Shown here: one piece after another, positions 1 through 64,000 of the stretch
Layout of the letters: each line of letters begins with the position of its first letter
Numbering within the stretch: position 1 is the stretch's first letter
Source: a virus
Taxonomy: Duplodnaviria; Heunggongvirae; Uroviricota; Caudoviricetes
Direction: 5' to 3' (one strand)
Length of the DNA: 64,000 bases
IMG/VR virus record: IMGVR_UViG_3300037279_000046
Notes under the pieces: model-generated
Databases searched by the model: none
What the model saw: only the letters and a program-made list of their open reading frames with translations
What the model was told of the DNA's origin: nothing
Program-made: the position numbers and the translations under genes

Positions 1-740
1 CTACTACTGCTGGAGCTGGCGGTGGATCTTCTGGTGGACCAGGCGGAAGTATGGTAACTCTTCCATTTGAACTTATCGTCGTTCCAGGGACCTCTTATAC
101 TATAACCATAGGTACTGGTGGTGCAGGTGGTGCAGGTGGTGCAGGTGGTGTAGCAACTGCTGGTGGATCAATTGGAACTGCTGGTGGCGCAGGTTCATCT
201 GGTACTGCAACTACCTTTGACGTCCTTTTATCCTTCCAACCAGGTCGCGGTGGAACTGGCGGTGGAGGCGGAGGAAGTGGTGGACTTAGTGCTACTGCTG
301 GTGCTGGTGGTTTTGGAACTTATGGCATCTTACCGTTTCAACCGTATGGTGTTGGCGGTGGCGGTGGTGCAGGAACGGCGGGTAATGCTGGTCGCACTAT
401 ATATGGTTCTCAATCTCCATTTTTTGTTAGTGGAGCTGGAGGAGCGGGCGGGGCTTCAGGTGGTGCAGGTGGAGGCGGTGGCGGTGGTGGAAGTTCAGCT
501 GCTCCAGCAGGAGATGCGACTGGCCCAAGCAGCAGCGCTGCTGGAGGAAATGGTGGTGCCTCTGGTTCTAATGGAGGAAATGGTGGTGCAGCTTCATCTG
601 CTATATCAGGCTCTGGTGGTGGAGGTGGCGGAGGTGGCGGAGGTGGTGGTACACTTGCAACGACTGGATCCACTGGCGGCATCGGAGCAAATGGAGCAGC
701 TGGAAGTAACGGTCAAATTATTGTTCAGTGGGTTGAATGA
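1..740 (+). CDS. glycine-rich repeat protein, 5' partial (reading frame open to the window start)
   Basis: No in-frame stop upstream of Met51. Composition is almost pure Gly/Ala/Ser/Thr. Motif PFELIVVPGTSYTITIG matches VTVVPGTTYTITIG of the next gene, and the C-terminus GQIIVQWVE is shared. Confidence 0.65.
   Translation, partial: TTAGAGGGSSGGPGGSMVTLPFELIVVPGTSYTITIGTGGAGGAGGAGGVATAGGSIGTAGGAGSSGTATTFDVLLSFQPGRGGTGGGGGGSGGLSATAGAGGFGTYGILPFQPYGVGGGGGAGTAGNAGRTIYGSQSPFFVSGAGGAGGASGGAGGGGGGGGSSAAPAGDATGPSSSAAGGNGGASGSNGGNGGAASSAISGSGGGGGGGGGGGGTLATTGSTGGIGANGAAGSNGQIIVQWVE
121..151. repeat. tandem 9-bp repeat GGTGCAGGT x3 inside the Gly-rich gene
   Basis: Direct tandem repeat visible in the sequence; further imperfect GGN-rich repeats run through both Gly-rich genes. 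Confidence 0.8.
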
Positions 741-824
741 AAAAATACAATTACTTTCAAGTTTTACCTTTGACTGTAGGCCAGAATCTATCCATAATTC
801 ACACATTATATACATTAATGGCGG

Positions 825-1721
825 TTGTCAATGTCTAAATATGTAAAACGAATTTTCACGTCTTCTGGAACCTGGACTTGCCCTGCTGGCATTACGAATA
901 TAACTGTTATCGGGAGAGGTGGCACTGCCGGAGGTAGTGGTGGAGGAGGAGGCGGTGGTGGTGGTGGAAGTTCTAATGGAGGTGGTGGTGGATCTGCTGG
1001 TTCTTCTGGACCCGCTAATATATCTTTACCGTATCCCGTCACTGTCGTTCCCGGAACTACTTATACGATCACTATCGGGGCAGCAGGAACTGCAGGCAGC
1101 GGAGGCGCTGCTGGAACAATAACAGGTCAAGGTGGTACAGGAGGTCAAGGTGGACCAGGTGGCAGTAGTTCTTTTGGGTCTTTGGTTTCATTTTTAGGAT
1201 CTGCATATGATGGTTCCACTGTAGGTGGAGGAGGAACTGCTGCTGGAGTGGGAGCTATTTATTATGACAGCACCTCTCCAAAAGCATTTGGAACATTTCA
1301 ATCATCTGGTCTATCTTTACTATATGCATGTGGAGAAGGTGGTACAGGAGGAGCAGCATCTACTGCAGGTGGCAATGCGACTGATACAACAACATTAGTA
1401 GGAGCACTTTCTCCTTTCTTCTTGGCTGGAAGTGGTGCGTTGGGAGGAACTGCCGGTGGTGTTAACGGAGGCGGAGGTGGTGGAGCTGGTGCGAGTGGCG
1501 GCGCTGGAGATGCACCATCCAATATTGGAGCAGCTGGTGGCAATGGTGGTACCTCTGGAGTTGCTGGTAGTGCGGGAGCAAATGCTTTACCTTCCACCGC
1601 TGGATCTGGTGGACTAGGTGGTGGAGGAGGAGGCGGTGGCGGATCAGGTGCCGCTGGAGGGAAGGGTGGCAATGGTAGTGCGGGAAGTTCTGGACAAATT
1701 GTCGTATTGTGGGTAGAGTAA
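825..1721 (+). CDS. glycine-rich domain protein, paralog of the upstream gene; possible fibre or structural protein
   Basis: TTG start. N-terminal SGTWTCPAGITNITVIGRGG motif typical of phage/viral Gly-rich domain proteins, long GGxGG runs, C-terminal GQIVVLWVE. Confidence 0.7.
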   Translation: MSMSKYVKRIFTSSGTWTCPAGITNITVIGRGGTAGGSGGGGGGGGGGSSNGGGGGSAGSSGPANISLPYPVTVVPGTTYTITIGAAGTAGSGGAAGTITGQGGTGGQGGPGGSSSFGSLVSFLGSAYDGSTVGGGGTAAGVGAIYYDSTSPKAFGTFQSSGLSLLYACGEGGTGGAASTAGGNATDTTTLVGALSPFFLAGSGALGGTAGGVNGGGGGGAGASGGAGDAPSNIGAAGGNGGTSGVAGSAGANALPSTAGSGGLGGGGGGGGGSGAAGGKGGNGSAGSSGQIVVLWVE

Positions 1722-1772
1722 TATGGAGCACAATCCCCTATTGTGTGATGTAGTTTTACAGAGAGGTGGATC

Positions 1773-2309
1773 TTGATTTACGCGCAGATAAGAAATAATA
1801 CAATTGTAAATACATTAGAACTTGAGGATTCAAGTCTTGTATCTTTATTCCAAAATGACTCCAATGGAGTTCCTTATGACTCGGTTCAACAGATAGACGC
1901 TTTGTCTCCTCAACCTGGGATTGGATGGATTTTTGATAATATTGGTTGGAATCCTCCCAACTCAACTACTCCACCACAAAGTGCAGTTCAAATTTATACA
2001 ACACTTGTTCAAAATGCTATTATTTTTGGACAAAATCTAACAATTCAATTTGCAACTCAAAATATTATGTCAGGAATTACTCAATCGGGTAAAACACAAG
2101 CAGTATTAGATTACGCTTCAGACCTTTATACTTACCTTTCTACTGGATCACTCTATGTAGCCATCACAGAAATTCAAACAATGATTGCCGATACAAGCGA
2201 TGCAAAAACTGCTCTTGCCCCTTTTATCACAAATAGCATACTATATTCTTATATGAATCAGATTCAGGGATATCTCAACCTTCCCTTAACCATAAACCCA
2301 GGATCGTAA
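1773..2309 (+). CDS. hypothetical protein
   Basis: 178-aa ORF directly after the Gly-rich genes; Asn/Thr/Gln-rich with no recognisable motif. Confidence 0.5.
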   Translation: MIYAQIRNNTIVNTLELEDSSLVSLFQNDSNGVPYDSVQQIDALSPQPGIGWIFDNIGWNPPNSTTPPQSAVQIYTTLVQNAIIFGQNLTIQFATQNIMSGITQSGKTQAVLDYASDLYTYLSTGSLYVAITEIQTMIADTSDAKTALAPFITNSILYSYMNQIQGYLNLPLTINPGS

Positions 2310-2833
2310 TGAAACAAATTACTATAGGTTTTTCTCGGGCTTGTACAACTTTTCCTATTTTCAGTTGGCTGATCCAATTAGTTCAAAAGACTAACTATTC
2401 GCATGTCTATTTGAAATATCACGATGAATATTTAGGGCAAGATATGATTTTTCAAGCATCGCATAGTGTTGTAAATTCTATGAGTTTGCCAGTGTTTTTA
2501 GCACAAGAAACTGTGGTTAAAGAATTCACATTCAATGTTTCAGATGTCACTTTTCTAAAAACTATGCAGTTTGCGGCAAATCAGGCTGGAAAGCCGTATG
2601 GAGTGCTTGAGATATGTGGACTTGCACTAGTTGAACTATGTGCCCTGATCGGAATAAAGATCCAGAATCCAGTGAAGGATTCTGGCCAGACCTACATCTG
2701 CGATCAATTAGTTGCGGCCATATTGAATGAATGTGAAAATGTTGTGTTGCCAACAAACATTAATAATATGATACCAAAGGATGTATTTGCTTTGGTATCA
2801 ACTCTACCCGCTACATTATCAATCGACAAGTAA
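2309..2833 (+). CDS. hypothetical protein
   Basis: 174-aa ORF whose ATG overlaps the upstream stop (TAATG coupling); a Cys (ICDQL) and a His are present, but a peptidase fold cannot be asserted. Confidence 0.5.
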   Translation: MKQITIGFSRACTTFPIFSWLIQLVQKTNYSHVYLKYHDEYLGQDMIFQASHSVVNSMSLPVFLAQETVVKEFTFNVSDVTFLKTMQFAANQAGKPYGVLEICGLALVELCALIGIKIQNPVKDSGQTYICDQLVAAILNECENVVLPTNINNMIPKDVFALVSTLPATLSIDK

Positions 2834-3202
2834 ATCGCCCAAAGCCATAACATCACTCACTGTGATGCCTTCGACTTTGGTGCCAAGTTCTGCAACGCTA
2901 ATGGCTGGAACTGGAGCATCAATCTGAAGAAGCTCAGAAAGCTCAGCAGCATAAGCTTCTAAATTTACCGGATCAACGTTGATTTTCTTATTTGCATCTT
3001 CAACGAAATTACCCTCTGCATCTTTCGCGGCGTATTTCCTCACCAATTCATTGCGCATCTGCTCATACATGATAGCATGCTCATTAAACTTCAATACGAG
3101 CTTTTTAAGCTTCCATACAGTCGCGATGGGAATGTGCGGCGACTGGACAATCTTTTCTAAAACTTCTTTCGCAGCAGTCGTAGATACAGTCAATAATTTC
3201 AT
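2819..3202 (-). CDS. hypothetical acidic protein (paralog pair with 3351..3725)
   Basis: C-terminal ...PAISVAELGTKVEGITVSDVMALGDLLVD aligns with the C-terminus of the 3351..3725 product. Confidence 0.5.
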   Translation of the reverse strand: MKLLTVSTTAAKEVLEKIVQSPHIPIATVWKLKKLVLKFNEHAIMYEQMRNELVRKYAAKDAEGNFVEDANKKINVDPVNLEAYAAELSELLQIDAPVPAISVAELGTKVEGITVSDVMALGDLLVD

Positions 3203-3350
3203 GGACTCTCCTTGAGAATGTAGGTTTCAAATATCGTACCATACGTCTTATAATAAGTCAAGATTATTTTATTACGTACCCATTCTTTAGTGAAATCATA
3301 TAGTTAAAGGTAAATCTTAATCTTTGGAGTATGTATGGAACTTAATGCAA

Positions 3351-3725
3351 TCACTCAACAAGAAAGTCTAAGAGCATAAGCTCCTCAGACGAGATCGAGA
3401 TATCGTTACCAAGCTCGCTGACAGAAAGCGTAGGGATAGCGATGTCTAGATCTAAGAGTTCGTTCAACTCGTTAACAAACAACTGACCGTTATCGCCTTC
3501 CAAAGGGACATTGCCTTGATCGTCGGTATCTAGGCTACCGTCATCTTTCTTCTTGCCGTAACGGTTCAAAGACGCAAGACGAACTTCATCATACTTGCTG
3601 TACTCTTCGTCGATCTTTTTGATGATGGTCTTGAGTTTAAATGCAGCTTTAAGCGGCAGTTTCTGCGAATTAAGCTGAGTTAGAGTCGCTTTAAATTTAG
3701 GGTCGATCAACCTAGATAACTTCAT
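3351..3725 (-). CDS. hypothetical acidic protein (paralog of 2819..3202)
   Basis: C-terminal ...PTLSVSELGNDISISSEELMLLDFLVE; lengths are similar (124 vs 127 aa). Confidence 0.5.
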   Translation of the reverse strand: MKLSRLIDPKFKATLTQLNSQKLPLKAAFKLKTIIKKIDEEYSKYDEVRLASLNRYGKKKDDGSLDTDDQGNVPLEGDNGQLFVNELNELLDLDIAIPTLSVSELGNDISISSEELMLLDFLVE

Positions 3726-3755
3726 TTAGGCTCCTTTTTCTGATAGGATTATACT

Positions 3756-4076
3756 ATGGGCAATTTCTTCCGCCAACTTTTTAGTGAAAACTCAGGTGTG
3801 AGCATGATGCGAGTCATGTCTCTCCTAGCACTATTTGCGGCAATCGGAATTGGATTCTACGGAATGACAAAACTCCCAGTCGATTATAGTGGAATCACTA
3901 TGTTGACAGGTGTATTCTTGAGTGCTGCCTTCGGTGGTAAGGTTATGCAGAAACGCATCGAAGCTAACGGTGCTAAGTCTGATACCGAGATGACCACACG
4001 CCCTAATGAGGCTATGGCCCCGGTCTCTGAGAAGACTGTCACAAAGATCGACGTTAAGGTCGATAATCCAGACTAA
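3756..4076 (+). CDS. small membrane protein (two predicted TM helices)
   Basis: Hydrophobic stretches LLALFAAIGIGFYGM and ITMLTGVFLSAAFGG followed by a charged tail. Confidence 0.5.
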   Translation: MGNFFRQLFSENSGVSMMRVMSLLALFAAIGIGFYGMTKLPVDYSGITMLTGVFLSAAFGGKVMQKRIEANGAKSDTEMTTRPNEAMAPVSEKTVTKIDVKVDNPD

Positions 4077-4345
4077 AAACGACCGGACCTACCCTAATCG
4101 GATAGGCCCGATCTACTCCTCGGGAGAGTAACCGATGATTGCCATCGATACATATCCCTTGATTCAGATTTCAATCCTATCGCGTTTAAATCGTTCAAAT
4201 GATAAAGATATCATTCGTTCTTGTCGTGTGTTCTTGGACGTCCTAGGGCCATTAGATTGAATTGTTACCAGCCCCCTCCAATAGACTACTGACTAACTAC
4301 TGTTCATGTTAAGATAAGGCTAGGTATCTATAGGGTGGAGTCGAG

Positions 4346-4750
4346 ATGGAAAAGAAAACCGGCAAGTCGCTTGAAGACAAAGTAGACGCTATTAGCGAAC
4401 AGCTCCACAAGATGGACAAGGATTTAGCACTTCAACAGGCTGCATTCGTAGAACTGTCGCGCCACCATGAGCTGCTATATCAAGAACTTAAACGCTCAAA
4501 CGATATCCTAAAAGCTAATACAGACTCTCTCAGAGAGCACATGCACAGAACCGAACTACTCGAGGATCTGGCTAACAAGATGGACGGACGTCTATCACCT
4601 ATCGAAAAAAGACAAATTGAAGAAGACGCTGTTCGCAAGCACAAGCATGAGACCTTAGTCCGTTGGGGCAAGATACTTGCTGCACTTGTTGCATTTAGCG
4701 GTCTTCTAATGTGGGCTAAGCCTTTACTGCTTAAGTTGCTTCTCCCATAA
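4346..4750 (+). CDS. coiled-coil protein with C-terminal TM anchor
   Basis: Charged heptad-like N-terminus and C-terminal ILAALVAFSGLLMWAKPLLLKLLLP. Confidence 0.5.
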   Translation: MEKKTGKSLEDKVDAISEQLHKMDKDLALQQAAFVELSRHHELLYQELKRSNDILKANTDSLREHMHRTELLEDLANKMDGRLSPIEKRQIEEDAVRKHKHETLVRWGKILAALVAFSGLLMWAKPLLLKLLLP

Positions 4751-4772
4751 CTCTGGTATAATGTTATAAATA
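4751..4772 (+). promoter_or_regulatory. T4-type late promoter-like motif TATAAATA, preceded by GGTATAATGT
   Basis: Exact TATAAATA at 4765-4772, about 47 nt upstream of the 4820 ATG; AAGGAG ribosome-binding site 8 nt before the ATG. Confidence 0.45.
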
Positions 4773-4819
4773 GGCCGTGAGACTTACCTCACGCCCAATT
4801 ATCTTCAAAGGAGATAAAT

Positions 4820-5203
4820 ATGGCCCTACTTCCTCCAATTCCGGACAATCAGTCTGGCAACATGGGTGGCAGCTCTTCAGCTCCTAACCGTGCACCTGCT
4901 GCTAAAGTTATTCAAAAAGCTTTGGCAAACACTCGCGTTGCTAACCAAGTTGTCGCCGCTCTTAGCGGTCTTTCAACTCCAGCAGCTATCATCGCTACCC
5001 ATGCTGATGCTACTACTGACTTCGCAGCTCTTATGGTCGGCGACATCGTCCTCCATATTCCTGCGACAGCTGGTAACACGTCTTTCGGCGTTGTTGCTAC
5101 TGCTGGAACTGCTCCTGCAGCTGCAGTTGTTGGTGACTTGTACCTTGTGCACCGTCCAGTAAACTTGGACAGCAACATCGGTACAGCTCCCGCGCTCGTT
5201 TAA
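4820..5203 (+). CDS. small Ala/Gly/Thr-rich protein (late gene; possible virion or decoration protein)
   Basis: Flanked by the late-promoter motif, a strong RBS and a strong terminator; isolated plus-strand gene among minus-strand genes. Confidence 0.55.
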   Translation: MALLPPIPDNQSGNMGGSSSAPNRAPAAKVIQKALANTRVANQVVAALSGLSTPAAIIATHADATTDFAALMVGDIVLHIPATAGNTSFGVVATAGTAPAAAVVGDLYLVHRPVNLDSNIGTAPALV

Positions 5204-5218
5204 TTTCAACTCGTTAAA

Positions 5219-5635
5219 CTAGCTCTTATTGGGTCTGGTGTGTTCCACCAGACCCTTTATTTTTTCAGCCACGTATTCCGGATCGTTAAGTAATCGATTC
5301 AATCCGGAGGGGTGGGGCAATTCATAAAAGTTCACACCTAGCATCTTCAATGCGGTAGCGGCAGTTTTTCCTACAGCTATAATTGGTACATCTTTGTGGT
5401 GTGCAATGATCATTGCAAGATGGTTAAGTCTACCCTTGATCTCTTTCATCGTCAGTTGTCTATTGCCTGGTGTTGGTGTATTGACCAGATTGTGCATAAT
5501 AGATATGTTTATCCCTGCCTTTTCAATCCATTCGTGCAACGTTTTACCACTACCGGTGGACATATCGAATGCTCCATTGCCCTTAGACGCTTGCGATGGA
5601 TTAGATCCAATGAATAAAGCTGTGCGCGGTTTCAC
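5219..5635 (-). CDS. uracil-DNA glycosylase superfamily protein with atypical motif 1
   Basis: HPSGLN matches the UDG family-4 motif B (HPSPLN). Motif A is GSNPS instead of GEGPG, which is more like MUG GINPG. Overall spacing matches the UDG fold. Confidence 0.55.
   Translation of the reverse strand: MKPRTALFIGSNPSQASKGNGAFDMSTGSGKTLHEWIEKAGINISIMHNLVNTPTPGNRQLTMKEIKGRLNHLAMIIAHHKDVPIIAVGKTAATALKMLGVNFYELPHPSGLNRLLNDPEYVAEKIKGLVEHTRPNKS
5231..5266 (+). terminator. Rho-independent terminator
   Basis: Hairpin GGGTCTGGTG-TGTTC-CACCAGACCC followed by TTTATTTTTT. Confidence 0.65.
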
Positions 5636-6732
5636 GATGTCCTCGGTTTAATCTGTAAATGATAAAAATCACCAACCGTAGAGCAATTGATTTCTAAGTC
5701 TAGCATGGCTGAACTATCTTCAAAGTCACTATATTTTTCTTTAAAATAAAACTCACTTATGCCTGCCTGCCACAACATTCTGATACACTTAGTGCAAGGA
5801 GATAGGGTGCAATAAAGTATACAATCACCAGTCTTAACTCCTGATCGCACTGCGTTACATAATAAGTTTGTTTCTGCGTGTATTATATAATTATATTTTT
5901 CTGGACGAGATGTGGGTAGAGAACTGTCTGGTCCACCCCTAACGAACCCATTAAAACCTTCTGCCGTAACCGCTAATGTTTTAGGGTCTATTAATAGGGC
6001 TGCAACTTTAGTATGTATGTCGTGTGACTGTGACGCTATAACTACAGCTCTATCGTGATAGATTTTAAGTTTTTTCTCTGAGATCGGGTTATTGGTTTGG
6101 TTAAACTTGTTATTTTTAACTATTCTCTGTATTTGTTCTAAAAAATGTGTTGCAGAGTAATCTAATTTCATAGTGTTGCAAGTAGCACAACTTGTGACAC
6201 AGTTTGATGTTTGGTACCCAATAGAGTTATCCAATCTATCGATTCCATTGTATTTAACTATTGTGTGTTTATTTTTTTGAATGTTGGCAGGGGAAGCGTC
6301 ACAGTAGAAACAATTTTGAAAAATAAGCCCCTTAAACTCATCTAAGGTTAGATTAAAATCATAATTTCTAGCCTTAGCATTGCCCTTATAATCTAGAAAA
6401 ATATTATTGATAGATGTCGTTTTTAGCTGTTCGTCTGTTCGAGCATATCTATTGCCACAGTGGCCACATCCACTTGAGGTGCCATTAATTAAACTTGCAA
6501 CTTTTATTGACTTAAGAACACCACATTTACACTTTACATCTACATATCGTGTTTTTTTTGATTTTAAGTTTATCTTAATGTAAGGAAGAGACATTATTGT
6601 CCATTTATTTATGACAGAATTTAAGGCAATATTCTCTGTCTTAGATGGACGTTTCATACTCTTATTTAACCTCTGCCTACAAAGGCATTTCTCTATCTTT
6701 GATTCACACGTAGGATAGATACACCGACGCAT
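5632..6732 (-). CDS. HNH endonuclease fused in frame to dCMP deaminase
   Basis: N-terminus has a Cys-rich zinc ribbon plus YNGIDRLDNSIGYQTSNCVTSCATCN (HNH). C-terminus has HAETNLL...LSPCTKC (cytidine/dCMP deaminase Zn motifs H-A-E and PCxxC). No Met separates the two halves. Confidence 0.75.
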   Translation of the reverse strand: MRRCIYPTCESKIEKCLCRQRLNKSMKRPSKTENIALNSVINKWTIMSLPYIKINLKSKKTRYVDVKCKCGVLKSIKVASLINGTSSGCGHCGNRYARTDEQLKTTSINNIFLDYKGNAKARNYDFNLTLDEFKGLIFQNCFYCDASPANIQKNKHTIVKYNGIDRLDNSIGYQTSNCVTSCATCNTMKLDYSATHFLEQIQRIVKNNKFNQTNNPISEKKLKIYHDRAVVIASQSHDIHTKVAALLIDPKTLAVTAEGFNGFVRGGPDSSLPTSRPEKYNYIIHAETNLLCNAVRSGVKTGDCILYCTLSPCTKCIRMLWQAGISEFYFKEKYSDFEDSSAMLDLEINCSTVGDFYHLQIKPRTS

Positions 6733-7538
6733 TACTTTTTCTTCTCTTCGATTGCGGGTTCTTGCGTATATAATATGTAATCTCTGTATTCAAAGACATA
6801 TCTATTATCCCGATGACGACTTGACGTTGAAACCTTATAGGTATATGAAGAGTTAAAGAACGGAGTGAAAGCTTCGCCTTTGCGAGTCATCTCGCGTTCG
6901 CATTCCATGATACATCTAACCATGTAGTCAGACTGAATGTCTTGGGCACTCATAGGAACCTTAACGATCTCGTTAATAACAACTTCTGTTTTATATCTAC
7001 CTGTGAAATCCTGAGTGGTCCAGTATTTATCTCCAACTTTAAGCTTATCGAAGAAGTCATTAAACCCCTGAAGTGTTTTAAACTTCTGACCCTTCTTGCG
7101 GTTGACCTTAGTGATGATCTTGCGTTGCTCTAACGCCTGCGAGTGGATCTTCTTGATGTCAAAGTCGCCACCCAAGAACGTTGCTTCTGCAAACTCAGGA
7201 TCAACTTCAAATCTTGTGGATTTGTAGTCAAAATCAGTCATCGACCAGATCTCTTGACCAAGAGTGCCGTTAGCAACGCGAAGCTGCTTAATATAGCCGA
7301 TACCAAACTCGTCTTCATGGATGTAGACGTAACGCTGAGCCATCTTATTGTCGGAATTTATATTTTCCGTAATCCACTCAGTCTCATCACGAGGCTTATA
7401 TCGAGCCTGTTTACGAATGAGAACGTCGCCGATCTCGAACTTCATGAATTCTTTAATCACCATCCACTTGCGGATAGGATTACTATTCATCTCGCCTTCG
7501 AGTTGCTGTTTCTGTTTATCGTCAAGCTCAACTTTCAT
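6732..7538 (-). CDS. hypothetical protein
   Basis: 268-aa ORF with ATGA-type overlap to the downstream gene; no motif recognised. Confidence 0.5.
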   Translation of the reverse strand: MKVELDDKQKQQLEGEMNSNPIRKWMVIKEFMKFEIGDVLIRKQARYKPRDETEWITENINSDNKMAQRYVYIHEDEFGIGYIKQLRVANGTLGQEIWSMTDFDYKSTRFEVDPEFAEATFLGGDFDIKKIHSQALEQRKIITKVNRKKGQKFKTLQGFNDFFDKLKVGDKYWTTQDFTGRYKTEVVINEIVKVPMSAQDIQSDYMVRCIMECEREMTRKGEAFTPFFNSSYTYKVSTSSRHRDNRYVFEYRDYILYTQEPAIEEKKK

Positions 7539-7622
7539 ACTATCTTCCTGTGTCCGATTTCATAGGTCCGCAAACTTTGCAGACAATACGAGTGCCCTGA
7601 GAATTGCCGTGCTGGTCAACTA

Positions 7623-7772
7623 CTTCTTGCCAGAATCACTGGTGAGGAGGACATTCTTTCTTCTCCACGATAATCTGGTTACCATGAGCAGATCCATCTG
7701 TAGGCTTAGCGGCAGATGCTGCTAGACGTGGAACAATGACTACTAGTGCAAAAATGACGATTAAGACAAATA
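7623..7772 (-). CDS. small membrane protein (49 aa), absent from the ORF track
   Basis: Minus strand reads GGAGGAATAATG then MDFVFVLIVIFALVVIVPRLAASAAKPTDGSAHGNQIIVEKKECPPHQ*; strong RBS and one TM helix. Confidence 0.35.
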
Positions 7773-7781
7773 CAAAGTCCA

Positions 7782-8045
7782 TTATTCCTCCGGATCGAGT
7801 TCAGTTGACGAGATACTATCTTCTTTAGCTTCTAAGTCATCGATGATGCTCTGTGCACCAACAAATACACGATGTGGATCGTGAGTCACCTTCTTAAGGC
7901 GTTTCATTTTAACTTTTTGCTTGATCTTTCCACGGATAGGACAATTAAACTCTACTTCAACTTCCACGATCTCTTCAATTGTCGGGTCTTCGAATACATG
8001 CTTCTTTTTGTTTTTAGCACCCTTGGGTCTAGCCATTATTTCCAC
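7782..8045 (-). CDS. hypothetical basic protein
   Basis: 87-aa ORF, Lys-rich. Confidence 0.45.
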   Translation of the reverse strand: MEIMARPKGAKNKKKHVFEDPTIEEIVEVEVEFNCPIRGKIKQKVKMKRLKKVTHDPHRVFVGAQSIIDDLEAKEDSISSTELDPEE

Positions 8046-8572
8046 TCCGTATCAATAATCTGTTGCAATGCCATTGTGTATGCCTTGATGGGCCCTGGTA
8101 CTTTGCGCGTATACGCGTACGAACACCATTCTTTGTACGATCCTTGAATAATCAAGGTTGTATATATGTTAATGGGGGTAAGGACCTGTGATACAAACGC
8201 ATCTGCGCCATCTGCTTGATAGGCTCTGGGATTGATAAGAAGGGCAGCAGTTGTGCGAGAAATATCATTAGAGATCGCTTGTGCTGTAACGACGTCGCTT
8301 CCTCCAAGCTGAGCTGCCGAAGGGATATATGCTTCTGACTCGACATCTGCATTCTCCGTGTTGATGATCTTAAATGCAAACTTAGATAGGTCTAGCTGAA
8401 CAAACAGTGGACACTTCATAACTACAGTGAGTGACCCCAAGTCTTCAAGAACAGTAGGGTATTTACCAAAGAAGAACTCTTGATCTATATCTCTTAGTTT
8501 CTGAGTGGTATTGCAGCTATCGATAAGGGCAACGAAGCCCTTATCGAGAACTGGTATCTTATTGAGTAGCAT
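8036..8572 (-). CDS. hypothetical protein
   Basis: 178-aa ORF, overlapping start/stop with neighbours. Confidence 0.5.
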   Translation of the reverse strand: MLLNKIPVLDKGFVALIDSCNTTQKLRDIDQEFFFGKYPTVLEDLGSLTVVMKCPLFVQLDLSKFAFKIINTENADVESEAYIPSAAQLGGSDVVTAQAISNDISRTTAALLINPRAYQADGADAFVSQVLTPINIYTTLIIQGSYKEWCSYAYTRKVPGPIKAYTMALQQIIDTEWK

Positions 8573-9051
8573 TACAGGTCCTCGTCTTCCTCTTCGACCT
8601 TAGCTTCTTCTTCTTCTTCTTCTTTTTTCTGAGCAAAAGGATTATTCTCGTTGTCGTCTTCAGCAATACCTGCACGACAAGTGTAATCCTTAACGTCGTC
8701 AAACACGCCATCGAGCATCGACTCAGTAATGATGTCTTGGAAGTGAGCTTCGATATAATCAACCGTGTTCTCGTCCAAGATCTTCATAGCAGCAGCCAGA
8801 TCTTTTTGCAAGATAACAACTTTAGCATGATGCTGGTGATCTTTCCACATGATGCCGACAGTCTCACACATCTCTTCAAATGTGAAGACGCCGCGGATCG
8901 TAGAGGGTAAGAACTTAGCTTTAGAGCGATCGCCTGAGCTAACAGCCACGAGGAATGATTCTGATTTAAGGGAAGAGAGATCCATCGTCTCTAATTCACC
9001 AATGAAATCATCTCCGGTCTTAACTGGCAAGTTCATATTTGGATCAGACAT
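8572..9051 (-). CDS. hypothetical protein with poly-Glu C-terminal tail
   Basis: 159 aa; the (GAA)n run at about 8596-8640 encodes KKEEEEEEAKVEEEDEDL. Confidence 0.5.
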   Translation of the reverse strand: MSDPNMNLPVKTGDDFIGELETMDLSSLKSESFLVAVSSGDRSKAKFLPSTIRGVFTFEEMCETVGIMWKDHQHHAKVVILQKDLAAAMKILDENTVDYIEAHFQDIITESMLDGVFDDVKDYTCRAGIAEDDNENNPFAQKKEEEEEEAKVEEEDEDL

Positions 9052-9245
9052 TTATCACCTCTGGATTATATATTATTTCGGATCTTTTAACTCACCGTAT
9101 GTACGTGGACGCACAGTATACAGGGCAGTATAGCGAAAGCTATCTACCGATAAAGTCTTGATCTTGCCCTTAGAGTCTTGAATCTTAATGAAAGGATCTG
9201 TAGCTTGAAGTCGATTAGCTCTATCTCTAGGTGCAGGCTTAATCT

Positions 9246-9506
9246 CTAAAACAGTGAAGTGGCTCTTAGCTGAACCAGTTCAGCTTGTTCTGCTGGAGTC
9301 AACGGCTGCATGAGCTGGCCAAGCAGTGTCGTAATTTGTGACACAGTTAGAGTACTCGTACCAGTTGTAAGCTGCGGCATACCAAGGCCACCGATATTAT
9401 TGTTGTTGCCGCCAGGAATCGGCTGATTCTGGTTCAACATATCGTTTAGATCTTTTGTAAGCTGATCTATTGGATCGTCTTTTTTATCGAATGGCCACAT
9501 ACTCAC
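9246..9506 (-). CDS. hypothetical protein
   Basis: 86-aa ORF, Asn/Gln/Thr-rich, overlaps the upstream gene end. Confidence 0.35.
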   Translation of the reverse strand: MSMWPFDKKDDPIDQLTKDLNDMLNQNQPIPGGNNNNIGGLGMPQLTTGTSTLTVSQITTLLGQLMQPLTPAEQAELVQLRATSLF

Positions 9507-10300
9507 ACCTCACCGAGCATCTTTTTTACCATCTCTTCGTTCTTCTCATAGATGTGTAAGCTGTGCACAGTGTGAGTGTAATGTCCTTTAGTGAGGTTAG
9601 GATACACATCTTTAAGTTCTGCAACCATCTTATCCATGAGACCGCAGAACCACGGAAGGTCGTATACAAGACCCAGAGTGAGATCGTTCGAGCGCATGAC
9701 GACAGATAGATGTAACTGGTCGTTGCGGATCAAGAAGTTGCCATGCATCGTGCAAGTCTGATCCTTATTGCCGACCCACTGATGTTCTGGAAGAGAGAAA
9801 CGTAGGATAGCCTGACGAGTATCTTTATCAGCAAGAAGAGACTGCTTCGCCCACTCCCAAGGAGTGCGCATAACGTTTTCTTCTACTAGGAAGTGCGCAG
9901 TTTCTCCGTTTTCGTAGACACCTTCGTGGACAACTGTTTGGCGCTCAAAATGAGATCCGCTTGACTTTTTAGACCAGATAAGATGGCCGTACGCGCTGTT
10001 AACAGTGCCGTCAGGGTTAGCGAGACTGAGCCAAAATTTTGAGGCTCGTCCGAAATCCTCTGCAGAATTCGTGCAGGAATCATATAGCTCCACTTCTTTC
10101 CGGGTGTATGAAGCAATAGTTTCGTTGCGCTTTGGATCTCGAGTAACGATAGGATCATCAGTAGGTCCCAAAACCCGGAATGAGTAGTCGAGTACTTCTC
10201 TGCAAGGTTGCCCGCGTGGCGCGCTCTTGACGTCAGGGTTGTAGTAGACATCCGCGAGGGTACCGAGATAGGCTTCCGAGACATTTTTATATACTTTCAT
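9503..10300 (-). CDS. thymidylate-synthase-fold pyrimidine hydroxymethylase/methylase homolog; predicted dCMP hydroxymethylase-like (Asn to Asp specificity switch)
   Basis: Aligns to the ThyA core: QTCTMHGNF vs PCHAFFQF (catalytic Cys), MRSNDLTLGLVYDLPWF vs QRSCDVFLGLPFNIASY. The PFN Asn is replaced by Asp, as at Asp179 of T4 gp42. Confidence 0.75.
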   Translation of the reverse strand: MKVYKNVSEAYLGTLADVYYNPDVKSAPRGQPCREVLDYSFRVLGPTDDPIVTRDPKRNETIASYTRKEVELYDSCTNSAEDFGRASKFWLSLANPDGTVNSAYGHLIWSKKSSGSHFERQTVVHEGVYENGETAHFLVEENVMRTPWEWAKQSLLADKDTRQAILRFSLPEHQWVGNKDQTCTMHGNFLIRNDQLHLSVVMRSNDLTLGLVYDLPWFCGLMDKMVAELKDVYPNLTKGHYTHTVHSLHIYEKNEEMVKKMLGEV

Positions 10301-10326
10301 GCGATCTCCTTACGGAGGCGATTGTA

Positions 10327-11013
10327 CTAATACTCTTTGGTCATTAGTTCTAATTCAGCCGAGTAAATGTTTGAGCGAAGAAGCTCGACGAAGAATACAC
10401 TCTGGTGTGACTCAATCTCAAAACCCTTCTTGATGTATTTAGTGAGGCGACGAATGCTAACCCCACGTGGAACGGGATTGAAGCAGATCTTCTTCTGAGT
10501 GCAGTCTTCCATAGAGCCTGCAACTACATAAAGAACACCTAGATTGGGATCGATCGCCATGGAGCAAGCGCGAATGTCAAAACGAGAGATAAGGTGGGCA
10601 GGCGAAGTGTGCTCTACTCCGTAGATCAAGTTTACTTTCTGTGAACCTAGATGACCGTATGCGCACATAGGATTAGTAAAGTCAAAGTGTGCGGCATTAA
10701 GTTTAGCAAACTCCTGAGCAAGTTCTTTGGTCTGGAAGTATAGATCGATATCGTCGTACGTGAGTATGAGTCCAGCTAGCTGTTTAGCAACGATGCTCAT
10801 TACGTATGAACCAGAGATAAGTGTGCCAAACGGAAACTTAACTCCGGTGTTTATGTTTATAGAACCTTTGCGCACTTCTACGTTAGCATCGTAGTCATCC
10901 ATCAGAAGAGCGCTGCCGAGATGTGACAGTTGCTCTTTATATAGAGCTTCACCCTTTTTGATATCTTGAACAAGAGGAATAAAGAACTTAGGGTTGATTA
11001 AGAAATCGCTCAT
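10327..11013 (-). CDS. hypothetical protein
   Basis: 228-aa ORF with a GS...DxD-like segment (LGSALLMDDYDAN, DIDLYF); a nucleotidyltransferase fold is possible but not established. Confidence 0.5.
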   Translation of the reverse strand: MSDFLINPKFFIPLVQDIKKGEALYKEQLSHLGSALLMDDYDANVEVRKGSININTGVKFPFGTLISGSYVMSIVAKQLAGLILTYDDIDLYFQTKELAQEFAKLNAAHFDFTNPMCAYGHLGSQKVNLIYGVEHTSPAHLISRFDIRACSMAIDPNLGVLYVVAGSMEDCTQKKICFNPVPRGVSIRRLTKYIKKGFEIESHQSVFFVELLRSNIYSAELELMTKEY

Positions 11014-11544
11014 GCTTTCTCCAGATATTGAATAGCTCTGATAAGAGTGTTTATATTCTCTTTAGAGTTGCCAATCATCACGTTGCAATTGAAACATAAA
11101 AGCCCTCTCACTTTACCTGTCGTATGACAATGATCAACATGGAACCTAGAACTAAACTCTGATGCATATCTTTCACAGACTCCGCATTTGTTGTCTTGAG
11201 AATGAAGCAATAGTTCATAGGCCATGATAGCTTCTTTAGGAGATAATTCTGGCCAATACTTAGTTAAGTGGTGACCTTTATTGTTTCTTTTTTTCTTGTA
11301 CGGTATTTAAAGATTTCCAATTTGCTTTTAACTTAGAAATAAACTCTGGATTATTTTCACGATAGTTTTTCGAAGTTTGACAAGTGCATTCGCGACATGA
11401 AGGCTCTAAACCATCTTTTGCTTTTTTCTTTTTATTAAAAAGCTTTAAAGGTTTAGGTGTTTTGCACTTTGTACAAACTTTATTTTTCACTATCATGCTC
11501 CCACAAAGTCTCCTCAATGTTCGCGTGCCACACACCGTATCCAT
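11010..11544 (-). pseudogene. Endonuclease VII-like gene split across two frames (frameshifted copy of the 29241/45050/49887 family)
   Basis: ORF 11278..11544 encodes the Cys-rich N-terminal zinc-ribbon half; ORF 11010..11225 encodes VDHCHTTGKVRGLLCFNCN (the Endo VII core). The two halves are in different frames with a 52-nt gap. Confidence 0.5.
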
Positions 11545-11968
11545 AACGCTTCTTGGTGAGACGCTTCATCATCTGACCAGTGCGATTAAACAAGTGTTGG
11601 AACACAAACGTGGATTCCTTGACAGAGCGACCTTCTTTAGTACGGTAGTTAGGATTGTAATTGTAGAGTGCAATACAAACTTCCGTGCGAAGATGCTGGC
11701 GAATATCATTCAAGGACATACCAGTGTTTCCAAGGGAATTATCCCCTTGACCTTTCTTGGTGTTCGCCTCGTTCCAGTTCTTAGCAACGTTATCGCGGAT
11801 ATACTTTTCGACCATAGGCTCGTACTTAAGAATGTCTTCGTTTGTCAAGGTGCGGTCATACTTGTTAAAGTTCTTAACCGGCTTCTCGTCATTTTCTTCT
11901 TCAGACTCTTCGACTTCTACCCCGAGGTCAATGAGCGTCTCTTCGGTATCAGAATTATCGTTGTTCAC
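11480..11968 (-). CDS. hypothetical protein
   Basis: 162-aa ORF with an acidic N-terminus; its 3' end overlaps the Endo VII N-terminal fragment ORF. Confidence 0.45.
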   Translation of the reverse strand: MNNDNSDTEETLIDLGVEVEESEEENDEKPVKNFNKYDRTLTNEDILKYEPMVEKYIRDNVAKNWNEANTKKGQGDNSLGNTGMSLNDIRQHLRTEVCIALYNYNPNYRTKEGRSVKESTFVFQHLFNRTGQMMKRLTKKRYGYGVWHANIEETLWEHDSEK

Positions 11969-12458
11969 TATATTTCTCCTCCATAGCTGTTAGTAGCGCG
12001 ATTGCATTGTCCACGTGTGCTTTGCTACCGATATCGGCACGCATGTCGTCGTCTGAGAACGAACGCAAGTATTTATACACAAGTACCAGAGTATCGTTGA
12101 ACTCTGTTGTGTTTGGCATACCTCTGTAGGTCCAGCGGTATAGTTTAGATTGACGCGGGTTCTTCATTCCAATGTTCTTCTCAATGAACCGACCGATAGA
12201 AGATCGGACGACTTCCATGGCCTCTTGAGCGATTTTGTCGGCATCTACGAGAAATTCTTTCGTGCCCAGATCGAATACCTCTGCGAAACGGTCCGTGACT
12301 ATCTCATTGATTACATTGCCTTCTTCGGCAACCGGACGCCACGGATGAACAGGTTCATGGACGTTAAGATCAATACTATCTCCATCCGATGAGAATGTCA
12401 ATCTAAATACTGGACGAGAACGATCAAATGTTTCTGCAACTTCTAATAACTCTTTCAC
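11955..12458 (-). CDS. hypothetical protein
   Basis: 167-aa ORF. Confidence 0.5.
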   Translation of the reverse strand: MKELLEVAETFDRSRPVFRLTFSSDGDSIDLNVHEPVHPWRPVAEEGNVINEIVTDRFAEVFDLGTKEFLVDADKIAQEAMEVVRSSIGRFIEKNIGMKNPRQSKLYRWTYRGMPNTTEFNDTLVLVYKYLRSFSDDDMRADIGSKAHVDNAIALLTAMEEKYSEQR

Positions 12459-13192
12459 TTAATCTCCTCCATAGAATAGATTGGGTCACCTTTGTGAGTC
12501 ATAACTTTAAGGCGGCAGAAGTTTGCATAGGCACGTGCGTCTCCGTCTTGGATGTAACCGCGGATCCAGCTACCCACTTTATTTGCTAACTCTGTATCCT
12601 TGATCTTCCACTCATTGTCTTTGAAGAGTTGTTTCAGACGGCGAGATAAATATGTGCGCTTCTTATATGTAGAGCGAGTCTTCATTCCGTCTTTACAGTT
12701 GCCGAGCAACTCCATGATGTCGTTGCAGCGGTTAATGCTGTCAGTATATAGGCTCATGTTGGAGACCATGTCGCATCCCTCTTTCCCCAGCAGACCCTCG
12801 AGCACCTTCTCGTCCATAGTTGTTGCCAACTTAACGAGTGTGATCTTACCGCCACGGATCTCTTTTTTCTCGAAATCCAACTCAATTCCTTCGCCGTAAG
12901 TTTCTATTTCGAAATTGAATAGGTTGGTTATCGCAGAACGATTGCTATAGCTCATGTAGATCTTAGCTTCGTGTGCGAGAATGTTAACTACACGGTCAAC
13001 AGTAAGATTGAGGCTGCATGAGCTTTCCAGGAACTTACAAAAGAGATCGAATGTAATCTCTACTTGATCTGGTAAAGCAGCTAGAACATCGTTAAGCTGC
13101 GAATCCATTGGCTCGGTCGCTTGCGAGATCCAATCTAACTCTTCGAACTTCTTATCGTCAAATACACCCATATAAGTTCTCCCTACAATCAA
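12455..13192 (-). CDS. hypothetical protein
   Basis: 245-aa ORF. Confidence 0.5.
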   Translation of the reverse strand: MIVGRTYMGVFDDKKFEELDWISQATEPMDSQLNDVLAALPDQVEITFDLFCKFLESSCSLNLTVDRVVNILAHEAKIYMSYSNRSAITNLFNFEIETYGEGIELDFEKKEIRGGKITLVKLATTMDEKVLEGLLGKEGCDMVSNMSLYTDSINRCNDIMELLGNCKDGMKTRSTYKKRTYLSRRLKQLFKDNEWKIKDTELANKVGSWIRGYIQDGDARAYANFCRLKVMTHKGDPIYSMEEIK

Positions 13193-13206
13193 TTATTGGA
13201 TCGGAT

Positions 13207-13389
13207 TTACTTACAGTAGTTGGGATCGTCCGTGTATTCTGCTGCACCCCAAGTTTTAGAGGAGATGCAACCTAGATCAAATAGAAACTCGACGAGTAGC
13301 ATAAACGCTGCCTCGTCGAGTGCTTCTTCATACTGAACGCCGTCATCTTCGGCGTACCCGGGAGGGTATCTATCACTTAGTTGGGACAT
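13207..13389 (-). CDS. hypothetical small acidic protein (internal Met of the 13207..13575 ORF)
   Basis: The 5' part of the long ORF overlaps 13373..13660 out of frame; plausible start at MSQLSDRYPPGY. Confidence 0.3.
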   Translation of the reverse strand: MSQLSDRYPPGYAEDDGVQYEEALDEAAFMLLVEFLFDLGCISSKTWGAAEYTDDPNYCK

Positions 13390-13660
13390 TGAAGCCAGCC
13401 GCTTCAGCGGCTTTAATGGATAGATCGCCGCGCGCCTCGTCTGTGCGACGAGTGCGAACGTAAGAGATATGGTCGAAGGTAACAAACTTGCCGTCAGGAA
13501 CGACGATCTTGTAAACTGTTCCTTCTTCGTCTTGGAAGAATCCGTCAATGCCAACTTCAGCTTTGACTTCTTCAATAGCCAACTTTAAGTTCTCATAGAA
13601 CTTCTTAACTTCAGCCTTTTGTTTCTCAAGAGCAACGAACTTCTTTTGTGCTTCGGTCAT
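13373..13660 (-). CDS. hypothetical protein
   Basis: 95-aa ORF with lysine-rich coiled-coil character. Confidence 0.45.
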   Translation of the reverse strand: MTEAQKKFVALEKQKAEVKKFYENLKLAIEEVKAEVGIDGFFQDEEGTVYKIVVPDGKFVTFDHISYVRTRRTDEARGDLSIKAAEAAGFNVPTK

Positions 13661-13677
13661 AGTGCCTCCACTAAATG

Positions 13678-14160
13678 TTACTTACGCAAACGTTTTACTT
13701 TCTTAATCGGCAGGCGCTTCTTCTTGGCCTTGCCGACCGAAGTAGCTTTCAACTGAACTGCCTTAATGTCTTCTTCCCAGCAGTCTTCGTCTTTTTCTTG
13801 CTTCTCAACAAGTTCTTCCATGTTAACGCCAGCGAGCATACGCTCGAGTGCTGTATCCAGATACAACTGATCGGGCATTTGTTCACGAATCTGTTGAATC
13901 AGATTTGCAAAGACTTTGTGTGCGCTAGCCGCGCCACGGATAATAACTGAGCATTCTTTTTGTTCAGGCTCACGTCCATTTGACGAGTTAGCCTGAGTCT
14001 GCTCAGGGATATAGATAACAGTGATCTGGAAGTACTTATCAACGACGGTGCGATAGCGACCGCTAGTCGAACGTACTTCATGGTGTTGAACTTGTTCATC
14101 CATAGTGATATGGCTGATCTTGTGGGCCAGGATATATTGGTTCTGAGTAACGATTACCAT
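13678..14160 (-). CDS. hypothetical protein with basic C-terminal tail
   Basis: 160-aa ORF ending KAKKKRLPIKKVKRLRK. Confidence 0.5.
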   Translation of the reverse strand: MVIVTQNQYILAHKISHITMDEQVQHHEVRSTSGRYRTVVDKYFQITVIYIPEQTQANSSNGREPEQKECSVIIRGAASAHKVFANLIQQIREQMPDQLYLDTALERMLAGVNMEELVEKQEKDEDCWEEDIKAVQLKATSVGKAKKKRLPIKKVKRLRK

Positions 14161-14490
14161 TTACTTACCTTTCAAGACTACATCTTCGAATGCAGTATCG
14201 ATATATTTATCGTCATACTTTTGTACCTGAGCGATCACAGACTTTGCAAGCTTGGCGAGTGTAGCGTGATCACTGTGGCTACATTTCCATAGCCGAGCCC
14301 CGCGATCCTCAGTAGTCCTATACTTAATTTGTAATTCGTAGTAAGGCTTTTCTATAGTCTTGTACTGAGGAAATAAGCCAAGAAAGTCAGAAGTCTTTAG
14401 GACCTTTTCTTTCTCTGTAGCTGTAATGATCATGCAAGATTGCATCTTGTCCATCTGGAGCATGGTGGTCTCGTTGATGACAATTGTCAT
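14161..14490 (-). CDS. hypothetical protein
   Basis: 109-aa ORF. Confidence 0.5.
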   Translation of the reverse strand: MTIVINETTMLQMDKMQSCMIITATEKEKVLKTSDFLGLFPQYKTIEKPYYELQIKYRTTEDRGARLWKCSHSDHATLAKLAKSVIAQVQKYDDKYIDTAFEDVVLKGK

Positions 14491-14499
14491 GCTTACTCC

Positions 14500-15021
14500 T
14501 TAGTGAGTGGTTCCGCTACCGTCGTCTTTGCCACCCTTATGAACAGTAAACTTACCCACGACGCTAGATTTAGAAGGCGGAGTAGGTACTGAAGGCTTAG
14601 GTGCAACAAGTACCATTTCAGCCATGAAGTCAGACAGGAACATCTCAGTGACTACGCCAGCTGGATCCATAGTGGTAATCTTAGGATCATGTCCGTCTGC
14701 AAGAATGCTTTTGAGAAGATCGCTCTTCTCTTGTTCGATCTCTTTTATCGCAGAATTAAGAGAGTTCTTGTATTTACCGTCAAGACCGTTCTTCTGCGGT
14801 TGATCCAGTTGACCGATAAGGTCTAACTGCTCATTGGTCAAATCTTTGACACGCTTCATTCGTTTCTCGATCTCAGAGCGAGTAACTTTCTTTGGCTCAG
14901 CTGGCTTACCGCTCTTATTTTTAACTGGGCGACTGCCGATATACATGATGGCCGCAACTACGCCAGCTGCACCAGTTAATAATCCAAGGAAATAGAAAGT
15001 TAATGCAGTCACCATAGTCAT
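14500..15021 (-). CDS. membrane-anchored coiled-coil protein
   Basis: N-terminal TM helix (ALTFYFLGLLTGAAGVVAAIMYIG) followed by a charged helical region. Confidence 0.5.
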   Translation of the reverse strand: MTMVTALTFYFLGLLTGAAGVVAAIMYIGSRPVKNKSGKPAEPKKVTRSEIEKRMKRVKDLTNEQLDLIGQLDQPQKNGLDGKYKNSLNSAIKEIEQEKSDLLKSILADGHDPKITTMDPAGVVTEMFLSDFMAEMVLVAPKPSVPTPPSKSSVVGKFTVHKGGKDDGSGTTH

Positions 15022-15521
15022 TTGCTTCTCCCGCGCAATTTTAGATACTTCTTATGCTTGCTGACAACTAGGTTCTTCTTCACCGGTCCCAGTTGGTCGA
15101 TGTATAGTTTACCGTTGAGGTGATCGACCTCGTGTTGAACCGCTGCAGCCGTAAACCCTTTATACTCCTGCGTTTGCTCTTCAAAGTTCTCATCAAGATA
15201 CTTGAGTGTGAGGACTTGAGCTCGCTCTGTATCAGAGAAGGTTCCAGGAATAGATAGGCAACCTTCTTGGAATGGAAGCATCTCACCTATCGCAGTTATC
15301 TCAGGGTTGATATAGAGTTTAGATTCATCAGTCTCTAAGTTCTTCAAGATAAAGAATCGCTTAGAGATGCCTACTTGATTTGCTGCAAGACCTGCGCCTT
15401 CAGCCTCATTCATTGTGGTGATCATTTCTGGGACTAGGGACTTAACGTAATCTAACTCTTCACGAGTAACAGGCTCTGTGACCTTGCGTAGAACAGGGTC
15501 AGTCATCATTGCTATCTTCAT
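15018..15521 (-). CDS. def: peptide deformylase
   Basis: Motifs GLAANQVG, EGCLSIPG and QHEVDHLNG (the three PDF motifs). Start set at the internal Met (MKIAMMTDPVLRKV), which has a GGAGG RBS 7 nt upstream. Confidence 0.85.
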   Translation of the reverse strand: MKIAMMTDPVLRKVTEPVTREELDYVKSLVPEMITTMNEAEGAGLAANQVGISKRFFILKNLETDESKLYINPEITAIGEMLPFQEGCLSIPGTFSDTERAQVLTLKYLDENFEEQTQEYKGFTAAAVQHEVDHLNGKLYIDQLGPVKKNLVVSKHKKYLKLRGRSK

Positions 15522-15756
15522 CGCAAGCCTCCTGTTTATGTTTATCATCAGGCAGGGCAGGACCATAGTAGAAGATCGGGCTTCCACCAGCAATATACTT
15601 CTCCTGAGCTCCAGGAAGATGGATCTCCATGTATCCGCGGACAATGTTAAGAACTTCACCCCACTGTAAATCGTGGTCGCAGCACATCTCCATGATGATG
15701 TCTTCAAGGTCTAGGGTGATGTCACCCATTGGACGAAGCTTCTTTTTCTTGGGCAT
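15499..15756 (-). CDS. hypothetical acidic protein
   Basis: 85-aa ORF whose 3' end overlaps the def start by about 23 nt. Confidence 0.4.
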   Translation of the reverse strand: MPKKKKLRPMGDITLDLEDIIMEMCCDHDLQWGEVLNIVRGYMEIHLPGAQEKYIAGGSPIFYYGPALPDDKHKQEACDEDSNDD

Positions 15757-15974
15757 TAGACCCTCACGTAGCTGCTATCTTCAGAGATAACTTCGCCATC
15801 TTGCAACAGCTTAACAGTTACACGAAGACGATCTGAGCCGTGCTCTTTAACCTTCTCTAGGTTAACAGAGACTGAGAGTCCAGATTTTGGGGATGTAGGG
15901 ATATTTTCTTGCTCTGCAGCTTGTGCGGGAGCAACGGATTCTTTCTTGCTTTTCTTTGCCATGCTTTTCTCCAA
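15756..15974 (-). CDS. hypothetical protein
   Basis: 72-aa ORF. Confidence 0.4.
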   Translation of the reverse strand: MEKSMAKKSKKESVAPAQAAEQENIPTSPKSGLSVSVNLEKVKEHGSDRLRVTVKLLQDGEVISEDSSYVRV

Positions 15975-15989
15975 TATAGAAACTTATAC

Positions 15990-16364
15990 TTATTTCTTTA
16001 ACAAAGCGTCCTCGAAAGCCTCATTGACTCTATTAGGAAAAGCCTTCATGATGGCCTCATTCTGTTTTCGTTCTATTGTGATCGCTTCAGCGTTGTCTAT
16101 TAAGTAGCGAATAGCATTTCTTAATCTTTTGATTTTTCGGTGTTTCCACGGGAAGATGGAGGTGTGAAAGTTGTCGCCACTAAGGTTAGCTATTTCCATA
16201 GCAATGGAGTTACGCTCAAAGTCTATCTTCACGTCATAGTAAGAACCTTTGCGGACCTTATATTCGCGATATCCTCCGTAGAAACCTAAGTTATCTGCTC
16301 CTTTAGCTAAGTCAGATAACACTTCACCTAGAACAATAATGATTTTATCTTCTGCCCACACCAT
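15990..16364 (-). CDS. hypothetical protein
   Basis: 124-aa ORF. Confidence 0.5.
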   Translation of the reverse strand: MVWAEDKIIIVLGEVLSDLAKGADNLGFYGGYREYKVRKGSYYDVKIDFERNSIAMEIANLSGDNFHTSIFPWKHRKIKRLRNAIRYLIDNAEAITIERKQNEAIMKAFPNRVNEAFEDALLKK

Positions 16365-16396
16365 GGAACCTCTCTTAAAATGAGATTATACTTGTG

Positions 16397-16470
16397 TGGC
16401 AAACCGCCCAGGAATCGAACCCGGTCTAAGAGGTTTGGAATCTCTTGTGCTACCGTTACACCAGCGGAAT
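16397..16470 (-). tRNA. tRNA-Trp (anticodon CCA) candidate
   Basis: Minus-strand read has D-arm GTGT/GCAC, anticodon arm AGAGA-TTCCAAA-CCTCT, T-arm CCGGG-TTCGATT-CCTGG and an encoded CCA. The acceptor stem has two U-U mismatches. Confidence 0.5.
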
Positions 16471-16674
16471 GTGGTTATCTTTCTCTTCAACAATGTTAAA
16501 TACTTCATCGACCATAATCATCTTAGTTCCTCAAGAGCTATGCGCATGTCGGTTTCACGAGTGCGCACGTTGAGTTTATATAGTAAGCGCAATAGTTGAA
16601 TTTTGATGCGATTCTGCTTCTCGTAAGCTCGCTTCTCTTTCCAGTAGTCAGACATTGCATCGCTCATGGGGTGT

Positions 16675-17238
16675 TTATACTTTCTTGTATCCCGGAAGTT
16701 TCTTGCCTTTTACACGGCAGAGTTTGAGTGCCTTTTCGATGCTGGCACTAGAGAATGGATTAGCGACGGATTTCATGTTCTTCCTGAGCATCTGTGCCCA
16801 GTAGAACTCTGCGAAAGGAATAGTAGACTTGTCGAAGCCACCCAACTCACGTACCATCCAAGCGAGTGAACGGTAAGGGTTATCAGACATACAGCGGATG
16901 TCAGCAGGCAGATCATACGGACTATGGGGACCTTTACCGAAGGCGTCATATAAGAAGACATACTTCATCTTCTTCATCTTTGCCCAGAATTTCTTCTTGC
17001 CCATCTTAGAGTAGTCGGCTTTTACTTCAACCACTACATGACGGTGGCCACATTCCCACATAGCTCTAACATAGTGATGGTGGTCGATTAGATACATCAA
17101 TCCACCAGGTCCTACGATGACTGGAACTTTCTTCTCAGAGTTATGTTCTCCGCGTTTTACCTTGGCGATCTTGTCATCAACATCTTTGAATCCTAGAGAG
17201 AACTGGGTAGGTTTTAGATCTAGAAGTAGTTTCTTCAT
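16675..17238 (-). CDS. ParB/sulfiredoxin-fold nuclease-like protein
   Basis: KIAKVKRGE...PVIVGPGG...YLIDHHH resembles the ParB N-terminal nuclease/NTP-binding motif (DGHHR-like). Confidence 0.6.
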   Translation of the reverse strand: MKKLLLDLKPTQFSLGFKDVDDKIAKVKRGEHNSEKKVPVIVGPGGLMYLIDHHHYVRAMWECGHRHVVVEVKADYSKMGKKKFWAKMKKMKYVFLYDAFGKGPHSPYDLPADIRCMSDNPYRSLAWMVRELGGFDKSTIPFAEFYWAQMLRKNMKSVANPFSSASIEKALKLCRVKGKKLPGYKKV

Positions 17239-17498
17239 TACCAGCCTCTTTCGTATGCAAGACCACTTGCTGTTCTGATGTTAAGCTTGCGAAGCAGTGT
17301 CAACACTTTCATTTGATGGTATTCGTCCATAGAACCGACATAGCCTGGGCGCTCACCGTAGTAAGACCACCAACTATGATCTTCGTCATCCCAGTAATAG
17401 GGATACCAACAATCAGTCTCCTGCTCTACAATCTGTAGCCAGTACTCATTGTGCTCTGATCTATTGTATTTATCTGTTCGATCACTGCGCCAGCTCAT
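17238..17498 (-). CDS. hypothetical Trp/Tyr-rich small protein
   Basis: 86-aa ORF, WYPYYWDDEDHSWWSYYGERPGY. Confidence 0.4.
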   Translation of the reverse strand: MSWRSDRTDKYNRSEHNEYWLQIVEQETDCWYPYYWDDEDHSWWSYYGERPGYVGSMDEYHQMKVLTLLRKLNIRTASGLAYERGW

Positions 17499-17510
17499 CT
17501 AAGCATTATA

Positions 17511-17541
17511 CAGTGAGAAAGGCCCCGGCTTGGAACCGGGG
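17511..17541 (-). terminator. putative Rho-independent terminator (weak U tract)
   Basis: Minus-strand hairpin CCCCGG-TTCCAAG-CCGGGG followed by CCTTTCTC, immediately 3' of the 17550..17783 gene. Confidence 0.35.
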
Positions 17542-17549
17542 TCGGGAAC

Positions 17550-17783
17550 TTAGTACTTGAATACGTAGAACTCGTTATCGCTTGCTGCTGTCTTTTTAAC
17601 GGCATACTGTGTGATCATGGGGGCTTCAGCTGTAATGTGAATGCTGTACCCTTCCTTTGCAACGATCTCAATATCAACAAGATCTGCTTTAGCTAGGTTC
17701 TCAACCAAGGGCACCGGCAAACAGACAGTGCGGGTTGCCAGATAACGAGAGCTTGAACGGGTCTTATATACGATGGTCGCCAT
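17550..17783 (-). CDS. hypothetical protein
   Basis: 77-aa ORF. Confidence 0.45.
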   Translation of the reverse strand: MATIVYKTRSSSRYLATRTVCLPVPLVENLAKADLVDIEIVAKEGYSIHITAEAPMITQYAVKKTAASDNEFYVFKY

Positions 17784-17784
17784 A

Positions 17785-19212
17785 TTACACCTTTACAGGA
17801 TAAGCACGAGCACGCACTTGATCCAGAGTTGATTGGTTAGTCAACACACCGTTCAAGAAGACCTGCTCAAGCAGTCCACCTTTTTCGTCAGCAGCAGATA
17901 CTTGATCTGTTGTGACGTAACGACCGTTGATGAAATCAAGACGCATTCTACCCTTGTGCGATTTCTTGCCCGAGTCAGTAATAGGGTCCTTAACGATGTC
18001 GCGCTCTTCTCCATTAACTTCTACGTAAGTGGTCTTAACAGCGAAGCCTTGGTCGTCACGGCTGTGCGATTGCAACAGCAATCCACCAACACCGATAACG
18101 AGATTAGAAGACGCAAATCCCATGCCCTTTAGACGCGCGAGGATGCACTCGTAACGGTCAAAATACATTCCGTCGCCGTAGATCAGGCCTACTTTAGGAT
18201 TCAATTCTTGGAAGCCTAATGCGTTCGTTGTCGTACCGAACTGGCGAGCCAACAGACGCATAGCACCGAGGTTCTCAGCAGAACCAGCAGGAGCAGACGG
18301 GTTTCCACAGATGATGAGCTCTGGGTCACCAGAGTCCGGGCGGAATACCACTTTGCCGTCACGAGCCATGATGCGCTTGTAAAGTACCTGAGTGAAGTTC
18401 TCAAGAACATTCCACAGGTTATAGGTATCAGACACGATAGAGACGATGCCGGTAGGGTAAGTGTTGAGCATGTGCTCAAACGCCTTCAACTCATGTTCCT
18501 GACCGTACGAACACATAACTGAGTGCTCAGATGCAGGGACAGAAGCACCGATAAGGCCAGTCGCAGCGTAGTTCTCCATCAAGAACTTAACAGCCGGAAC
18601 GGTATCTGTTCCACGGAAGTTGATCAAGTGAGCAGCACCAGAGATAGCCGCAGTCTCCTCAGACGAGCAACCACGGTATCCGAAGTCATGGACAGCCCAA
18701 TCGCAGTGGAGACGGTTGCCTACAGTTTCATCCGCGTATGTGTCTACAAGGTTACGCAACTTCATAGAGTACGAACCAACAGTTGTCGGGTTCCATACTT
18801 TAAGAACGAGCGACTCAAAGAAGCCAACTGTCCAAGCGAAGTCAGGATGAGTATTGGTCATCGTGAGAAGAACGTTCTTAACGGGCAGAACAGTTCCTTC
18901 TGGAACAGCTTTGATCTCCAAGGGGATATAACCAAGGTCTGCCAATGCGTGCATCTTTTCAAAGATGTGGCGCGGGGTAGGTCCGAGAATCGATTCACGT
19001 ACCTGCAAGAACTCGTTCACCATTGGGTGAGTGATCTTCTGTGCCAAGTAGTTCTTCAAGATAGGCTGAAGCCCATTGAAGAGCGTGAACGGAATCTTCT
19101 TGTCGGAGCGAGCAACGAGATAGGCGTAGGCCTTAGTGATCCCCTCTGGGAACTGCTCCATGTGCCCCATCTTATATACGTCAGTGCAAAGTAATACGTT
19201 ATCGTTAATCAT
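17785..19212 (-). CDS. nadV: nicotinamide phosphoribosyltransferase (NAMPT/NadV family)
   Basis: 475 aa with DFGYRG, GTDTV and FRPDSGDP, the hallmark NAMPT/NAPRT type II PRT motifs. Confidence 0.85.
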   Translation of the reverse strand: MINDNVLLCTDVYKMGHMEQFPEGITKAYAYLVARSDKKIPFTLFNGLQPILKNYLAQKITHPMVNEFLQVRESILGPTPRHIFEKMHALADLGYIPLEIKAVPEGTVLPVKNVLLTMTNTHPDFAWTVGFFESLVLKVWNPTTVGSYSMKLRNLVDTYADETVGNRLHCDWAVHDFGYRGCSSEETAAISGAAHLINFRGTDTVPAVKFLMENYAATGLIGASVPASEHSVMCSYGQEHELKAFEHMLNTYPTGIVSIVSDTYNLWNVLENFTQVLYKRIMARDGKVVFRPDSGDPELIICGNPSAPAGSAENLGAMRLLARQFGTTTNALGFQELNPKVGLIYGDGMYFDRYECILARLKGMGFASSNLVIGVGGLLLQSHSRDDQGFAVKTTYVEVNGEERDIVKDPITDSGKKSHKGRMRLDFINGRYVTTDQVSAADEKGGLLEQVFLNGVLTNQSTLDQVRARAYPVKV

Positions 19213-19220
19213 GTTTCTCC

Positions 19221-19463
19221 TTAAAAGTTAAATGTAGCTGTTACGTAGAAGCGGACTTCGCCCTCGTCTTCTTCTACTGAGTAGTCGAACGTTGTACCAT
19301 CATCAAAATGTTCTGCGAGAGCATCAACCTTAGCCTGCGCAAGAGTGTGCTCCACAGACATATCAACCCCTGGGATCTTCTTCACAACGTGAATTGGTTT
19401 CTTCTTCTTAGGGTCGATGGTATCGCTCACGCTTCCACCATATCTGGATCGCAGACGATCCAA
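19221..19463 (-). CDS. hypothetical protein
   Basis: 80-aa ORF between nadV and the macro gene; overlaps the macro gene 3' end. Confidence 0.4.
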   Translation of the reverse strand: MDRLRSRYGGSVSDTIDPKKKKPIHVVKKIPGVDMSVEHTLAQAKVDALAEHFDDGTTFDYSVEEDEGEVRFYVTATFNF

Positions 19464-19936
19464 TTGATTCTTGGATAATCTTTTAAGAGGATTTCAAGGA
19501 TAAGTTCTGAGTCTTTCCAAGGTACAGCGAACAGACCAGAGTTAAACTTATTAGAGTAGACGTCGATCTGTGGGTACGTGTCGCTTGGGTGGGCGAGATA
19601 GATCTTACGTAAGAGATCACGGAGAGCTAGAGTTGTATTGATCTTGATCTCTTCTACGCCGTCTTTCTTAGGTCCGTAGTCATGAGATGTAACGATCCAG
19701 CCGACCCAGTGAGCTTCGGATTCAGGGAACGATGATAGACCAGCAAGACCTACAGCCGTTCCACGCTGCATGTTAGCAGACTCGCAGAACATCTTGTAGT
19801 CGAGAAAGCTCTGAAGATACTTCTCTTTGAAAGGCTTGGCAATGCCAGAACCCCAGACACCCTGCGAGTTGCAGGCATGAATGATTACACTCTCACGAGG
19901 AGCGTCAAAGAGACTCATCTTCTTGTGGGTTACCAT
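19427..19936 (-). CDS. macro domain protein (ADP-ribose-binding or -processing)
   Basis: VIIHACNSQGVWGSGIAKPF matches the macro-domain N-x6-GGGVxxAI-type motif. Confidence 0.7.
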   Translation of the reverse strand: MVTHKKMSLFDAPRESVIIHACNSQGVWGSGIAKPFKEKYLQSFLDYKMFCESANMQRGTAVGLAGLSSFPESEAHWVGWIVTSHDYGPKKDGVEEIKINTTLALRDLLRKIYLAHPSDTYPQIDVYSNKFNSGLFAVPWKDSELILEILLKDYPRINWIVCDPDMVEA

Positions 19937-20754
19937 ACTTTATATCCTTCCGGGTTCCTGAGCAGAGAGTTCGTGGTGTGAATATCACGGATCCCTGCAT
20001 CAAATAATACCTGCTTCCCTTTTGAGAATAGTCCGTGTGAGACTGCTAGGTCGATTGGTCCTGTCTTATATTCTTTAAGTGCTTCAGCTACTTTGATGAA
20101 GGTCATCCCGCCGTCGCAGATGTCGTCGATGATTAGGACACTCTTGCCGTAGAGATCCTGGTGAGATGTATTAACTTTAAGTCCAGTGATCTCGCCCGTC
20201 TGCTGGTTGCGAACCTTCTCGCACCAGATGAACTGCTTACCAGTGGTCTTAGCGTAGCGCTCAGCTGCGCCTTTGTCTGGGTAACATACAAAGTCATAAC
20301 CGATGGTGTTAAACAGAGTCTGATGAAACTCTTTGGGAGTTGTAGACTCCATTGGAAAGACGAGATCAGACTTGGAGTGTGGGTCAAAAGCCTCGATGCG
20401 CGTGATACCTGCGTTATATAGGATCTCTGTGAATGTCTTGAGCGCGAAGCTCAACTTATTGTTTACTTCCTTATCTTGACGAGCGTAAGGAAGATAAGGA
20501 CATACAAGATCAACACTGGTATCGAAAACGTCATAGCATAACTGCGCCACTTGGCATACTTGGATTAACTCAGCTTCATTCTCAAACAGCCATAGTATAT
20601 ATGTGACGCTGTTCGGATCCATCTTTGACTCATCAATCTTCCAGACCTGGGAAGTTCCATCTGGAAAGATGGTTATCGTAAAACTTACTTCTTCGCCGTC
20701 GCTGATGAGCTTAATCATGTGTTCTCTCCCAGTAAGAAATCTAAGTGGCGCCAC
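19930..20754 (-). CDS. prs: ribose-phosphate pyrophosphokinase family (PRPP synthetase or ADPR-pyrophosphokinase-like)
   Basis: PRPP-binding loop VLIIDDICDGGMTF plus LPYARQDK. Confidence 0.85.
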   Translation of the reverse strand: MAPLRFLTGREHMIKLISDGEEVSFTITIFPDGTSQVWKIDESKMDPNSVTYILWLFENEAELIQVCQVAQLCYDVFDTSVDLVCPYLPYARQDKEVNNKLSFALKTFTEILYNAGITRIEAFDPHSKSDLVFPMESTTPKEFHQTLFNTIGYDFVCYPDKGAAERYAKTTGKQFIWCEKVRNQQTGEITGLKVNTSHQDLYGKSVLIIDDICDGGMTFIKVAEALKEYKTGPIDLAVSHGLFSKGKQVLFDAGIRDIHTTNSLLRNPEGYKVW

Positions 20755-21215
20755 ATAGCATCGTGCTCGCCGTCTTTCTTGAGCATCAGCTTGAAGTGCG
20801 GATACTCTTTCTTGTACATGTCAAGCTGTTTCGCTTGATCTAGTACAGACCGTTCTACGTTTGCTATACGGTCAGCCAGCTTCAGGGTCGTAGCCTCTCT
20901 AGAGGCTTGAATCTTAGGGTAGGTCTTTTCGTGACGCTCTTTGCGGTTCTTACCAGGCTCGTTTGTTACTCGGTGAACTAGATCTGCTACATGCCTACCG
21001 AATGTAATCTCGATCTGGAACACTGTTGCATCTGTGTCTTCGACTACATCATGCAACCAGGCTGCGACCTGAAGGTCCTCGCTATCAAACTTGAAGCGGC
21101 GCAAGACTTCAGCTACGGCAGCGAGATGCTCTGTGTAGGGAGAATTCTCCCCGTATTTCTGGTCTTTGTGCTTTGCTGCTGCAAATGCCGCTGCTGCTTG
21201 AATAGCGAGGCTCAT
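20715..21215 (-). CDS. HD-domain phosphohydrolase, SpoT/Mesh1-like (p)ppGpp-hydrolase-type
   Basis: KDQKYGENSPYTEHLAAVA...AAWLHDVVEDT matches the RelA/SpoT HD hydrolase pattern. Confidence 0.6.
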   Translation of the reverse strand: MSLAIQAAAAFAAAKHKDQKYGENSPYTEHLAAVAEVLRRFKFDSEDLQVAAWLHDVVEDTDATVFQIEITFGRHVADLVHRVTNEPGKNRKERHEKTYPKIQASREATTLKLADRIANVERSVLDQAKQLDMYKKEYPHFKLMLKKDGEHDAMWRHLDFLLGENT

Positions 21216-21339
21216 ATTAGTCTTTCTTCTGTGTTGCCGCTTCTTTAATCAACTTGATACCAACGTATAGTACGAGAGAAGCTACGCCAAGGATCAATAC
21301 TCCGATACCGATATCAACTAATGCGATCATATTTTCTCC

Positions 21340-21386
21340 TTAAATAAGTCTATCTAGAAAAGGCACCACCCGGAGGTGATGCCTTC
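21340..21386 (-). terminator. Rho-independent terminator
   Basis: Minus-strand hairpin AAGGCATCACCTCC/GGGTGGTGCCTT followed by TTTTCTAGA, just 3' of the SPFH gene. Confidence 0.5.
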
Positions 21387-21396
21387 AAAGATATAC

Positions 21397-22650
21397 TTAG
21401 TTGTCTTCAGACTTGTTTGCTGCAGCAGGCACTTTAGTGCGTGGAGCTTTAGCAGGTTGATCTTTGTTCATGCGATCGTTCAAATCCATGAAGGACTTAA
21501 GACCGATTGCGTCGAAGGGGTTCATTGCCGATTGACCGTTAGATCCACCGCCGATTACCATCATGCCTGGGAACTGAACACCAGCAAGCTCATGTGCTAC
21601 ACCGATGCGAGTCTCTTTGTCGATCGTCGCACGCTCAAGGGGAGTAAGACCTGCTTGAACTTTGAGGCGGTTAACTTCAGCAAGAGCTTTACCGTTCGTT
21701 ACTTCAGCCGCAGCATCTTGTTCAGCTTGTTTGCGTTTCAGCTGAGATACTTCGAACTCTTTCTGAGCGATAGTGACTTCTTTGATCTTCTCAACTTCTT
21801 GCTTAGCTTTCTCAATCGCGATCTGAGCATTACCTTGTTCGCGTGCAGTGATCGCATCTTGCTTAGCTTTTTCAGCGTTAGCTTTAGCGACAACTTTCAT
21901 CTGCTCAGCTTCTTTTTTCTTCTGGATCAGAGCATCGATAGTCTGGTCGAAGTCGATGTCTTTGATAACGAACTGGATGATGGTTACGTTATAAGCTTTG
22001 AGCGGAGAGATCTTGCGAACAACTGGCTGTCCAGCTTTGTCAAGCTTGATGTTGACTTCACGAGTCACGAACTCATTGCCGTCTGCATCTTTCTCTTTGA
22101 ATTCCTTAGCTTCAGTCTCGTAGATCCCGTTCTTTACTTGATCTTCCACAAGTGAAGTGAACTCAGAGCGACGAGTAGAGTACGACTCTTCAGCGCGCAT
22201 CAGAGTAGCCGTCTGCATCAAGGCTTCAGCAACAGTCTGACGAATCAGATCGTGCTTGACGCGCTCGTAAGACTTGAAGTCTTTATGCAGGAGCTTCTGA
22301 GTCTCAGGGTCAGAAGGTAGACGGAATTTGATGCCGCCAGACACCTTCGCAGTACCGCCGTCGTTGAAGCGAATGTCGATCGTGTCTGACTCAGCACCTT
22401 TGCCGCCGTCAAGATCTGACTTCGAGAAGTAGTACATGTCCGACACGTGGTAAGTTGTTACGTTACCGAAGAGCTTCAGATACGTACCTGACTCATTGTG
22501 AACAGTTACATCACCAGTAACAGCTGCCTGTTTAATCTGATAATAGCCTTGGTCATTCGTCGTGAACACTTCACGTCCGACCGTTGCCAGGATAAGAACT
22601 GCGACCAATCCGCCTACGGCGAGACCAATCAATTTAACTCGTGCGTCCAT
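21397..22650 (-). CDS. SPFH/band-7 (prohibitin/HflK-like) membrane protein
   Basis: N-terminal TM helix, SPFH core, and a long EAEQ..AKA..AKQ coiled coil typical of HflK/stomatin/prohibitin. Confidence 0.8.
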   Translation of the reverse strand: MDARVKLIGLAVGGLVAVLILATVGREVFTTNDQGYYQIKQAAVTGDVTVHNESGTYLKLFGNVTTYHVSDMYYFSKSDLDGGKGAESDTIDIRFNDGGTAKVSGGIKFRLPSDPETQKLLHKDFKSYERVKHDLIRQTVAEALMQTATLMRAEESYSTRRSEFTSLVEDQVKNGIYETEAKEFKEKDADGNEFVTREVNIKLDKAGQPVVRKISPLKAYNVTIIQFVIKDIDFDQTIDALIQKKKEAEQMKVVAKANAEKAKQDAITAREQGNAQIAIEKAKQEVEKIKEVTIAQKEFEVSQLKRKQAEQDAAAEVTNGKALAEVNRLKVQAGLTPLERATIDKETRIGVAHELAGVQFPGMMVIGGGSNGQSAMNPFDAIGLKSFMDLNDRMNKDQPAKAPRTKVPAAANKSEDN

Positions 22651-22716
22651 CTATAAAACTCCTTTGTATGAAAAGGCGTTAGCGTTCAAATTTAATTACA
22701 ATCAGGACAGGTTCTA

Positions 22717-22974
22717 CTATCTCCAAACAGTCCATGTCACTCGCTTCTGTTCAGCAGGTGGAAGATGTTCAGTATAGAAGGCGACCATAGATTCGTATGT
22801 TCTAGATAATAGACCTTGAGCGGCAATATAGTCACAGCAATCAGACGCCTCTTGAATAGTCATGTTGCAAGAAGATGCAATCTTGTTCATTCCTGGTTTA
22901 GCTTTCCCGTGCTTACTAATGATGCCTTTAAGGTAGGCCTGAACGATATTAACTTTTACTTGACAGATAGCCAT
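22717..22974 (-). CDS. hypothetical protein
   Basis: 85-aa ORF. Confidence 0.4.
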   Translation of the reverse strand: MAICQVKVNIVQAYLKGIISKHGKAKPGMNKIASSCNMTIQEASDCCDYIAAQGLLSRTYESMVAFYTEHLPPAEQKRVTWTVWR

Positions 22975-23104
22975 ATAAAATCCTTTGTGATGAGTTGTGT
23001 GATTGGATTTTACAGATTAAAAGAATGGAGTCCCACCGCGGTAATTCTCCGCGTTATCTGGGTTTGCAAGCCAGAACATTAATTTTATGTTAGAGGGACA
23101 AGAG

Positions 23105-23192
23105 TGGAGGAGAGCAACGGACTTGCACCGTAAACCTCGAAAGGTCCGTGTTGCTTAGCAGGCAAACCCAGCGCTTCGCCGGTTTACTCTCC
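23105..23192 (-). tRNA. type II (long variable arm) tRNA candidate, anticodon GCU (Ser)
   Basis: Acceptor GGAGAGT/GCTCTCC, anticodon arm TTTGC-CTGCTAA-GCAAC, long variable region, T-arm ACGG-TGCAAGT-CCGT and encoded CCA. Its 5' end abuts the next tRNA. Confidence 0.45.
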
Positions 23193-23193
23193 A

Positions 23194-23263
23194 TGGTAGA
23201 CCTATGAGGAGTCGAACCTCGTTAGCTAGATTAGAAGTCCAGCGACCTTCCTTTGGTAGGTCC
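23194..23263 (-). tRNA. compact tRNA-like gene, anticodon UCU (Arg) candidate, reduced D-arm
   Basis: Acceptor GGACCTA/TAGGTCT (7 bp), anticodon arm CTGGA-CTTCTAA-TCTAG, T-arm GAGG-TTCGACT-CCTC, encoded CCA. Only 14 nt lie between the acceptor and anticodon stems. Confidence 0.4.
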
Positions 23264-23270
23264 ATAAAAC

Positions 23271-23347
23271 TGGTACTCGAGGTGAGACTTGAACTCACAC
23301 TGTGCAGGGTTTAAGTCTGCTGCCTCTGCCAGTTGGGGTAGTCAAGC
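23271..23347 (-). tRNA. tRNA-like gene, anticodon loop CUUAAAC (anticodon UAA if canonical)
   Basis: Acceptor GCTTGAC/CTCGAGT (6 of 7 bp), perfect T-arm GTGAG-TTCAAGT-CTCAC, A73 and encoded CCA. The D-arm is poorly paired and the variable loop is 5 nt. Confidence 0.4.
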
Positions 23348-23348
23348 A

Positions 23349-23437
23349 TGGTGAGTGATGAAGGAATCGCACCATTCGTCGCCTTCCCACATGTTTTATG
23401 ACAACTGTTTTACAGACAGCTTGCGGGGACATCACTC
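23349..23437 (-). tRNA. tRNA-like element with unresolved fold (89 nt)
   Basis: Perfect 7-bp acceptor GAGTGAT/ATCACTC plus A-CCA; packed exactly between flanking tRNAs. A GCTGT-CTGTAAA-ACAGT hairpin is present, but no canonical D/T arms. Confidence 0.3.
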
Positions 23438-23438
23438 T

Positions 23439-23534
23439 TGGAGGAAGGTATCCGATTCGCACGGATGAAACCCAGTGTTAGTGGGTTTACCAGGGTTCAA
23501 GCCTGGCGCAATAATCTATCTCTGCCAACCTTCC
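23439..23534 (-). tRNA. tRNA-Ser (anticodon UGA), type II
   Basis: Acceptor GGAAGGT/ACCTTCC, 3-bp D-stem, anticodon arm CCAGG-CTTGAAC-CCTGG, variable arm AAACCCA-loop-TGGGTTT, T-arm ATCCG-TGCGAAT-CGGAT and encoded CCA. Confidence 0.6.
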
Positions 23535-23535
23535 G

Positions 23536-24063
23536 TTAAAATTTATTCGACTTCTTTAAGTTCTCTTCCCTAGGTAAATGTTGTAAATTCCAGGGCACAT
23601 GTAGTCCACTTACGTTATCACCCTGTAATGGGACTATATGGTCCACATGGTGCCCTTCAGGACGATCTTTATAAATCTGCTTAATGTCGTCCATATTGAC
23701 CCATTTTGGAGTTTGCAACTTAATCAACTTTCTTCTCTGTGTAGCATCGATGGACTCTTTCTGTCTAAATTCTTCGTTGGTTCTGTATTTCTCTCTTCTG
23801 AAGAGTTTAGTTCTTTCTTGCTCTGCTGCTCTATATTCTTCGTTATTGTTATAACGCTTTTTCATGTTTTTTAGATTTTGAGCATTATGTCTAGCTTTAA
23901 CATTCGGATCTTTTAAAGATTCAGTTTTGCGTTTGGCTGAACTCAAAATTCTCTTTTGTCTATAAACAGGATCTGAGTCATACTTCCACTTAATATAATG
24001 GTTTTGACAAAACCCTTTACCCTTATGTTTTCTCTCACAGCCTTCAATACTACACTTCTTCAT
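23536..24063 (-). CDS. HNH homing-endonuclease-like protein embedded in the tRNA array
   Basis: N-terminal Cys/His zinc-finger ([19 protein letters not shown]). C-terminal [31 protein letters not shown] is an HNH core. Confidence 0.75.
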
Positions 24064-24202
24064 AAATTCCCATAAAGCGATCTAAAGAGGAGCGACTATA
24101 CGCGGAGTTCTATCTTTGTGTTATCATCTGTCTTGATGTTATGTTGCCATAACATTCTTTGCCCATAACCCGACTGCTAAGCGAGTAGCCTCATCGCAGT
24201 CC

Positions 24203-24210
24203 TATTTATA
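24203..24210 (-). promoter_or_regulatory. T4-type late promoter-like TATAAATA on the minus strand
   Basis: Plus strand TATTTATA, about 140 nt upstream of the HNH start. Confidence 0.3.
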
Positions 24211-24427
24211 GTTGCTACACATACCCTGTCGCCCGTTTCACCCGTTAGATTTACCCAACGACTCGTCTCTGATGCCGTGACTTACCTTACGGTAGGTGGC
24301 CGTTAACCACTATGTTACTCTATGTAGCTCCGACGTTCTTCTCTCCAACATTGCATTGGTCGAGCGATAACCTGTCGCTCCTCTTTAGATCATAAAATTT
24401 TAGTTTCAGAATCCCCTAAGTAAAGTT

Positions 24428-24503
24428 TGGTCCCACCTGTCCGTTCCGCCCGGACCTCTTCGCTTCTTCAGAGCGACACTTTCACTAGATTGGCTTAAAT
24501 GGG
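24428..24503 (-). tRNA. tRNA-like gene, anticodon GAA (Phe) candidate with non-canonical T-loop
   Basis: Acceptor CCCATTT/AGGTGGG (7 bp, 2 GU), perfect anticodon arm TCGCT-CTGAAGA-AGCGA, T-stem GTCCG/CGGAC with loop GGCGGAA, A73 and encoded CCA. Abuts tRNA-Asn. Confidence 0.4.
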
Positions 24504-24504
24504 A

Positions 24505-24580
24505 TGGCTGACGAGACAGGGTTCGAACCTGTGACCTAACCGTTAACAGCGGTTTGCTCTACCAACTGAGCTACACGTCA
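24505..24580 (-). tRNA. tRNA-Asn (anticodon GUU)
   Basis: Canonical cloverleaf: TA-GCTC-AGTTGGTA-GAGC, anticodon arm AACCG-CTGTTAA-CGGTT, T-arm ACAGG-TTCGAAC-CCTGT, encoded CCA. Confidence 0.8.
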
Positions 24581-24925
24581 ATGAATTATAATGAATGTTT
24601 GGATTTAACGTCTCGCGGACTTACGTATTAGTTTAGCTATTAAAGCAACTAAAATACGAAAAATCATTAATCGCAGAACGCGATAAATTTGATCTCAAAT
24701 ATGATGTATGAGCGAATGCTTTCATAAGGTCTAGCATACCACAAGATTTAGATTAAGAAGTGAATTTATCAACAAATAATTTGTTTGCGCTTATTAGTGG
24801 ATTTATATGGACGGTAATGTCGCAATAGGTCACAAAGTCATCCCAGGATATAACCTTGAGTTTGAACAGTGTGTACATGAGGGCTTTATAGGCAATAATT
24901 TTTTGAGAGTTAACTATTCCACCCC

Positions 24926-25393
24926 TCATGCCCAGCTCGGTTTCTGCCGGTTAGTCCACTTGGGAGGACGCTTGTCGTGGTTCCACTTGTCTCGAAGAGT
25001 TAGCTTATAAGCATCGAATATACCTGTGTTTTTGTAGGTACTGCAGTTTGCAAACGGGGTAATTTGACCTGGAGGCATGAGCTTTGTACCACCACAGAGA
25101 GTGTTGAAGATGTCGTATGATTTATGTCCTTTGCCAGTACGATTATGACGTTCCTCTACGAGATCAGACATGTAGAGAAGTGTCCATCGATAATTCTCAC
25201 TAGACTCGCGAACCCACACAGCGCAAGGATGATTTACATGCGTAGACTTATAGATATCATTTCCAGTGTATCCTTGAACACGCATCGCTGTGCTAAGCAA
25301 CTGTGCGGTCTCGATAATCATCTTGTTGAGACGTAGATCGTCAAGTGCTTTTGCACATTCCATTGTGTCTTCACTTACAACAAAGATGTTCAT
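24926..25393 (-). CDS. hypothetical protein
   Basis: 155-aa ORF; conserved-looking IIETAQLLSTA...HPCAVWVRES but no family assignable by eye. Confidence 0.5.
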   Translation of the reverse strand: MNIFVVSEDTMECAKALDDLRLNKMIIETAQLLSTAMRVQGYTGNDIYKSTHVNHPCAVWVRESSENYRWTLLYMSDLVEERHNRTGKGHKSYDIFNTLCGGTKLMPPGQITPFANCSTYKNTGIFDAYKLTLRDKWNHDKRPPKWTNRQKPSWA

Positions 25394-25565
25394 AAAACTC
25401 CCTAGTATTTCTGTCTTGCTCTCAATTCAGGATTAGCGCGATTGATTGCTTTGAGTGTCCGCCAAGCAGTGTCACCCTTTAAGAATCCAGACCGCATTAA
25501 GAAATGTAACAGTTGTTTCTTCATAAAGAAATCACGAAACGCGTCGTCATTACGAGGACCGAAGC

Positions 25566-25997
25566 TCATAACAACTTTAAGTGTTTTGTAAGAGGATCGA
25601 TGACTTCGGGATAGTCAGGTCCAATAGCTACAGCAGTATATGTTGGAACACCATCGAACTCTGTAAGTCCTGCATCTTGAATTAGAGAGCAGAGAATCCC
25701 AGCAGCTTGCGCCTTATTAAAGATGTCGCGAAGCTCTTCTTCAGAATCTACTGATACGCAGATCTTTGTGAACTTGCCGTCAAGCCACTCTTGAATGCGC
25801 TTGAAACCAAGAGTATCTGCACTTAGGAATAAGCCACCCTCATCTGCGAAATCTGTATCTGGATCACTAGGAATAGAACGCGACTCCAAAAGATTAACAA
25901 TAACTGCCATTGATGCATGAGCACCTTGAGCAACCATCTTGCCCTTGCGCATGTTTAGATCTTTACGTAAGATGATGACCTGCTTTGGTGCCGACAT
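25566..25997 (-). CDS. peptidyl-tRNA hydrolase, PTH2 family
   Basis: KQVIILRKDLNMRKGKMVAQGAHAS ... TEFDGVPTYTAVAIGP matches the Pth2 pattern. Start set at the internal Met MSAPK. Confidence 0.75.
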   Translation of the reverse strand: MSAPKQVIILRKDLNMRKGKMVAQGAHASMAVIVNLLESRSIPSDPDTDFADEGGLFLSADTLGFKRIQEWLDGKFTKICVSVDSEEELRDIFNKAQAAGILCSLIQDAGLTEFDGVPTYTAVAIGPDYPEVIDPLTKHLKLL

Positions 25998-25998
25998 A

Positions 25999-26289
25999 TT
26001 ATTCCTTATAGTAAGCGTTCGTCTTATCTGTGTGATCCGTGATATCAACCACATGATTGATAGATGGATCAAAGTTCATGATGTGGTTCTTCACCAGCAT
26101 GTTGAGCGTGTACTTAGCGCCAGCACAACCTCGACATCCGCCGATCATCTTTACATAAGCGATAACGAAGTAATGTTCAGCATTGTCGCCACGATTTATC
26201 TCTGTGATCTCAACACGACCACGATGTTGACCAAGTAGAGTATTTACACTCTCGTCAAGCATCGCTTGTACTTCTTGAACTGTTTTCAT
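25999..26289 (-). CDS. Nfu/NifU-C-type Fe-S cluster scaffold-like protein
   Basis: MIGGCRGCAGAKYTL matches the Nfu GGCxxC...TL motif. Confidence 0.6.
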   Translation of the reverse strand: MKTVQEVQAMLDESVNTLLGQHRGRVEITEINRGDNAEHYFVIAYVKMIGGCRGCAGAKYTLNMLVKNHIMNFDPSINHVVDITDHTDKTNAYYKE

Positions 26290-26496
26290 TTAATCCTTCT
26301 TACTTACAGAACCAGTGCCCCTAAATGCAGAAGCTAACAATGCAAACCCAAATGCTTCCAACCAGCTAAGGTCTGCAAGGTGAAACACTGGAACCATAAA
26401 TAGTGCCCAGCCAATCTTAATCATGATGAGGCTGATAAGGGTGAATACCACCATGATACCAAGAATCGCGAACATTGCAGCTATTAACTTATCCAT
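26290..26496 (-). CDS. small membrane protein
   Basis: 68 aa with two hydrophobic helices. Confidence 0.4.
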   Translation of the reverse strand: MDKLIAAMFAILGIMVVFTLISLIMIKIGWALFMVPVFHLADLSWLEAFGFALLASAFRGTGSVSKKD

Positions 26497-26770
26497 TGTT
26501 ATCTCCTTTTAATACGGTTTCTTCAAACACGTCGTTTACTGTCATCTTCGTAATGTTTATATCAACACCAGAAGTAATCATGATCTCGACATTTTGTAAA
26601 CCCTTAGTCTTAAGCCATATTTCTAATTTACGGCGCATGTTCTCTATATAGCTTTGACTTACTGCTCCGCCTTCTGGTGCAGTAAGCGTCATCACTAAGA
26701 AATCTCCGTCACTTACCTTCAGGTTTGATATCACTTGGAATACCCCATCTGCTATCTTTAGCAGGATCAT
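26489..26770 (-). CDS. hypothetical protein
   Basis: 93-aa ORF. Confidence 0.4.
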   Translation of the reverse strand: MILLKIADGVFQVISNLKVSDGDFLVMTLTAPEGGAVSQSYIENMRRKLEIWLKTKGLQNVEIMITSGVDINITKMTVNDVFEETVLKGDNNG

Positions 26771-27128
26771 TGATGTCTAGAAAGATAGGAGCTTTCATCC
26801 AGGCCGTTGCATGTAAGTCGTCAACATACCAATTAGGCTTATCCATAACTAGATCAACCAGATTCTCAATGCCGAGCGTCTTAACTACAGACTCAGCCCA
26901 CTCGTGTCCACCCTGACTCCAGACTACAACCGTATGTCCGCGGGCTTTAAACCGTCTCATCAACTCTATGTGTCTAAGGTGAGGAAGAACGAGCTCAGAG
27001 CAGGCGCCATCAGGGTTGACTATTGATATAAGACCGACACCGCTTGGGTTTACTGCTTTCCAGTCCCAGATCACTAGTGTGTCGTCAACGTCAAAGAATA
27101 CTGATCGTGTAGCTCTGATTACTTTCAT
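26709..27128 (-). CDS. HAD-superfamily phosphatase-like protein
   Basis: FFDVDDTLV (HAD motif I DxDxT) near the N-terminus. Confidence 0.6.
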   Translation of the reverse strand: MKVIRATRSVFFDVDDTLVIWDWKAVNPSGVGLISIVNPDGACSELVLPHLRHIELMRRFKARGHTVVVWSQGGHEWAESVVKTLGIENLVDLVMDKPNWYVDDLHATAWMKAPIFLDINDPAKDSRWGIPSDIKPEGK

Positions 27129-27463
27129 CTGTTCTTCTTCATACTCTCGACCTGCTTGATCAGATCTTCAAGGGACATATCGACTGCATCATTAGCGTCG
27201 ATTTTAAAGGTTGCTTTTGAATTAGCTTTCTTTGTTGTAGTTTTAGTGGTCGTTTTCGACTGTTCGAATAACTCAGCAAGAGACTGAGCCTTCTGACGAG
27301 CCGTTTGCGGAGGAGCTGGTACAGACTTAGGCGGACGTGAGTTTCTCAATGCCGCACGCTGATCAGCCTGTTTCTGTTTTGCTACCTTCAAGGCGTCGTG
27401 AAACATCGTTACTGCGACACCTACGATAAACAGTACGAATCCGAGGATGATTAGGGTTAACAT
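27125..27463 (-). CDS. membrane protein with basic cytoplasmic domain
   Basis: N-terminal TM helix LTLIILGFVLFIVGVAV. Confidence 0.45.
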   Translation of the reverse strand: MLTLIILGFVLFIVGVAVTMFHDALKVAKQKQADQRAALRNSRPPKSVPAPPQTARQKAQSLAELFEQSKTTTKTTTKKANSKATFKIDANDAVDMSLEDLIKQVESMKKNR

Positions 27464-28005
27464 TACCAGTCACTCCCACCAGAAGAGTCAGACGATCCAC
27501 TGTCATAGCTCGAACTATCGTCTGATGAAGATGAATCATCGCTAGAAGAGCTGTCGTCAGAGCTATCATCCGATGAATCGTCGCTGTCGTTTGAATCAGT
27601 TGTATCTGGAGTAGGGTCGATGTTGTGTTCTGTGTGGCTTGACTCAGCAAGCTCAGAACCTACAAGAGCGCCTAAAAAGTCTCCACCGATAAGTCCGCCT
27701 GCTACAGGAGAACCGGTAAGAGCACCGATAACAGCTGATGTAGCGAAGCTTCCACCACTATCGTGGTCGTGAAGTTCTTGTTGGTTGTTTGCGTTATTGA
27801 CTGATGCGTCTTTACGGATCTGATATACGTCTGCGCCGACTGGAAGTACAGGAGTCGTTAAAGGCTGCTGAGCTTGCTGCTGAGCTTGCTGCTGAGCTTG
27901 AAATTCTGCTTCGCGAGCATTCTGAATCTTAACTGCACGTTCTTTGAAGTAAGCGACGATCGAAATAAAGCCGAATGCACCGGCCAAAATAAGTACTAAT
28001 TCCAT
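27463..28005 (-). CDS. membrane protein with Gln/Ala repeat and Ser/Asp-rich low-complexity tail
   Basis: N-terminal TM helix, QAQQQAQQQAQQ, C-terminal DSSDDSSDDSSSSDDSSSSDDSSSYDSGSSDSSGGSDW. Confidence 0.45.
   Translation of the reverse strand: MELVLILAGAFGFISIVAYFKERAVKIQNAREAEFQAQQQAQQQAQQPLTTPVLPVGADVYQIRKDASVNNANNQQELHDHDSGGSFATSAVIGALTGSPVAGGLIGGDFLGALVGSELAESSHTEHNIDPTPDTTDSNDSDDSSDDSSDDSSSSDDSSSSDDSSSYDSGSSDSSGGSDW
27866..27900. repeat. tandem repeat (GCTGAGCTTGCTGCT-like, about 3 copies) encoding the QAQQQ repeats
   Basis: Direct repeats visible at 27866-27900. Confidence 0.6.
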
Positions 28006-28045
28006 TGAATGCCTCCTGTTGAAGGCATTCTACAATCAGATTATT

Positions 28046-29236
28046 CTATGTCTCTTCTGGTTCTATTTTAGGTGCTTCTTGAGGCTTAACTGGGTTTGCG
28101 TAATCATACATTCCAGGCTTAACAGTAAAATGCATGTGATCAGGTGCTGCGTGGTGCGAAGCCAGTTCGCGCATTTGTTTATTTGAGCCTGAATTATTAC
28201 TCTGACCTGGGAGTCTAGATCCTATAGTCTGAATGTGAGATACTGGAACCCATGCAGAGTGAAGATCGCCGTACGTCTTAGCTGCATCCTCGTTAGTCCA
28301 CCAGCCTTCGCCTTTGTGACCTACTTTTCCATCTTTAACTTCAAAGAGAGAATCTTTCCAGTCAGGACCGTAGTTTTCTTCAGAGGCCGCTTCATCATAG
28401 TTCATGCCGCGATGAAGCTTCAAATGAAGCTCTGGCTTACCAGTAGCAGAGTTGGTGCGTGTCTGAAAATGGCTCTTAGCGTCTGGTTGGCCATTAAAAT
28501 ATTTAACTGCCGCTAACTGTGTTCGCTTTTCCTCTGATGGATCATTAGTACGAGGATTATGCTCTAATGTACTAGCACTTCTAGGAAAAAAGTCATCTTC
28601 ATTCTTGATTGGGTTTACAGGCTTGGGGGCAAGGCGACGCATAGCACCTTTTTCCAAGCCATCAGACTTTGGGTCTTCACTCTCCTGGTCGCGATCAAAC
28701 AGCTCAATAAAGTCAGAGAGACCTTGAGGAGATAGGGACTTGATGAGGTCAGAGAGCTGAGCGTCATCTTGGAACTTCGCCTTCATCAGAGTGTAGAGTT
28801 CATCTACAGTGATGTCGTTCTTCTTGAGGCGTTTCTTCCAGGCGCGAAGCTTCTTAGGGTCAACATGATGACGACCACGGTTAAGCTTCTCAGGGACTGC
28901 ACGGGTGTTAGATGCTGCGTAGCCCTTGCTGTTATCTTTACGATCTGGAGAGAGTTTCTCGCCGGTCTTCTTCTCAGCAGTTTGAATCTGCTTCACGATG
29001 CTCTTACGTGAACCAAGTCCTGATGACTTCTTAGAAGCCGTACCGTTCTTGCCCTTTTGGCGGCGAAGAGCGTCATCAGCTTTAGTCTGAGCACGTTGTG
29101 AAGAACCTGGCTTCTTCTTAGCAGCGGCAAGTTTCTTTAAGCAAGCTGAGCAGCGGCCACTAGGGTTTCCCTTAGAGGCAGAGGCGCCACCACAGCGAGG
29201 ACATTTCTTTTCGAGAACTTCAGTGAATTCACTCAT
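28046..29236 (-). CDS. zinc-ribbon protein with long basic disordered region
   Basis: N-terminal CPRCGG...CSAC, about 150 aa of Lys/Arg/Ser-rich low complexity, and an unassigned C-terminal domain. Confidence 0.5.
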   Translation of the reverse strand: MSEFTEVLEKKCPRCGGASASKGNPSGRCSACLKKLAAAKKKPGSSQRAQTKADDALRRQKGKNGTASKKSSGLGSRKSIVKQIQTAEKKTGEKLSPDRKDNSKGYAASNTRAVPEKLNRGRHHVDPKKLRAWKKRLKKNDITVDELYTLMKAKFQDDAQLSDLIKSLSPQGLSDFIELFDRDQESEDPKSDGLEKGAMRRLAPKPVNPIKNEDDFFPRSASTLEHNPRTNDPSEEKRTQLAAVKYFNGQPDAKSHFQTRTNSATGKPELHLKLHRGMNYDEAASEENYGPDWKDSLFEVKDGKVGHKGEGWWTNEDAAKTYGDLHSAWVPVSHIQTIGSRLPGQSNNSGSNKQMRELASHHAAPDHMHFTVKPGMYDYANPVKPQEAPKIEPEET

Positions 29237-29240
29237 GATA

Positions 29241-29714
29241 CTATTCTACCGCACTATGCTTCTCAACATATTCGGCTAGGCGTCTAATAACTTCAGGATC
29301 ACTTCTAAGATAACCTTCTGCCCTATTACACGCATCACACAGTAAGCCTCTAATTTTATTAGTCTTATGGCAATGGTCAACGGCTAATTGTTTAACGGTT
29401 CCATTTTTATGAGTAGAAGTCTCTGGTCTTAAACACACAGCGCATACATAATTTTGCTTTATTAGCATTTCATTATATTGAGATAAAGAGATCCCATACA
29501 ATCTCTTGAATCGAGCGTTATCTCCTTTTCTCGGATTCTGCTTATATAACTCTTTTGCTCTTACAGAATAATAGTCTTTATAGTTTTTTCTCACTCTAGC
29601 TGCAACACAGATTTTACATGAAGATTGCAGCAAATTTGAATTCTTACCTCTTTTAGAGAATTCGTTGTTTGGTTTGCTTAACTTGCATTTATTACAAATT
29701 TTATGGCCAAGCAT
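29241..29714 (-). CDS. Endonuclease VII-like (T4 gp49 family) protein with N-terminal Cys-rich extension
   Basis: YVCAVC...VDHCHKTNKIRGLLCDACN; compare T4 endo VII HLDHDHEL..KVRGLLCNLCN. Confidence 0.7.
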   Translation of the reverse strand: MLGHKICNKCKLSKPNNEFSKRGKNSNLLQSSCKICVAARVRKNYKDYYSVRAKELYKQNPRKGDNARFKRLYGISLSQYNEMLIKQNYVCAVCLRPETSTHKNGTVKQLAVDHCHKTNKIRGLLCDACNRAEGYLRSDPEVIRRLAEYVEKHSAVE

Positions 29715-30408
29715 AAATAACTTCTTTTGTATCTAAATTGACAGCACAAAGTGGCGCCTTAGGTGAGCATCCGCATCCTGAGTCCAAATAGTAATGATGA
29801 TCGTAGAATCTAGGTGCCATAATGCCTTTACGTAGTTGGTGTATGTGTCCTGATACACCTATGATTCCGTTGCCATGGTTGCGTGCAACACCTTTTTCAT
29901 CTGAGTGATAGGTCCACATAAGTTCATCTGGGCTAAATTCTGGCTGACCTCTATCTAAGATGTTGCGAGCCCACTCAGCTGGTGCTGGTGCATGACTTAT
30001 AAAGTAGTTTCGCTCTTCATGTTTTAGTGGGAGCTTAGAGAGCCACACTACATGGTCGTTGATCATGTCGCTGTAGCCCATGTACTGATAAGACTCGATA
30101 GTCTGAATCCCACCATTCCTAAACCACAGGTCAGTATCGCTAGCATTCTTACCTCTAGCATAGTACATGATGGCGATCCACTCGTGGTTGCCCGCCAAGC
30201 AGATAACGTTGTTTGGATGTGTCTCTTGTAAGTCTTTAAGGAAAGCTACAACTCCATAAGACTCAGGTCCTCGGTCAACATAGTCACCAGTGAAGATGAC
30301 CTTATCCGATGTGAGGTCTAATGCGTGGTTAGTAAGAAGATCGTTCCAGAGTTTCTTCAGGAGATCTAGGCGTCCATGGATGTCTGCAATAGCGAATAGT
30401 CTATTCAT
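29701..30408 (-). CDS. calcineurin-like metallophosphoesterase (lambda PPase/ApaH-like)
   Basis: ADIHG, GDYVDRG, GNHE and GH motifs in canonical order. Confidence 0.8.
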   Translation of the reverse strand: MNRLFAIADIHGRLDLLKKLWNDLLTNHALDLTSDKVIFTGDYVDRGPESYGVVAFLKDLQETHPNNVICLAGNHEWIAIMYYARGKNASDTDLWFRNGGIQTIESYQYMGYSDMINDHVVWLSKLPLKHEERNYFISHAPAPAEWARNILDRGQPEFSPDELMWTYHSDEKGVARNHGNGIIGVSGHIHQLRKGIMAPRFYDHHYYLDSGCGCSPKAPLCAVNLDTKEVIYAWP

Positions 30409-30883
30409 CTTTCTTTGGACCTTTCAAAACTTGTTTGATGAGGTCTTTATACATCTTAGGTGTGCGAGTTGGTGGAGCTTCAAAGTCAGGCAAAGTGGAT
30501 CCACCGAGAAGCTGCTTCTCAACGATCATCTCTACGATCTTGTCTGTGTCCATGAACGAGGAGTTCTCAGGGAATGTGGCTTCAGCGATACCTGAGATAG
30601 AGGGCGCAGTAACATACTGACGTGTCTGTGGATTCCAGGTGTGCTGAGTCTTCTGACCCTTCACTAGGATCTTAACGGGAATAGCTGTACCTGGGTAAAG
30701 AAACTTAATCTCTTTCCGCATGCTCTGCCCAATCATATTCTTAGCACCAACTAAGAATACTTCCTTACAGAAGTCATAGAAGAAACCGATGATCTCGTCA
30801 GTCGGCTGCTTTGTTACCTGTTGTATCAAGTACATCAGGCCGGTGTCCGGTCGGAATGACAGTTGTTTCTCGTTGAAATTCAT
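30401..30883 (-). CDS. hypothetical protein (paralog of 31373..31843)
   Basis: Shared N-terminal LxYLIQQVTK..EI(I/L)G(F/Y)FY signature. Confidence 0.5.
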   Translation of the reverse strand: MNFNEKQLSFRPDTGLMYLIQQVTKQPTDEIIGFFYDFCKEVFLVGAKNMIGQSMRKEIKFLYPGTAIPVKILVKGQKTQHTWNPQTRQYVTAPSISGIAEATFPENSSFMDTDKIVEMIVEKQLLGGSTLPDFEAPPTRTPKMYKDLIKQVLKGPKKDE

Positions 30884-31118
30884 CTACGCGCTCGCTTGTC
30901 AAATAGGCTTCGGCTAAAGCTTCTTCTAGTTCTTTAATGCGATCTTCATAGACCTTAACTTGGTCAATGAGTCCATCGCATTCGTCAGTAAGCTCTTTGT
31001 TTTCAGCTTCAAGCTTAGTGACTTGGTCTTCTAGATTTTCTATCTCTGAGGTAAACTCATCGGCAGCATCTCTAAGACCTTCTACAAGTTTGCGTAAATC
31101 TCGGTCACCGATAGCCAT
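30798..31118 (-). CDS. coiled-coil acidic protein
   Basis: Heptad-like LEDQVTKLEAENKELTDECDGLIDQVKVYEDRIKELEEALAEA; its 3' end overlaps the next gene out of frame by about 86 nt. Confidence 0.4.
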   Translation of the reverse strand: MAIGDRDLRKLVEGLRDAADEFTSEIENLEDQVTKLEAENKELTDECDGLIDQVKVYEDRIKELEEALAEAYLTSERVDEFQRETTVIPTGHRPDVLDTTGNKAAD

Positions 31119-31119
31119 C

Positions 31120-31404
31120 TTAGTTCTCTTTTGTACCAGTTAGAGCTAGTTCAGCGACCTTCTCTTGAATCAGTGTATCATGAGCTTTCAGTGCAGCGAT
31201 CAGGACATCTTGCATCTCAACGATGCGGGCGAATATAGTACTCATCTCTCCAGTAGGCTTGTATGGAGACATAGTAGAGCTACGAGCATAGTGATCTTCT
31301 TTAGGCTTCTGCATATAGACATGCATCAGCGCGTGCATGCGCTCCAGCTCGTTGTCAAGGATTCCATATAGATTAAGTGCTGGACTTTTTGTCTCGCTGC
31401 TCAT
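31120..31404 (-). CDS. hypothetical protein
   Basis: 94-aa ORF. Confidence 0.4.
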   Translation of the reverse strand: MSSETKSPALNLYGILDNELERMHALMHVYMQKPKEDHYARSSTMSPYKPTGEMSTIFARIVEMQDVLIAALKAHDTLIQEKVAELALTGTKEN

Positions 31405-31843
31405 TTTGTGCGATCCTTATCTTACGTAAACATGCCGGGGTTTTTAATTCTGGTTTTTGAAAGAGAGGCATTTCTTCTTCAATTAACCCAAGACCACTCT
31501 CTACTACCTTAGTCATAAGGTCTGTGATGTTTTGGTTCTCTTCAGAGTTAGGGAAGCTAACAGCTATTGTCTGCCGCTTTCTCTCGTGTGAGGCACCAGC
31601 CGGAATACCACCACAGTAGATTCTCAACCTAAATGAGATTGCAGTATCTTTATAGAACAGAACTATATCTTTGTTGACGTAGTTAGCTTTAGATTTCTTG
31701 TAGACATCATCGATAACAAAAGATGATATGCCGTAGAAGTACCCAAGAATCTCTTGAGTTGAATCTTTTGTAACCTGTTGAATAAGATATGCTAGACTCT
31801 TATTAACTTTGAATTCCTGTATTTTCAGCATATTCACTCCCAA
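31373..31843 (-). CDS. hypothetical protein (paralog of 30401..30883)
   Basis: See the paralog; 156 aa. Confidence 0.5.
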   Translation of the reverse strand: MGVNMLKIQEFKVNKSLAYLIQQVTKDSTQEILGYFYGISSFVIDDVYKKSKANYVNKDIVLFYKDTAISFRLRIYCGGIPAGASHERKRQTIAVSFPNSEENQNITDLMTKVVESGLGLIEEEMPLFQKPELKTPACLRKIRIAQNEQRDKKSST

Positions 31844-31853
31844 GATTAGAAAA

Positions 31854-32615
31854 TTATCGAATCGGTATATTGCGACCCTTTAGTTCTTCTAAACTCCAAA
31901 CTTCTACATTGATAGAAGGATAGTCTTGCTTAAGTAATTCATACTTAACTTTGGCGTCATCTTGCCACCAACCTTTTATCTCAACGTAGTGGTCTCTACT
32001 TCTATCATAGAAGTCAATTATATAAGTTCGACCATCAGAAAGATTAAAAGGAACTTGCCAGTCAAAATCTACCTTATTAGTATTTAAGTAGTTAACTACA
32101 TTGCGCTCCCATTTTCCTTTACATTTAAGAATATCTAGTGTCTTCCAATGTTCAACTTCATAGATATTAGAACAGTTAGTGACCCTTTTTAAGATAAGTT
32201 CTGGGTCATGGTTACGAGCTATGATTTTTTCTAAGTTGAGACAACCACAGGATTTAGCATTACCTGAAGTAAGTGAACCTGCTCTGATTGTGGTTTCTTT
32301 GCCACAGTCACACAAACATCTATAAACAACTCCCCTTTTAGGGAGTTGAATTCGTTCTAATGCTAAAAGCCTATTAAGCTTTTGACCAGTGAGATTTTTA
32401 TTGCGTGTTATACGTATCTTCTCTAAGTTTAGACAACCACAAGATTTGGTATTACCGGTTACTAGTCCATAACTTCTTACAATAAGAGAATTACCACAAT
32501 CGCATTTACATTCATAAGCAGTTTTGTCCAAACCACTTTCTTTTCCTGTAAGACGCTTAATTGTAAGTAAACGCCCAAATCTTTTACCTGTATGATCTTT
32601 AGCTCCATTTTTCAT
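31854..32615 (-). CDS. putative homing-type endonuclease: duplicated zinc-ribbon modules plus C-terminal PD-(D/E)XK-like nuclease motif
   Basis: Two copies of YECKCDCGN...GNxKSCGCLNLEKI; C-terminal IIDFYDRSRDHYVEIKGWW (D...E-x-K). Confidence 0.5.
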   Translation of the reverse strand: MKNGAKDHTGKRFGRLLTIKRLTGKESGLDKTAYECKCDCGNSLIVRSYGLVTGNTKSCGCLNLEKIRITRNKNLTGQKLNRLLALERIQLPKRGVVYRCLCDCGKETTIRAGSLTSGNAKSCGCLNLEKIIARNHDPELILKRVTNCSNIYEVEHWKTLDILKCKGKWERNVVNYLNTNKVDFDWQVPFNLSDGRTYIIDFYDRSRDHYVEIKGWWQDDAKVKYELLKQDYPSINVEVWSLEELKGRNIPIR

Positions 32616-32653
32616 ATAACTATTATACTAGATATGGCGATTAAATTAACAGT

Positions 32654-34045
32654 TTATTTTCTATGGCTTGTACTACCATCAGGACATTTTACTGTGTCAC
32701 CCAAATTTTTCATTGGGTGGTCTTCTGTTCCGCCCTTAGAGATAATCCATAGTATTTGAGGAGGATTTTGACCTGGTCTAAGCCATGACTCCCAGTCAAC
32801 CTTACTGTAACATCCATCGGTAATAAAAATATTAAGATCACCTTTGCGCTTAAATACATCCTCAAGCGACTTAGTGAGATCTGTACCACCAGACTGAATC
32901 ATAGATTTGTCAATCTTCGTGCCCATCTTGTACTGCTGACGTCCGTAGAGATCAGTGTGGAAGAACGAGAGGTTACACTTTCGTGCGCCAACCTTCAAGA
33001 ACTGATCCACGATCTCAAGGAATTCATTCAACTCCTCAGTGCTGATAGAACCAGACGTATCGAGGTGAAGCTCAAGCTTAGGCAGATCGCCTACTTTAGT
33101 GCCTGGAGCTTTGAAGCCCAGACGCTTGTTCTTGCGCATCCACGTGCCTTTGCGGTTGTGACCGTTGGCGTGTTTCTTCATCGCCATCAAGATCAACGCT
33201 TTGTAGTTCAACTCAGCACGGCGAGTCTTGATGTCCTCAAGAAGATCTTTGACGTGACCAGGGAGATCGTCGTATGACAGACGAGCTTTAACCATTGCAC
33301 GTTTTACGAGCTCTTCAGTAGCATCGAGCATCTCTTTTTCGTCGCCAGCGCCATCCCACATGTGTTCGTCGATCGTCTGTGGAAGGTCACCAGTCTCAGC
33401 TCCGCCACCAGCATTGCCCTGACCTTCGCCATCGCCATCGCCATCTTCTGGATCTTCAAAGCGCTTGATCAATTTCTCGTAGTAATGTTCCATGGTCTGA
33501 ACAGTCTGCCAAGGAGTCTTGGTGCCAGTCTTTTCATCTACGTCATGGTAATGAGCTACATCGATACACTGGCCTGGGCAAAGCTCATTGGGGCAAGGCT
33601 GACCGTCTTTAGTACACTGTGGGCAACCAGCAGGAAGATCCTTAATGAATTGATTGATCGCCATATCAGCTGCGATGTTCATGAGCATGCGCTTACGAGC
33701 GCTGATCTTCATGAACGGAACGCGCAATGGATGCTTATGTGTGATGTGAGAAAGTTCATGAATAAACACGGCTTTACGCTGAGCTGCGTTCAATTTCTTA
33801 CAGAAGAAGTACGGATTTACCAACATATCCCAGCGCTTAGCATCTGTATTGAACATGATACCGGCTGTAGGAAGTTGGTGGGAATAGGAGATTGTCAAGC
33901 ACTGCAGAACCGATCCTAAGAACGGGTGCGTTTTTGAAGTCTCATAGATGGTAGTGGCCAAGCATTGGGATTTCTCCTCAACTGGCACGAACTCTTTGTC
34001 CATCTGCTTTTTAATCTCTTTAGGATCTCTAATTCTTGATGACAT
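32654..34045 (-). CDS. VWA-domain protein with N-terminal HExxH metallopeptidase-like domain (MoxR partner; CobT/DUF2201-VWA-like)
   Basis: FIHELSHITHKH (HExxH) in the N-terminal half; MIDAS motif DTSGSIS in the C-terminal half; acidic Gly/Asp linker. Confidence 0.7.
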   Translation of the reverse strand: MSSRIRDPKEIKKQMDKEFVPVEEKSQCLATTIYETSKTHPFLGSVLQCLTISYSHQLPTAGIMFNTDAKRWDMLVNPYFFCKKLNAAQRKAVFIHELSHITHKHPLRVPFMKISARKRMLMNIAADMAINQFIKDLPAGCPQCTKDGQPCPNELCPGQCIDVAHYHDVDEKTGTKTPWQTVQTMEHYYEKLIKRFEDPEDGDGDGEGQGNAGGGAETGDLPQTIDEHMWDGAGDEKEMLDATEELVKRAMVKARLSYDDLPGHVKDLLEDIKTRRAELNYKALILMAMKKHANGHNRKGTWMRKNKRLGFKAPGTKVGDLPKLELHLDTSGSISTEELNEFLEIVDQFLKVGARKCNLSFFHTDLYGRQQYKMGTKIDKSMIQSGGTDLTKSLEDVFKRKGDLNIFITDGCYSKVDWESWLRPGQNPPQILWIISKGGTEDHPMKNLGDTVKCPDGSTSHRK

Positions 34046-34094
34046 ATAATTGTCTCCCTCGTTACACTACTATTGTATCAGCACGAGTCGCCCC

Positions 34095-34149
34095 CGGTTA
34101 AAGAAAAGGAACCAACCTGGGTGCTAGGGAGGAGTCACACCCAGGTTGG
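34095..34149 (-). terminator. Rho-independent terminator/attenuator between the AAA+ and VWA genes
   Basis: Minus-strand 12-bp hairpin CCAACCTGGGTG...CACCCAGGTTGG followed by TTCCTTTTCTTTAA. Confidence 0.5.
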
Positions 34150-34160
34150 TATAGTCGCTA

Positions 34161-35300
34161 TTACTTAGTCTTTTTATCGACGCCAGTAGCACGACTGATT
34201 TTGATATTGTCTTTAAGGACTTTAACCAGTTCAGGATGGCGGCCAGTGAACTCTTTGAAGAAGTTCGTGATCTGACCTTTCGACTGCTTGTAACCACATT
34301 GTTTGATGAGGTTTACAGCGTGATCGGCAGGGATGATCTTGGCAACTTCTGCCATTATATCCTCGTCGATCTGGTCAGCCTTACAATCTTTCTTCAAACC
34401 ACCGTAGTATTTCTCGATGGACTCAACAGTTGCAGCGATCATATCGCCTTGGTATGTCTGTGGATCCGACATAGAGACGAGACGCTTCATTGCTGCAGAA
34501 CGATCTTTCAACAAATCCTGAGCAGTAACCGGAGCCGAGTCGTAGCAGAACTTGTGGTATTCGTTACCGATGTCTTTACCGAGGATCGAGCAGACAGTCA
34601 AACGGTGAAGAGCGCGGTTCTGATTGACACCAGCAAGCTCAGCAGCGTTAACTTTCGACCAAGTACGTGAAGAGATGTACTTGCCGTCTTTACCGATCTC
34701 TTTCGTGGACTTGTAAGTCCAGATACCAGAAGACACGAACATTTGGACAGAATCATGCCAGTTGGCAGCGTCCATGAAATCGATGAACGCAACGTGGTCG
34801 AATTCAACTTCGAACTCAACGAAACGATCTTTAAGAGCAGCATCCATTGTGTTGACATCGTACTCAGACGAGTCAGGGTTGATACATGAAGCAATCATCC
34901 AACCTGCGGGAACTGTGTAGTTGTGGACTTTGAAATCGGTCAACAGCTGCATTAAACAATTCATGACGCCAGTTGTTCCACGATTCGGTTCTTCAAGAAG
35001 GATCAAGCCTTCACCTTCAGTTGGCCAGAATTCAGGGAGCAAATGCTTCGTACGAGCAAGACCGTTCACGTCAACGCCTTCTGAAGGGAACCCGATCAAA
35101 TCCGGTGCCTCCATGTATGCGATACGAAGATCGATGAATCCGAAGTTCGGATTACGCTTCTGCTCTTTTTTCACCCATGCTTGGGTGATCTCAGATTTAC
35201 CGAGACCAGCTTCGCCGGTGAAGATAGGGTTGATTGTTTTGCCCATAAGGCGTGACTTATATGCCAGATCCAATACTGCGAAAATGTTACTAGGTTTCAT
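34161..35300 (-). CDS. cobS: MoxR-family AAA+ ATPase (CobS-like, AAA_5)
   Basis: Walker A GEAGLGKS, Walker B ILLEEPNR, sensor/arginine region ALKDRF; the size and architecture match phage cobS genes. Confidence 0.8.
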   Translation of the reverse strand: MKPSNIFAVLDLAYKSRLMGKTINPIFTGEAGLGKSEITQAWVKKEQKRNPNFGFIDLRIAYMEAPDLIGFPSEGVDVNGLARTKHLLPEFWPTEGEGLILLEEPNRGTTGVMNCLMQLLTDFKVHNYTVPAGWMIASCINPDSSEYDVNTMDAALKDRFVEFEVEFDHVAFIDFMDAANWHDSVQMFVSSGIWTYKSTKEIGKDGKYISSRTWSKVNAAELAGVNQNRALHRLTVCSILGKDIGNEYHKFCYDSAPVTAQDLLKDRSAAMKRLVSMSDPQTYQGDMIAATVESIEKYYGGLKKDCKADQIDEDIMAEVAKIIPADHAVNLIKQCGYKQSKGQITNFFKEFTGRHPELVKVLKDNIKISRATGVDKKTK

Positions 35301-35348
35301 CTAATCTCCTCCAAAGAGATGTTTCGTTATTTTAATATAATTTCAGAA

Positions 35349-35756
35349 TTAGTGCACGTCTCTCGACAGCGGTTCAGGCATTTTTACACAATCCGCTAGC
35401 TTAGTCGCAAAAGCATTACTAAGTTGCCAGCGTGCTTGCAAGATCTTGAATGTCGGTGCATCATCTTTAGTTGCAGCTTCCATAGCAAGACTCTCAAATG
35501 TCTTAGTCACGATCGACATAAGGTTAGCAAACGTAAGCAGGTCAGACTCGCTAATAGCGATACTCACCATGCCAGGATCAAGTTGTTGCCGCGGCTTGGG
35601 AAGGACTTCCTCAACCTTTGCGGGTGGAACCTCCGCCGCTGGTGGATTCGTCTTCGGTTTCTTCAAGTTCTTCTTCGTAATCTTCGCCATCAGTTTCCTC
35701 TCTAATTTTCGCCAGTATCTTCTCCCGTAAAGCAGGAGGAAGCGCATTGAGATCAA
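35349..35756 (-). CDS. hypothetical protein (start uncertain; overlaps the upstream ORF out of frame)
   Basis: 135-aa ORF; internal Met candidates would shorten it to about 73 aa. Confidence 0.3.
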   Translation of the reverse strand: MISMRFLLLYGRRYWRKLERKLMAKITKKNLKKPKTNPPAAEVPPAKVEEVLPKPRQQLDPGMVSIAISESDLLTFANLMSIVTKTFESLAMEAATKDDAPTFKILQARWQLSNAFATKLADCVKMPEPLSRDVH

Positions 35757-35991
35757 TGCTGAACGACGACTTGGCTTTCTTCGTTTTCAGCTTCTTCGTT
35801 TCACCGAAGAACAGATCTGCTTCCTCAAGAGTCAGAAATACAGCAGGACCACCATTGGTTGTCTTACGTGTAACATCTGGTTGCTTCTCTTTAGAGGACG
35901 CCGGAACAAACTGGATAGATCCGCCGCGAGCAAGATATTCTGCTACGGTTTCTACCTTCTTACGAGATTTCACTTTGGTGTTATCCGACAT
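35611..35991 (-). CDS. hypothetical acidic protein
   Basis: 126-aa ORF with a Glu-rich C-terminus. Confidence 0.45.
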   Translation of the reverse strand: MSDNTKVKSRKKVETVAEYLARGGSIQFVPASSKEKQPDVTRKTTNGGPAVFLTLEEADLFFGETKKLKTKKAKSSFSIDLNALPPALREKILAKIREETDGEDYEEELEETEDESTSGGGSTRKG

Positions 35992-36050
35992 CTAAATCCT
36001 CCGTTTACAGGACCATCTAATATCGGATTATACGTACCAAAACTGTAGCT

Positions 36051-36518
36051 CTATTTGAACAGTTCGTCGGTACCAGTCGTGGGGAAGATAGCGTTTAGCT
36101 TCTTCATGTAGTCGAGGTATTCTTTTTCGTTCTTGCGAGCGATTAAATCTCTTCGCAAGCGCATGAACATGCGATAGGATCTATTGAAAGACAGGGGAAG
36201 ATGCTGGTGATATTGTACGACGGCAGACGTATCAGCGTGGCCGGAGTAGCTCATAGTGTTGATTTCTTTATTATAAATCTGACAGGTTAGCTGTCGCGCA
36301 ATAGAGTTATAGCTCACTATGATAGTCTTAGTTGAATTAAGCGGATCAGATATGAACTTATTCGCTTCGACTTCGACCTTGAATTGCCAGATCACAGTTG
36401 GTCCGGGAAATCCGTTACTGCCAGTGCTAGGATCCTCAAGACGAAAGTTCTCTGGAGTAGTCTTGAGTGACTCGCAGAGTGACTTCAGTGTGATATGGAC
36501 CAATTCCTCTTTTGTCAT
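36051..36518 (-). CDS. hypothetical protein
   Basis: 155-aa ORF. Confidence 0.5.
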   Translation of the reverse strand: MTKEELVHITLKSLCESLKTTPENFRLEDPSTGSNGFPGPTVIWQFKVEVEANKFISDPLNSTKTIIVSYNSIARQLTCQIYNKEINTMSYSGHADTSAVVQYHQHLPLSFNRSYRMFMRLRRDLIARKNEKEYLDYMKKLNAIFPTTGTDELFK

Positions 36519-36581
36519 GCAATCCCTTGTCAGGTATAATGTAAATACCTAAGTCTATCTTATCAGAGGAACTAGTTATTT

Positions 36582-37412
36582 ATGGCTGCAATCACTGAGC
36601 TAACAGATAATCTGGCATACGGAGTCGATGTAAAAAATCGCCGAATCTACTTTGGTGTTAACTTAGATACAGCAGAGTCCACTGAAGCCACCGACTTTAC
36701 TTTAGCCTCGGTAGAGATGGCTGTTAGAGCCATGCATAGAATGGCTTCGGATGCACCTAATAAACCTATTGAACTACACATGTCTTCGTATGGTGGAGAC
36801 ACGTACGCGATGCTCCGGTTGCACGACGAGATCTTGGCATGCCCTTGTCAGGTTCGCTTCTTCGGAAGCGGTCCTATCATGTCCTCGGCCACTTTTATAA
36901 TGTCTGTCTGTGACGAGCGTAATCTGCATGCTAACACCGTTGTAATGGTTCATGAACTTACTTCTGGTGGCGGTGGAAAACACACTGACATTAAGATCGA
37001 CGCTGCTGAGAACATGCGACTCATGGACCAACTCTGTGGTATCTATGAAGCCAACTCTCGTATGCCCAAGGAGTTCTGGTTAGACATCTGTCAACGGGAC
37101 GTGTACCTGACGGCCGGCGAAGCAGTGTCATTAGGTCTCGCCGATCGCATCTTAGAACCTAAGAAACGTGGTAACTTACGTAAGGCTCGCCAAGTAGCTA
37201 TGCGTAAAGAAGTAGATGTTAAAGAGATGAAGGACTTAGTGAAGAGCTTGTATGAGCGTACGAGCCGCACTCGTATTCCTAAGCTAGAATTCAACGAGAT
37301 CAAGAAAGAAGTAGCTGATCCACATCTGTTCGTAGATGAAAGCAAAACGCCTGAGAAATCCGTCTTGGATGCTCAGGCGCCCATCGTTCAGCTAGATGTA
37401 AAGAAAGATTAG
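36582..37412 (+). CDS. ClpP-fold serine protease paralog 1 (S14/S49-like)
   Basis: IELHMSSYGGDTYAMLRLHDEI ... GSGPIMSSATFIM ... VVMVHE aligns to ClpP INSPGG / GxAASMG / MIHQP. GGTATAATGT motif about 45 nt upstream. Confidence 0.75.
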   Translation: MAAITELTDNLAYGVDVKNRRIYFGVNLDTAESTEATDFTLASVEMAVRAMHRMASDAPNKPIELHMSSYGGDTYAMLRLHDEILACPCQVRFFGSGPIMSSATFIMSVCDERNLHANTVVMVHELTSGGGGKHTDIKIDAAENMRLMDQLCGIYEANSRMPKEFWLDICQRDVYLTAGEAVSLGLADRILEPKKRGNLRKARQVAMRKEVDVKEMKDLVKSLYERTSRTRIPKLEFNEIKKEVADPHLFVDESKTPEKSVLDAQAPIVQLDVKKD

Positions 37413-37469
37413 ACAGTGCGGTCCTCCAAAGCTTTTGCCGCCATTATTAAGCTTCTGTCTAAAAATTGA

Positions 37470-37718
37470 TTAAGCGTTACGAACCAGAGAGATGAGGATG
37501 CTTTTTGCATCCGAACCTTCAGCGTATTTGAATACGTCACGAAGATTGCTAACACCAACCACGGACTTCAATGCAGCAACTTTAGCACTGCGCAATCCTA
37601 CGCGCGGGCTAAGTGCAGTTGCCAGTGTGTTAAAGCTAGAGAAGTTGTTCGCACCCAATTTGCGAAGTTCTTTAGCAAGCACCGGACGAGTGTACTTTTT
37701 AGTCGAGAAATTAGCCAT
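37470..37718 (-). CDS. hypothetical protein
   Basis: 82-aa ORF. Confidence 0.45.
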   Translation of the reverse strand: MANFSTKKYTRPVLAKELRKLGANNFSSFNTLATALSPRVGLRSAKVAALKSVVGVSNLRDVFKYAEGSDAKSILISLVRNA

Positions 37719-38009
37719 TCATTACTCCTGTTTTAATTTAGCGGACATTTGAAATATCATTATACGAATCATCTTTAGAGGGTTAAGGAATAGCGGGTTT
37801 GATGTCATCGCCCCCGCACCAGTCAACCCATTCATCTTTTAACAAGTACGCCATAATTCCCCAGCCGTTCAGACTGCTCCAGCTAGTTTACCGGTGGTTT
37901 CCCGACATGCCTATATGGTTTGGTCCTACTCTACAGCATGCTACTCGTGTAGGCCATTCCACCGTAAATTTAGTACAGGAAGCGGGTGGACGCGCTTCAT
38001 CCCTGTATT

Positions 38010-38261
38010 TTAGGCTAATAAAAGTCTTTCAACTTTTGCCATAATTGTCTTGAATTTATACTTTGCTTGTTTCTTAGCGTATTTATAGTCTCTGTATGTG
38101 CCGACTACTCTTCCATCTGGATCATGTAGCTCAAACTTCCACCAAGCATAGTCATCACTGAATATATCATCATTCCACTCTTCTTGTGGAATATCTATCT
38201 GAACTATCTTGTAGTAGTCTGACCACTTCATAGTCTCGCCTTGAGAATGATCTCGTAACAA
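38010..38261 (-). CDS. hypothetical protein
   Basis: 83-aa ORF; first gene after a 290-nt noncoding stretch. Confidence 0.4.
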   Translation of the reverse strand: MLRDHSQGETMKWSDYYKIVQIDIPQEEWNDDIFSDDYAWWKFELHDPDGRVVGTYRDYKYAKKQAKYKFKTIMAKVERLLLA

Positions 38262-38431
38262 CCGTCGTAGTCTTTAACATAGGTCAGGACTTTAAGGTAA
38301 TCAAGCATCTCTAAAAGAAGATGTCGCTTAAATACATCCTCTAAGACTTTATCTGACGGATCGAGGTCGCCTAAATGATGGAAGTAACGATAATAAAGGT
38401 TACCGTCAAAGCCTTCTATCGGTTGCCACAT
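38228..38431 (-). CDS. hypothetical protein
   Basis: 67-aa ORF. Confidence 0.35.
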   Translation of the reverse strand: MWQPIEGFDGNLYYRYFHHLGDLDPSDKVLEDVFKRHLLLEMLDYLKVLTYVKDYDGCYEIILKARL

Positions 38432-38682
38432 ATCCTTATTCCATCCAGACCTTCATATACATAGTCGCACTCAACAACCTTTAAAAGGTGTAGCAGATAT
38501 AGAAGGTTTCGAGTCTCTCTAATAATTTCATGGTCATCAAACGTATACATCCAAGTACTTCCCTGCGGAGGGTTATGCTCCGCCCAGAAGTCATTGTTAG
38601 GACCGTAGTGCCAGAAATTTCTAGTCATCGTCTCCGCCGAAGCCAAGACCCAAGCGGCCTTTTGCTTTCTCTTCGAAGTCAC
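38416..38682 (-). CDS. hypothetical protein
   Basis: 88-aa ORF. Confidence 0.4.
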   Translation of the reverse strand: MTSKRKQKAAWVLASAETMTRNFWHYGPNNDFWAEHNPPQGSTWMYTFDDHEIIRETRNLLYLLHLLKVVECDYVYEGLDGIRICGNR

Positions 38683-39628
38683 GCTTGAAGAGCTTAGAGT
38701 GTTCGACGATCTCTTTCACAACCTGCATATAGGTCTTGTCATCGAGCTCTGCACGGACAGCGATCTCTTCCAAGTGGGCAACCGAGAACTCTTCAGTTCC
38801 CTTTGTGCCAAGGCATTCCTTCTCGTCTTCAGTGAGATCACGCTTGCTGATGAATGTCATCAGGCTGATCTTCTCGTCATGACTCGGAGGAGCGAGCTTC
38901 AACATGAGGTCAAAGCGACCTGGGCGATCTGCGAGAGATGCCAACAGGCTCTGTGGATGGTTAGTAGTAGCTACAATGAACGTAGGGAGGCTGAATACAA
39001 CCCCAACGCCATCAAGGAGGTTCAACATTCCCGAGTCAACACCCGAGTTAGAGCGATGACGCTCGCTGTCGCCTCCACCGATGTCCTCGATGACGAGGAT
39101 CATGCGGGTGCAATCCGCAGTGTACTTGCTGTTAGTAGACAGGAGCTTGGCGATATCATCAGCCTCGATCTCTGAGGTCGGCCACATGATAACTACTGTA
39201 CCTGGATCTTCAGCGATGAGGTCAGAACAGAACTTCTCGATAGCAGAGCTCTTACCCATACCTGGGGCAGAGTAGAGCAATACGCCACGCTTCTTAAGGC
39301 GACCAAGCTTCTCGTACACGTGGAGACGCGAGAAGAACTTGTTGGCTTCAGCCATGATCTTAGTGGTGTTCGTAACCGTCTCAAGGAGGTTACGCTTCTT
39401 AAACTCGATTGGACGAAGTCCAAGACCAGCCATCGTCTTAGTGAAGACGAAAGTGCCAGGCTTGATCTCGTACTGGCGCTCGTCTTCAGGCTTCTCAAAC
39501 TTATACTGATAGATGAACTGACCATCCTGGAAGCAGAGATCCGACTCAGGGAGCTCGTTCTCTAGACCAGCGTTCATGTCGTTAAAGGATGTTTTCTTCT
39601 TCAGTACGAACTTGCCTTCGTCAATCAT
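38621..39628 (-). CDS. classic AAA-family ATPase with unassigned N-terminal domain
   Basis: Walker A GVLLYSAPGMGKSS, Walker B ILVIEDIGGG, and the second region of homology ATTNHPQSLLASLADRPGRFD. Confidence 0.8.
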   Translation of the reverse strand: MIDEGKFVLKKKTSFNDMNAGLENELPESDLCFQDGQFIYQYKFEKPEDERQYEIKPGTFVFTKTMAGLGLRPIEFKKRNLLETVTNTTKIMAEANKFFSRLHVYEKLGRLKKRGVLLYSAPGMGKSSAIEKFCSDLIAEDPGTVVIMWPTSEIEADDIAKLLSTNSKYTADCTRMILVIEDIGGGDSERHRSNSGVDSGMLNLLDGVGVVFSLPTFIVATTNHPQSLLASLADRPGRFDLMLKLAPPSHDEKISLMTFISKRDLTEDEKECLGTKGTEEFSVAHLEEIAVRAELDDKTYMQVVKEIVEHSKLFKRDFEEKAKGRLGLGFGGDDD

Positions 39629-39924
39629 TATGAGCTCCCTCTGCCATTCACTTTTTCTTGTTTGTAGTGAACATAACCACTCTTGCCGTGGGCTCTGTTC
39701 TTCTTTTTCATTACATCTTTACGAAGAAACTCATCGTTAGGACCGGAACCAACAACTCGAGGGTTTCTCGCGATGTCTGCATTCCATAATCTTCTCGATA
39801 CCTTATGTGTTTCCTTTAATGTGTTATACTCTAATCCATATCCTGGGTCACCCCAGCGGAACACTCTCTTGCCCTCAGCTAGAGCCTTCTTAAACTTATT
39901 GAGTAGCCCAAGTAAACTGCTCAT
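39628..39924 (-). CDS. hypothetical basic protein
   Basis: 98-aa ORF. Confidence 0.45.
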   Translation of the reverse strand: MSSLLGLLNKFKKALAEGKRVFRWGDPGYGLEYNTLKETHKVSRRLWNADIARNPRVVGSGPNDEFLRKDVMKKKNRAHGKSGYVHYKQEKVNGRGSS

Positions 39925-40181
39925 GCTTCTTCATTCTTACCTACATGGTTACCATCAAAGTTAATCCCTTGCGAAGATATTAACCATGTTTTCTTATTGA
40001 TGCCATAGCTACCAGAAGTTCCATCAACATATCCTACATAAGCATGATCAGAATGAAACATTAACGAGTTAGGTGACACACTATAGTCATTAGACATCCA
40101 ATTAGCTTTATTAGGACGATGTCCTTCCCACTTGTCGCCATATCTACGCTTGTAATCAACTACCCGATTTGCCATTTTCAT
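39921..40181 (-). CDS. hypothetical protein
   Basis: 86-aa ORF. Confidence 0.45.
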   Translation of the reverse strand: MKMANRVVDYKRRYGDKWEGHRPNKANWMSNDYSVSPNSLMFHSDHAYVGYVDGTSGSYGINKKTWLISSQGINFDGNHVGKNEEA

Positions 40182-40971
40182 CTTGATCCTTATTCTTTAG
40201 AACTGTATCTTCGAAGATCTTTTGTTGCAGAGCTTGTAGATCAATCCCCATCTCTTTCATGACCTTGCGGTAAGTCGTTTTCTTTAGAGTTACTGTTCTC
40301 TTACCGTTATACTCACCATACGTAACTGAAACAGAGTCGGGATTGTATTCATTCTCAATGTTATAAGAGACACCTGCATCCCAGAATGACTCAAGGGGTG
40401 TGTAAGCACCTTTCATAGCAATCTTGATCTCACAGATGCGAACCTGCTTCTCTACATATTCCTCGTATGCATCAGGAGTATGAAAGTAGCAGTGAAGCGT
40501 TCCGTACTTCTCTTTCAGCTGACCAAGAGTGATCTTGGGCTTATCAATCTTATTGAGTATAGGGTTAACATACTTAATCTTAAGAGCTTTTGCGCCATAG
40601 AAATAGCTATGGAAGAAGCTACTGATAACTTTGCCAATCGCCTTAATGGGGTTTTTCTCTCGGTACTTGCCGTGCTTACCAAAACCCAATTGAGTCTTAA
40701 TAGCGTGGAACATGTTCTTCCAGGGTTCAACGATAAACCAAGCTCCGGCTCCGCTTCGGATATAGTAACCGCGCATAGTAGATTCATTGCGCTTGAAGCC
40801 TAATTCCTTCTGGAGCAGATCCATCATCTCAAGTACTTCTGGTGCCCAAGCTAGTGGACAATCAGGTGAGCACTCAGATTTACTGAAGTACTTACGCTCT
40901 AGCTCTGCAAGAGCCTTCTCGTTCTCAGGTGTCTTCCACTTATCGTGGTAAGTAACTTCATTATTAAACAT
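40156..40971 (-). CDS. hypothetical protein
   Basis: 271-aa ORF. Confidence 0.5.
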   Translation of the reverse strand: MFNNEVTYHDKWKTPENEKALAELERKYFSKSECSPDCPLAWAPEVLEMMDLLQKELGFKRNESTMRGYYIRSGAGAWFIVEPWKNMFHAIKTQLGFGKHGKYREKNPIKAIGKVISSFFHSYFYGAKALKIKYVNPILNKIDKPKITLGQLKEKYGTLHCYFHTPDAYEEYVEKQVRICEIKIAMKGAYTPLESFWDAGVSYNIENEYNPDSVSVTYGEYNGKRTVTLKKTTYRKVMKEMGIDLQALQQKIFEDTVLKNKDQDENGKSGS

Positions 40972-41387
40972 TAGTCGATCTCTCTTTCGTACTCAGTGAT
41001 CCACATCAGGATGAATCCAACTACTGCCATGCCGACAGCAGTGCCTAGAGCCATAGTTGTTCCGCTCACACCGAGAGTGTGATACAAGATGGAGCAGATT
41101 ACGCCAACCTCTGCATCAGCTTTCGATCTCATCGCTCCTTTATAGGCTGAATCTATGCAATTTTTCTCAATGTTGTACTGAGGTTCACCTTTGTCAGGAT
41201 AGTAGCGACATTCCCAGTCAGAGTATTTTGCGAACTGTTCAATCATATCTTTACCAAAGTCGCCAGTAACGTAATGCGTATCATCTATAGTAACAGCTTT
41301 GTATCCATCTGTTAAAAACAGGAATAGGCCACCAATAAAGAACATAATTAAAAGTAATGAATTAAGTCTTACTAAAAACTGCTTCAT
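40971..41387 (-). CDS. membrane protein
   Basis: N-terminal TM helix LLLIMFFIGGLFLFL and C-terminal TM helix VGMAVVGFILMWI. Confidence 0.5.
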   Translation of the reverse strand: MKQFLVRLNSLLLIMFFIGGLFLFLTDGYKAVTIDDTHYVTGDFGKDMIEQFAKYSDWECRYYPDKGEPQYNIEKNCIDSAYKGAMRSKADAEVGVICSILYHTLGVSGTTMALGTAVGMAVVGFILMWITEYEREID

Positions 41388-41399
41388 GTCTAGTCTCCT

Positions 41400-41642
41400 C
41401 TATTCGCATGTTTCGCTGGAGTAAACTACAGTCTTGTCATTAAGAGTGTACTTGCATCCATCCCACTCAGTTAGATCGCAGGTAACATTAGAACACTTAG
41501 TGTATTTAATATCTTTCTTAGATACGATCTGCTCGGTACGAAGATTAGATGTACCGTGATCAGTGCATGAAAGAACTTGTTTGTTTCCATGCTGGGTCAT
41601 AGTACAGACCAGAACAGCAACAGTTAAAAATCCCATTAGCAC
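41400..41642 (-). CDS. small secreted Cys-rich protein
   Basis: Signal-peptide-like MLMGFLTVAVLVCTMTQ and 6 Cys in 80 aa. Confidence 0.45.
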   Translation of the reverse strand: MLMGFLTVAVLVCTMTQHGNKQVLSCTDHGTSNLRTEQIVSKKDIKYTKCSNVTCDLTEWDGCKYTLNDKTVVYSSETCE

Positions 41643-41830
41643 CTCTGAATGTTTATATATTCAGATTACTTATACTTTTGTCTGTAAATGAAAAGTCTGA
41701 CATTATCCATTGTTAGGTAGCGATCGCCTTTAATAACTTTGAGTTGGCGGAGTAGAGGCATCATAGCGCTAGTGGCATTTTCTTTCTTAAGATATTCTGC
41801 AGGATGAATAGGTTTCATAGAAAGATGGTT

Positions 41831-41902
41831 GCGGGGGTGAGACTTGCACTCACATCATTTTGGCTTATGAGGCCAAGCTGGCACTTCTTCCAGTCACCCC
41901 GC
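41831..41902 (-). tRNA. tRNA-Met/fMet/Ile2-type (anticodon CAU) candidate
   Basis: Acceptor GCGGGGT, D-arm CTGG-AAGAAGTG-CCAG, anticodon arm TTGGC-CTCATAA-GCCAA, T-arm GTGAG-TGCAAGT-CTCAC. CCA is not encoded. Confidence 0.6.
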
Positions 41903-41911
41903 GAAGACATA

Positions 41912-42109
41912 TTATACACGTGTTGGTGGTTTCCCCAAAGGGGAATGTTTCATTATGAAACTGTGCGAACTAAAAACTGAGTCACCTAAGTTGACAGCAT
42001 TTAGCTTGTGAAGGAATAGACGCAGGTTCATTATATGTGCCTTTATCTCTTCTAGCTTCTCATCCACGGCTTGCATTCGAATAGACTTAAGATACTCTGA
42101 TCCTGTCAC
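41912..42109 (-). CDS. hypothetical protein
   Basis: 65-aa ORF. Confidence 0.35.
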   Translation of the reverse strand: MTGSEYLKSIRMQAVDEKLEEIKAHIMNLRLFLHKLNAVNLGDSVFSSHSFIMKHSPLGKPPTRV

Positions 42110-42501
42110 ACTAGAGTCCTAGCGTAGTCAGCTAACTCTTGTGGCAATAGGTCAGGGTTCACACCTTTGGGCACGATTTTCGCTTTGACTCGGATCGTGC
42201 GAGGAACTGGATCGCTGATGCTAACAGGAGTACTAGTAAAGCTGTTTCCACCGTTTAATTCCTTGGCTTTCTTAATGTGGTTCATCACCATGCTTCGTGC
42301 ATAGCTACGGACTTCGCCGTGGTTGTTTCTATCTTTAGAGTAGTCGATGAGACCATTGATGATACCATTCATCACGTTAGCTTTCACCGTCTCAAGTTGA
42401 GCAGAACTAAGAGCAATAAGAGCGTTATCAACATACTTATTAAACTGCGGCACCTGAAGTAAAATCTCAGCAATAACCGCTTCTTTTTGACCTAAGCTCA
42501 T
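42106..42501 (-). CDS. hypothetical protein
   Basis: 131-aa ORF. Confidence 0.45.
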   Translation of the reverse strand: MSLGQKEAVIAEILLQVPQFNKYVDNALIALSSAQLETVKANVMNGIINGLIDYSKDRNNHGEVRSYARSMVMNHIKKAKELNGGNSFTSTPVSISDPVPRTIRVKAKIVPKGVNPDLLPQELADYARTLV

Positions 42502-42612
42502 TTTAAACTCCCAATGAACCCGTTCAAGTGTACGTGGATTCCGAGCGTATTAAATGAAAAGCCCACTAGGCAAATGTAAATAACAAAAGCAAGAAATAAA
42601 AGTCTCAGCATA

Positions 42613-42939
42613 TCAGCCTCCAAACGTAAATTCTTTTTGATTCCTATCAGTAATAATAAAGACTCTAATGTTCTCTACAGGAAGCACTGTCCACTCGTAT
42701 TGACAGAGCTGAAGTTTACCTGCAGCTTTGAGACCAGAGAGTAGCTTCTGCACCTCTTTAGCATGGTCTGGCTGCTGCTTTACTGTACGAATAACACCAT
42801 CATCGATGAGAAGTTCTTGTTTCAGAAAGTAAATGATTTCATCTAGCTGCTGAGTCGTTTCCTGCAACCTCTGTAAGCACTGAATCTCTCTAGATACTTT
42901 CCCGTGTACGCTCACATCATCTCCATCAGCTTCATCCAC
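42613..42939 (-). CDS. hypothetical protein
   Basis: 108-aa ORF. Confidence 0.45.
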   Translation of the reverse strand: MDEADGDDVSVHGKVSREIQCLQRLQETTQQLDEIIYFLKQELLIDDGVIRTVKQQPDHAKEVQKLLSGLKAAGKLQLCQYEWTVLPVENIRVFIITDRNQKEFTFGG

Positions 42940-43478
42940 ACAGCCATAGTGGCTTGCGTGTCGTACTTCGCCTCGTGTACTTCACCAGGTATTACGATCT
43001 TGAAGTATTCTACCAATGAGCCTAAAGACAGACCAAGGTCTGGCGGAAGCTTACCCTTAATCAGAAGACTGAATGCAATGCCAGTGATATCAACTGTGCG
43101 ATAAGACACGAACTTATCCATCGTTTTCTTGCCCAGCAAATGCTCCTGCAACCAGGCTACATCGCGATGGACCTGCTTACCGACAGGAATTAACTGGATC
43201 TTGCCGTCATTAGAGTTCTTCTGTAAGAACCGGAACAACTTCTGTCCTGCCTCAGAGTAAGTGATAGAGACTTTGTCGTGGTTCACAAGATTGATCTTGT
43301 TGATCTCAAGACCACCAGCTTCAACGTGGTAGACTCCATCGTTAGGCTTGACGAACATAGACAGACAGTCTACTACTTCCAGCTTAGTGTTCACTACTTC
43401 AAGATAGGTAGAGAGCAGGGAAACACCCTTGCTCAATCCACCTGTCTCATTGTCCATCGGTAAGAATAAGAACTCCAT
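42912..43478 (-). CDS. DEDDh 3'-5' exonuclease (DnaQ/DexA-like)
   Basis: N-terminal FLFLPMDNETGGL (Exo I, D-x-E) and C-terminal EVHEAKYDTQAT (Exo III, H-x4-D). Confidence 0.7.
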   Translation of the reverse strand: MEFLFLPMDNETGGLSKGVSLLSTYLEVVNTKLEVVDCLSMFVKPNDGVYHVEAGGLEINKINLVNHDKVSITYSEAGQKLFRFLQKNSNDGKIQLIPVGKQVHRDVAWLQEHLLGKKTMDKFVSYRTVDITGIAFSLLIKGKLPPDLGLSLGSLVEYFKIVIPGEVHEAKYDTQATMAVWMKLMEMM

Positions 43479-43792
43479 TAGATCTCCCCAGGCTCTTTGC
43501 CGTCAATAACCATATTCTCGATACCTAGCTGCAGCTCTAGCTCGTCTCTCTGCTTGCGTAGGTCCTCAATGCACTCGATAAGCTTTACCATGTTGTTCAT
43601 TGCAGCTGCAGCAAACTGAGCGTCATCGCCGCACCATGCAACATGTTGCTTATACTGTTCTGGCACATCTGTAACATTGAACCATCTATTGAATGGTCCA
43701 CGTACTGTACCGCCATTGGCATACCACTCATTAACTTTAGTGGACGCAGCAGCGATTGCTTTAAGCTTCTCTAACTCTGCGATTGAGATCAT
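43478..43792 (-). CDS. hypothetical protein
   Basis: 104-aa ORF. Confidence 0.45.
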   Translation of the reverse strand: MISIAELEKLKAIAAASTKVNEWYANGGTVRGPFNRWFNVTDVPEQYKQHVAWCGDDAQFAAAAMNNMVKLIECIEDLRKQRDELELQLGIENMVIDGKEPGEI

Positions 43793-43862
43793 TAGTTCAC
43801 CAATACAAAGAGTACCAATAGAGTTGGTTCAAGGTAAAGATACAGGAAGTAGGTTGCAAACA

Positions 43863-45011
43863 TCATAACTCATCCTTAAACCGCTCGCCGACGGGGAAGA
43901 TTGGGATACCGTACTTAGAGATATACTGGTACTTAACAACAAGGGTTTTACCCTGCCACAATGAATGGTCGTTGAAGAAGTCCATTAGGCGTTCTTTAGG
44001 ACCGCGCATCTTAACATCAAACGTGTCCTCACCTTTGGGTGCAGTAGGCGAATGACATACGAAGATGGCGCAGCCAGCATAGCCGCCACGACCCTCTTTA
44101 ATACCGACGATTTGGAAGTCTGCGTCTTGAAACTCTTTAATCTTCTGTAGTCCATAGCTACGCTTACCTTGGTACTCGCCCTCGATATTGCGAGCCATTC
44201 CGCCTTCATATCCACGCTTCAAGAAAGACTCAAACGCATTCATCATGTCGTCTTCAGTCTTAACAGATACAGTCTCAGTAACGAATATGTAGTTGCACAT
44301 ACCGTTGACCATCTCGTAGCAATGAACGCTAGTGCGAAGGTTTTCAAATCTAGTAGCAAAACCATCCTTAGATGGCTTGTCGTACACGTGGTATTGAACC
44401 TCAGTACAGTTCTTCGCAGGCACTTCTTGACGAATCAATGAAGCAAGCTCTTCGAAGTTATCTTTGTAGGCGTGATTGTAAAGCTCTCCGTCGATCTCGT
44501 GGTATCCAGTAGTGAAGATCTTTTGAAGCTCCTCTACGATATGAGGACAGCTTGTGATGGGCTTGCGAGTACGAGACCAGAGCTTAGCAACACCGTCTTT
44601 AATGGTAGCAAGACAACGGTGACCGTTCAACTTAGGTTGAGTGTACGCTGGATACTTGATCTTATGGCCGTGGTCTGCGAACTTGTGAGCAAGCATGCAG
44701 TCATATCCACCGTCGATGTCTTTTTCGCCAGCTTCAGCACGGGAAACGTCTTCAACGTATCCCTTCTTGATCTTGCCTTCCCACTTTGCAGTGGCTTCGG
44801 CTAATGCTTGTTGTTCAGGAGTAGTAGCGTTCGCACGACCGGCATTCTTGCCCTCTTTGATTACTTCTTCAGTGCGTTGAATCTTACCGTCTTGTTGCCC
44901 AAAGTTAACAATAATGTTATTGCCATCAACACCAATTGACCACATTTGAGTCTTACCAGAACTAGCTTTTTTATACAAAACCGGCAAAGTTTTCATGTAT
45001 TTCACCACCAT
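43863..45011 (-). CDS. ATP-dependent DNA ligase
   Basis: Adenylation motif I PKLNGHRC (KxNGxR variant), motif III EIDGELY, motif IV EGGMARN and motif V FDVKMRG. Confidence 0.85.
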   Translation of the reverse strand: MVVKYMKTLPVLYKKASSGKTQMWSIGVDGNNIIVNFGQQDGKIQRTEEVIKEGKNAGRANATTPEQQALAEATAKWEGKIKKGYVEDVSRAEAGEKDIDGGYDCMLAHKFADHGHKIKYPAYTQPKLNGHRCLATIKDGVAKLWSRTRKPITSCPHIVEELQKIFTTGYHEIDGELYNHAYKDNFEELASLIRQEVPAKNCTEVQYHVYDKPSKDGFATRFENLRTSVHCYEMVNGMCNYIFVTETVSVKTEDDMMNAFESFLKRGYEGGMARNIEGEYQGKRSYGLQKIKEFQDADFQIVGIKEGRGGYAGCAIFVCHSPTAPKGEDTFDVKMRGPKERLMDFFNDHSLWQGKTLVVKYQYISKYGIPIFPVGERFKDEL

Positions 45012-45049
45012 AAGATCAAATTTATCCAGTTATATGATATAATCAGAAT

Positions 45050-45571
45050 ATGAAAAATTGTTCCAATTCTAGTTGTACACAAGTAAATCCTCAACCATTA
45101 ATTAACTTTGCTAAAAATCAAAAGAGCAAAGATAAACTACAACCATGGTGCAAATTATGTTGTAAAAGGCGACAAGCTGAATATCAAGTACAAAATAGAG
45201 AAAGTGTCAACAAAACTGCAAGAGAGTGGTGTAGACGCAATAAAGAAAAAACCAACAAGAAATGCAAAGAATATTATGACAATAATCCAGATAAAGTTAA
45301 AGACTATAAGTTGCGAACTAGTTTTGGCATAACATTAGAACAATATAGGAAAATGTCTGCAAGTCAGAATCACACTTGTGCTATATGTAAACAGCCAGAA
45401 ACTTCTAAAGATCATAGAGGGAAGTTGAGATATTTAGCAGTCGATCACTGTCATAAAACAGGTAAAATTAGAGGCCTATTGTGTCAAAAACATAATAGAA
45501 TGCTTGGTCTTGCAAACGATGAACAACATATACTGTTGGCAGCTGCAGATTACGTTAGTAAAAATAAATAA
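45050..45571 (+). CDS. Endonuclease VII-like protein with Cys-rich N-terminal extension
   Basis: HTCAICKQPE...VDHCHKTGKIRGLLCQKHN; TATAAT-like box 8 nt upstream. Confidence 0.7.
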   Translation: MKNCSNSSCTQVNPQPLINFAKNQKSKDKLQPWCKLCCKRRQAEYQVQNRESVNKTAREWCRRNKEKTNKKCKEYYDNNPDKVKDYKLRTSFGITLEQYRKMSASQNHTCAICKQPETSKDHRGKLRYLAVDHCHKTGKIRGLLCQKHNRMLGLANDEQHILLAAADYVSKNK

Positions 45572-45994
45572 TCATTTAAACTTCTCCACTGCTCTGATTG
45601 CAGAGCTAGAAATATGAACCAAAGTGCGATCACAGATGAAATATACGATCGGAATCGTAAGTCCAAGGTCCTCACACCAGTACTGCTGAGTCTTCTCTGC
45701 ATCTAGATCTTTGCCGTCACGTAGGCCACGAATGATTGCTACTGCGTCAACATGTTTTGCAAAGTCAGGAAGTAGTCCGTCATAAGTTTGCACATCAACA
45801 TACTGATCGTTATATCTAACGTGTTCTGGAATCCTAAAGATTGGATTGTTATTGTGAGGGTTATTGAAGTTCTTTTCTGGGTTATTACCAATGCCAATAA
45901 TAACCTTATCGAACAAGAGCAATGACTTATTTAGTATTTCTTCGTGACCTTTATGCCACGGGTTAAAGCTTCCTGGATATATTGCTACTCTCAT
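45572..45994 (-). CDS. cytidylyltransferase-fold adenylyltransferase (PPAT/CoaD-like; candidate NMN adenylyltransferase)
   Basis: MRVAIYPGSFNPWHKGHEEIL (HxGH motif) and ISSSAIR; closely resembles the E. coli CoaD layout. Confidence 0.75.
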   Translation of the reverse strand: MRVAIYPGSFNPWHKGHEEILNKSLLLFDKVIIGIGNNPEKNFNNPHNNNPIFRIPEHVRYNDQYVDVQTYDGLLPDFAKHVDAVAIIRGLRDGKDLDAEKTQQYWCEDLGLTIPIVYFICDRTLVHISSSAIRAVEKFK

Positions 45995-46422
45995 AAGAAC
46001 AGCCCAGCCATAGCAAGAATGGTTAGACCATGCAAGAGCTGATCAAACCCGATTGTGGTGTAAAACAGGTGATCATTCCAGTACTGCCAGTTCTTACCAC
46101 TCTCAGCCATCCACTTATTTTTCTCTTCTTGAGAAATTGTGAAGGCATCAGCTTCTTTCTTGATTCGATAGTAGGCGCTTGCCTTATATAAGCGCCAGAT
46201 GTTCCAATCAATCACGCCATGAATAAGGGAATTTAGTAGGGCAATCTTAAGTGCTATCAACGGATTGACAACGATCATAAGTCCAAATAAGAAGAATGCG
46301 GTTTGAATAGCCAGGTGCTTTGCGAGCCAGATAAACTCTGAACTCTTCTTTTGACCCATCTCACGCGATTGAAATATAAAATCTGCCACAAAATGCAGAA
46401 TAAACATGTATGCGATGATCAT
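45991..46422 (-). CDS. polytopic membrane protein
   Basis: 3-4 predicted TM helices. Confidence 0.5.
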   Translation of the reverse strand: MIIAYMFILHFVADFIFQSREMGQKKSSEFIWLAKHLAIQTAFFLFGLMIVVNPLIALKIALLNSLIHGVIDWNIWRLYKASAYYRIKKEADAFTISQEEKNKWMAESGKNWQYWNDHLFYTTIGFDQLLHGLTILAMAGLFL

Positions 46423-46454
46423 AGACCCTCCTTATAGAGGATTATACGATCAGA

Positions 46455-47147
46455 TTATTCGTCAGTGCCCGAGCATGTATGAGGAGCAAGGTAAGAGATA
46501 TACACGTCGCAATCGAGCTTAACGATCTTCTGAGCGAGGTGTAACTTCACCATCTCTTCAGAGTCAACAGACCATTCGGTATCGGTGATCTTTTTTTCGT
46601 AATCAGCCTTAGACATACCAATCACAGAGTAGATGGCTTCGTCGAACTCATCAGATGATCTCTGTAAGCCCTCGATGGCACGAGTATTGTGAACTAGTTT
46701 AGCAGTTGCGTGTTGCCAGAACATCTCGTGCATAATCATTCTAGAGTTTGCTACGACAAGGCGATGTAGACTGGTTGCTTGGATGTATCCTGCAGCAGAG
46801 CCACAGTACTTACAGATAACTACGACATTGGGGAGTTGAGCTATTAGCTTTCTGAGTACGACTGCTTGGTCGTATTGTCCGCCACCAGAGTTAATAATAA
46901 GGTAGATATTCTGGTCTTGTGGAACCATCACGCGCTTACCAATGATGGCATTGAACCAAGTGTTGACGGATACCGCGGTGAACTCACCCTCGAGCACCAT
47001 CGTATTTTGAGCTGTCATGGTGACTGTTTCAATTGGCTTATTAGGAGTTACGGCTGCGACAACCACTAGGGTGAAGAACAATGACAAGAAAAGAATTGAC
47101 ATTCTTTTAAGGATCTGTCTGACGATCATAATTAACTCCAGGTTCAT
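46455..47147 (-). CDS. ClpP-fold serine protease paralog 2 with N-terminal signal/TM segment (NfeD/SppA-like?)
   Basis: MSILFLSLFFTLVVVAAV leader; YLIINSGGGQYDQAVVL ... CGSAAGYI ... MIMHEM. Confidence 0.7.
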   Translation of the reverse strand: MNLELIMIVRQILKRMSILFLSLFFTLVVVAAVTPNKPIETVTMTAQNTMVLEGEFTAVSVNTWFNAIIGKRVMVPQDQNIYLIINSGGGQYDQAVVLRKLIAQLPNVVVICKYCGSAAGYIQATSLHRLVVANSRMIMHEMFWQHATAKLVHNTRAIEGLQRSSDEFDEAIYSVIGMSKADYEKKITDTEWSVDSEEMVKLHLAQKIVKLDCDVYISYLAPHTCSGTDE

Positions 47148-47179
47148 CTTCTAATGATACCCTGGATAAGGATTAGACA

Positions 47180-48004
47180 CTATTGGTTACCGAGTAGTTC
47201 TCGCACCATTTTGCCAGTCTTAATCGCTGTTGCTTGCGATGTTCCAGTCATGAATGCTTGACCTTCAGCAGATGAATACGAGCGTGCGTTTGTACCAAAC
47301 TCCCACACTTTTACAGTCGAACCATAGTTAGAAGTTGGTGCTCTCTTGCCACTCTCTTCCTTATTGCCGACAACAACGATGCGCTTGTCGTAGTAAGCAG
47401 GATAGTAATGCTTGCCAGCCTGATCGATGTCAGACTTCTCATTGCCTGCAGCAAATACCAGAGTGATACCCTTGTTCAAGGCTTCCTCAACAAGAGCTTT
47501 CTCTTCTGAACTTGAGTCAGTACCGCCACCAGAGATGTTGATAAAGTCTACCTTCTCGTCTATAGCAGCCCTAATAGCCTTTTTCATTGATTCGAGGTTA
47601 TTATTGTAAGGTTTAGTGGGGTCATAATACTTCAGAACCACGATGCAGAAATTAGCTTTCATGTTTGCAATTGTCTTAGGATAGACGCCATAACCTAGGA
47701 ATTTGTTCTTGGCATATTGATCGATGAGACCAGCGATATGAGTGCCATGGCCATGATGATCTGTCAGACCAGTATCAGTGAAGTCCTTGCTTCCGGTCTC
47801 GCAGATCATTGGGGAATAGCGTAAAGAATCGGCGATACCTGTGTCGATAACTGCGATCTTAATAAGATGATGTAGCTTGCTAGCCTGAGTAACCACTTCT
47901 TTAGCCGGAGGCGTGGTATTTGCCTCACTGGCCGAACAGCCAGCGATTATAGCTATACTAGGTATTAGAACCTTTAGGCTTTTCATTCGAAACACCTTCC
48001 GCAA
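47180..48004 (-). CDS. subtilisin-like (S8) serine protease, probable lipoprotein
   Basis: Lipobox-like IIAGCSAS; catalytic triad motifs AVIDTGI, HGHGTHIAG and GTSQATA. Confidence 0.8.
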   Translation of the reverse strand: MRKVFRMKSLKVLIPSIAIIAGCSASEANTTPPAKEVVTQASKLHHLIKIAVIDTGIADSLRYSPMICETGSKDFTDTGLTDHHGHGTHIAGLIDQYAKNKFLGYGVYPKTIANMKANFCIVVLKYYDPTKPYNNNLESMKKAIRAAIDEKVDFINISGGGTDSSSEEKALVEEALNKGITLVFAAGNEKSDIDQAGKHYYPAYYDKRIVVVGNKEESGKRAPTSNYGSTVKVWEFGTNARSYSSAEGQAFMTGTSQATAIKTGKMVRELLGNQ

Positions 48005-48109
48005 GTCTTATTACTCGTGTAAGTATCTCATTTCGGAAACTACATTTAGTCTCGTGCCTAGCAAATTCGGCATATCGTTTGATATATGCCGAATCATAGT
48101 TCATCGACT

Positions 48110-48706
48110 TTAATCCTTCGAAGAGTTCGTAGGCTTCGTTCGATGTCCGGTTTTTGGCCCTAATCCTGTCGTCTTCTGAGAATCCCATTTGTCACGCTCT
48201 TCTTTCCGTTTCTTCTCTTCGATCTCATACGCGTAATGCTCACGCATTAATTCTTCTACCTGTTCGCGTGAATAGGTCGGATAGTTCTTAGGCATCGTCA
48301 TCATTGGAGGCTGTTCATACGGAGCATTAGAAGCAGCAAGAAGCTCTGCAACCTGCTCACGAGTATAAGTTCCATAAGCGCTTGGGCCGTTCTTAGGCTT
48401 GTCGGCGGCTTTCTTATTGATCTTAAACTCTAACTCAGGATCAAACTCAGGTTCTTCATACTTCTCAGGATGAGACTCGCGGAGTTCAAACTCTTCTTCT
48501 TGCTCAGGGGTAAGCTGTCTTTCTTTGAGAGCATCGAGCATAGCCTTTTCGATATCTTTGAACTTAGTTCCAAGTATCTCATGGCAAATAGCCTGTTTAA
48601 GTTCAACAGAGTTGAGAATCTCGTTAGCGCGGAGTACTTTTTCCTCGCGACTTAGTTTATCAAGGCCACAGAGCTGCTGAATTCGACGCTTCAATTTTTT
48701 ACTCAA
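48110..48706 (-). CDS. hypothetical charged protein
   Basis: 198-aa ORF, Glu/Lys-rich. Confidence 0.45.
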   Translation of the reverse strand: MSKKLKRRIQQLCGLDKLSREEKVLRANEILNSVELKQAICHEILGTKFKDIEKAMLDALKERQLTPEQEEEFELRESHPEKYEEPEFDPELEFKINKKAADKPKNGPSAYGTYTREQVAELLAASNAPYEQPPMMTMPKNYPTYSREQVEELMREHYAYEIEEKKRKEERDKWDSQKTTGLGPKTGHRTKPTNSSKD

Positions 48707-48782
48707 GAAGACTCCTCGTTAAGAACATTATATCACCCGGGCCACTAGGACCCAGATGACGGTGTCTAACTAACGGGCACTC

Positions 48783-49130
48783 TTACTTGTTATTAACGTC
48801 GAGCGTCTTCTCCAAGTCTTGGTCGAATTGTAAGTCGAATGATACAGCTGCAGTCTCTTCAACAATCTTATTGAACATCTCATCCTTGAAGGCCTGATGA
48901 TCAGTCTCAGAGATAGCTTTGCAGATCTCCAACTTCACTACTTCTTGGTTCTGCCAAGTTGGATCCTTAGCGAATACATCCATGGCAGCCTGTAAGTTAG
49001 CAGGAATTGGGATATTAAAGTGTCTCCAAAAATCAAGAGCGGCATTGCAATCTTCAGGGGAGATTGCGACCTTTTGATCTACTTCGTTTGTTGCTTTTTG
49101 CTCGTTTTGATCCGACATAGGACCTCCCAT
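48783..49130 (-). CDS. hypothetical acidic protein
   Basis: 115-aa ORF. Confidence 0.45.
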   Translation of the reverse strand: MGGPMSDQNEQKATNEVDQKVAISPEDCNAALDFWRHFNIPIPANLQAAMDVFAKDPTWQNQEVVKLEICKAISETDHQAFKDEMFNKIVEETAAVSFDLQFDQDLEKTLDVNNK

Positions 49131-49846
49131 TAACGTTTCTTAGTATCGGTTTTCTTTTTAGGAGACGATTTGCGTTTTCCAGCAGTCTTTTTACCTGTCG
49201 TAATTGACTGCTTCTGACGTGAAGCAAACGGAGCCTTAATGGGTTGTTTAGTAACTTCGTATTGAACTTTACCAAAGACCTTAGGTGTACCGATAGTGTC
49301 TACGATGCCGAACTTAACAGCTTCTTGGCCGACTAAGTAACGATCAGTTCCGTCTTGTTGCTTGATAACTGAGCGGAATTCATCATAGTTCTTGAAGCCG
49401 CAGTTGCGTGCCAACAGACCCATGAAATACTCGTTTAAGCGAGTAGTCTCATTAACGTCTGCCTTCATGTCGTGTACGTTCCCGCCGGTCCCAGATGAGA
49501 CTTCGTGGACCATGACACGTGAGTGTCGGCCCAAGAAACGGACGTCCCCGTGTGACAATAGGACAGCTCCGCAGCTCATTGCCTTACCCATACAGACAGT
49601 AACAATGGGGTTCGGGACTTCATCAATGGTCTCAATCATCTTGGCCAAGGCGTCTACATAGCCACCATAAGAGTCGATGTGAATAGTAATAGGTCGGCTG
49701 GGGTCAGTTGCAGCGATAGCTATAACTGATGCTCTGAACTTTTGCGCGTGTTCCTCGTCGAATTTGGTAACCCAGATTTCTGGGAGCTTAAGAGTATCGT
49801 CTTCCATTAGAACCACCTTTCCAGTAAAAGAATTGTACTTGGCCAT
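49130..49846 (-). CDS. ClpP-fold serine protease paralog 3 with basic C-terminal tail
   Basis: ITIHIDSYGGYVDALAKMIETI ... GKAMSCGAVLL ... RVMVHEV; C-terminal KKTAGKRKSSPKKKTDTKKR. Confidence 0.75.
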   Translation of the reverse strand: MAKYNSFTGKVVLMEDDTLKLPEIWVTKFDEEHAQKFRASVIAIAATDPSRPITIHIDSYGGYVDALAKMIETIDEVPNPIVTVCMGKAMSCGAVLLSHGDVRFLGRHSRVMVHEVSSGTGGNVHDMKADVNETTRLNEYFMGLLARNCGFKNYDEFRSVIKQQDGTDRYLVGQEAVKFGIVDTIGTPKVFGKVQYEVTKQPIKAPFASRQKQSITTGKKTAGKRKSSPKKKTDTKKR

Positions 49847-49886
49847 AATTCATAACTAATAGAGTTGACATAGTAAAATAGCTAAT

Positions 49887-50360
49887 ATGGTAAAACAATG
49901 TCGTAGATGTAATGAGTCAAAATCTGTCGGTGATTTTCCAAAATGCAAAACCAATAAAGATGGTCTATACTCTTATTGTAAAGAATGCAATTCTCGTAAA
50001 GTTAAAGGCCACTACGTGGTTAAATCAGAAGAAAGAAAAGCATATCAAAGGTCTGTATCTAAGGCAATACAAAAGGATAGGGATCTTAAGTCAGTTTATG
50101 GAATTACTCTCGAGCAATATAAGTTAATGCTGAAAAATCAAGACGGTAAGTGTGCAATTTGCAAACAATATGAGACAAAAGTTAATTCAAAAAGCAAAGA
50201 AACTTTAATGCTCTCTGTGGATCATAGTCATAGAACGGGCAAAGTAAGGGCCTTATTGTGTAATAGATGCAATAGAGGACTTGGTTACTTTAAAGATAAT
50301 CCAGAGTTTTGCATTTCTGCGGCAAATTATCTAACCGAACATAAAGATATAATAGAGTGA
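49887..50360 (+). CDS. Endonuclease VII-like protein with Cys-rich N-terminal extension
   Basis: GKCAICKQYE...VDHSHRTGKVRALLCNRCN; possible TTGACA box upstream. Confidence 0.7.
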   Translation: MVKQCRRCNESKSVGDFPKCKTNKDGLYSYCKECNSRKVKGHYVVKSEERKAYQRSVSKAIQKDRDLKSVYGITLEQYKLMLKNQDGKCAICKQYETKVNSKSKETLMLSVDHSHRTGKVRALLCNRCNRGLGYFKDNPEFCISAANYLTEHKDIIE

Positions 50361-50373
50361 GAACGAGGTCATA

Positions 50374-51174
50374 ATGGATAAAATCGACGCACTCATAAAG
50401 AAACTCCAAGAAGCTAAAGAAGAGCTGTCTAAAGCTGATGTCGTGAAGCCAGACACCGGATACGGAAAGATTACAATCAAGGATAATACTCCGAAGTCGC
50501 AGAAACCTGCTGACCCACAGAAACCCTACGGTAAGGTAATCATCAAGGCTGAATCTGCTCCTGCAGCACCTAAGCCACAAGCCGTTAGCATCGGTAAGCA
50601 CTCCAATGGCAAGTTTAAAGCTTATAACTGGAAGGCAGGCCAAGTAGCTATGCACCCAGAAGAGTTCGACACTCATGATGCAGCTAAGGCTCACTATGAA
50701 GCCAAAGGTCATATGATCAAGTCTGAAGAAGAATTAGAGAAAGATGCAGCTAACCCTAAGCTTGCACCCAAAGAAGTAAAGATCAAAGAACTTCAAGGCA
50801 AGATCGACTCAGGTACCTACAAAATTCCTGCTGCCAAAATTGCTGACAAGATGCTTGGTAAGAGCGACAAAGAGACTGAAAAAGAAGCTATGGACGCTGA
50901 GTTCGGCAAAATGGCTAAAGATGAAGCAATGATGATGGGCGAAGGATGCGGAATGGAAGCTATGGCTATGTCTAAAGACGGCCAATGGTCTTTCAAGAAA
51001 TCTGCATTCAAAGAGCTCGAAAGCAAACTCGAGCATGAAGGCAAGTCGAAAGAATCAGCCGGCGCTATTGCTTACTCTGTAGGCGAGAAGAAATACGGTA
51101 AAGCTGGTATGGAAGCGAAAGCTAAAGCCGGCGAAGCCAAGAAAGGCGACATGGGCGACGGAGAGATGTGCTGA
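50374..51174 (+). CDS. lysine-rich protein with internal FlgM-like (anti-sigma-28) motif
   Basis: KIKELQGKIDSGTYKIPAAKIADKMLG resembles the FlgM consensus I..G.Y.VD..KIAD.LL; the rest is low-complexity KE/AG-rich with a C-terminal Cys. Confidence 0.45.
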   Translation: MDKIDALIKKLQEAKEELSKADVVKPDTGYGKITIKDNTPKSQKPADPQKPYGKVIIKAESAPAAPKPQAVSIGKHSNGKFKAYNWKAGQVAMHPEEFDTHDAAKAHYEAKGHMIKSEEELEKDAANPKLAPKEVKIKELQGKIDSGTYKIPAAKIADKMLGKSDKETEKEAMDAEFGKMAKDEAMMMGEGCGMEAMAMSKDGQWSFKKSAFKELESKLEHEGKSKESAGAIAYSVGEKKYGKAGMEAKAKAGEAKKGDMGDGEMC

Positions 51175-51771
51175 TTACCAAATCAAAGGTCCTCTTAGTA
51201 ACTTGAGGACTTTGATGATTTCTAAGAATTCTGAGTAAGAAACTAAATCAGACTTAAGTCTGTTGCAGCTTTCACAACATGTAACTACGTTTTGTTTAAT
51301 GTATCCAAGCGAAGAGTCTTTTCTATCAAGACCATTATAGACATAAGCACCATTCAGTCTAGAATCGTTCATTAAAGTCGACGGCTTCATGTCGCAATAA
51401 TGACAATCCATTTTAGTTAGAAGACTAAAATCCTCTTTAGAAATCTCAAAGACTAAATCTCTTAACTTTGCTGAACCTTTATAGTTCTTATAGACATAAT
51501 TCATGGCAGCTTCACCAACGGGCTTTGTATGAGCTGGTTGTTTACCTCTTGCTAGGTTGCCAATAAAGCTTTTTAGATGTTCTTTCTTCAGACAGCCACA
51601 GCTCTTCTTGCTTCCGCGTTTTAAATTGCTGGCATTCACCTTAACCTTATTTCCACAAGAGCAAATGCAGTTAGTATAAAGTCGACCTCTCTCGCCTACA
51701 AAAGTAGATTCAACATATAGTCGGCCAAATTGCTTATTTAATACTTCTTCTTTTAGATGCGGATTGTTCAT
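51175..51771 (-). CDS. HNH homing-endonuclease-like protein (same family as the N-terminus of 5632..6732)
   Basis: CICSCGN...SCGCL zinc ribbon plus YNGLDRKDSSLGYIKQNVVTCCESCN. Confidence 0.7.
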   Translation of the reverse strand: MNNPHLKEEVLNKQFGRLYVESTFVGERGRLYTNCICSCGNKVKVNASNLKRGSKKSCGCLKKEHLKSFIGNLARGKQPAHTKPVGEAAMNYVYKNYKGSAKLRDLVFEISKEDFSLLTKMDCHYCDMKPSTLMNDSRLNGAYVYNGLDRKDSSLGYIKQNVVTCCESCNRLKSDLVSYSEFLEIIKVLKLLRGPLIW

Positions 51772-51796
51772 GGTTTAATGATACCACATACGAACC

Positions 51797-52534
51797 TTAA
51801 CTAAAAAGTTCAGTGTAGTTTTCTCTTAAAGATTGAGCTATATCAGGCAACTCTTTTTCAAAAACTTCAAACGCTGCTGCTGCAATTTCTCTATGTTCTA
51901 GTTGAGTTGACTTATCAAGTCTTGTCATAAAATAAGTCATCCACGATCTAATAGATCCACTCATATAGAGTGTAGTTGAGCAACCGAGAGGCAATACAAA
52001 TCTAGCACATTCCTTAGCAATCCCATTGTCAAGCGCCCAAGTATAATGTTCAAATGAACTCTTCCAATTCTGGTCTTGGCGATCGAGCCACTCTTGCTTT
52101 ACTAATTCTGACAGATCGTCTATTGAATTCTGGCGGTTCTTTACGTCTTGTCTTCTTGCAGCATATAGCTGAAGTCCGCCTGCGTCTACCGCCGCATATC
52201 GCTGGCTAAACTCTTGAAATGTAAAAGAACGATGTCTCAATAGTTGAGGACTAATTCCTCTTGAGGTTTTCACTTGAATGGTGAGAGTTCCCATCTCAAA
52301 TGGACTCCAATGTTTATGCTTTAACAGATAATTTATCAACCTAATTGAAGTGTCGAACTTAAGTTGATTTTGTGGCGCAGAAACTCTCGCACAATACACA
52401 ATTAACTCCTGAGCTCCAGGCGTACAAGATAATAATTCGACTAGCTTTTCTGAAGAAGAAACATTCGATAATTCTTCGATAATTTTGTCATCACTCTGCA
52501 TTATTTGGCTCCTCATTTCTGGTAAGATTATCAT
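51797..52534 (-). CDS. thyX: flavin-dependent thymidylate synthase ThyX
   Basis: ThyX signature LLRHRSFTFQEFSQRY (RHRx7-8S). Confidence 0.85.
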   Translation of the reverse strand: MIILPEMRSQIMQSDDKIIEELSNVSSSEKLVELLSCTPGAQELIVYCARVSAPQNQLKFDTSIRLINYLLKHKHWSPFEMGTLTIQVKTSRGISPQLLRHRSFTFQEFSQRYAAVDAGGLQLYAARRQDVKNRQNSIDDLSELVKQEWLDRQDQNWKSSFEHYTWALDNGIAKECARFVLPLGCSTTLYMSGSIRSWMTYFMTRLDKSTQLEHREIAAAAFEVFEKELPDIAQSLRENYTELFS

Positions 52535-52581
52535 ACCGCGAACGACCGCAATTCAAATAAAAAGTTAAAAGGAAATACAAC

Positions 52582-54471
52582 ATGAATGTGAAGACTCCAT
52601 GGGGCGAGATTGGCTATGTTACGTACAAGAGAACTTACTCTCGCAAGATGAACGACACTACGGAAGAATTCACAGACACGGTTGAACGAGTCCTTAACGC
52701 AGCAGACACACAACTCAATGTTGGATTCACTGCAGCTGAGCGTGCGCGAGCTCGAGACTATATGCTCGGACTAAAAGGAATTGTCGCGGGACGTTTCCTC
52801 TGGCAACTTGGAACAAAGACAGTAGAGAAGTTTGGACTCGCATCGCTTCAGAACTGCGCAGTCACTCTCGTAGATCATCCAATTCGTCCTTTCACTTGGG
52901 CATTTGATATGCTCATGCTTGGATCTGGCGTAGGATACAACATCCAACGCGAGTACGTATATAAGATCCCACCTGTAATGGATCGCGAGATCAAGGTCAC
53001 ACGCAAAGATACTAACGATGCTGACTTCATTATTCCTGATTCTCGTGAAGGATGGGTTAAGCTTCTTGAACACACGCTCTCCGCTTATCTCGTAGAAGGT
53101 AAGTCTTTCTCGTACTCTACTGTTCTCGTCCGTGGCAAAGGTGCTCCAATCAAGAGCTTCGGTGGTACTGCATCAGGACCAGAAGAGCTCTGCTGGGGTA
53201 TTGAGCAGATCTGCAAGGTGCTTGACTCTCGTCGTGGCAAACAGGTTCGTCCTATCGATTGCCTAGACATCATGAACATCATCGGATACATCGTTGTATC
53301 TGGTAACGTACGTCGCTCAGCTCAGATCGCTATCGGTGATATGGATGACCTTCAGTTCCTCAATGCTAAGCGTTGGGACTTAGGCAATATCCCTAACTGG
53401 CGCGCGATGTCTAATAACTCGGTTGTATGCAATGACATGGCACTTCTCCCTGAAGCATTCTGGCAAGGTTACATCGGTAACGGTGAACCTTACGGACTCA
53501 TCAATCTTAAGCTCGCCCGTGAAGTCGGTCGCTTAGCAGATGGCGACATGTACCCAGATCAAAAGATCATCGGCTTTAATCCTTGCGCAGAGCAATCGTT
53601 AGAAGACAAAGAGACCTGCTGTCTCGCTGAGATCTTCTTGCCTAACATCGCTTCTAAAGAAGAGCTTATGGACGTTGCTACAATTCTATACAGGATCAAC
53701 AAGCATTCGTTAGCTCTGTCGTGCCATCACCCAGAGACAGAAGAAGTCGTTCACCGCAACATGCGTATGGGCATAGGCATGACTGGTATCCTTCAAGCAT
53801 CTGATGAACAACGCTCGTGGCTGTCTGACTGCTATAAGCATTTACGTCAATATGACGCTCGCTACTCTGCTGAGAAGGGTTGGCCGAAATCTATTAAGCT
53901 TACTACTGTTAAGCCTAGTGGAACACTTAGCACACTCGCTGGGGTTACGTCAGGCGTTCACCCAGCTATCTACCAACACTTCATCCGTCGTATCCGCATG
54001 GCATCAGACTCTCCGCTAATCGCCGTCTGTCGCACCAATGGGTACAAAGTAGAGTACCAGAAGAACTTCGATGGAACAGACGATAAGAACACCATGGTAG
54101 TGGAGTTCCCATGCTCGTATCCTAAAGGAACAGTATTGGCGAACGATACTACAGCTATCGATCAGCTCAAATGGGTTAAGAAGCTTCAAACTGAATGGTC
54201 TGACAACTCTGTCTCTTGTACTGTCTACTACCGCAAGGAAGAGCTTGAAGACATCAAAGCTTGGTTGCTTGCTAACTACAATAACTCCCATAAGACTGTT
54301 AGCTTCTTACTACATAACGACCATGGGTTCACACAAGCTCCGTACGAAGAGATCACTGAAGATCAGTACAATACTCTACGTGCTAACACTACACCTATTC
54401 ATGGTATTGAAGAAGAGTTCGAGTTTATGGATAGTTTAGAGTGCGAAGGTGGCGTGTGCCCAATCAAGTGA
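52582..54471 (+). CDS. nrdJ: ribonucleotide reductase, class II (B12-dependent, NrdJ-like)
   Basis: 629 aa, single chain; active-site FNPCAEQ...CCLAE, C-terminal redox pair CEGGVCPIK; no separate NrdB-like gene nearby. Confidence 0.8.
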   Translation: MNVKTPWGEIGYVTYKRTYSRKMNDTTEEFTDTVERVLNAADTQLNVGFTAAERARARDYMLGLKGIVAGRFLWQLGTKTVEKFGLASLQNCAVTLVDHPIRPFTWAFDMLMLGSGVGYNIQREYVYKIPPVMDREIKVTRKDTNDADFIIPDSREGWVKLLEHTLSAYLVEGKSFSYSTVLVRGKGAPIKSFGGTASGPEELCWGIEQICKVLDSRRGKQVRPIDCLDIMNIIGYIVVSGNVRRSAQIAIGDMDDLQFLNAKRWDLGNIPNWRAMSNNSVVCNDMALLPEAFWQGYIGNGEPYGLINLKLAREVGRLADGDMYPDQKIIGFNPCAEQSLEDKETCCLAEIFLPNIASKEELMDVATILYRINKHSLALSCHHPETEEVVHRNMRMGIGMTGILQASDEQRSWLSDCYKHLRQYDARYSAEKGWPKSIKLTTVKPSGTLSTLAGVTSGVHPAIYQHFIRRIRMASDSPLIAVCRTNGYKVEYQKNFDGTDDKNTMVVEFPCSYPKGTVLANDTTAIDQLKWVKKLQTEWSDNSVSCTVYYRKEELEDIKAWLLANYNNSHKTVSFLLHNDHGFTQAPYEEITEDQYNTLRANTTPIHGIEEEFEFMDSLECEGGVCPIK

Positions 54472-54473
54472 TA

Positions 54474-54683
54474 CTAGTCAACGGCGTTCCCCACGTTTTT
54501 CTGTGGGGAATTCTTACTCCGCTCTGCAAGCCGGTTCGATGCGTTCGGGACTCTTTCCCAATACGTTGACCAGTATCTAAATTCATAATTGTGATTACTC
54601 CTTGATATTCCTAGTTTTTCTAGGAGTTGGAGTAGTTCATATAGATCTGAATTATTGGTCCACATCTTTTTGCCGTCTCTCAT
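54474..54683 (-). CDS. hypothetical protein
   Basis: 69-aa ORF convergent with nrdJ. Confidence 0.35.
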   Translation of the reverse strand: MRDGKKMWTNNSDLYELLQLLEKLGISRSNHNYEFRYWSTYWERVPNASNRLAERSKNSPQKNVGNAVD

Positions 54684-54684
54684 A

Positions 54685-55008
54685 TCAACCCAGCTTCGTT
54701 AAGATAAGACCCAATACAATGAAGACACATCCGGCTAACGTGTAACCCGTTGGCCGGACTCCGTATAGGACTAGTGGCACGAGCACGTATGCTCCCACAA
54801 TCATGGAGTCCCAAATCAAAGCACGCACGTATAGCTGATCCTTAAGCGGAGATTCCTTCGCGATATATAGCCATAAGAAATTTACAATGACCGCAAGAAT
54901 CAAACCTATTGGGAAGAACCAATGTGTTTGCTTAAGACCATTCGAATACGATACAACCACGGATAGGATGTAGATAACGAACCCGACTAGGTATGGTATC
55001 ATCATTGG
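54685..55008 (-). CDS. small polytopic membrane protein (start at internal MMIPYLVG)
   Basis: Three hydrophobic helices; the upstream part of the long ORF looks non-coding. Confidence 0.4.
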   Translation of the reverse strand, partial: PMMIPYLVGFVIYILSVVVSYSNGLKQTHWFFPIGLILAVIVNFLWLYIAKESPLKDQLYVRALIWDSMIVGAYVLVPLVLYGVRPTGYTLAGCVFIVLGLILTKLG

Positions 55009-55054
55009 GACTCCCTTATTACAGGGGTTTATAGCGTCGGGACGCGAGCGGCCC

Positions 55055-55071
55055 GGCGTAGCAGTGTCAGT
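55055..55071. repeat. 17-nt motif GGCGTAGCAGTGTCAGT (copy 1) embedded in a GC-rich hairpin
   Basis: Identical 17-mer also at 63912-63928; here it forms the loop of the hairpin CGGCCC...GGGCCG. Confidence 0.6.
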
Positions 55072-55468
55072 GGGCCGGTGCAATGCGCTCGACGAATTCT
55101 TTCGCTGCGGTAAGCGATTCGTTTGGAGACTGTAGTTTGAGCTTTCGCAACATAGACATGACCTGTCTAGTGCGCTTAACCTTATGGATGAATTGCCTGA
55201 CGTCATCTCTATCTTGGGGAGTTTCTTGTTGTTGATTGTAGTAGTCGTACTTCATCTCAACATAATCCTTAGACTCTTTGAGTCCCCAACCAAACACTTG
55301 CTGAATGAATGGTCCAGATGTTACACCAGGGTCATAATGTGATCTGTAACAAGATGGTATGCGTGTAGCTTTACCAAGGAAGCTGGTGAGCAGGCGAACA
55401 GCTTTGATATCATAAATCTTGTTCTCTACTCGACGGCGAGGTTTATTCTTGATCGGCGATGATGTCAT
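55067..55468 (-). CDS. hypothetical basic protein
   Basis: 133-aa ORF. Confidence 0.45.
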   Translation of the reverse strand: MTSSPIKNKPRRRVENKIYDIKAVRLLTSFLGKATRIPSCYRSHYDPGVTSGPFIQQVFGWGLKESKDYVEMKYDYYNQQQETPQDRDDVRQFIHKVKRTRQVMSMLRKLKLQSPNESLTAAKEFVERIAPAH

Positions 55469-55751
55469 CGATGTCCATCCCTAATAAGATGTAGTCAATT
55501 GAGCGATCCTCGTGCCACTGACGAAACTCTGCTTGAATAGAACCTTGGATATAGGTCATGCCACCGTCTTTGTTCTTCATGTATAGGTTGACAGATCCAT
55601 CCTTCTCTTTTATGGCAGCGATCTTGCCAAACGATGTAGCAGAAGAACTAGTAGCTCTGATCCAGTCAGGAGCAAACCAGTATGGAACACCACGCTTAGA
55701 TACGTGGTCACTTTCTCTTAGAGGCTTTTCGATCTTTGATTTCTTGCTCAC
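55443..55751 (-). CDS. hypothetical protein
   Basis: 102-aa ORF. Confidence 0.45.
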   Translation of the reverse strand: MSKKSKIEKPLRESDHVSKRGVPYWFAPDWIRATSSSATSFGKIAAIKEKDGSVNLYMKNKDGGMTYIQGSIQAEFRQWHEDRSIDYILLGMDIDDIIADQE

Positions 55752-55780
55752 GTTTCTTTAACTCCTCTACTGCGTCTCGC

Positions 55781-56029
55781 TTAGCCATTCTTCTTGTTAG
55801 ATAGTATATCCATGTCCCGTGCACCATGCTCGGATCCGGACTCTTTAACTTCAGCTTCACTAGCAATTTGTAAAGACCTCTTGCGTTCCTCAGCATGTCT
55901 CACTCTCGCAGCATACATCGCAAAGTTAAATTCTTTATTGTCTGGCCAATCCCACGGCAGAATATCTTGTCCTATATCTATTACCTTCAGACGAAATAGC
56001 ACATGAGATAATTTATCAAGTGATTGCAT
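55781..56029 (-). CDS. hypothetical protein (start trimmed to the internal Met to avoid an out-of-frame overlap with RNase H)
   Basis: 82 aa from MQSLDKLSHV. Confidence 0.35.
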   Translation of the reverse strand: MQSLDKLSHVLFRLKVIDIGQDILPWDWPDNKEFNFAMYAARVRHAEERKRSLQIASEAEVKESGSEHGARDMDILSNKKNG

Positions 56030-56045
56030 CTCATTGAGAGTTTTT

Positions 56046-56519
56046 CTACGGGCTGCAAGGAAGTTTTGGTTCAACGAGGCCAGTGGTTCCTTTTCCAAGG
56101 CGAGCTGCTTTAGCCAATCGATCACAGCCTTCATTATGCTCATCACCGGAATGCCCCTTCACCCAACGTGTAGTCGCTTTAGTAGTTCCGTATATGCTTC
56201 TAAGTTTGATATAGAGTGGCGCAAGGTGGAGCGCTTTGCATTGGTATGCTCCGCTTGCATATCCGAGTACAAGCTGTGAGTCAGAGACGAGCACAACTTC
56301 ATGAGGACCCTGTGCGAGTACATCTTGTGTGTTGAGTATCTTGAAGACGTGTTCAAGACCGACGATCGCAGCTGTAATTTCTGCAACATTGTTAGTAGCT
56401 TTCGTGAGGTATCCATTCCCCTCTGAATGCAAGGATCCGTCGATGACGCATCTCCATCCATAGCCACCATCAGAGTCGAATGTATTCCCGGATCCGTCAG
56501 CATATAGTTCAACCTTCAT
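56046..56519 (-). CDS. rnh: ribonuclease H (RNase HI-type)
   Basis: YADGSG, NNVAEITAAIVGLE, VLVSDSQLV and WVKGHSGDEHNEGCDRLA match the RNase H D-E-D-D active-site motifs. Confidence 0.8.
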   Translation of the reverse strand: MKVELYADGSGNTFDSDGGYGWRCVIDGSLHSEGNGYLTKATNNVAEITAAIVGLEHVFKILNTQDVLAQGPHEVVLVSDSQLVLGYASGAYQCKALHLAPLYIKLRSIYGTTKATTRWVKGHSGDEHNEGCDRLAKAARLGKGTTGLVEPKLPCSP

Positions 56520-56760
56520 TATCTTTCCTATTCTGGAGTCGTGTTAACATACGAAGTCCTACTGAGGTTTCATAGTATTGAGGCGCCACTCCAAATTTCC
56601 ATAGTAATTTGTACAGCGCCATCCAAGCATTAATGGCTCTATCGTCTAGGTTTAAATGACCTGTCTTTAGTCTTCCCATAGTATAATAAACCTTACGTAG
56701 GAGATTGTACGAAATGGCAATGCAACCAGATGCTCTCAAAGCTAAGATGAAAGATACCAT
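56509..56760 (-). CDS. hypothetical protein
   Basis: 83-aa ORF. Confidence 0.4.
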   Translation of the reverse strand: MVSFILALRASGCIAISYNLLRKVYYTMGRLKTGHLNLDDRAINAWMALYKLLWKFGVAPQYYETSVGLRMLTRLQNRKDNEG

Positions 56761-56980
56761 CTACAACGGTCTTAAAGCTCAGTTCGGTTCAGCAGCTGGC
56801 AAAGGTGCTAACTACACACCTATCGCAGATGCTCAATGGCAGGCGATGGCTGAAGCAATCTCAGGTATTGCAGCCGACATCGTGATGGAGATCACGACGA
56901 ATGCTACAGTATTACCTGGTATTCCAACTGCTGGATCACCTGCAGCTCAAGTCACTGTTGGACCTGGACAGATCCTTTAA
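56705..56980 (+). CDS. small Ala/Gly-rich protein (plus-strand, late-gene-like)
   Basis: AGGAG RBS; TATAATAAA about 35 nt upstream; likely start at the second ATG (MAMQ). Confidence 0.45.
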   Translation: MYEMAMQPDALKAKMKDTIYNGLKAQFGSAAGKGANYTPIADAQWQAMAEAISGIAADIVMEITTNATVLPGIPTAGSPAAQVTVGPGQIL

Positions 56981-57261
56981 TAGTTCTTCGTGATCTTAAA
57001 CGAATTGATCTTACTAGCACGAGGCTCTTGCTTCTCGTGCTCAGGGTAAATCTCTACTTTCATTCTAGTCTCGCCATCATCATGCTCAGTAGTAGGTTTG
57101 ATTGCCTCGATAGTGAGGCATTCAACCATTGCACCTGTGCCTGGATCCTCTTCACTGATAGTGAGATCAAGAGTAAGGTCTTTACTGTTAGATCCATAGC
57201 CAAGCATCTCGTATCCAATCTTAGACAGGACCATATCAAGCTGTGCCTTAGAGATCTTCAT
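56977..57261 (-). CDS. hypothetical protein
   Basis: 94-aa ORF. Confidence 0.4.
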   Translation of the reverse strand: MKISKAQLDMVLSKIGYEMLGYGSNSKDLTLDLTISEEDPGTGAMVECLTIEAIKPTTEHDDGETRMKVEIYPEHEKQEPRASKINSFKITKNY

Positions 57262-57270
57262 ATTGCTCCC

Positions 57271-57564
57271 TTAAAATAGTTCGTCACCATCGTACACAAT
57301 ACCCTTACCGTTATATCCACGCGGAGCAGCGTCAGATGAACCGGTAATGAATCGAGCTTCAAGTGAGTTGATAAAGTCTAATGCATGATCGACAGCAAGA
57401 TGGTGGTGTGACCGCTCATCTTCCCGCTTATTAAAGAATCGCTTCGGGTATTTCGTATCTGCCTCATCTCTGATGCCTTCGATACGAGCCTTAATCATGT
57501 CCATGCTCTCAAGCCCTTGGCTAACGAAATGAATAGCCTGCTTCATAGCATGATGATAAGCCAT
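57271..57564 (-). CDS. hypothetical protein (start at the internal Met MAYHHAMKQ)
   Basis: The longer ORF would overlap the upstream gene out of frame. Confidence 0.4.
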   Translation of the reverse strand: MAYHHAMKQAIHFVSQGLESMDMIKARIEGIRDEADTKYPKRFFNKREDERSHHHLAVDHALDFINSLEARFITGSSDAAPRGYNGKGIVYDGDELF

Positions 57565-57565
57565 C

Positions 57566-58126
57566 TTACCTTTTGGCGTCGGGATGCGCTTGTATACGAA
57601 CTTCCCCATCGATTTCATCAACACTACCGCGGTCGCCGATACACTTAGGACTGACGTTGAAGAGCTCATCGACTAGATCCTCTCTATTCTTCTTGTAGTA
57701 TGTTGATTCCAATATATGCGGGAACATAATTGAAACCGGACCATCCTTCGTGACTGCTTTGCAGTGTTCGCGAGGTATTAGACAATGACCCATCTCGTGG
57801 AATACTAATTCTTCCCTTTGATACTCATCCATCTTTTTCCAAGACTTCGAATGGATCTTAATAACCATTCTACCTGCCCTGTTTCGCGCACAGTAACCCA
57901 CAGTTCGGTCAGTCCAACTCGTACGAATATCTCCGAAGGACATATTCATCTTGTCGAGACTTACAGGATGCCCTCTCAATCGTGCTTCATATATGAACGA
58001 TTCTATGATCGGATTAAAGGTCTTATCAATGTAGTCTGTCTTGTACTCTATTGGAGTAGGAGAGGCATTTATTGTGGTGCAACTGAGTGAACAACTTAAG
58101 GTGAGGATTAAGAATAGGTAACGCAC
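57566..58126 (-). CDS. secreted zinc metalloprotease (zincin, HExxH)
   Basis: Signal peptide MRYLFLILTLSCSLSCTT; VFHEMGHCL. Confidence 0.65.
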   Translation of the reverse strand: MRYLFLILTLSCSLSCTTINASPTPIEYKTDYIDKTFNPIIESFIYEARLRGHPVSLDKMNMSFGDIRTSWTDRTVGYCARNRAGRMVIKIHSKSWKKMDEYQREELVFHEMGHCLIPREHCKAVTKDGPVSIMFPHILESTYYKKNREDLVDELFNVSPKCIGDRGSVDEIDGEVRIQAHPDAKR

Positions 58127-58292
58127 AGCCCAACTCCGCTATATAATAGACCTATGAACAACTGCAAAATCTGTATCCTAAGTCACATGCAAATGCACCC
58201 AGAACTAGTGTTCTGGATGAAGTGTCCATCTTGTGGCTACACTCAGTACGATGCAGCCTCGCACAAGAGATATCCCAAAGTCTCCCGCTTCT

Positions 58293-58559
58293 TTAGATAC
58301 GACGGAACTGATCTATCGACTCAGCCGGTAGATAAGTCAGAAGTACCAGATGCGGACTCGTCCAGCGCTTCACATAAGGAATAGATCCTTCAGGAGCGTC
58401 AACGTAAAACAACCGGCCTTCAGCTGGTTGTAACGTAAAGAACTCATTATTGGCTTCACCATACGGCATCTCAGGATGCGGCTTTGGTTGACCGTTAACC
58501 TGTATCGTTATCGGCGTCTTCTCATCATTTAGATAGTAGATCTCCATCACCAACTCCAC
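58293..58559 (-). CDS. hypothetical protein
   Basis: 88-aa ORF. Confidence 0.35.
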   Translation of the reverse strand: MELVMEIYYLNDEKTPITIQVNGQPKPHPEMPYGEANNEFFTLQPAEGRLFYVDAPEGSIPYVKRWTSPHLVLLTYLPAESIDQFRRI

Positions 58560-58831
58560 AGCAGTCCAGCTGCTTGCTTCTTAATATCAATGTTCAATAC
58601 TAAATGTCTAGCCAGAGTAATCGCTACAGGCTTACCAGTAGCAACAGCAGCGACTGGTGTTAATGCGAATACGATATACTTATTGTTGTCCGCTATCTTC
58701 TGACCATACTTTTCAATGTTCTTAACTGTTTGCTTTAACTCAACATTCTGTTCGTAATAGGCATTAGTAGCAGATCCGCATCCAGCTCTTCCAGCCAAAC
58801 ATGTACCAACAACTAAAGCCTCTAACAACAT
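58547..58831 (-). CDS. hypothetical protein
   Basis: 94-aa ORF with a signal-like N-terminus. Confidence 0.4.
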   Translation of the reverse strand: MLLEALVVGTCLAGRAGCGSATNAYYEQNVELKQTVKNIEKYGQKIADNNKYIVFALTPVAAVATGKPVAITLARHLVLNIDIKKQAAGLLWSW

Positions 58832-59055
58832 TACTTTGCCTCTGTATGGGAAAACTGCCCATTATCGAAATGCGCTGTCTTGTGGTTCAGTACATGTAGG
58901 TTAATAACTGCTGCATCAACTTCACCATCATCTACTTTAAGATTGTCAACTAAGAAATCACAGGCAGGATCAATGGATAGGAACTTACGGTGTGTTACTT
59001 TACCACTCTCCGCGAATGTTACAACCCATTGAAAGCCATCGAATTTAAGATTCAT
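58831..59055 (-). CDS. hypothetical protein
   Basis: 74-aa ORF. Confidence 0.35.
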   Translation of the reverse strand: MNLKFDGFQWVVTFAESGKVTHRKFLSIDPACDFLVDNLKVDDGEVDAAVINLHVLNHKTAHFDNGQFSHTEAK

Positions 59056-59141
59056 CGCTATCTCCTAACTGGTTTTTCAAAGACATAACTGTCAGTTCGT
59101 CTATCAATTTATCGAACCGGGAAGGAGAGATGACTTTGATT

Positions 59142-59432
59142 CTATACAGGATCCTCAGTAGTTTTGCTATCGCTTGAGCTCTCTGTACGGTCATTGAACG
59201 GGTTGTCATCATAGTCATAATCATCGTAATCCCGCTCATAGTTGTCCCACTCGCATGGACAGTTATCTTTGCGCTGCCGGCACTCTTCGTGACAATCATC
59301 TTCTAATATGTCTTGAACGTGGAACAACTCTTTCTCAGCAGATCGAACCCAACCATGCAATAGCTTTAATAAGCCTTCACATGCTTCCAACGAATCCATA
59401 TCTTCTTCAAGATCAATCTTCCGCTGCTTCAT
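59142..59432 (-). CDS. hypothetical acidic Cys-containing protein
   Basis: 96-aa ORF; the alternative overlapping ORF 59045..59299 is less protein-like. Confidence 0.4.
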   Translation of the reverse strand: MKQRKIDLEEDMDSLEACEGLLKLLHGWVRSAEKELFHVQDILEDDCHEECRQRKDNCPCEWDNYERDYDDYDYDDNPFNDRTESSSDSKTTEDPV

Positions 59433-59565
59433 TTGGGCTCACCTTGTTTTTACGCTTATAGTCTTTCTTAGTCTTATGCCGCTTATTAGAAGGTAGAGTC
59501 AAGCGAACTCCATATAGTCCACGCTTGATCTTCTCTTTAGCTTTCTTTGCCTTCTTCTTGTCCAC

Positions 59566-59763
59566 TTATTCCTCGTATTTGCAGAATGTAGTTTTAAGAT
59601 TACGTAGGCATTCAGCGTAACATATTACTTTAGAGTCCCTAGCGCAAGCTGTCGCTTTTGCATCCAACTGATCGAGTAGAACAGGACTGCAGCTATAGTT
59701 GTCTGGATTACTACGTCCGCAACCAGCAACAGCAAGAAACAATACAGCATATAAAAACCTCAT
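59566..59763 (-). CDS. small secreted Cys-rich protein
   Basis: Signal peptide MRFLYAVLFLAVAGCG; 8 Cys in 65 aa. Confidence 0.4.
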   Translation of the reverse strand: MRFLYAVLFLAVAGCGRSNPDNYSCSPVLLDQLDAKATACARDSKVICYAECLRNLKTTFCKYEE

Positions 59764-59764
59764 G

Positions 59765-60037
59765 TTAATCCTTTTTCTTCTTCTTGGGTTTCTCTACTGG
59801 TTCACAAGGCGGATCGCCCCAAACCAATACAGTCGCACCATTGTGCCCGTGTATATCCATAAGAGCATCTACACTCTTATGTAACTCAAACGATGACTTA
59901 AAAGAAACCCATAGCATGTGTGCTTCGCCATTAGGATACACGGAACCAACAGCAATGATACCAGTTCCAGACATTCCGCTAATATCAGTGATACGGTTCA
60001 GATAAAACGTCCGGATCTTTAGAGATAACATACTCAC
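59765..60037 (-). CDS. hypothetical protein
   Basis: 90-aa ORF. Confidence 0.4.
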   Translation of the reverse strand: MSMLSLKIRTFYLNRITDISGMSGTGIIAVGSVYPNGEAHMLWVSFKSSFELHKSVDALMDIHGHNGATVLVWGDPPCEPVEKPKKKKKD

Positions 60038-60570
60038 TCCTCAATCATCTTGCCAATGGCAAGAGCTAGTCTGTATTGAGCAGCGTGGTCAGCAATCTCT
60101 TTAAGAGTCAGAGGAGTACCGTTGACGCTGATGTTAACTATAGATCCATTATCGTAACGAATACTACCATTAACCCTTTTCAATATCTCTTTTACCCGGT
60201 CTGTTGTCTTGAGAGATAATTCCATGGTCTCATGCTTAGCTAGAGCGTATTCGCCTTCACCTTGTAACTTCAAGGATCTTAGCTTGTGAAGTCCCATTGT
60301 CTGCCATTTAACAGGCTTGGGATGTTTCTTAACCAACCAAGCCATGTGACTTTTAATAGAGTCAATCTTTGCTTGATGCTTATTTTGGTAGTTACGTAAC
60401 TCTAAATGTCTGAGTTCTGAACTAGATTCAGCGTGTGCTTCAACCACTGCAATCGCATGAGCATAATAGTTCTTGCGAAAGCGGGCACGGTGTCTGCGAG
60501 TGTTAATATCATTGCGAGTAACAGCTATATCGCAGAGTTCGCGTACCAGTGGAAGAAGCTCGTTGTCCAT
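60034..60570 (-). CDS. hypothetical protein
   Basis: 178-aa ORF. Confidence 0.5.
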   Translation of the reverse strand: MDNELLPLVRELCDIAVTRNDINTRRHRARFRKNYYAHAIAVVEAHAESSSELRHLELRNYQNKHQAKIDSIKSHMAWLVKKHPKPVKWQTMGLHKLRSLKLQGEGEYALAKHETMELSLKTTDRVKEILKRVNGSIRYDNGSIVNISVNGTPLTLKEIADHAAQYRLALAIGKMIEE

Positions 60571-60571
60571 C

Positions 60572-60763
60572 TTATTCTCCGAAGTGTTTTAGTTGTAAAG
60601 CCATAGGCAATACATCCACTTGTATTTCTACAAACTTCTCTTTTGGCGGAGCGCGTTTACCCTTAGGCTTTTGCGGCTCAAGCTTTGTTACTTGGTTACC
60701 CAAGCTCAAGAACACAGACATTCCAGCTTCTAACTCTTTACGGATCTGTTGACGTGTTTTCAT
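60572..60763 (-). CDS. hypothetical protein
   Basis: 63-aa ORF. Confidence 0.35.
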   Translation of the reverse strand: MKTRQQIRKELEAGMSVFLSLGNQVTKLEPQKPKGKRAPPKEKFVEIQVDVLPMALQLKHFGE

Positions 60764-60800
60764 AATACCTCCCAGTATTACACATTCTTAGGATCAGAGA

Positions 60801-61046
60801 TTAGTTCTTAGCGCAGCCTGATTTGGAGTGTTGTATGGCTTTCTGGATCAGTTGATCCATAGCTTCATCGTTCTTGGAGAACTTATTGAAGTCCTCATTC
60901 TTAATCTTGAACTTAGTCTCGCAGCCATCGATCACAACTCTAACCATCTGAAACTTAGGATCGCCTGAGTTAGGCATATCCACGTCGTAGTCCATGGCTT
61001 GAGCTGTGGTCGATAGCATCGCGATGATTACCAACAGTGCTTTCAT
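60801..61046 (-). CDS. small secreted protein
   Basis: Signal peptide MKALLVIIAMLSTTAQA. Confidence 0.45.
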   Translation of the reverse strand: MKALLVIIAMLSTTAQAMDYDVDMPNSGDPKFQMVRVVIDGCETKFKIKNEDFNKFSKNDEAMDQLIQKAIQHSKSGCAKN

Positions 61047-61381
61047 TACTTCCCCTGTGGTTTATTGTTGTTGATGATAGCCTGAGTCTCAGTCGTGAAC
61101 CGGATACGAGCTACGTCCAATTCCATTGTGGAACCAGATGCGTTGTTTCCTTTAACGAATAAGAGAAGCAGTCCAGCGATCAGTCCAGCAATACCTGTAC
61201 CAAACATAATGAGATACATGATTGGGATGAACTCAATATAGTGGTACTCGTGACCCATGATCCAAGAATCATAGATCCAAGGGATAACGAATAGCACACC
61301 GATAACGGTAAACATAATGCCACGGCTGACATTTGCTGCCCGTTTCTTCTTCTCTTGCTTTTTGAATTGGTTGGTGTCCAT
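61046..61381 (-). CDS. membrane protein
   Basis: Two TM helices. Confidence 0.45.
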   Translation of the reverse strand: MDTNQFKKQEKKKRAANVSRGIMFTVIGVLFVIPWIYDSWIMGHEYHYIEFIPIMYLIMFGTGIAGLIAGLLLLFVKGNNASGSTMELDVARIRFTTETQAIINNNKPQGK

Positions 61382-61476
61382 ATTGTTCTCCTAACAGAAT
61401 TTAGGATCAGATATGGGTAGAAAGTGGGCGGCTTATCCTACCGCCCGTGAGCCAGCATAGCTGGCAAGTTCAATCA

Positions 61477-61992
61477 TTACTTAACGAGATTGCGGAGTTC
61501 AGGAGGCAACGCATTTGTATCGATGTTGACAGTCTTAACTTTAGAAGCTTGGATCTGAGCAACACGATTGTTAATAGCTACTTCAACTTCTTTGCGGTCT
61601 GTATCAGTAGAGAGTGTAGTGAGCAATGCTCGCATAGCCTTCAACTGAGGATCGCTGGAGCCAATACGTGAACCAGGGTTTTTAGCGGAGTAATTAGCCC
61701 CACCATTCAGTCGTTTGTCTTTGCGTAACCAGTTAGACTGGAGACCAGATACGTATCCTTTAAGGTCTGAGTCGCCGCGAGTACTATCAAGTTCGATGGT
61801 GCGAGCAGTGAATCCCTCAAACAGGATAGCATTCACTTGACTGCGTAGTTCTCGGTTCATAAGAGCTCCAACATTGGTTCCTTCAGTAAAGGCAATGTTG
61901 TTCTCCTTCAGAACAGAGATGACTGCATTATAGACCGCTTCCTTCTGTGACATCTTGGACATAAAAGTCCTCCTCATAAAAATAGATAACAT
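61477..61992 (-). CDS. hypothetical protein
   Basis: 171-aa ORF. Confidence 0.5.
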   Translation of the reverse strand: MLSIFMRRTFMSKMSQKEAVYNAVISVLKENNIAFTEGTNVGALMNRELRSQVNAILFEGFTARTIELDSTRGDSDLKGYVSGLQSNWLRKDKRLNGGANYSAKNPGSRIGSSDPQLKAMRALLTTLSTDTDRKEVEVAINNRVAQIQASKVKTVNIDTNALPPELRNLVK

Positions 61993-62016
61993 AATTGTTA
62001 TCTAATAGAAACTAAA

Positions 62017-62589
62017 TTATTCGTTAAATTCACCCGGAAAATCTTCCAATTCTCCGTCTTGTAAATCGTCATCGTCGGTTGATACTAATGGAACGAATTC
62101 ATCTCCGTCCCATTCCCCTTCGATTTCTTCATCAATTTTACCCGCGGTCTCGAGAGCATAGATTTCGTCTTCATCCTCATCGTCAATTGCTGGATTGTAT
62201 TTACTCATCGGCATTTCCTCCTCATTAATTAACATGTTTTCAATATGTTGATTCATCTCAGCCTCAACGACCTGCCGCAATGCCTCAAACGTTTCAGCCT
62301 CTCGTGTTACACCAGGCGTAAGTGTTACATCACCAGCGATGATAGCATCGTAATGCGCATCCAGTACATCTTTATTGTTCATGTATAATGCTTTGGCTGC
62401 AAACCAATTAGCTGCAGCATAACGATCAGGATCTAAGATTTCTTGCTGACGAATATGATCTGGGTGATTAGTATTGAACCTCTGGCGCCACATGACCCAT
62501 GTGGACACTTCTACTGCGGTCTTAAGGCATGTACCTATCATTGACCACATCTCAGCTACGTCAGGTTGTTCATTGCTCATGGTATTCAC
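62017..62589 (-). CDS. hypothetical protein with acidic C-terminal tail
   Basis: 190 aa. Confidence 0.5.
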   Translation of the reverse strand: MNTMSNEQPDVAEMWSMIGTCLKTAVEVSTWVMWRQRFNTNHPDHIRQQEILDPDRYAAANWFAAKALYMNNKDVLDAHYDAIIAGDVTLTPGVTREAETFEALRQVVEAEMNQHIENMLINEEEMPMSKYNPAIDDEDEDEIYALETAGKIDEEIEGEWDGDEFVPLVSTDDDDLQDGELEDFPGEFNE

Positions 62590-62596
62590 CGTACCC

Positions 62597-62998
62597 CTAA
62601 TTTGTATCGGATTGATACTGGTCGCCGAACAGTGCGCGTCTAGTTAGTTCTGACTTAACAGCTTCAAGGACTTTGTCTGTACGTCTAATGAAGCCATTCT
62701 CATGTACAATAATGATGTCTTCTAGCGTCTTGGTATTTGAAATCAGCAAGTTCTCAAGATATTTAGCGCTAGATTGCGCCTTCTTGCCCATGATCTCATT
62801 GTATCGTTCTTCTGCACACAGATCTTTTGCGCCATCTTCTTCAACGTCTTGCATCATAATACATACTTCGCGGTAGTTATCGCTATCTGAACGATCTATG
62901 CCCCACACGTCACATACTGCATCGCGATAGGCGTCACGAGTCAGATCCCTTATCTTTTCTTTCATTCGCTTTGTGCATCGTCGCGTCATAATAGTCAA
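62597..62998 (-). CDS. hypothetical protein
   Basis: 133-aa ORF. Confidence 0.45.
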   Translation of the reverse strand: MTIMTRRCTKRMKEKIRDLTRDAYRDAVCDVWGIDRSDSDNYREVCIMMQDVEEDGAKDLCAEERYNEIMGKKAQSSAKYLENLLISNTKTLEDIIIVHENGFIRRTDKVLEAVKSELTRRALFGDQYQSDTN

Positions 62999-63078
62999 AT
63001 TCCTTATAGCTCATTCGGTCTTCAAAGTCTACACCTAATAGGTGCATAAGCTTGATGAGTGATAGATATGTGGACCAT

Positions 63079-63345
63079 CTATTTAGAGTGCTCACTAATC
63101 TTCTCCATCTGAACATCGATGTCGTCAAGTGTATCCTTGAATGTATCGGCTGCAATAGCACACTTAAGGACCTTGTCATCGGTGAGTGGCTTAGATCCCA
63201 ACTCGCATCCGTAGTAATAGGCATCTCGCATGTCCATCGATTTAAATGGAGCACCCGCCATTACATCCACGAGCACCAAGATTGATGCACAGAGGACAAG
63301 GATGATACTGTACATGGCAATGCGATAGAAGATGGGATGTTTCAT
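63079..63345 (-). CDS. small membrane protein
   Basis: N-terminal TM helix. Confidence 0.4.
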   Translation of the reverse strand: MKHPIFYRIAMYSIILVLCASILVLVDVMAGAPFKSMDMRDAYYYGCELGSKPLTDDKVLKCAIAADTFKDTLDDIDVQMEKISEHSK

Positions 63346-63349
63346 ATAC

Positions 63350-63679
63350 CTACTTTAATAGAGTCCGTTCAATAATACTCGCCTCAATCTCAATCACTAA
63401 CATTCTGTGATAATCGCCATACCAGGGTGGTATAGCTCCACCGCTCTTTAGATCACTCAGAAGAATTTGTAGATATTTAACATTAAGCTTGCGAAGATCA
63501 GTGAGCAAAGCATTAAAGTTTCTCATACCTTCTTCGCTTTGCCCACTATAAGGATGACTGTCAAATATACGCTTATAACGAAATCGACGCTTCTGCAACT
63601 GATGCTTCTTGCGTGCTTGTTGTCTCTGCATCTTGGATGGCATTTCGTGTCTCCGTGATGCGATTATACGTAGGAACAA
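63350..63679 (-). CDS. hypothetical basic protein
   Basis: 109-aa ORF; the start is uncertain because of an out-of-frame overlap with 63573..63890. Confidence 0.35.
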   Translation of the reverse strand: MFLRIIASRRHEMPSKMQRQQARKKHQLQKRRFRYKRIFDSHPYSGQSEEGMRNFNALLTDLRKLNVKYLQILLSDLKSGGAIPPWYGDYHRMLVIEIEASIIERTLLK

Positions 63680-63890
63680 TTGACTCCATTGCTTCGATTG
63701 GATGCGAGTGTTGAGATACTTCTAAGATCTCTCCAGTCTCTTGGTCAATCGCTTCTGCAATCCACTCTGAGTCTTGCACACGAACCTCAAACATAAAACC
63801 GCTGAAGTCGTTACATACCCAGTTCTTATGAGCCTTGTGATTCCACAACATATATGGTTCTCCCTTATCTAGGTATCTTGTATCAGGCAT
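63573..63890 (-). CDS. hypothetical protein
   Basis: 105-aa ORF. Confidence 0.4.
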   Translation of the reverse strand: MPDTRYLDKGEPYMLWNHKAHKNWVCNDFSGFMFEVRVQDSEWIAEAIDQETGEILEVSQHSHPIEAMESIVPTYNRITETRNAIQDAETTSTQEASVAEASISL

Positions 63891-63911
63891 AGCGTCCAGC
63901 GCCTAGGCCGC

Positions 63912-63928
63912 TGGCGTAGCAGTGTCAG
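63912..63928. repeat. 17-nt motif GGCGTAGCAGTGTCAGT (copy 2), preceded by the hairpin CCAGCG-CCTAGGC-CGCTGG
   Basis: Identical to 55055-55071; lies about 20-35 nt upstream of the 63890 minus-strand start. Confidence 0.6.
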
Positions 63929-63944
63929 TTGTAGCGGGTGGGCT

Positions 63945-63986
63945 ACAACAAGGGAAATAAGAAACGGACCGCAGTTGCGGTCCGTT
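63945..63986 (-). terminator. Rho-independent terminator for a transcript entering from beyond the right edge
   Basis: Minus-strand hairpin AACGGACCGC-AACT-GCGGTCCGTT followed by TCTTATTTCCC. Confidence 0.55.
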
Positions 63987-64000
63987 AAAGAAAGATCATC

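What the first reader, a model, noticed from the sequence alone, without database searches (positions are those of the whole stretch)
16675..21215. Phage NAD+ salvage/reconstitution cluster: NAMPT-like + macro domain + PRS-like + HD hydrolase (+ ParB-like nuclease)
NadV-like NAMPT (17785-19212) and a PRPP-synthetase-family enzyme (19930-20754) lie a few genes apart on one strand. A macro (ADP-ribose-binding) domain gene lies between them, and an HD phosphohydrolase overlaps the PRS gene end. NAMPT plus PRS (plus an NMNAT, found at 45572) is the known phage NadV/NatV-type salvage route. NAMPT-like plus PRS-like pairs have also recently been shown to rebuild NAD+ from ADP-ribose and nicotinamide to defeat NAD+-depleting defences (Thoeris, DSR, SIR2, SEFIR). 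The macro domain between them argues that ADP-ribose, not only PRPP, is a substrate here. The macro and HD combination is not part of the described minimal pathways.
Basis: partly seen in the sequence, partly recalled or inferred. Interest (0 to 1): 0.75.

Follow-up and report, generated by a model that had tools for sequence, protein, structure and literature searches.

The report
Phage NAD+ rebuilding operon, unusual variant
This phage carries a tightly packed set of genes that most likely rebuilds the coenzyme NAD+ from the fragments left when bacterial defences destroy it; the pathway type is already known, but the last enzyme here belongs to an undescribed branch that lacks the published hallmark of such enzymes.

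Summary
The first three genes overlap start-to-stop.

The layout matches the published NARP1-AP pathway (Adps, Adpp, Namat; Osterman 2024 and 2026). The PRS-like protein is Adps-type: it shares its substrate loop with a validated Adps and lacks the canonical Prs loop. The macro protein is Poa1p-like (E = 3.6e-25), as described for Adpp.

The claimed NMNAT at 45572 is a CoaD/PPAT-like protein. I found no NMNAT or Nudix gene in the window.

The new point is the transferase. It belongs to a third lineage ("clade B"), separate from true Nampts (200/200 bootstraps) and from validated Namats (200/200). It lacks the aromatic "selectivity clamp" said to define Namat. Clade B is nevertheless almost always paired with Adps-type kinases and is sometimes fused to one. 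In an orthologous operon a clamp-bearing Namat takes its place. In bacteria it sits in nrtR–prs–nadV operons. No relative turned up among 50,697 deposited phage genomes.

The HD gene's role is unproven and may reflect lineage synteny only.

Verdict: a new variant of a known system, of moderate interest.

The parts
21356..21383 (-). Terminator-like hairpin (GGCATCACC-TCCG-GGTGGTGCC) followed by TTTTCT, just downstream of the SPFH/Band_7 gene. Probable upstream boundary of the transcription unit.
   Evidence: Read directly from the sequence printed. The consensus scan did not list it, so this is a visual call only.
21217..21330 (-). Small ORF of 37 aa, hydrophobic (MIALVDIGIGVLILGVASLVLYVGIKLIKEAATQKKD). 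It has the RBS AAGGAG, and its stop codon lies 1 nt before the HD start. Function unknown.
   Evidence: Sequence. A 37-aa ORF occupies the same position upstream of HD in L104.
20715..21215 (-). Stand-alone HD_4 hydrolase of 166 aa, of the MESH1 / small-alarmone-hydrolase type. Translationally coupled to the next gene. Whether it belongs to the pathway is not established.
   Evidence: PF13328 at 53.6 bits and TIGR00691 N-terminal hydrolase region at 70.8 bits. Best PDB matches are human and fly MESH1 at 1e-13 and bacterial SAHs. The H, HD, ED, D and N motifs are visible in that alignment. It lies upstream of PRS-Macro in L013, L014, L103 and L104.
19930..20718 (-). Adps-like ADPR pyrophosphokinase candidate (PRS family; 262 aa from the ATG at 20718). 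Its substrate loop reads DDICDGGMTF.
   Evidence: phrog_619 at 198.7 bits, the same family as the validated SPbetaL1 and DyoEdafos Adps. Below the TIGR01251 cut-off. Only 76 bits to the nearest solved Prs. In the NJ tree and loop table it nests among Adps partners and lies far from E. coli and archaeal Prs. Start and overlap.
19427..19936 (-). Adpp-like macro domain protein (169 aa): a Poa1p-family candidate ADP-ribose-1''-phosphate phosphatase.
   Evidence: A family profile hits yeast Poa1p (6lfq/6lft) at E = 3.6e-25, while other macro classes score 8e-10 or worse. Poa1p alone hits it at 8e-11. JGI names identical and related proteins ADP-ribose 1''-phosphate phosphatase.
19221..19361 (-). 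Possible small ORF (46 aa from an internal ATG; 80 aa if the upstream TTG is used) between the macro and NAMPT-like genes. Function unknown, and it may not be a gene.
   Evidence: Relatives carry unrelated small ORFs in this position (40 aa in L013, 44 aa in L103). No family hit.
17785..19212 (-). NAMPT-family transferase (475 aa) of 'clade B'. Catalytic core intact; Namat aromatic clamp absent (GGLLLQSHSRD in place of GSFTYQYNTRD). Proposed to perform the Namat step.
   Evidence: Strong RBS AAGGAGAAAC-ATG.
17550..17783 (-). ORF of 77 aa whose ATG lies 1 nt after the NAMPT stop codon. No family hit.
17238..17498 (-). ORF of 86 aa with no family hit. A 41%-identical homologue sits in the same position in L014.
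16675..17238 (-). ParBc_2 protein (putative ParB-like nuclease, 187 aa). Conserved downstream neighbour in L014. No evidence that it takes part in NAD metabolism.
   Evidence: PF08857 at 155.8 bits. 62% identical neighbour in L014.

Best explanation
The core of the cluster is a NARP1-AP-type NAD+ reconstitution operon.

Proposed steps (all inferred from homology and gene context; none assayed here):
1. The Poa1p-like macro protein (Adpp-like) removes the 1''-phosphate from ADPR-1''-phosphate, the product of RES-type NAD+ phosphorylases. This yields ADP-ribose.
2. The PRS-like protein (Adps-like) uses ATP to pyrophosphorylate ADP-ribose, whether it comes from step 1 or directly from SIR2, TIR or SEFIR NADases. 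This gives ADPR-pyrophosphate.
3. [quoted passage not shown] This counters NAD+-depleting abortive-infection defences.

The transferase belongs to a lineage (clade B) that keeps the ancestral Nampt-type glycine-rich phosphate cradle and has no aromatic adenine clamp. It is therefore probably less selective than published Namats and may also make NMN from PRPP.

The HD, PRS and macro genes are co-translated (overlapping stop and start codons). The MESH1/SAH-like HD hydrolase is co-expressed but is not shown to be part of the pathway.
For: Gene order and packing:
- The order HD > PRS > macro > (small ORF) > NAMPT, with ATGA and 7-nt overlaps, matches the published Adps-Adpp-Namat order of Vibrio phage Gary.

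The PRS-like protein is Adps-type:
- Its loop DDICDGGMTF matches the biochemically validated DyoEdafos Adps (DDICDGGGTF) and most partners of validated-type Namats.
- Canonical Prs has DDMIDTGGT (E. coli) or DDIISTGGT (archaea).
- It nests among Adps partners in the tree.
- It falls in phrog_619 with validated Adps proteins and below the TIGR01251 cut-off.

Internal control:
- The only sampled locus with a canonical Prs (L037) also has a human-type Nampt motif, and it groups with true Nampts.

The macro protein is Poa1p-like:
- Profile hit to Poa1p at E = 3.6e-25.

The transferase:
- All NAM and NMN core contact residues are conserved: D11, Y13, F177, R180, D203, A227, R291, D293, G346, D347, G376, R385 and D386.
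- It scores higher against the SPbetaL1 Namat structure (355 bits) than against human Nampt (281 bits).
- It separates from true Nampts, including a KVP40-like one, in 200/200 bootstraps with the clamp columns removed.

Context of clade B:
- 16 of 17 sampled clade B loci have an Adps-type neighbour.
- Two representative proteins are fusions of an Adps-type domain with a clade B domain.
- In L104 the SPFH, HD, PRS and macro genes are orthologous to the window's (56-69% identity). Its transferase is instead a clamp-bearing Namat, 59.5% identical to SPbetaL1 Namat and 39.7% to the window protein.
- In bacteria, clade B sits in nrtR-prs-nadV operons. The NrtR repressor is released best by ADP-ribose (PMC2330246).

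Other support:
- No NMNAT or Nudix gene is present in the window.
- Literature: a true Nampt (KVP40) can already make NAD+ from ADPR-PP. Transplanting the clamp into human Nampt does not confer Namat activity, so the clamp is not the only determinant.
Against: - The enzyme fails the published Namat signature GSXphiXphiXphiTRD. SPbetaL1 F392, Y394 and Y396 correspond to L378, L380 and S382. S190, S391 and A362 all correspond to Gly, as in Nampt. The SCL loop is short, as in Nampt.
- In SPbetaL1, clamp double mutants lose up to 16.6-fold of NAD+ synthesis and lose anti-defence activity while keeping NMN synthesis.
- No clade B enzyme has been assayed, to my knowledge.
- The trees are neighbour-joining on modest samples. 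Support for clade B monophyly is only 71-85%.
- In one related phage (L103) the HD-PRS-macro genes occur with no transferase within 5 kb.
- Only 64 kb of a genome of roughly 177 kb was examined, so an NMNAT could lie elsewhere.
Confidence: 0.66

Rival explanations
1. Classical PRPP-based nicotinamide salvage. The PRS-like enzyme makes PRPP from ribose-5-phosphate. The NAMPT-like enzyme is a true Nampt (NadV) that makes NMN. NAD+ is then completed by a host NMN adenylyltransferase, or by the PPAT-like protein at 45572. The macro and HD genes would be unrelated neighbours.
For: - The transferase has the Nampt-type GG.LLQ motif, glycines at the S190, S391 and A362 positions, and a short SCL loop. 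It shares these with human and KVP40-like Nampts.
- The 45572 protein has an HxGH motif, not the TxGH typical of PPAT. A non-CoA substrate therefore cannot be excluded.
- Bacterial prs-nadV operons were long read this way.
Against: - The PRS-like protein lacks the conserved phosphate-binding Thr loop of every canonical Prs compared. It shares its loop with a validated Adps and groups away from Prs.
- The one locus with a real Prs (L037) looks different in both of its genes.
- The transferase separates from true Nampts in 200/200 bootstraps.
- A Poa1p-like macro gene overlaps the PRS gene by 7 nt.
- A clamp-bearing Namat replaces the transferase in an orthologous operon.
- The 45572 protein is PPAT-like over its full length and lies 26 kb away.
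- In Bas63 the same reading was refuted experimentally.
Confidence: 0.14
2. Generalist enzyme. The clade B transferase uses both PRPP (giving NMN) and ADPR-PP (giving NAD+) at comparable rates. It would represent the ancestral, unspecialised state from which clamp-bearing Namats evolved. The operon would then boost NAD+ both constitutively and in response to NADase attack.
For: - Clade B lies between true Nampts and Namats in the unrooted tree, with mean distances of 1.02 to Namats and 1.24 to Nampts.
- It combines Nampt-like clamp residues with the GxxYGD signature (G342, Y345) that it shares with Namats. My reference Nampts have RxxQGD at that site.
- Both KVP40 Nampt and SPbetaL1 Namat show some activity on the other substrate.
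- Clamp mutants of Namat keep NMN synthesis.
Against: - No biochemical data exist.
- In the wider sample the GxxYGD signature is not clean: sequences with a Nampt-type clamp are mixed.
- An enzyme that also drains PRPP would impose the metabolic cost that NARP1 is thought to avoid.
Confidence: 0.3
3. The HD (MESH1/SAH-like) hydrolase is a third 'feeder' or auxiliary enzyme of the pathway. It might remove the 2'-phosphate from 2'-phospho-ADPR or from NADP(H), or recycle ADPR-PP breakdown products. On this reading it is not an independent (p)ppGpp/(p)ppApp hydrolase.
For: - Its stop codon overlaps the start codon of the Adps-like gene (ATGA).
- It lies upstream of PRS-macro in relatives down to 60% identity.
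- HD_4 genes lie within 0.7-7 kb of NARP1 modules in six other sampled loci of both clades: L008, L025, L073, L077, L084 and L094.
- Its closest solved relatives are MESH1 proteins. MESH1 is reported to be an NADPH phosphatase (title-level evidence, plus my own knowledge).
- There is precedent for feeder enzymes: Adpp and RyDEP.
Against: - All the tightly linked cases belong to one phage lineage with shared synteny (NifU, Pyr_excise, Band_7 and PDF neighbours).
- In L105 the HD gene persists with no Adps or macro gene.
- About 10% of loci with an HD gene within 8 kb may be no more than chance for large phages. I did not compute a background rate.
- Phage SAHs are usually read as alarmone hydrolases and occur away from NARP1, for example in phage Adele.
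- The two NARP1 accessory-gene papers do not mention an HD gene.
Confidence: 0.2

Closest known systems
NARP1-AP of Vibrio phage Gary (Adps-Adpp-Namat; Osterman et al., bioRxiv 10.64898/2026.01.28.702374)
   Same: - Same three enzyme families in the same order: PRS-family kinase, then Poa1p-like macro phosphatase, then NAMPT-family transferase.
- Same expected logic: ADPR-1''-P to ADPR to ADPR-PP to NAD+.
   Different: - The transferase here is clade B and lacks the aromatic clamp.
- An HD_4 hydrolase is translationally coupled upstream.
- I could not retrieve Gary's sequences, so the Adpp comparison runs through Poa1p (6LFQ), the same reference the authors used.
NARP1 of SPbetaL1, Bas63, FADO and DyoEdafos (Adps + Namat; Osterman 2024, Lan 2026, RyDEP preprint 2026)
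   Same: - An Adps-type kinase lies next to a NAMPT-family transferase.
- The catalytic residues are conserved.
- The Adps loop is of the same type as in DyoEdafos.
   Different: - Identity to SPbetaL1 Namat is 41%, and to the Adps proteins 28-35%.
- The transferase lies outside the 100%-supported clade that holds all validated Namats.
- It fails the SCH/SCL clamp signature.
NARP2 of Vibrio phage KVP40 (Nampt + NadM-type Nmnat/Nudix)
   Same: The clamp region of the transferase resembles Nampt (GG.LLQ, a glycine-rich cradle and a short SCL loop).
   Different: - No Nmnat or Nudix gene is present in the window.
- An Adps-type kinase and a macro gene are present instead.
- Identity to the KVP40-like Nampt is only 30%.
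- It separates from true Nampts in 200/200 bootstraps.
Bacterial nrtR-prs-nadV operons (Rodionov et al. 2008, PMC2330246) and bacterial NARP1 (Lan et al. 2026)
   Same: The nearest cellular relatives of the window transferase (53-60% identity; Pedobacter and others) sit in nrtR-prs-nadV operons. Their prs genes have the Adps-type loop, and the clamp motif is clade B (GVGGILRNHSRD).
   Different: - Those operons are chromosomal and carry the ADPR-responsive repressor NrtR.
- The phage version has no regulator and adds macro and HD genes.
- The bacterial NARP1 that was tested biochemically (Paenibacillus) is 72% identical to SPbetaL1 Namat, so it is of the clamp-bearing type.
MESH1 and bacterial or phage small alarmone hydrolases
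   Same: The HD protein has the same size, the same HD_4 fold family and the same conserved metal and catalytic motifs.
   Different: - It sits at the head of a NAD+ reconstitution operon.
- Its substrate is unknown.

Membership tests
NARP1 (Adps + Namat) | A PRS-family kinase that belongs to the Adps clade, distinct from canonical Prs | tested here: met
   - The loop DDICDGGMTF matches the validated DyoEdafos Adps.
- It nests among Adps partners and lies far from E. coli and archaeal Prs.
- It falls in phrog_619 with validated Adps proteins.
- This is a neighbour-joining tree without bootstrap support for this protein.
NARP1 (Adps + Namat) | A Namat/NAMPT homologue within 10 genes of adps (the operational definition in Osterman 2024) | tested here: met
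   The two genes are separated only by the macro gene and one small ORF.
NARP1 (Adps + Namat) | The transferase falls in the Adps-associated clade and not in the Nampt (NARP2) clade | tested here: inconclusive
   - It separates from true Nampts in 200/200 bootstraps.
- It also lies outside the 200/200-supported clade that contains every validated Namat.
- It forms a third group.
NARP1 (Adps + Namat) | [quoted passage not shown] | tested here: not met
   - The window protein has GGLLLQSHSRD, and its SCL loop is 2-3 residues shorter.
- All 120 close relatives share this state.
NARP1 (Adps + Namat) | Intact catalytic residues (equivalents of Adps K162; Namat R306, D215 and F189) | tested here: met
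   - R291, D203 and F177 are conserved in the transferase.
- The Lys of the EKVR segment aligns with the SPbetaL1 HKQR and E. coli DKRR loop.
NARP1 (Adps + Namat) | Enzyme activities: ADPR + ATP gives ADPR-PP; ADPR-PP + nicotinamide gives NAD+ | not testable with these tools
   This needs purified proteins and LC-MS.
NARP1-AP | A macro-domain gene inside the NARP1 operon | tested here: met
   The macro gene lies between the PRS-like and NAMPT-like genes and overlaps the PRS stop codon by 7 nt.
NARP1-AP | The macro protein is of the Poa1p (ADPR-1''-phosphate phosphatase) type | tested here: met
   - The family profile hits Poa1p (6lfq/6lft) at E = 3.6e-25.
- The next macro class scores 8e-10 and only partially.
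- Poa1p alone hits the window protein at 8e-11.
NARP1-AP | ADPR-1''-phosphate phosphatase activity and rescue from aRES defence | not testable with these tools
   This needs an enzyme assay and infection assays.
NARP2 (Nampt + Nmnat) | An NMN adenylyltransferase (NadM or NadR type, often with a Nudix domain) encoded by the phage | tested here: not met
   - The 45572 ORF is CoaD/PPAT-like.
- tblastn with three phage NadM/Nmnat proteins and a Nudix-box scan found nothing else in the window.
- Only 64 kb of the genome was visible.
NARP2 (Nampt + Nmnat) | A Nampt that is not associated with an Adps gene | tested here: not met
   An Adps-type gene lies two genes upstream.
Canonical ribose-phosphate diphosphokinase (Prs) | Ribose-5-phosphate loop DDx(I)(D/S)T(G/A)GT, and a score above the curated family threshold | tested here: not met
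   - The loop is DDICDGGMT.
- TIGR01251 scores 107.4 against a 113-bit cut-off, and all equivalog models score far below theirs.
- The nearest solved Prs scores 76 bits.
Small alarmone hydrolase / MESH1 (HD_4) | A stand-alone HD_4 domain of about 170 aa with the conserved H, HD, ED, D and N motifs | tested here: met
   - PF13328 at 53.6 bits.
- The alignment to MESH1 shows PYTEH, LHD, VEDTD and KLADRIAN.
Small alarmone hydrolase / MESH1 (HD_4) | Hydrolysis of (p)ppGpp or (p)ppApp, or of NADPH | not testable with these tools
   This needs an enzyme assay.

The most novel reading that the evidence does not exclude
- Clade B is a distinct, clamp-independent lineage of ADPR-PP:nicotinamide transferases, or the generalist ancestor of Namat.
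- It works with Adps-type kinases in uncultured large phages. It does the same in chromosomal, ADP-ribose-regulated nrtR-prs-nadV operons of Bacteroidota, CPR bacteria and other groups.
- If so, the published Namat sequence signature misses a whole branch of NARP1.
- The determinants of ADPR-PP use would then lie partly outside the clamp. Candidates are G342 and Y345, just before the GD motif that contacts the AMP phosphate.
- ADP-ribose-to-NAD+ recycling would then be a widespread bacterial housekeeping route that phages borrowed at least twice.
- A bolder extension is that the coupled MESH1-like HD hydrolase is a third feeder enzyme. It might convert 2'-phospho-ADPR or NADP(H) into pathway substrates.
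Probability: 0.3. Interest if true: 0.72.

Novelty: new variant of a known kind. Interest (0 to 1): 0.55.

Why it matters
NAD+ depletion is one of the commonest bacterial anti-phage strategies, and NARP1 is the main known phage answer to it.

- **Detection.** If clade B enzymes really carry out the Namat step without the aromatic clamp, tools built on cultured-phage sequences or on the clamp motif will under-count NARP1. This applies especially to environmental large phages.
- **Mechanism.** The structural account of how Namat selects its substrate would be incomplete. That fits the published failure of a clamp transplant into human Nampt.
- **An old puzzle.** The dedicated prs paralogue in ADPR-regulated nrtR-prs-nadV operons was flagged as unexplained in 2008. 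It would gain a direct explanation in further bacterial phyla.
- **A ready experiment.** The natural swap between the window-type operon and L104 offers matched constructs for testing the idea.

If the pair instead turns out to be ordinary Prs plus Nampt, the finding is a routine auxiliary metabolic module.

Tried and rejected
- **Megablast of the region against 50,697 phage records:** no match. The phage has no close deposited relative.
- **KVP40 NadV by fetching a 50-kb chunk of NC_005083:** the gene was not in that chunk. I used the KVP40-like ValKK3 Nampt and four other NARP2-type Nampts instead.
- **Promoter and terminator consensus scan:** 8 promoter-like sites against 7.8 expected, so it is uninformative. 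The operon boundaries rest on gene overlaps and one hairpin read by eye.
- **Vibrio PS17B-2 'phosphatase' as an Adpp reference:** it is a macro protein with no detectable similarity to the window's macro family (hhalign probability 0.7%). I dropped it and used Poa1p.
rejected.
- **HD as a NARP1-specific accessory:** considered but not adopted. The tight linkage is confined to one phage lineage, and L105 keeps the HD gene without Adps or macro.
- **ParBc_2 as part of the pathway:** no supporting evidence beyond synteny in L014.
- **GxxYGD versus RxxQGD as a diagnostic signature:** perfect in my curated alignment but mixed among the 150 cluster representatives. I downgraded it to a lead.
- **Structure prediction:** not run. 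The tool returns no residue-level geometry or ligand docking, so it could not settle the clamp question. Sequence profiles already placed the macro protein (Poa1p) and the HD protein (MESH1).
- **Poa1p catalytic residues:** I found no paper in the library that lists them. Active-site conservation in the macro protein is therefore judged only from family-invariant motifs.

Full report
**1. What is there**

The stretch 16675-21383 carries a run of minus-strand genes. In order of transcription they are:

| Coordinates | Product | Key evidence |
|---|---|---|
| 21330-21217 | 37-aa hydrophobic ORF | sequence only |
| 21215-20715 | HD_4 hydrolase | PF13328, 53.6 bits |
| 20718-19930 | PRS-family protein | TIGR01251 107.4 bits (cut-off 113); phrog_619 198.7 bits |
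| 19936-19427 | macro-domain protein | PF01661, 26.3 bits |
| 19361-19221 | possible small ORF | no family hit |
| 19212-17785 | NAMPT-family protein | NF006629 522.6 bits; phrog_448 519.7 bits |
| 17783-17550 | unknown ORF, 77 aa | no family hit |
| 17498-17238 | unknown ORF, 86 aa | no family hit |
| 17238-16675 | ParBc_2 protein | PF08857, 155.8 bits |

The junctions show tight coupling. The HD stop codon overlaps the ATG of the PRS gene as ATGA. That ATG gives the N-terminus MIKLISDG, as in the homologues. The PRS stop and the macro start overlap by 7 nt. The NAMPT gene has the RBS AAGGAGAAAC. A hairpin followed by a T-run lies just after the upstream SPFH gene.

The region has no near-identical DNA among 50,697 deposited phage records. 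Proteins identical to the macro and HD products occur on metagenomic contigs up to 176,817 bp. The window also carries tRNAs, RNR, ClpP, a ligase and PDF. The source is therefore a large uncultured phage.

**2. The published framework**

- NARP1 consists of Adps and Namat. Adps is a PRS-like enzyme that pyrophosphorylates ADP-ribose. Namat is a NAMPT-like enzyme that joins ADPR-PP to nicotinamide.
- NARP2 consists of a true Nampt plus an Nmnat, as in KVP40. The authors found no phage with both pathways.
- In January 2026 the same laboratory described NARP1-AP. Here a Poa1p-like macro phosphatase (Adpp) inside the operon converts ADPR-1''-phosphate, the product of aRES, into ADP-ribose. In Vibrio phage Gary the gene order is Adps-phosphatase-Namat.
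- A second accessory enzyme, RyDEP, feeds cyclic ADPR into the DyoEdafos NARP1, whose Adps and Namat were validated in vitro.
- A structural paper defined Namat by an adenine 'selectivity clamp'. [quoted passage not shown]

**3. The kinase is Adps-type**

- Against solved structures, the PRS-like protein reaches only 76 bits to archaeal Prs.
- I aligned about 85 PRS-like neighbours of NAMPT-like genes with E. coli Prs and three archaeal Prs enzymes. The window protein nests among partners of validated-type Namats.
- Its ribose-5-phosphate loop reads DDICDGGMTF. The validated DyoEdafos Adps reads DDICDGGGTF. Canonical Prs reads DDMIDTGGT or DDIISTGGT.
- The sampled loci contain a built-in control. 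L037 is the only one whose kinase has the canonical loop and groups with E. coli Prs. It is also the only one whose transferase carries a near-human clamp motif (GSGGGLLQKHDRD).

**4. The macro protein is Adpp-like**

- A profile of 23 relatives hits yeast Poa1p (6lfq/6lft, 'ADP-ribose 1''-phosphate phosphatase') at E = 3.6e-25. Every other macro class scores far worse.
- Poa1p alone finds the window protein at 8e-11.
- Poa1p also finds macro genes next to NARP1 modules in other sampled loci. One example is L085/L090, where the macro gene lies between the PRS and NAMPT genes.
- JGI labels the identical protein with the Poa1 function.

**5. The transferase is the surprise**

- Its best structural-database match is the SPbetaL1 Namat (355 bits, against 281 bits for human Nampt).
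- At the clamp, however, it reads GVGGLLLQSHSRDD, where Namats read GIGSFTYQYNTRD and human Nampt reads GSGGGLLQKLTRD.
- All 120 closest metagenomic relatives (58-91% identity) share this state.
- I sampled about 90 NAMPT-like loci from viral contigs. I added five NARP2-type phage Nampts, three of which have an annotated Nmnat within 3 kb, and then bacterial homologues.
- Neighbour-joining trees built without the clamp columns give three groups:
  - Clade A holds every validated Namat and has the aromatic clamp (200/200 bootstraps).
  - True Nampts comprise human, the NARP2-type references and L037 (200/200).
  - Clade B holds the window protein and lies between the other two. It is monophyletic in 169/200 replicates, and in 71/100 when the bacterial sequences are included, in both cases excluding L027.
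- The mean Kimura distance from the window protein is 1.02 to clade A and 1.24 to true Nampts.
- Residue by residue:
  - The nicotinamide and NMN core is fully conserved.
  - At SPbetaL1 positions S190, S391, A362, F392, T393, Y394 and Y396, clade B has G, G, G, L, L, L and S/Q/N. The first six match or resemble true Nampts; the Y396 position is variable in Nampts too.
  - At G356 and Y359, just before the G360-D361 pair that contacts the AMP phosphate, clades A and B share GxxYGD. My seven reference Nampts have RxxQGD.
  - On 150 independent cluster representatives this second signature is only partly clean: 72/75 clade A, 14/18 clade B, and a mixture among sequences with a Nampt-type clamp.

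**6. Why I still assign it the Namat step**

1. 16 of 17 sampled clade B loci have an Adps-type neighbour.
2. Two cluster representatives are fusions of an Adps-type domain with a clade B domain, one in each order.
3. L104 is a natural replacement experiment. Its SPFH, HD, PRS and macro genes are 67, 61, 56 and 69% identical to the window's, and its kinase loop is the same. Its transferase is a clamp-bearing Namat, 59.5% identical to SPbetaL1 Namat and 39.7% to the window protein.
4. The nearest cellular relatives lie in Pedobacter, Mucilaginibacter, Chitinophagales, CPR and other genomes. There they sit in nrtR-prs-nadV operons whose prs genes have the Adps-type loop. NrtR is released from DNA best by ADP-ribose, and the dedicated prs paralogue was explicitly left unexplained in 2008.
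5. The chemistry is within reach of a clamp-less enzyme. KVP40 Nampt makes NAD+ from ADPR-PP. Grafting the clamp onto human Nampt does not create Namat activity, so other determinants exist.
6. A Poa1p-like phosphatase that yields ADP-ribose is translationally coupled to the kinase.

Against this, clamp double mutants of SPbetaL1 Namat lose most NAD+ synthesis and lose anti-defence activity. No clade B enzyme has been assayed, to my knowledge. A generalist enzyme that uses both PRPP and ADPR-PP is a serious alternative.

**7. The NMNAT claim**

- The 45572-45994 ORF scores 100.9 bits for CoaD and at most 29 bits for any NMNAT model.
- It aligns end to end with 34 PPAT structures.
- It does have HxGH where PPAT usually has TxGH, so its substrate is not certain.
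- tblastn with three phage Nmnat/NadM proteins found only a marginal hit (E = 0.001) to the HxGH region of this same ORF. A Nudix-box scan found nothing in the window.

**8. The HD and ParB-like genes**

- The HD protein is a stand-alone SpoT-type hydrolase. Its closest solved relatives are MESH1 and the small alarmone hydrolases, and its catalytic motifs are intact.
- It precedes PRS-macro in L013, L014, L103 and L104. These loci share wider synteny, so they count as one lineage.
- L105 keeps the HD gene beside a true-Nampt-type fragment, with no Adps or macro gene.
- HD_4 genes lie within a few kb of NARP1 modules in six other loci. I did not compute a background rate.
- The papers I read describe phage SAHs only as presumed alarmone hydrolases and do not mention an HD partner of NARP1.
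- I therefore treat the HD gene as co-expressed but of unproven relevance.
- ParBc_2 is conserved downstream in L014 only. I have no reason to link it to NAD metabolism.

**9. Novelty**

- The pathway type is known.
- What I did not find described in the papers read is an Adps-partnered transferase lineage that lacks the Namat clamp.
- The best NAMPT matches among deposited phages are at most 42.5% identical, and the three I checked are clade A. Clade B members are at least 49% identical to the window protein.
- The published phylogenies drew their phage sequences from INPHARED, so they probably never sampled phage clade B.
- Clade B accounts for at least 18 of the 150 nearest 50%-identity clusters.

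**10. Limits**

- All functional statements are inferences from homology and gene context.
- The trees are neighbour-joining, with Kimura or BLOSUM distances, on samples biased toward relatives of the query.
- The human, 9ke8 and archaeal Prs sequences were transcribed from printed alignments and are slightly truncated.
- Vibrio phage Gary itself was not retrieved.
- Only 64 kb of the phage genome was visible.

Noticed in passing
L109-L143 (e.g. L119 = Pedobacter sp. AW31-3R chromosome NZ_CP197475, 1395894-1409303): Bacterial chromosomes of Bacteroidota, CPR and other phyla carry nrtR (NUDIX + NrtR_WHD), then prs (Adps-type loop DDICDGGATF), then nadV (clade B2 motif GVGGILRNHSRDTL). This extends the 2008 nrtR-prs-nadV observation. 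It also suggests that bacterial NARP1-like modules exist without the Namat clamp.
   Followed up: partly
P0366 (766 aa) and P0379 (779 aa): Single polypeptides that fuse an Adps-type PRS domain with a clade B NAMPT-like domain. The PRS domain is N-terminal in one and C-terminal in the other.
   Followed up: partly
L014:4242-4727; L041:6678; L118 and L119 around 7486-8031: NADAR-domain genes are inserted in or next to NARP1-type modules: between HD and PRS in a 73%-identical relative of the window operon, between PRS and NAMPT in a clade A locus, and downstream of nadV in Pedobacter. NADAR may be another ADPR-releasing accessory enzyme.
   Followed up: partly
L103 (172-kb JGI contig), 5001-6991: A related phage has HD-PRS-macro (62-69% identical to the window's) but no NAMPT-like gene within 5 kb on either side. 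Either the transferase lies elsewhere in the genome or the module is incomplete.
   Followed up: partly
window 45572-45994 (-) and 45991-46422 (-): A 140-aa PPAT/CoaD-like nucleotidyltransferase with the motif GSFNPWHKGH (HxGH, not the TxGH usual in PPAT). It overlaps a DUF3307 gene. A phage-encoded PPAT-like enzyme is unusual, and its substrate is unknown.
   Followed up: partly
P0365-P0510: many representatives of about 800 aa: Numerous NAMPT-family representatives are 750-1050 aa long and match the query in two separated stretches. This suggests intein insertions in the transferase gene.
   Followed up: no
window 21397-22650 (-), 15018-15707 (-), 46455-49846 (-), 52582-54471 (+): Other auxiliary genes in the window: an SPFH/Band_7 protein directly upstream of the operon (conserved in L014 and L104), a peptide deformylase, two ClpP-like proteases with a subtilase between them, and a class II (B12-type) ribonucleotide reductase.
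   Followed up: no
window 16397-16470, 23271-23347, 23439-23534, 24505-24580 (all -): Four tRNA genes (Trp-CCA, Leu-TAA, Ser-TGA, Asn-GTT). tRNA-Trp lies about 200 bp downstream of the ParBc_2 gene. The ORF at 23536-24063 looks HNH-like by eye.
   Followed up: no
window 1-2000: The first 2 kb have GC 0.50 and GC skew +0.26, against about 0.44 and a slightly negative skew elsewhere. They also hold plus-strand ORFs, unlike the mostly minus-strand remainder.
   Followed up: no
PDB 9ke8/9keo: An unpublished-looking 'nicotinamide phosphoribosyltransferase' structure falls inside clade A but has an atypical clamp (GAQTYQRNTRD; Q and R at the two aromatic positions). I found no paper for it.
   Followed up: no

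Follow-up and report, generated by a model that had tools for sequence, protein, structure and literature searches.

What does a macro-domain protein do when its gene is packed into a phage gene cluster that appears to be devoted to rebuilding NAD+? The question is raised by the 64-kb window analyzed here (i.e., the whole stretch of 64,000 nucleotides), on the minus strand of which five genes follow one another in the order HD_4, Adps-like, macro, 69-aa ORF, and NAMPT-like:

20715..21215, minus strand: HD_4 gene (RelA/SpoT-hydrolase, Mesh1-like), 166 aa, at the head of the cluster
19930..20718, minus strand: PRS-like gene, 262 aa, ATG at 20718; predicted Adps (ADP-ribose pyrophosphokinase, making ADPR-PP)
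19427..19936, minus strand: macro-domain gene, 169 aa, ATG to TGA; Poa1p clade, predicted ADP-ribose-1''-phosphate phosphatase
19221..19430, minus strand: 69-aa ORF between the macro and NAMPT-like genes, GTG start; the gene is also called on identical contigs
17785..19212, minus strand: NAMPT-like gene, 475 aa; predicted nicotinamide (ADP-)ribosyl transferase, last step of the pathway

The genes are tightly packed, and translational coupling is evident from their overlaps: the HD_4 stop and the Adps-like start overlap by 4 nt (ATGA), the Adps-like stop and the macro start by 7 nt (ATGGTAA), and the macro stop and the start of the 69-aa ORF by 4 nt (GTGA); the NAMPT-like gene has an upstream Shine-Dalgarno sequence. 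Because a promoter and terminator scan of positions 17000-22800 returned sites no more numerous than in shuffled sequence, the boundaries of the operon are set by the gene overlaps only. The first-pass annotation had placed the macro gene between the NAMPT-like and PRS-like genes; these flanks are as described, but both the intervening 69-aa ORF and the leading HD_4 gene had been overlooked. The 69-aa ORF has no Pfam, PHROG, or NCBIfam match and occupies a variable slot: it is absent from the relatives, in which the interval between the macro and NAMPT-like genes is either empty or filled by unrelated ORFs (40 or 64 aa). The HD_4 protein (Pfam HD_4, E = 2.8e-14; best PDB matches, human and Drosophila MESH1) is kept upstream of Adps in relatives L001/L009, L132, L136, L141, L142, L215, and L216. 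Homologues of NMNAT, Nudix, RNA ligase, and NADAR were sought by tblastn within the 64-kb window, and none was found.

The 19427-19936 ORF is a genuine macro-domain gene, specifically a Poa1p-like one, and this observation is well beyond chance. Its product matches Pfam Macro (PF01661) over residues 19-144 with E = 7.8e-6 and 26.3 bits, exceeding the 22-bit gathering threshold, and when this single sequence is compared with the PDB, yeast Poa1p is the best match of solved structure (E = 7.8e-10). A profile of the family gives E = 1.9e-20 for Poa1p, 8.6e-8 for DarG, and 1e-3 for BT1257. An AlphaFold2 model of the 169-residue protein (mean pLDDT 94.2, pTM 0.89) has the three-layer alpha/beta/alpha macro fold, and Foldseek places Poa1p at the top (E = 2e-13, TM 0.77-0.79), all five first matches being Poa1p. 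The model has 221 PDB matches at E <= 1e-3; natural macrodomain proteins fill the first 17 places of the list, and the matches listed below them also include one unrelated complex and some designed serine hydrolases. The macro fold proposed in the initial annotation is thus borne out by Pfam and, with Poa1p as the best match, by both sequence and structure comparison. The protein database holds 258 homologues, and an identical protein is found on metagenomic contigs of about 175 kb, where it carries the JGI name "ADP-ribose 1''-phosphate phosphatase"; one such contig is Ga0397551_0000003 of JGI 3300037278. The source phage is uncultivated. Its closest cultured-phage relatives are below 32% identity for the macro protein and below 43% for the NAMPT-like protein, and no near-identical DNA counterpart of the 5-kb locus was found among 50,697 phage records.

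Yeast Poa1p (YBR022W; PDB: 6LFQ-6LFU) is an ADP-ribose-1''-phosphate phosphatase, the key residues of which are His23, Asn26, Ser30, and Gly33 in the citation of Chiu et al. (2021) given in PMC12846349. Phe152 was added to this list on the basis of PDB mutant entries. In the window macro protein, H20 and N23, both invariant across 22 relatives, align with His23 and Asn26, the G-x-W-G-x-G-I-A loop is shared, and the loop NSGLF-VPW is the counterpart of NSGIF-VPW in Poa1p, with the invariant F136 in the place of Phe152. At about 25% overall identity, two of the four key residues are changed (Ser30 to Val27 and Gly33 to Ser30); the Adpp of Vibrio phage Gary, though active, also lacks Ser30 and Gly33 (R31 and R34 in that protein). 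Unlike Poa1p, the window macro protein is phage encoded, and its gene is coupled to NAD+ rebuilding, not to tRNA splicing.

Experimental work on the Adps-Adpp-Namat layout appeared as a preprint in January 2026 (Osterman et al., bioRxiv 10.64898/2026.01.28.702374), according to which the Gary operon (NARP1-AP) overcomes aRES, a RES-domain defence that acts by NAD+ phosphorolysis and yields ADPR-1''-phosphate (ADPR-1P). Purified Gary Adpp (KNV71_gp137) converts ADPR-1P to ADPR, and alanine mutants of its H24 and N27 lose anti-aRES activity (10.64898/2026.01.28.702374). NARP1-AP is defined operationally in the same work as a PF01661, PF14519, or PF20016 gene within two genes of an Adps/Namat pair, and the window locus falls under this definition, its macro gene overlapping Adps by 7 nt and being separated from the NAMPT-like gene by a single small ORF. 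As in Gary, the macro gene is found between the PRS-like and NAMPT-like genes in a tightly packed arrangement, the macro folds are related to Poa1p, and the catalytic residues are kept: by profile-profile alignment, H24 and N27 of Adpp correspond to H20 and N23, and the partner enzymes likewise have their catalytic Lys (Adps) and His (Namat). We predict that the 19427..19936 product takes the role that Adpp has in NARP1-AP.

Orthology with Gary Adpp is not supported. Direct BLASTP is not significant (E = 0.16), and profile-profile and fold comparisons were used for this reason (hhalign: 97.9% probability, 18% identity); the best PDB matches differ, being BT1257, SCO6735, and TARG1 for published Adpp-type proteins and Poa1p for the window family; and the FNSG, NSGL, and WGSGIA motifs of the family do not occur in Table S1 of the preprint, in which a positive control was found 33 times. 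The window macro protein thus comes from another clade than Gary Adpp. The window cassette also differs from that of Gary in its NAMPT-like partner, which is without the Namat clamp, and in the additional HD_4 and 69-aa genes.

The PRS-like protein has Pribosyltran, Pribosyltran_N, and Pribosyl_synth domains (phrog_619) and stays below all NCBIfam Prs cut-offs. Its identity is 29-30% with the verified Adps proteins of SPbetaL1 and Gary and 56% with L001 Adps, the partner of which is a canonical Namat, and its K168 aligns with the catalytic K192 of Gary Adps. Divergence from Prs, the catalytic Lys, and relatedness to verified Adps proteins all fit an Adps, and ADPR-PP synthesis is predicted. 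The NAMPT-like protein (NAPRTase and NAMPT_N domains, phrog_448) is 41% identical to SPbetaL1 Namat, keeps the catalytic His of Namat (Gary H243) as H230, and has the Namat-type "IICGxPxAP" insertion. The selectivity-clamp signature of Namat, GS-X-Phi-X-Phi-X-Phi-TRD with aromatic X, has been reported to be necessary for ADPR-PP use and anti-defence (PMC12774641), and it is present as GS[FY]TYQY.TRD in SPbetaL1, Gary, L001, L013, L015, and L017. Instead of this aromatic clamp (GS[FY]T[Y]Q[Y]xTRD), the window protein and all 120 of its closest homologues have the Nampt-type motif GGLLLQSHSRD; the protein further has the Nampt-type motif HDFGYRG and a short SCL loop, lacks the 8-residue Namat insertion, and scores above the NCBIfam PRK09198 cut-off. 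On the NAMPT tree, the whole GGLLLQ clade is sister to Namat and its genes lie directly downstream of Adps-like genes, whereas canonical Nampt genes are without Adps (adjacency was scored with a less strict tblastn scan, a stricter threshold having given false "noAdps" labels). Because the NAMPT-like partner is without the aromatic clamp, confidence in the chemistry downstream of the macro step is lower than for canonical NARP1. His383 and Lys38 are candidates for contacts to the adenine in this protein.

The linkage is recurrent. Adps and NAMPT-like genes are found within 8 kb of the macro gene in 25 of the 48 non-redundant assessable loci of the macro clade and within 3.5 kb in 18, the order Adps-macro-NAMPT being seen in 10; in divergent relatives (L130-L132, L215, and L216), both this order and the 7-nt overlap are identical to those in the window. 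NARP1 as such is found in about 4% of phages (10.64898/2026.01.28.702374). Some other members of the clade (L012 and L014) sit inside NMNAT-Nudix/Nampt (NARP2-like) operons, and NADAR genes (ADP-ribose hydrolase family) recur in related operons. In about 40% of the loci the NAD+ module is not nearby, and some members of the clade lie near RNA ligase genes: an RNA ligase without an Adps/NAMPT-like pair is found at 3 of the 48 loci, family members L007, Av-05, and L038 have an RNA ligase nearby and no NARP genes, and in phiM12 both RNA ligase and NAD genes are near the macro-family member. The clade is nearly missing from bacterial genomes, with only four MAG contigs.

Taken together with the Gary results, these data make it likely that the macro protein is a Poa1p-type ADPR-1P phosphatase, serving as the accessory third enzyme of a NARP1-AP-type NAD+ reconstitution operon and countering aRES. 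The host aRES system would destroy NAD+ by phosphorolysis to nicotinamide and ADPR-1P; the latter would be unusable for Adps until the macro enzyme strips off its 1''-phosphate to give ADPR, which the PRS-like enzyme (Adps) would pyrophosphorylate to ADPR-PP; and the NAMPT-like enzyme would then join nicotinamide and ADPR-PP into NAD+. Ordinary NADase defences (TIR, SIR2, and SEFIR), which yield ADPR directly, would still be countered by the same operon. Supply of ADPR to the PRS-like and NAMPT-like enzymes was among the roles offered by the first-pass annotation, and it is supported, this mechanism having been shown experimentally for the same arrangement in Gary; the annotation set the role of the macro gene apart from NAD+ resynthesis, whereas the best reading is an extension of NAD+ resynthesis. 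That annotation did not include the source of ADPR-1P (i.e., RES-domain NAD+ phosphorolysis). On this reading, the cassette adds a new and divergent member to a kind of counter-defence that is already known.

Two other readings keep the macro protein in anti-defence but give it a different substrate. It could act as a de-ADP-ribosylase, undoing the ADP-ribosylation of phage DNA, RNA, or protein by the host (e.g., by DarT-type toxins), with the freed ADP-ribose at most a by-product. DarG, TARG1, and BT1257-type macrodomains belong to the same structural subclass (TM 0.68-0.83), DarG and TARG1 being the next-best structural matches after Poa1p (TM 0.70-0.83), there is a partial NCBIfam match to DarG, and the NADAR genes of related operons point in the same direction. 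We nevertheless regard this reading as quite unlikely. The DarG assignment was rejected at 25.3 bits against a cut-off of 250, the match being limited to residues 16-60 (i.e., to a shared N-terminal loop); sequence support for these macrodomains is much weaker, the family profile favouring Poa1p over DarG by 12 orders of magnitude; no DarT-like neighbour is found among the flanking genes, and the locus has no toxin-antitoxin context; and the tight coupling to Adps would be left unexplained, whereas the tested homologous arrangement explains it. The earlier proposal of reversed ADP-ribosylation finds generic fold resemblance to DarG and TARG1 and nothing specific. Breakdown of immune signals derived from ADPR (e.g., Thoeris 2'/3' cADPR), also proposed earlier, has a general precedent in RyDEP, a RyR-domain glycosidase acting on 2'/3' cADPR and encoded in the NARP1 operon of mycobacteriophage DyoEdafos. 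Like the predicted macro phosphatase, RyDEP is an accessory enzyme embedded in NARP1 that turns an ADPR derivative into ADPR and so feeds Adps and Namat, but its fold is unrelated and its substrate different; with the cADPR activity thus assigned to another family, no reported macro domain cleaving the ribose-ribose glycosidic bond of cADPR isomers, and 1''-phosphatases and deacylases as the nearest characterised macro relatives, signal degradation is without support and highly improbable.

The remaining alternatives concern the pathway rather than the fold. Since the native role of Poa1p is in the tRNA-splicing by-product pathway and L007, Av-05, L038, and phiM12 have RNA ligase genes nearby, the macro protein could be a housekeeping enzyme that clears or recycles ADPR-1''-phosphate or the product of ADPR-1'',2''-cyclic phosphate, arising from decay of ADPR-PP, the labile product of Adps, or from Tpt1-type RNA repair. 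No RNA ligase homologue was found in the window, the 3 loci with RNA ligase alone stand against 25 of 48 with the Adps/NAMPT-like pair, the bacterial genome scan (four MAG contigs) provides no cellular context for RNA repair, and the ADPR-PP decay route is itself inferred rather than reported; we consider such a role very unlikely. An equally improbable reading is that the operon is PRPP based, with a true Nampt, a PRPP-making PRS, and NMN as product, and that the macro enzyme only frees ADPR for breakdown to ribose-5-phosphate or acts independently. The Nampt-type features of the NAMPT-like protein (motifs, missing 8-residue insertion, short SCL loop, and PRK09198 score) agree with it, as does the presence of the same macro clade in NARP2-like operons such as L012. 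NARP2 itself, which restores NAD+ in Vibrio phage KVP40, combines the Nampt NadV with the NMNAT-Nudix protein NatV; the window cassette resembles it as a phage NAD+ restoration module with Nampt-type motifs, but no NMNAT or Nudix homologue was found in the window, and a PRS-like gene is present and coupled to the others. The lack of NMNAT and Nudix matches in the window, the low Prs scores of the PRS-like protein, its 56% identity to the Namat-paired L001 Adps, the linkage of the GGLLLQ clade to Adps and its position as sister to Namat, and the "IICGxPxAP" insertion all speak against a PRPP-based operon.

If the macro protein is an ADPR-1P phosphatase, as we favour, the "NARP1 plus phosphatase" arrangement extends past the cultured Vibrio, Pseudomonas, and Acinetobacter phages that defined it to large uncultivated environmental phages, the hosts of which are possibly Bacteroidota. 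That another macro lineage, the Poa1p clade proper, also fills this operon slot argues that selection for a way out of the ADPR-1P dead end has been strong and recurrent. Should the clamp-less, Adps-coupled NAMPT-like enzyme use ADPR-PP, the published Namat sequence signature would need revision. A bolder interpretation, which we hold to be unlikely, is that the cassette represents a distinct branch of NAD+ reconstitution, in which a macro enzyme of the Poa1p clade proper was recruited independently of Adpp and joined to an Adps-linked NAMPT-like clade that never gained the aromatic adenine clamp, with a new mode of ADPR-PP recognition or a different intermediate; HD_4 (and NADAR in the relatives) would contribute further inputs, for instance NADP(H) or ADP-ribosylated nucleic acids, so that many ADPR and NAD derivatives are converted to NAD+. 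In favour of the anti-aRES role, 80 Bacteroidetes are on the published list of aRES systems, and these include Cytophagales and Saprospiraceae, to which the bins containing relatives of the source phage belong.

The minus-strand ORF at 19427-19936 (ATG start, TGA stop, 169-residue product) had been read in the first-pass annotation as a macro-domain gene, and this observation is confirmed. The protein scores 26.3 bits against Pfam Macro (PF01661; gathering score 22), its top match by sequence among solved structures is yeast Poa1p, an ADP-ribose-1''-phosphate phosphatase (E = 7.8e-10), and a profile of 22 relatives matches Poa1p at E = 1.9e-20, DarG at 8.6e-8 and BT1257 at 1e-3. With an AlphaFold2 model built from the 22-relative alignment (mean pLDDT 94.2, pTM 0.89), the five top-ranked Foldseek hits are all Poa1p chains (E 2e-13 to 1e-11, TM 0.76-0.80), followed by DarG, BT1257 and TARG1. 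The protein database holds 258 homologues, and an identical protein is encoded on ~175-kb metagenomic contigs, where the JGI pipeline names it "ADP-ribose 1''-phosphate phosphatase".

Gene calls taken from identical contigs place the gene in the following minus-strand cluster, given in order of transcription:

20715-21215, minus: HD_4 gene, 166 aa; 4-nt overlap (ATGA) with the PRS-like gene
19930-20718, minus: PRS-like gene, 262 aa; 7-nt overlap (ATGGTAA) with the macro gene
19427-19936, minus: macro gene, 169 aa; 4-nt overlap (GTGA) with the 69-aa ORF
19221-19430, minus: 69-aa ORF; followed by an 8-nt spacer with AAGGAG
17785-19212, minus: NAMPT-like gene, 475 aa; last of the five

Promoter- or terminator-like sites inside the cluster do not exceed the shuffled-sequence expectation, and the cluster is a translationally coupled operon. 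It is bracketed by genes for a ParB-like nuclease (ParBc_2; 16675-17238, minus) and an SPFH/Band_7 protein (21397-22650, minus), whose positions are kept in the related phages L132 and L216. The 69-aa ORF has no family match, and in relatives the slot between the macro and NAMPT-like genes holds unrelated 40-aa or 64-aa ORFs or is empty; this variable hotspot could house small anti-defense proteins. Among solved structures, the HD_4 protein is nearest to human and Drosophila MESH1, which hydrolyzes ppGpp and is also an NADPH phosphatase. The placement of HD_4 ahead of Adps is kept at seven or more related loci. The substrate of HD_4 might be NADP(H) or some other pyrophosphorylated nucleotide; it is an enzyme not mentioned in the preprint discussed below (10.64898/2026.01.28.702374).

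That preprint, from the Sorek laboratory (January 2026), describes aRES, a RES-domain defense that converts NAD+ to nicotinamide and ADPR-1''-phosphate, which is unusable by NARP1, that is, the ADP-ribose pyrophosphokinase Adps plus the nicotinamide ADP-ribosyl transferase Namat. A macro gene lies in or beside the operon in 15% of NARP1-carrying phages, and the purified macro protein of Vibrio phage Gary, Adpp, whose nearest characterized homologue is Poa1p, converts ADPR-1P to ADPR (10.64898/2026.01.28.702374). The first-pass proposal that the macro protein supplies ADPR to the PRS-like and NAMPT-like enzymes stands, the same Adps-macro-Namat layout being able to override aRES in phage Gary (10.64898/2026.01.28.702374). 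The pathway, named NARP1-AP, is defined operationally by a PF01661, PF14519 or PF20016 protein at most two genes from Adps and Namat (10.64898/2026.01.28.702374), and the window's macro gene falls within this definition. Inactivating mutations in the preprint's plasmid lists are Adpp H24A and N27A, Adps K192A and Namat H243A; Gary Adpp H24 and N27 correspond to H20 and N23 of the window's macro protein, both invariant in its family, Adps K192 aligns with K168 of the PRS-like protein, and Namat H243 corresponds to H230 of the NAMPT-like protein. The operon is a divergent new example of NARP1-AP, a pathway already described experimentally, which is now extended to uncultivated phages.

The macro proteins themselves differ. 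Gary Adpp and the window's macro protein show no significant pairwise similarity (BLASTP E = 0.16), and when profiles are compared, the window's family matches 11 published NARP1-associated macros with 97.9% probability but 18% identity. The published set has BT1257 (8.5e-23), SCO6735 and TARG1 as its best solved relatives, with Poa1p behind (~1e-10), whereas for the window's family Poa1p is best (1.9e-20) and BT1257 far behind. An invariant YSNKFNSGLF..W loop in the window's family resembles Poa1p NSGIFGVPW; the published set has GCGLAGGDW, which a text search finds 33 times in the preprint's Table S1 proteins, where FNSG, NSGL, WGSGIA and HACN are absent. Among cultured phages, macros of the Gary type are common (2,747 records) and those of the window type rare (28 records, each at most 38% identical). 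In the window, the place of Adpp is therefore taken by a second macro lineage, the Poa1p clade itself, apparently recruited independently of the published Adpp. Among the key Poa1p residues His23, Asn26, Ser30 and Gly33 (PMC12846349), the first two are kept in the window's protein and the last two substituted (V27, S30), as they also are in the active Gary Adpp.

Macro-relative loci were gathered from IMG/VR, JGI metagenomes, GTDB genomes and a protein-contig index, and neighbors were scored by tblastn; 48 of 88 non-redundant macro genes were assessable, having flanks of 2.5 kb or longer on both sides. Adps-like and NAMPT-like genes both occur within the flank (≤8 kb) at 25 of the 48 loci and within 3.5 kb of the macro gene at 18; the order is Adps-macro-NAMPT at 10 and Adps-Namat-macro in others, and NMNAT is nearby at six. 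Because NARP1 is present in only ~4% of phages (10.64898/2026.01.28.702374), this is a very large enrichment. Five divergent loci (L130, L131, L132, L215 and L216; macro identity 54-72%) combine the Adps-macro-NAMPT order and the identical 7-nt overlap with different phage backbones. The clade is almost missing from bacterial genomes (four MAG contigs, resembling binned phage DNA).

The PRS-like protein matches Pribosyltran, Pribosyltran_N, Pribosyl_synth and phrog_619, lies under all NCBIfam Prs cut-offs, and is related to archaeal class III Prs structures no more than distantly; it is 56% identical to the Adps of the collected locus L001, whose partner is a canonical Namat. Its own partner, with NAPRTase and NAMPT_N domains, is less conventional. 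Namat is defined by an adenine "selectivity clamp" comprising loop residue R40 and a helix motif, GS-X-Phi-X-Phi-X-Phi-TRD, the aromatic X being F392 and Y396 in SPbetaL1 (2026 NAR paper, PMC12774641). In SPbetaL1, Gary and loci L001, L013, L015 and L017 the helix reads GS[FY]TYQY.TRD and the HDF motif HDFS[AM]RG, an 8-residue insertion is present and the SCL loop is longer; in the window they read GGLLLQSHSRD and HDFGYRG, the insertion is absent and the loop shorter, as in human (GGGLLQKLTRD, HDFGYRG) and Xcc Nampt (GGALLQKVDRD, HDFGARG). All 120 closest homologues (58-91% identity) have GG[LI]LLQxH[SNT]RD or a near variant. However, the window clade has in common a Namat-type "IICGxPxAP" insertion missing from Nampt, it is sister to Namat in a neighbor-joining tree with Nampt basal, and in IMG/VR it lies directly downstream of an Adps-like gene, as canonical Namat does, whereas canonical Nampt genes (SGGGLLQK.DRD) occur without Adps, some with NMNAT. 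We read the protein as belonging to a putative Adps-coupled, Namat-like clade, at odds with the published Namat signature, in which adenine recognition, if any, is unexplained by the published motif. The missing clamp motif lowers, but does not remove, confidence in ADPR-PP-based downstream chemistry; a pathway based on PRPP, in which the partner would be a true Nampt, is improbable. The search of the 64-kb window found neither NMNAT nor Nudix genes.

Compared with L001/L009, the operon is mosaic: identity to L001 is 56-69% for HD_4, Adps, macro and Band_7 and only 40% for the NAMPT-like gene, which in L001 is of the other (canonical Namat) type. This implies that a gene was swapped within the operon.

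We consider it probable that the macro protein works as a phosphatase on ADPR-1''-phosphate: it would convert this compound to ADPR and hand the product to Adps. NAD+ reconstitution would thereby also cover NAD+ phosphorolysis of the RES type, and the operon would retain its activity against ordinary NADases. Published aRES entries include 80 from Bacteroidetes, among them Cytophagales and Saprospiraceae (10.64898/2026.01.28.702374), and relatives of the window's phage are found in bins of these two taxa, which is circumstantial support for the aRES link. Reversal of ADP-ribosylation by DarT-like systems, suggested only by the fold resemblance, is unlikely; the protein reaches 25 bits against a DarG model with a cut-off of 250. 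Housekeeping or clearance of RNA-repair by-products is slightly less likely still. RNA ligase genes occur close to a few members of the family; they are present in the flank at eight of the 48 loci, and the Adps/NAMPT-like pair is missing from only three of those eight. Degradation of cADPR signals is very improbable, being a function of the unrelated RyDEP family.

Poa1p-clade macros also occur outside NARP1. At L012 (6727-10370), NMNAT-Nudix, macro, NADAR and Nampt genes form a NARP2-like operon, as likewise at L014, L162 and L169; the preprint describes no NARP2-associated macro phosphatase (10.64898/2026.01.28.702374). NADAR genes recur beside Adps and macro in related operons (L132, 3752-4237; L012, 8488-9000; L028, L036, L134 and L137-L142), with none in the window. 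NADAR-domain genes encode ADP-ribose-processing hydrolases.

The locus is accompanied by translation-related genes:

16397-16470, minus: tRNA-Trp (CCA)
23271-23347, minus: tRNA-Leu (TAA)
23439-23534, minus: tRNA-Ser (TGA)
24505-24580, minus: tRNA-Asn (GTT)
25566-26072: peptidyl-tRNA hydrolase PTH2, flanking the locus
15018-15707: peptide deformylase, flanking the locus (167-aa product at ~15018-15521 by calls on identical contigs)

The phage therefore invests in translation upkeep. Further genes in the window code for a class II (B12-dependent) ribonucleotide reductase, thymidylate synthase, dCMP deaminase, ATP-dependent DNA ligase and Clp protease (coordinates listed jointly for the five: 52582-54471, plus; 9503-10300, minus; 5632-6732, minus; 43863-45011, minus; 36582-37412, plus). 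The reductase, closest to that of a Maribacter phage, is 60-61% identical to the enzymes of a freshwater Caudoviricetes contig and Maribacter phage Panino. Taken with the Cytophagales and Saprospiraceae MAGs into which relatives were binned, this is a hint that the host belongs to Bacteroidota. Finally, positions 1-2000 have a GC content of 0.50 and a GC skew of +0.26, both clearly above the rest (GC ~0.39-0.49), and plus-strand ORFs, unlike most of the window.
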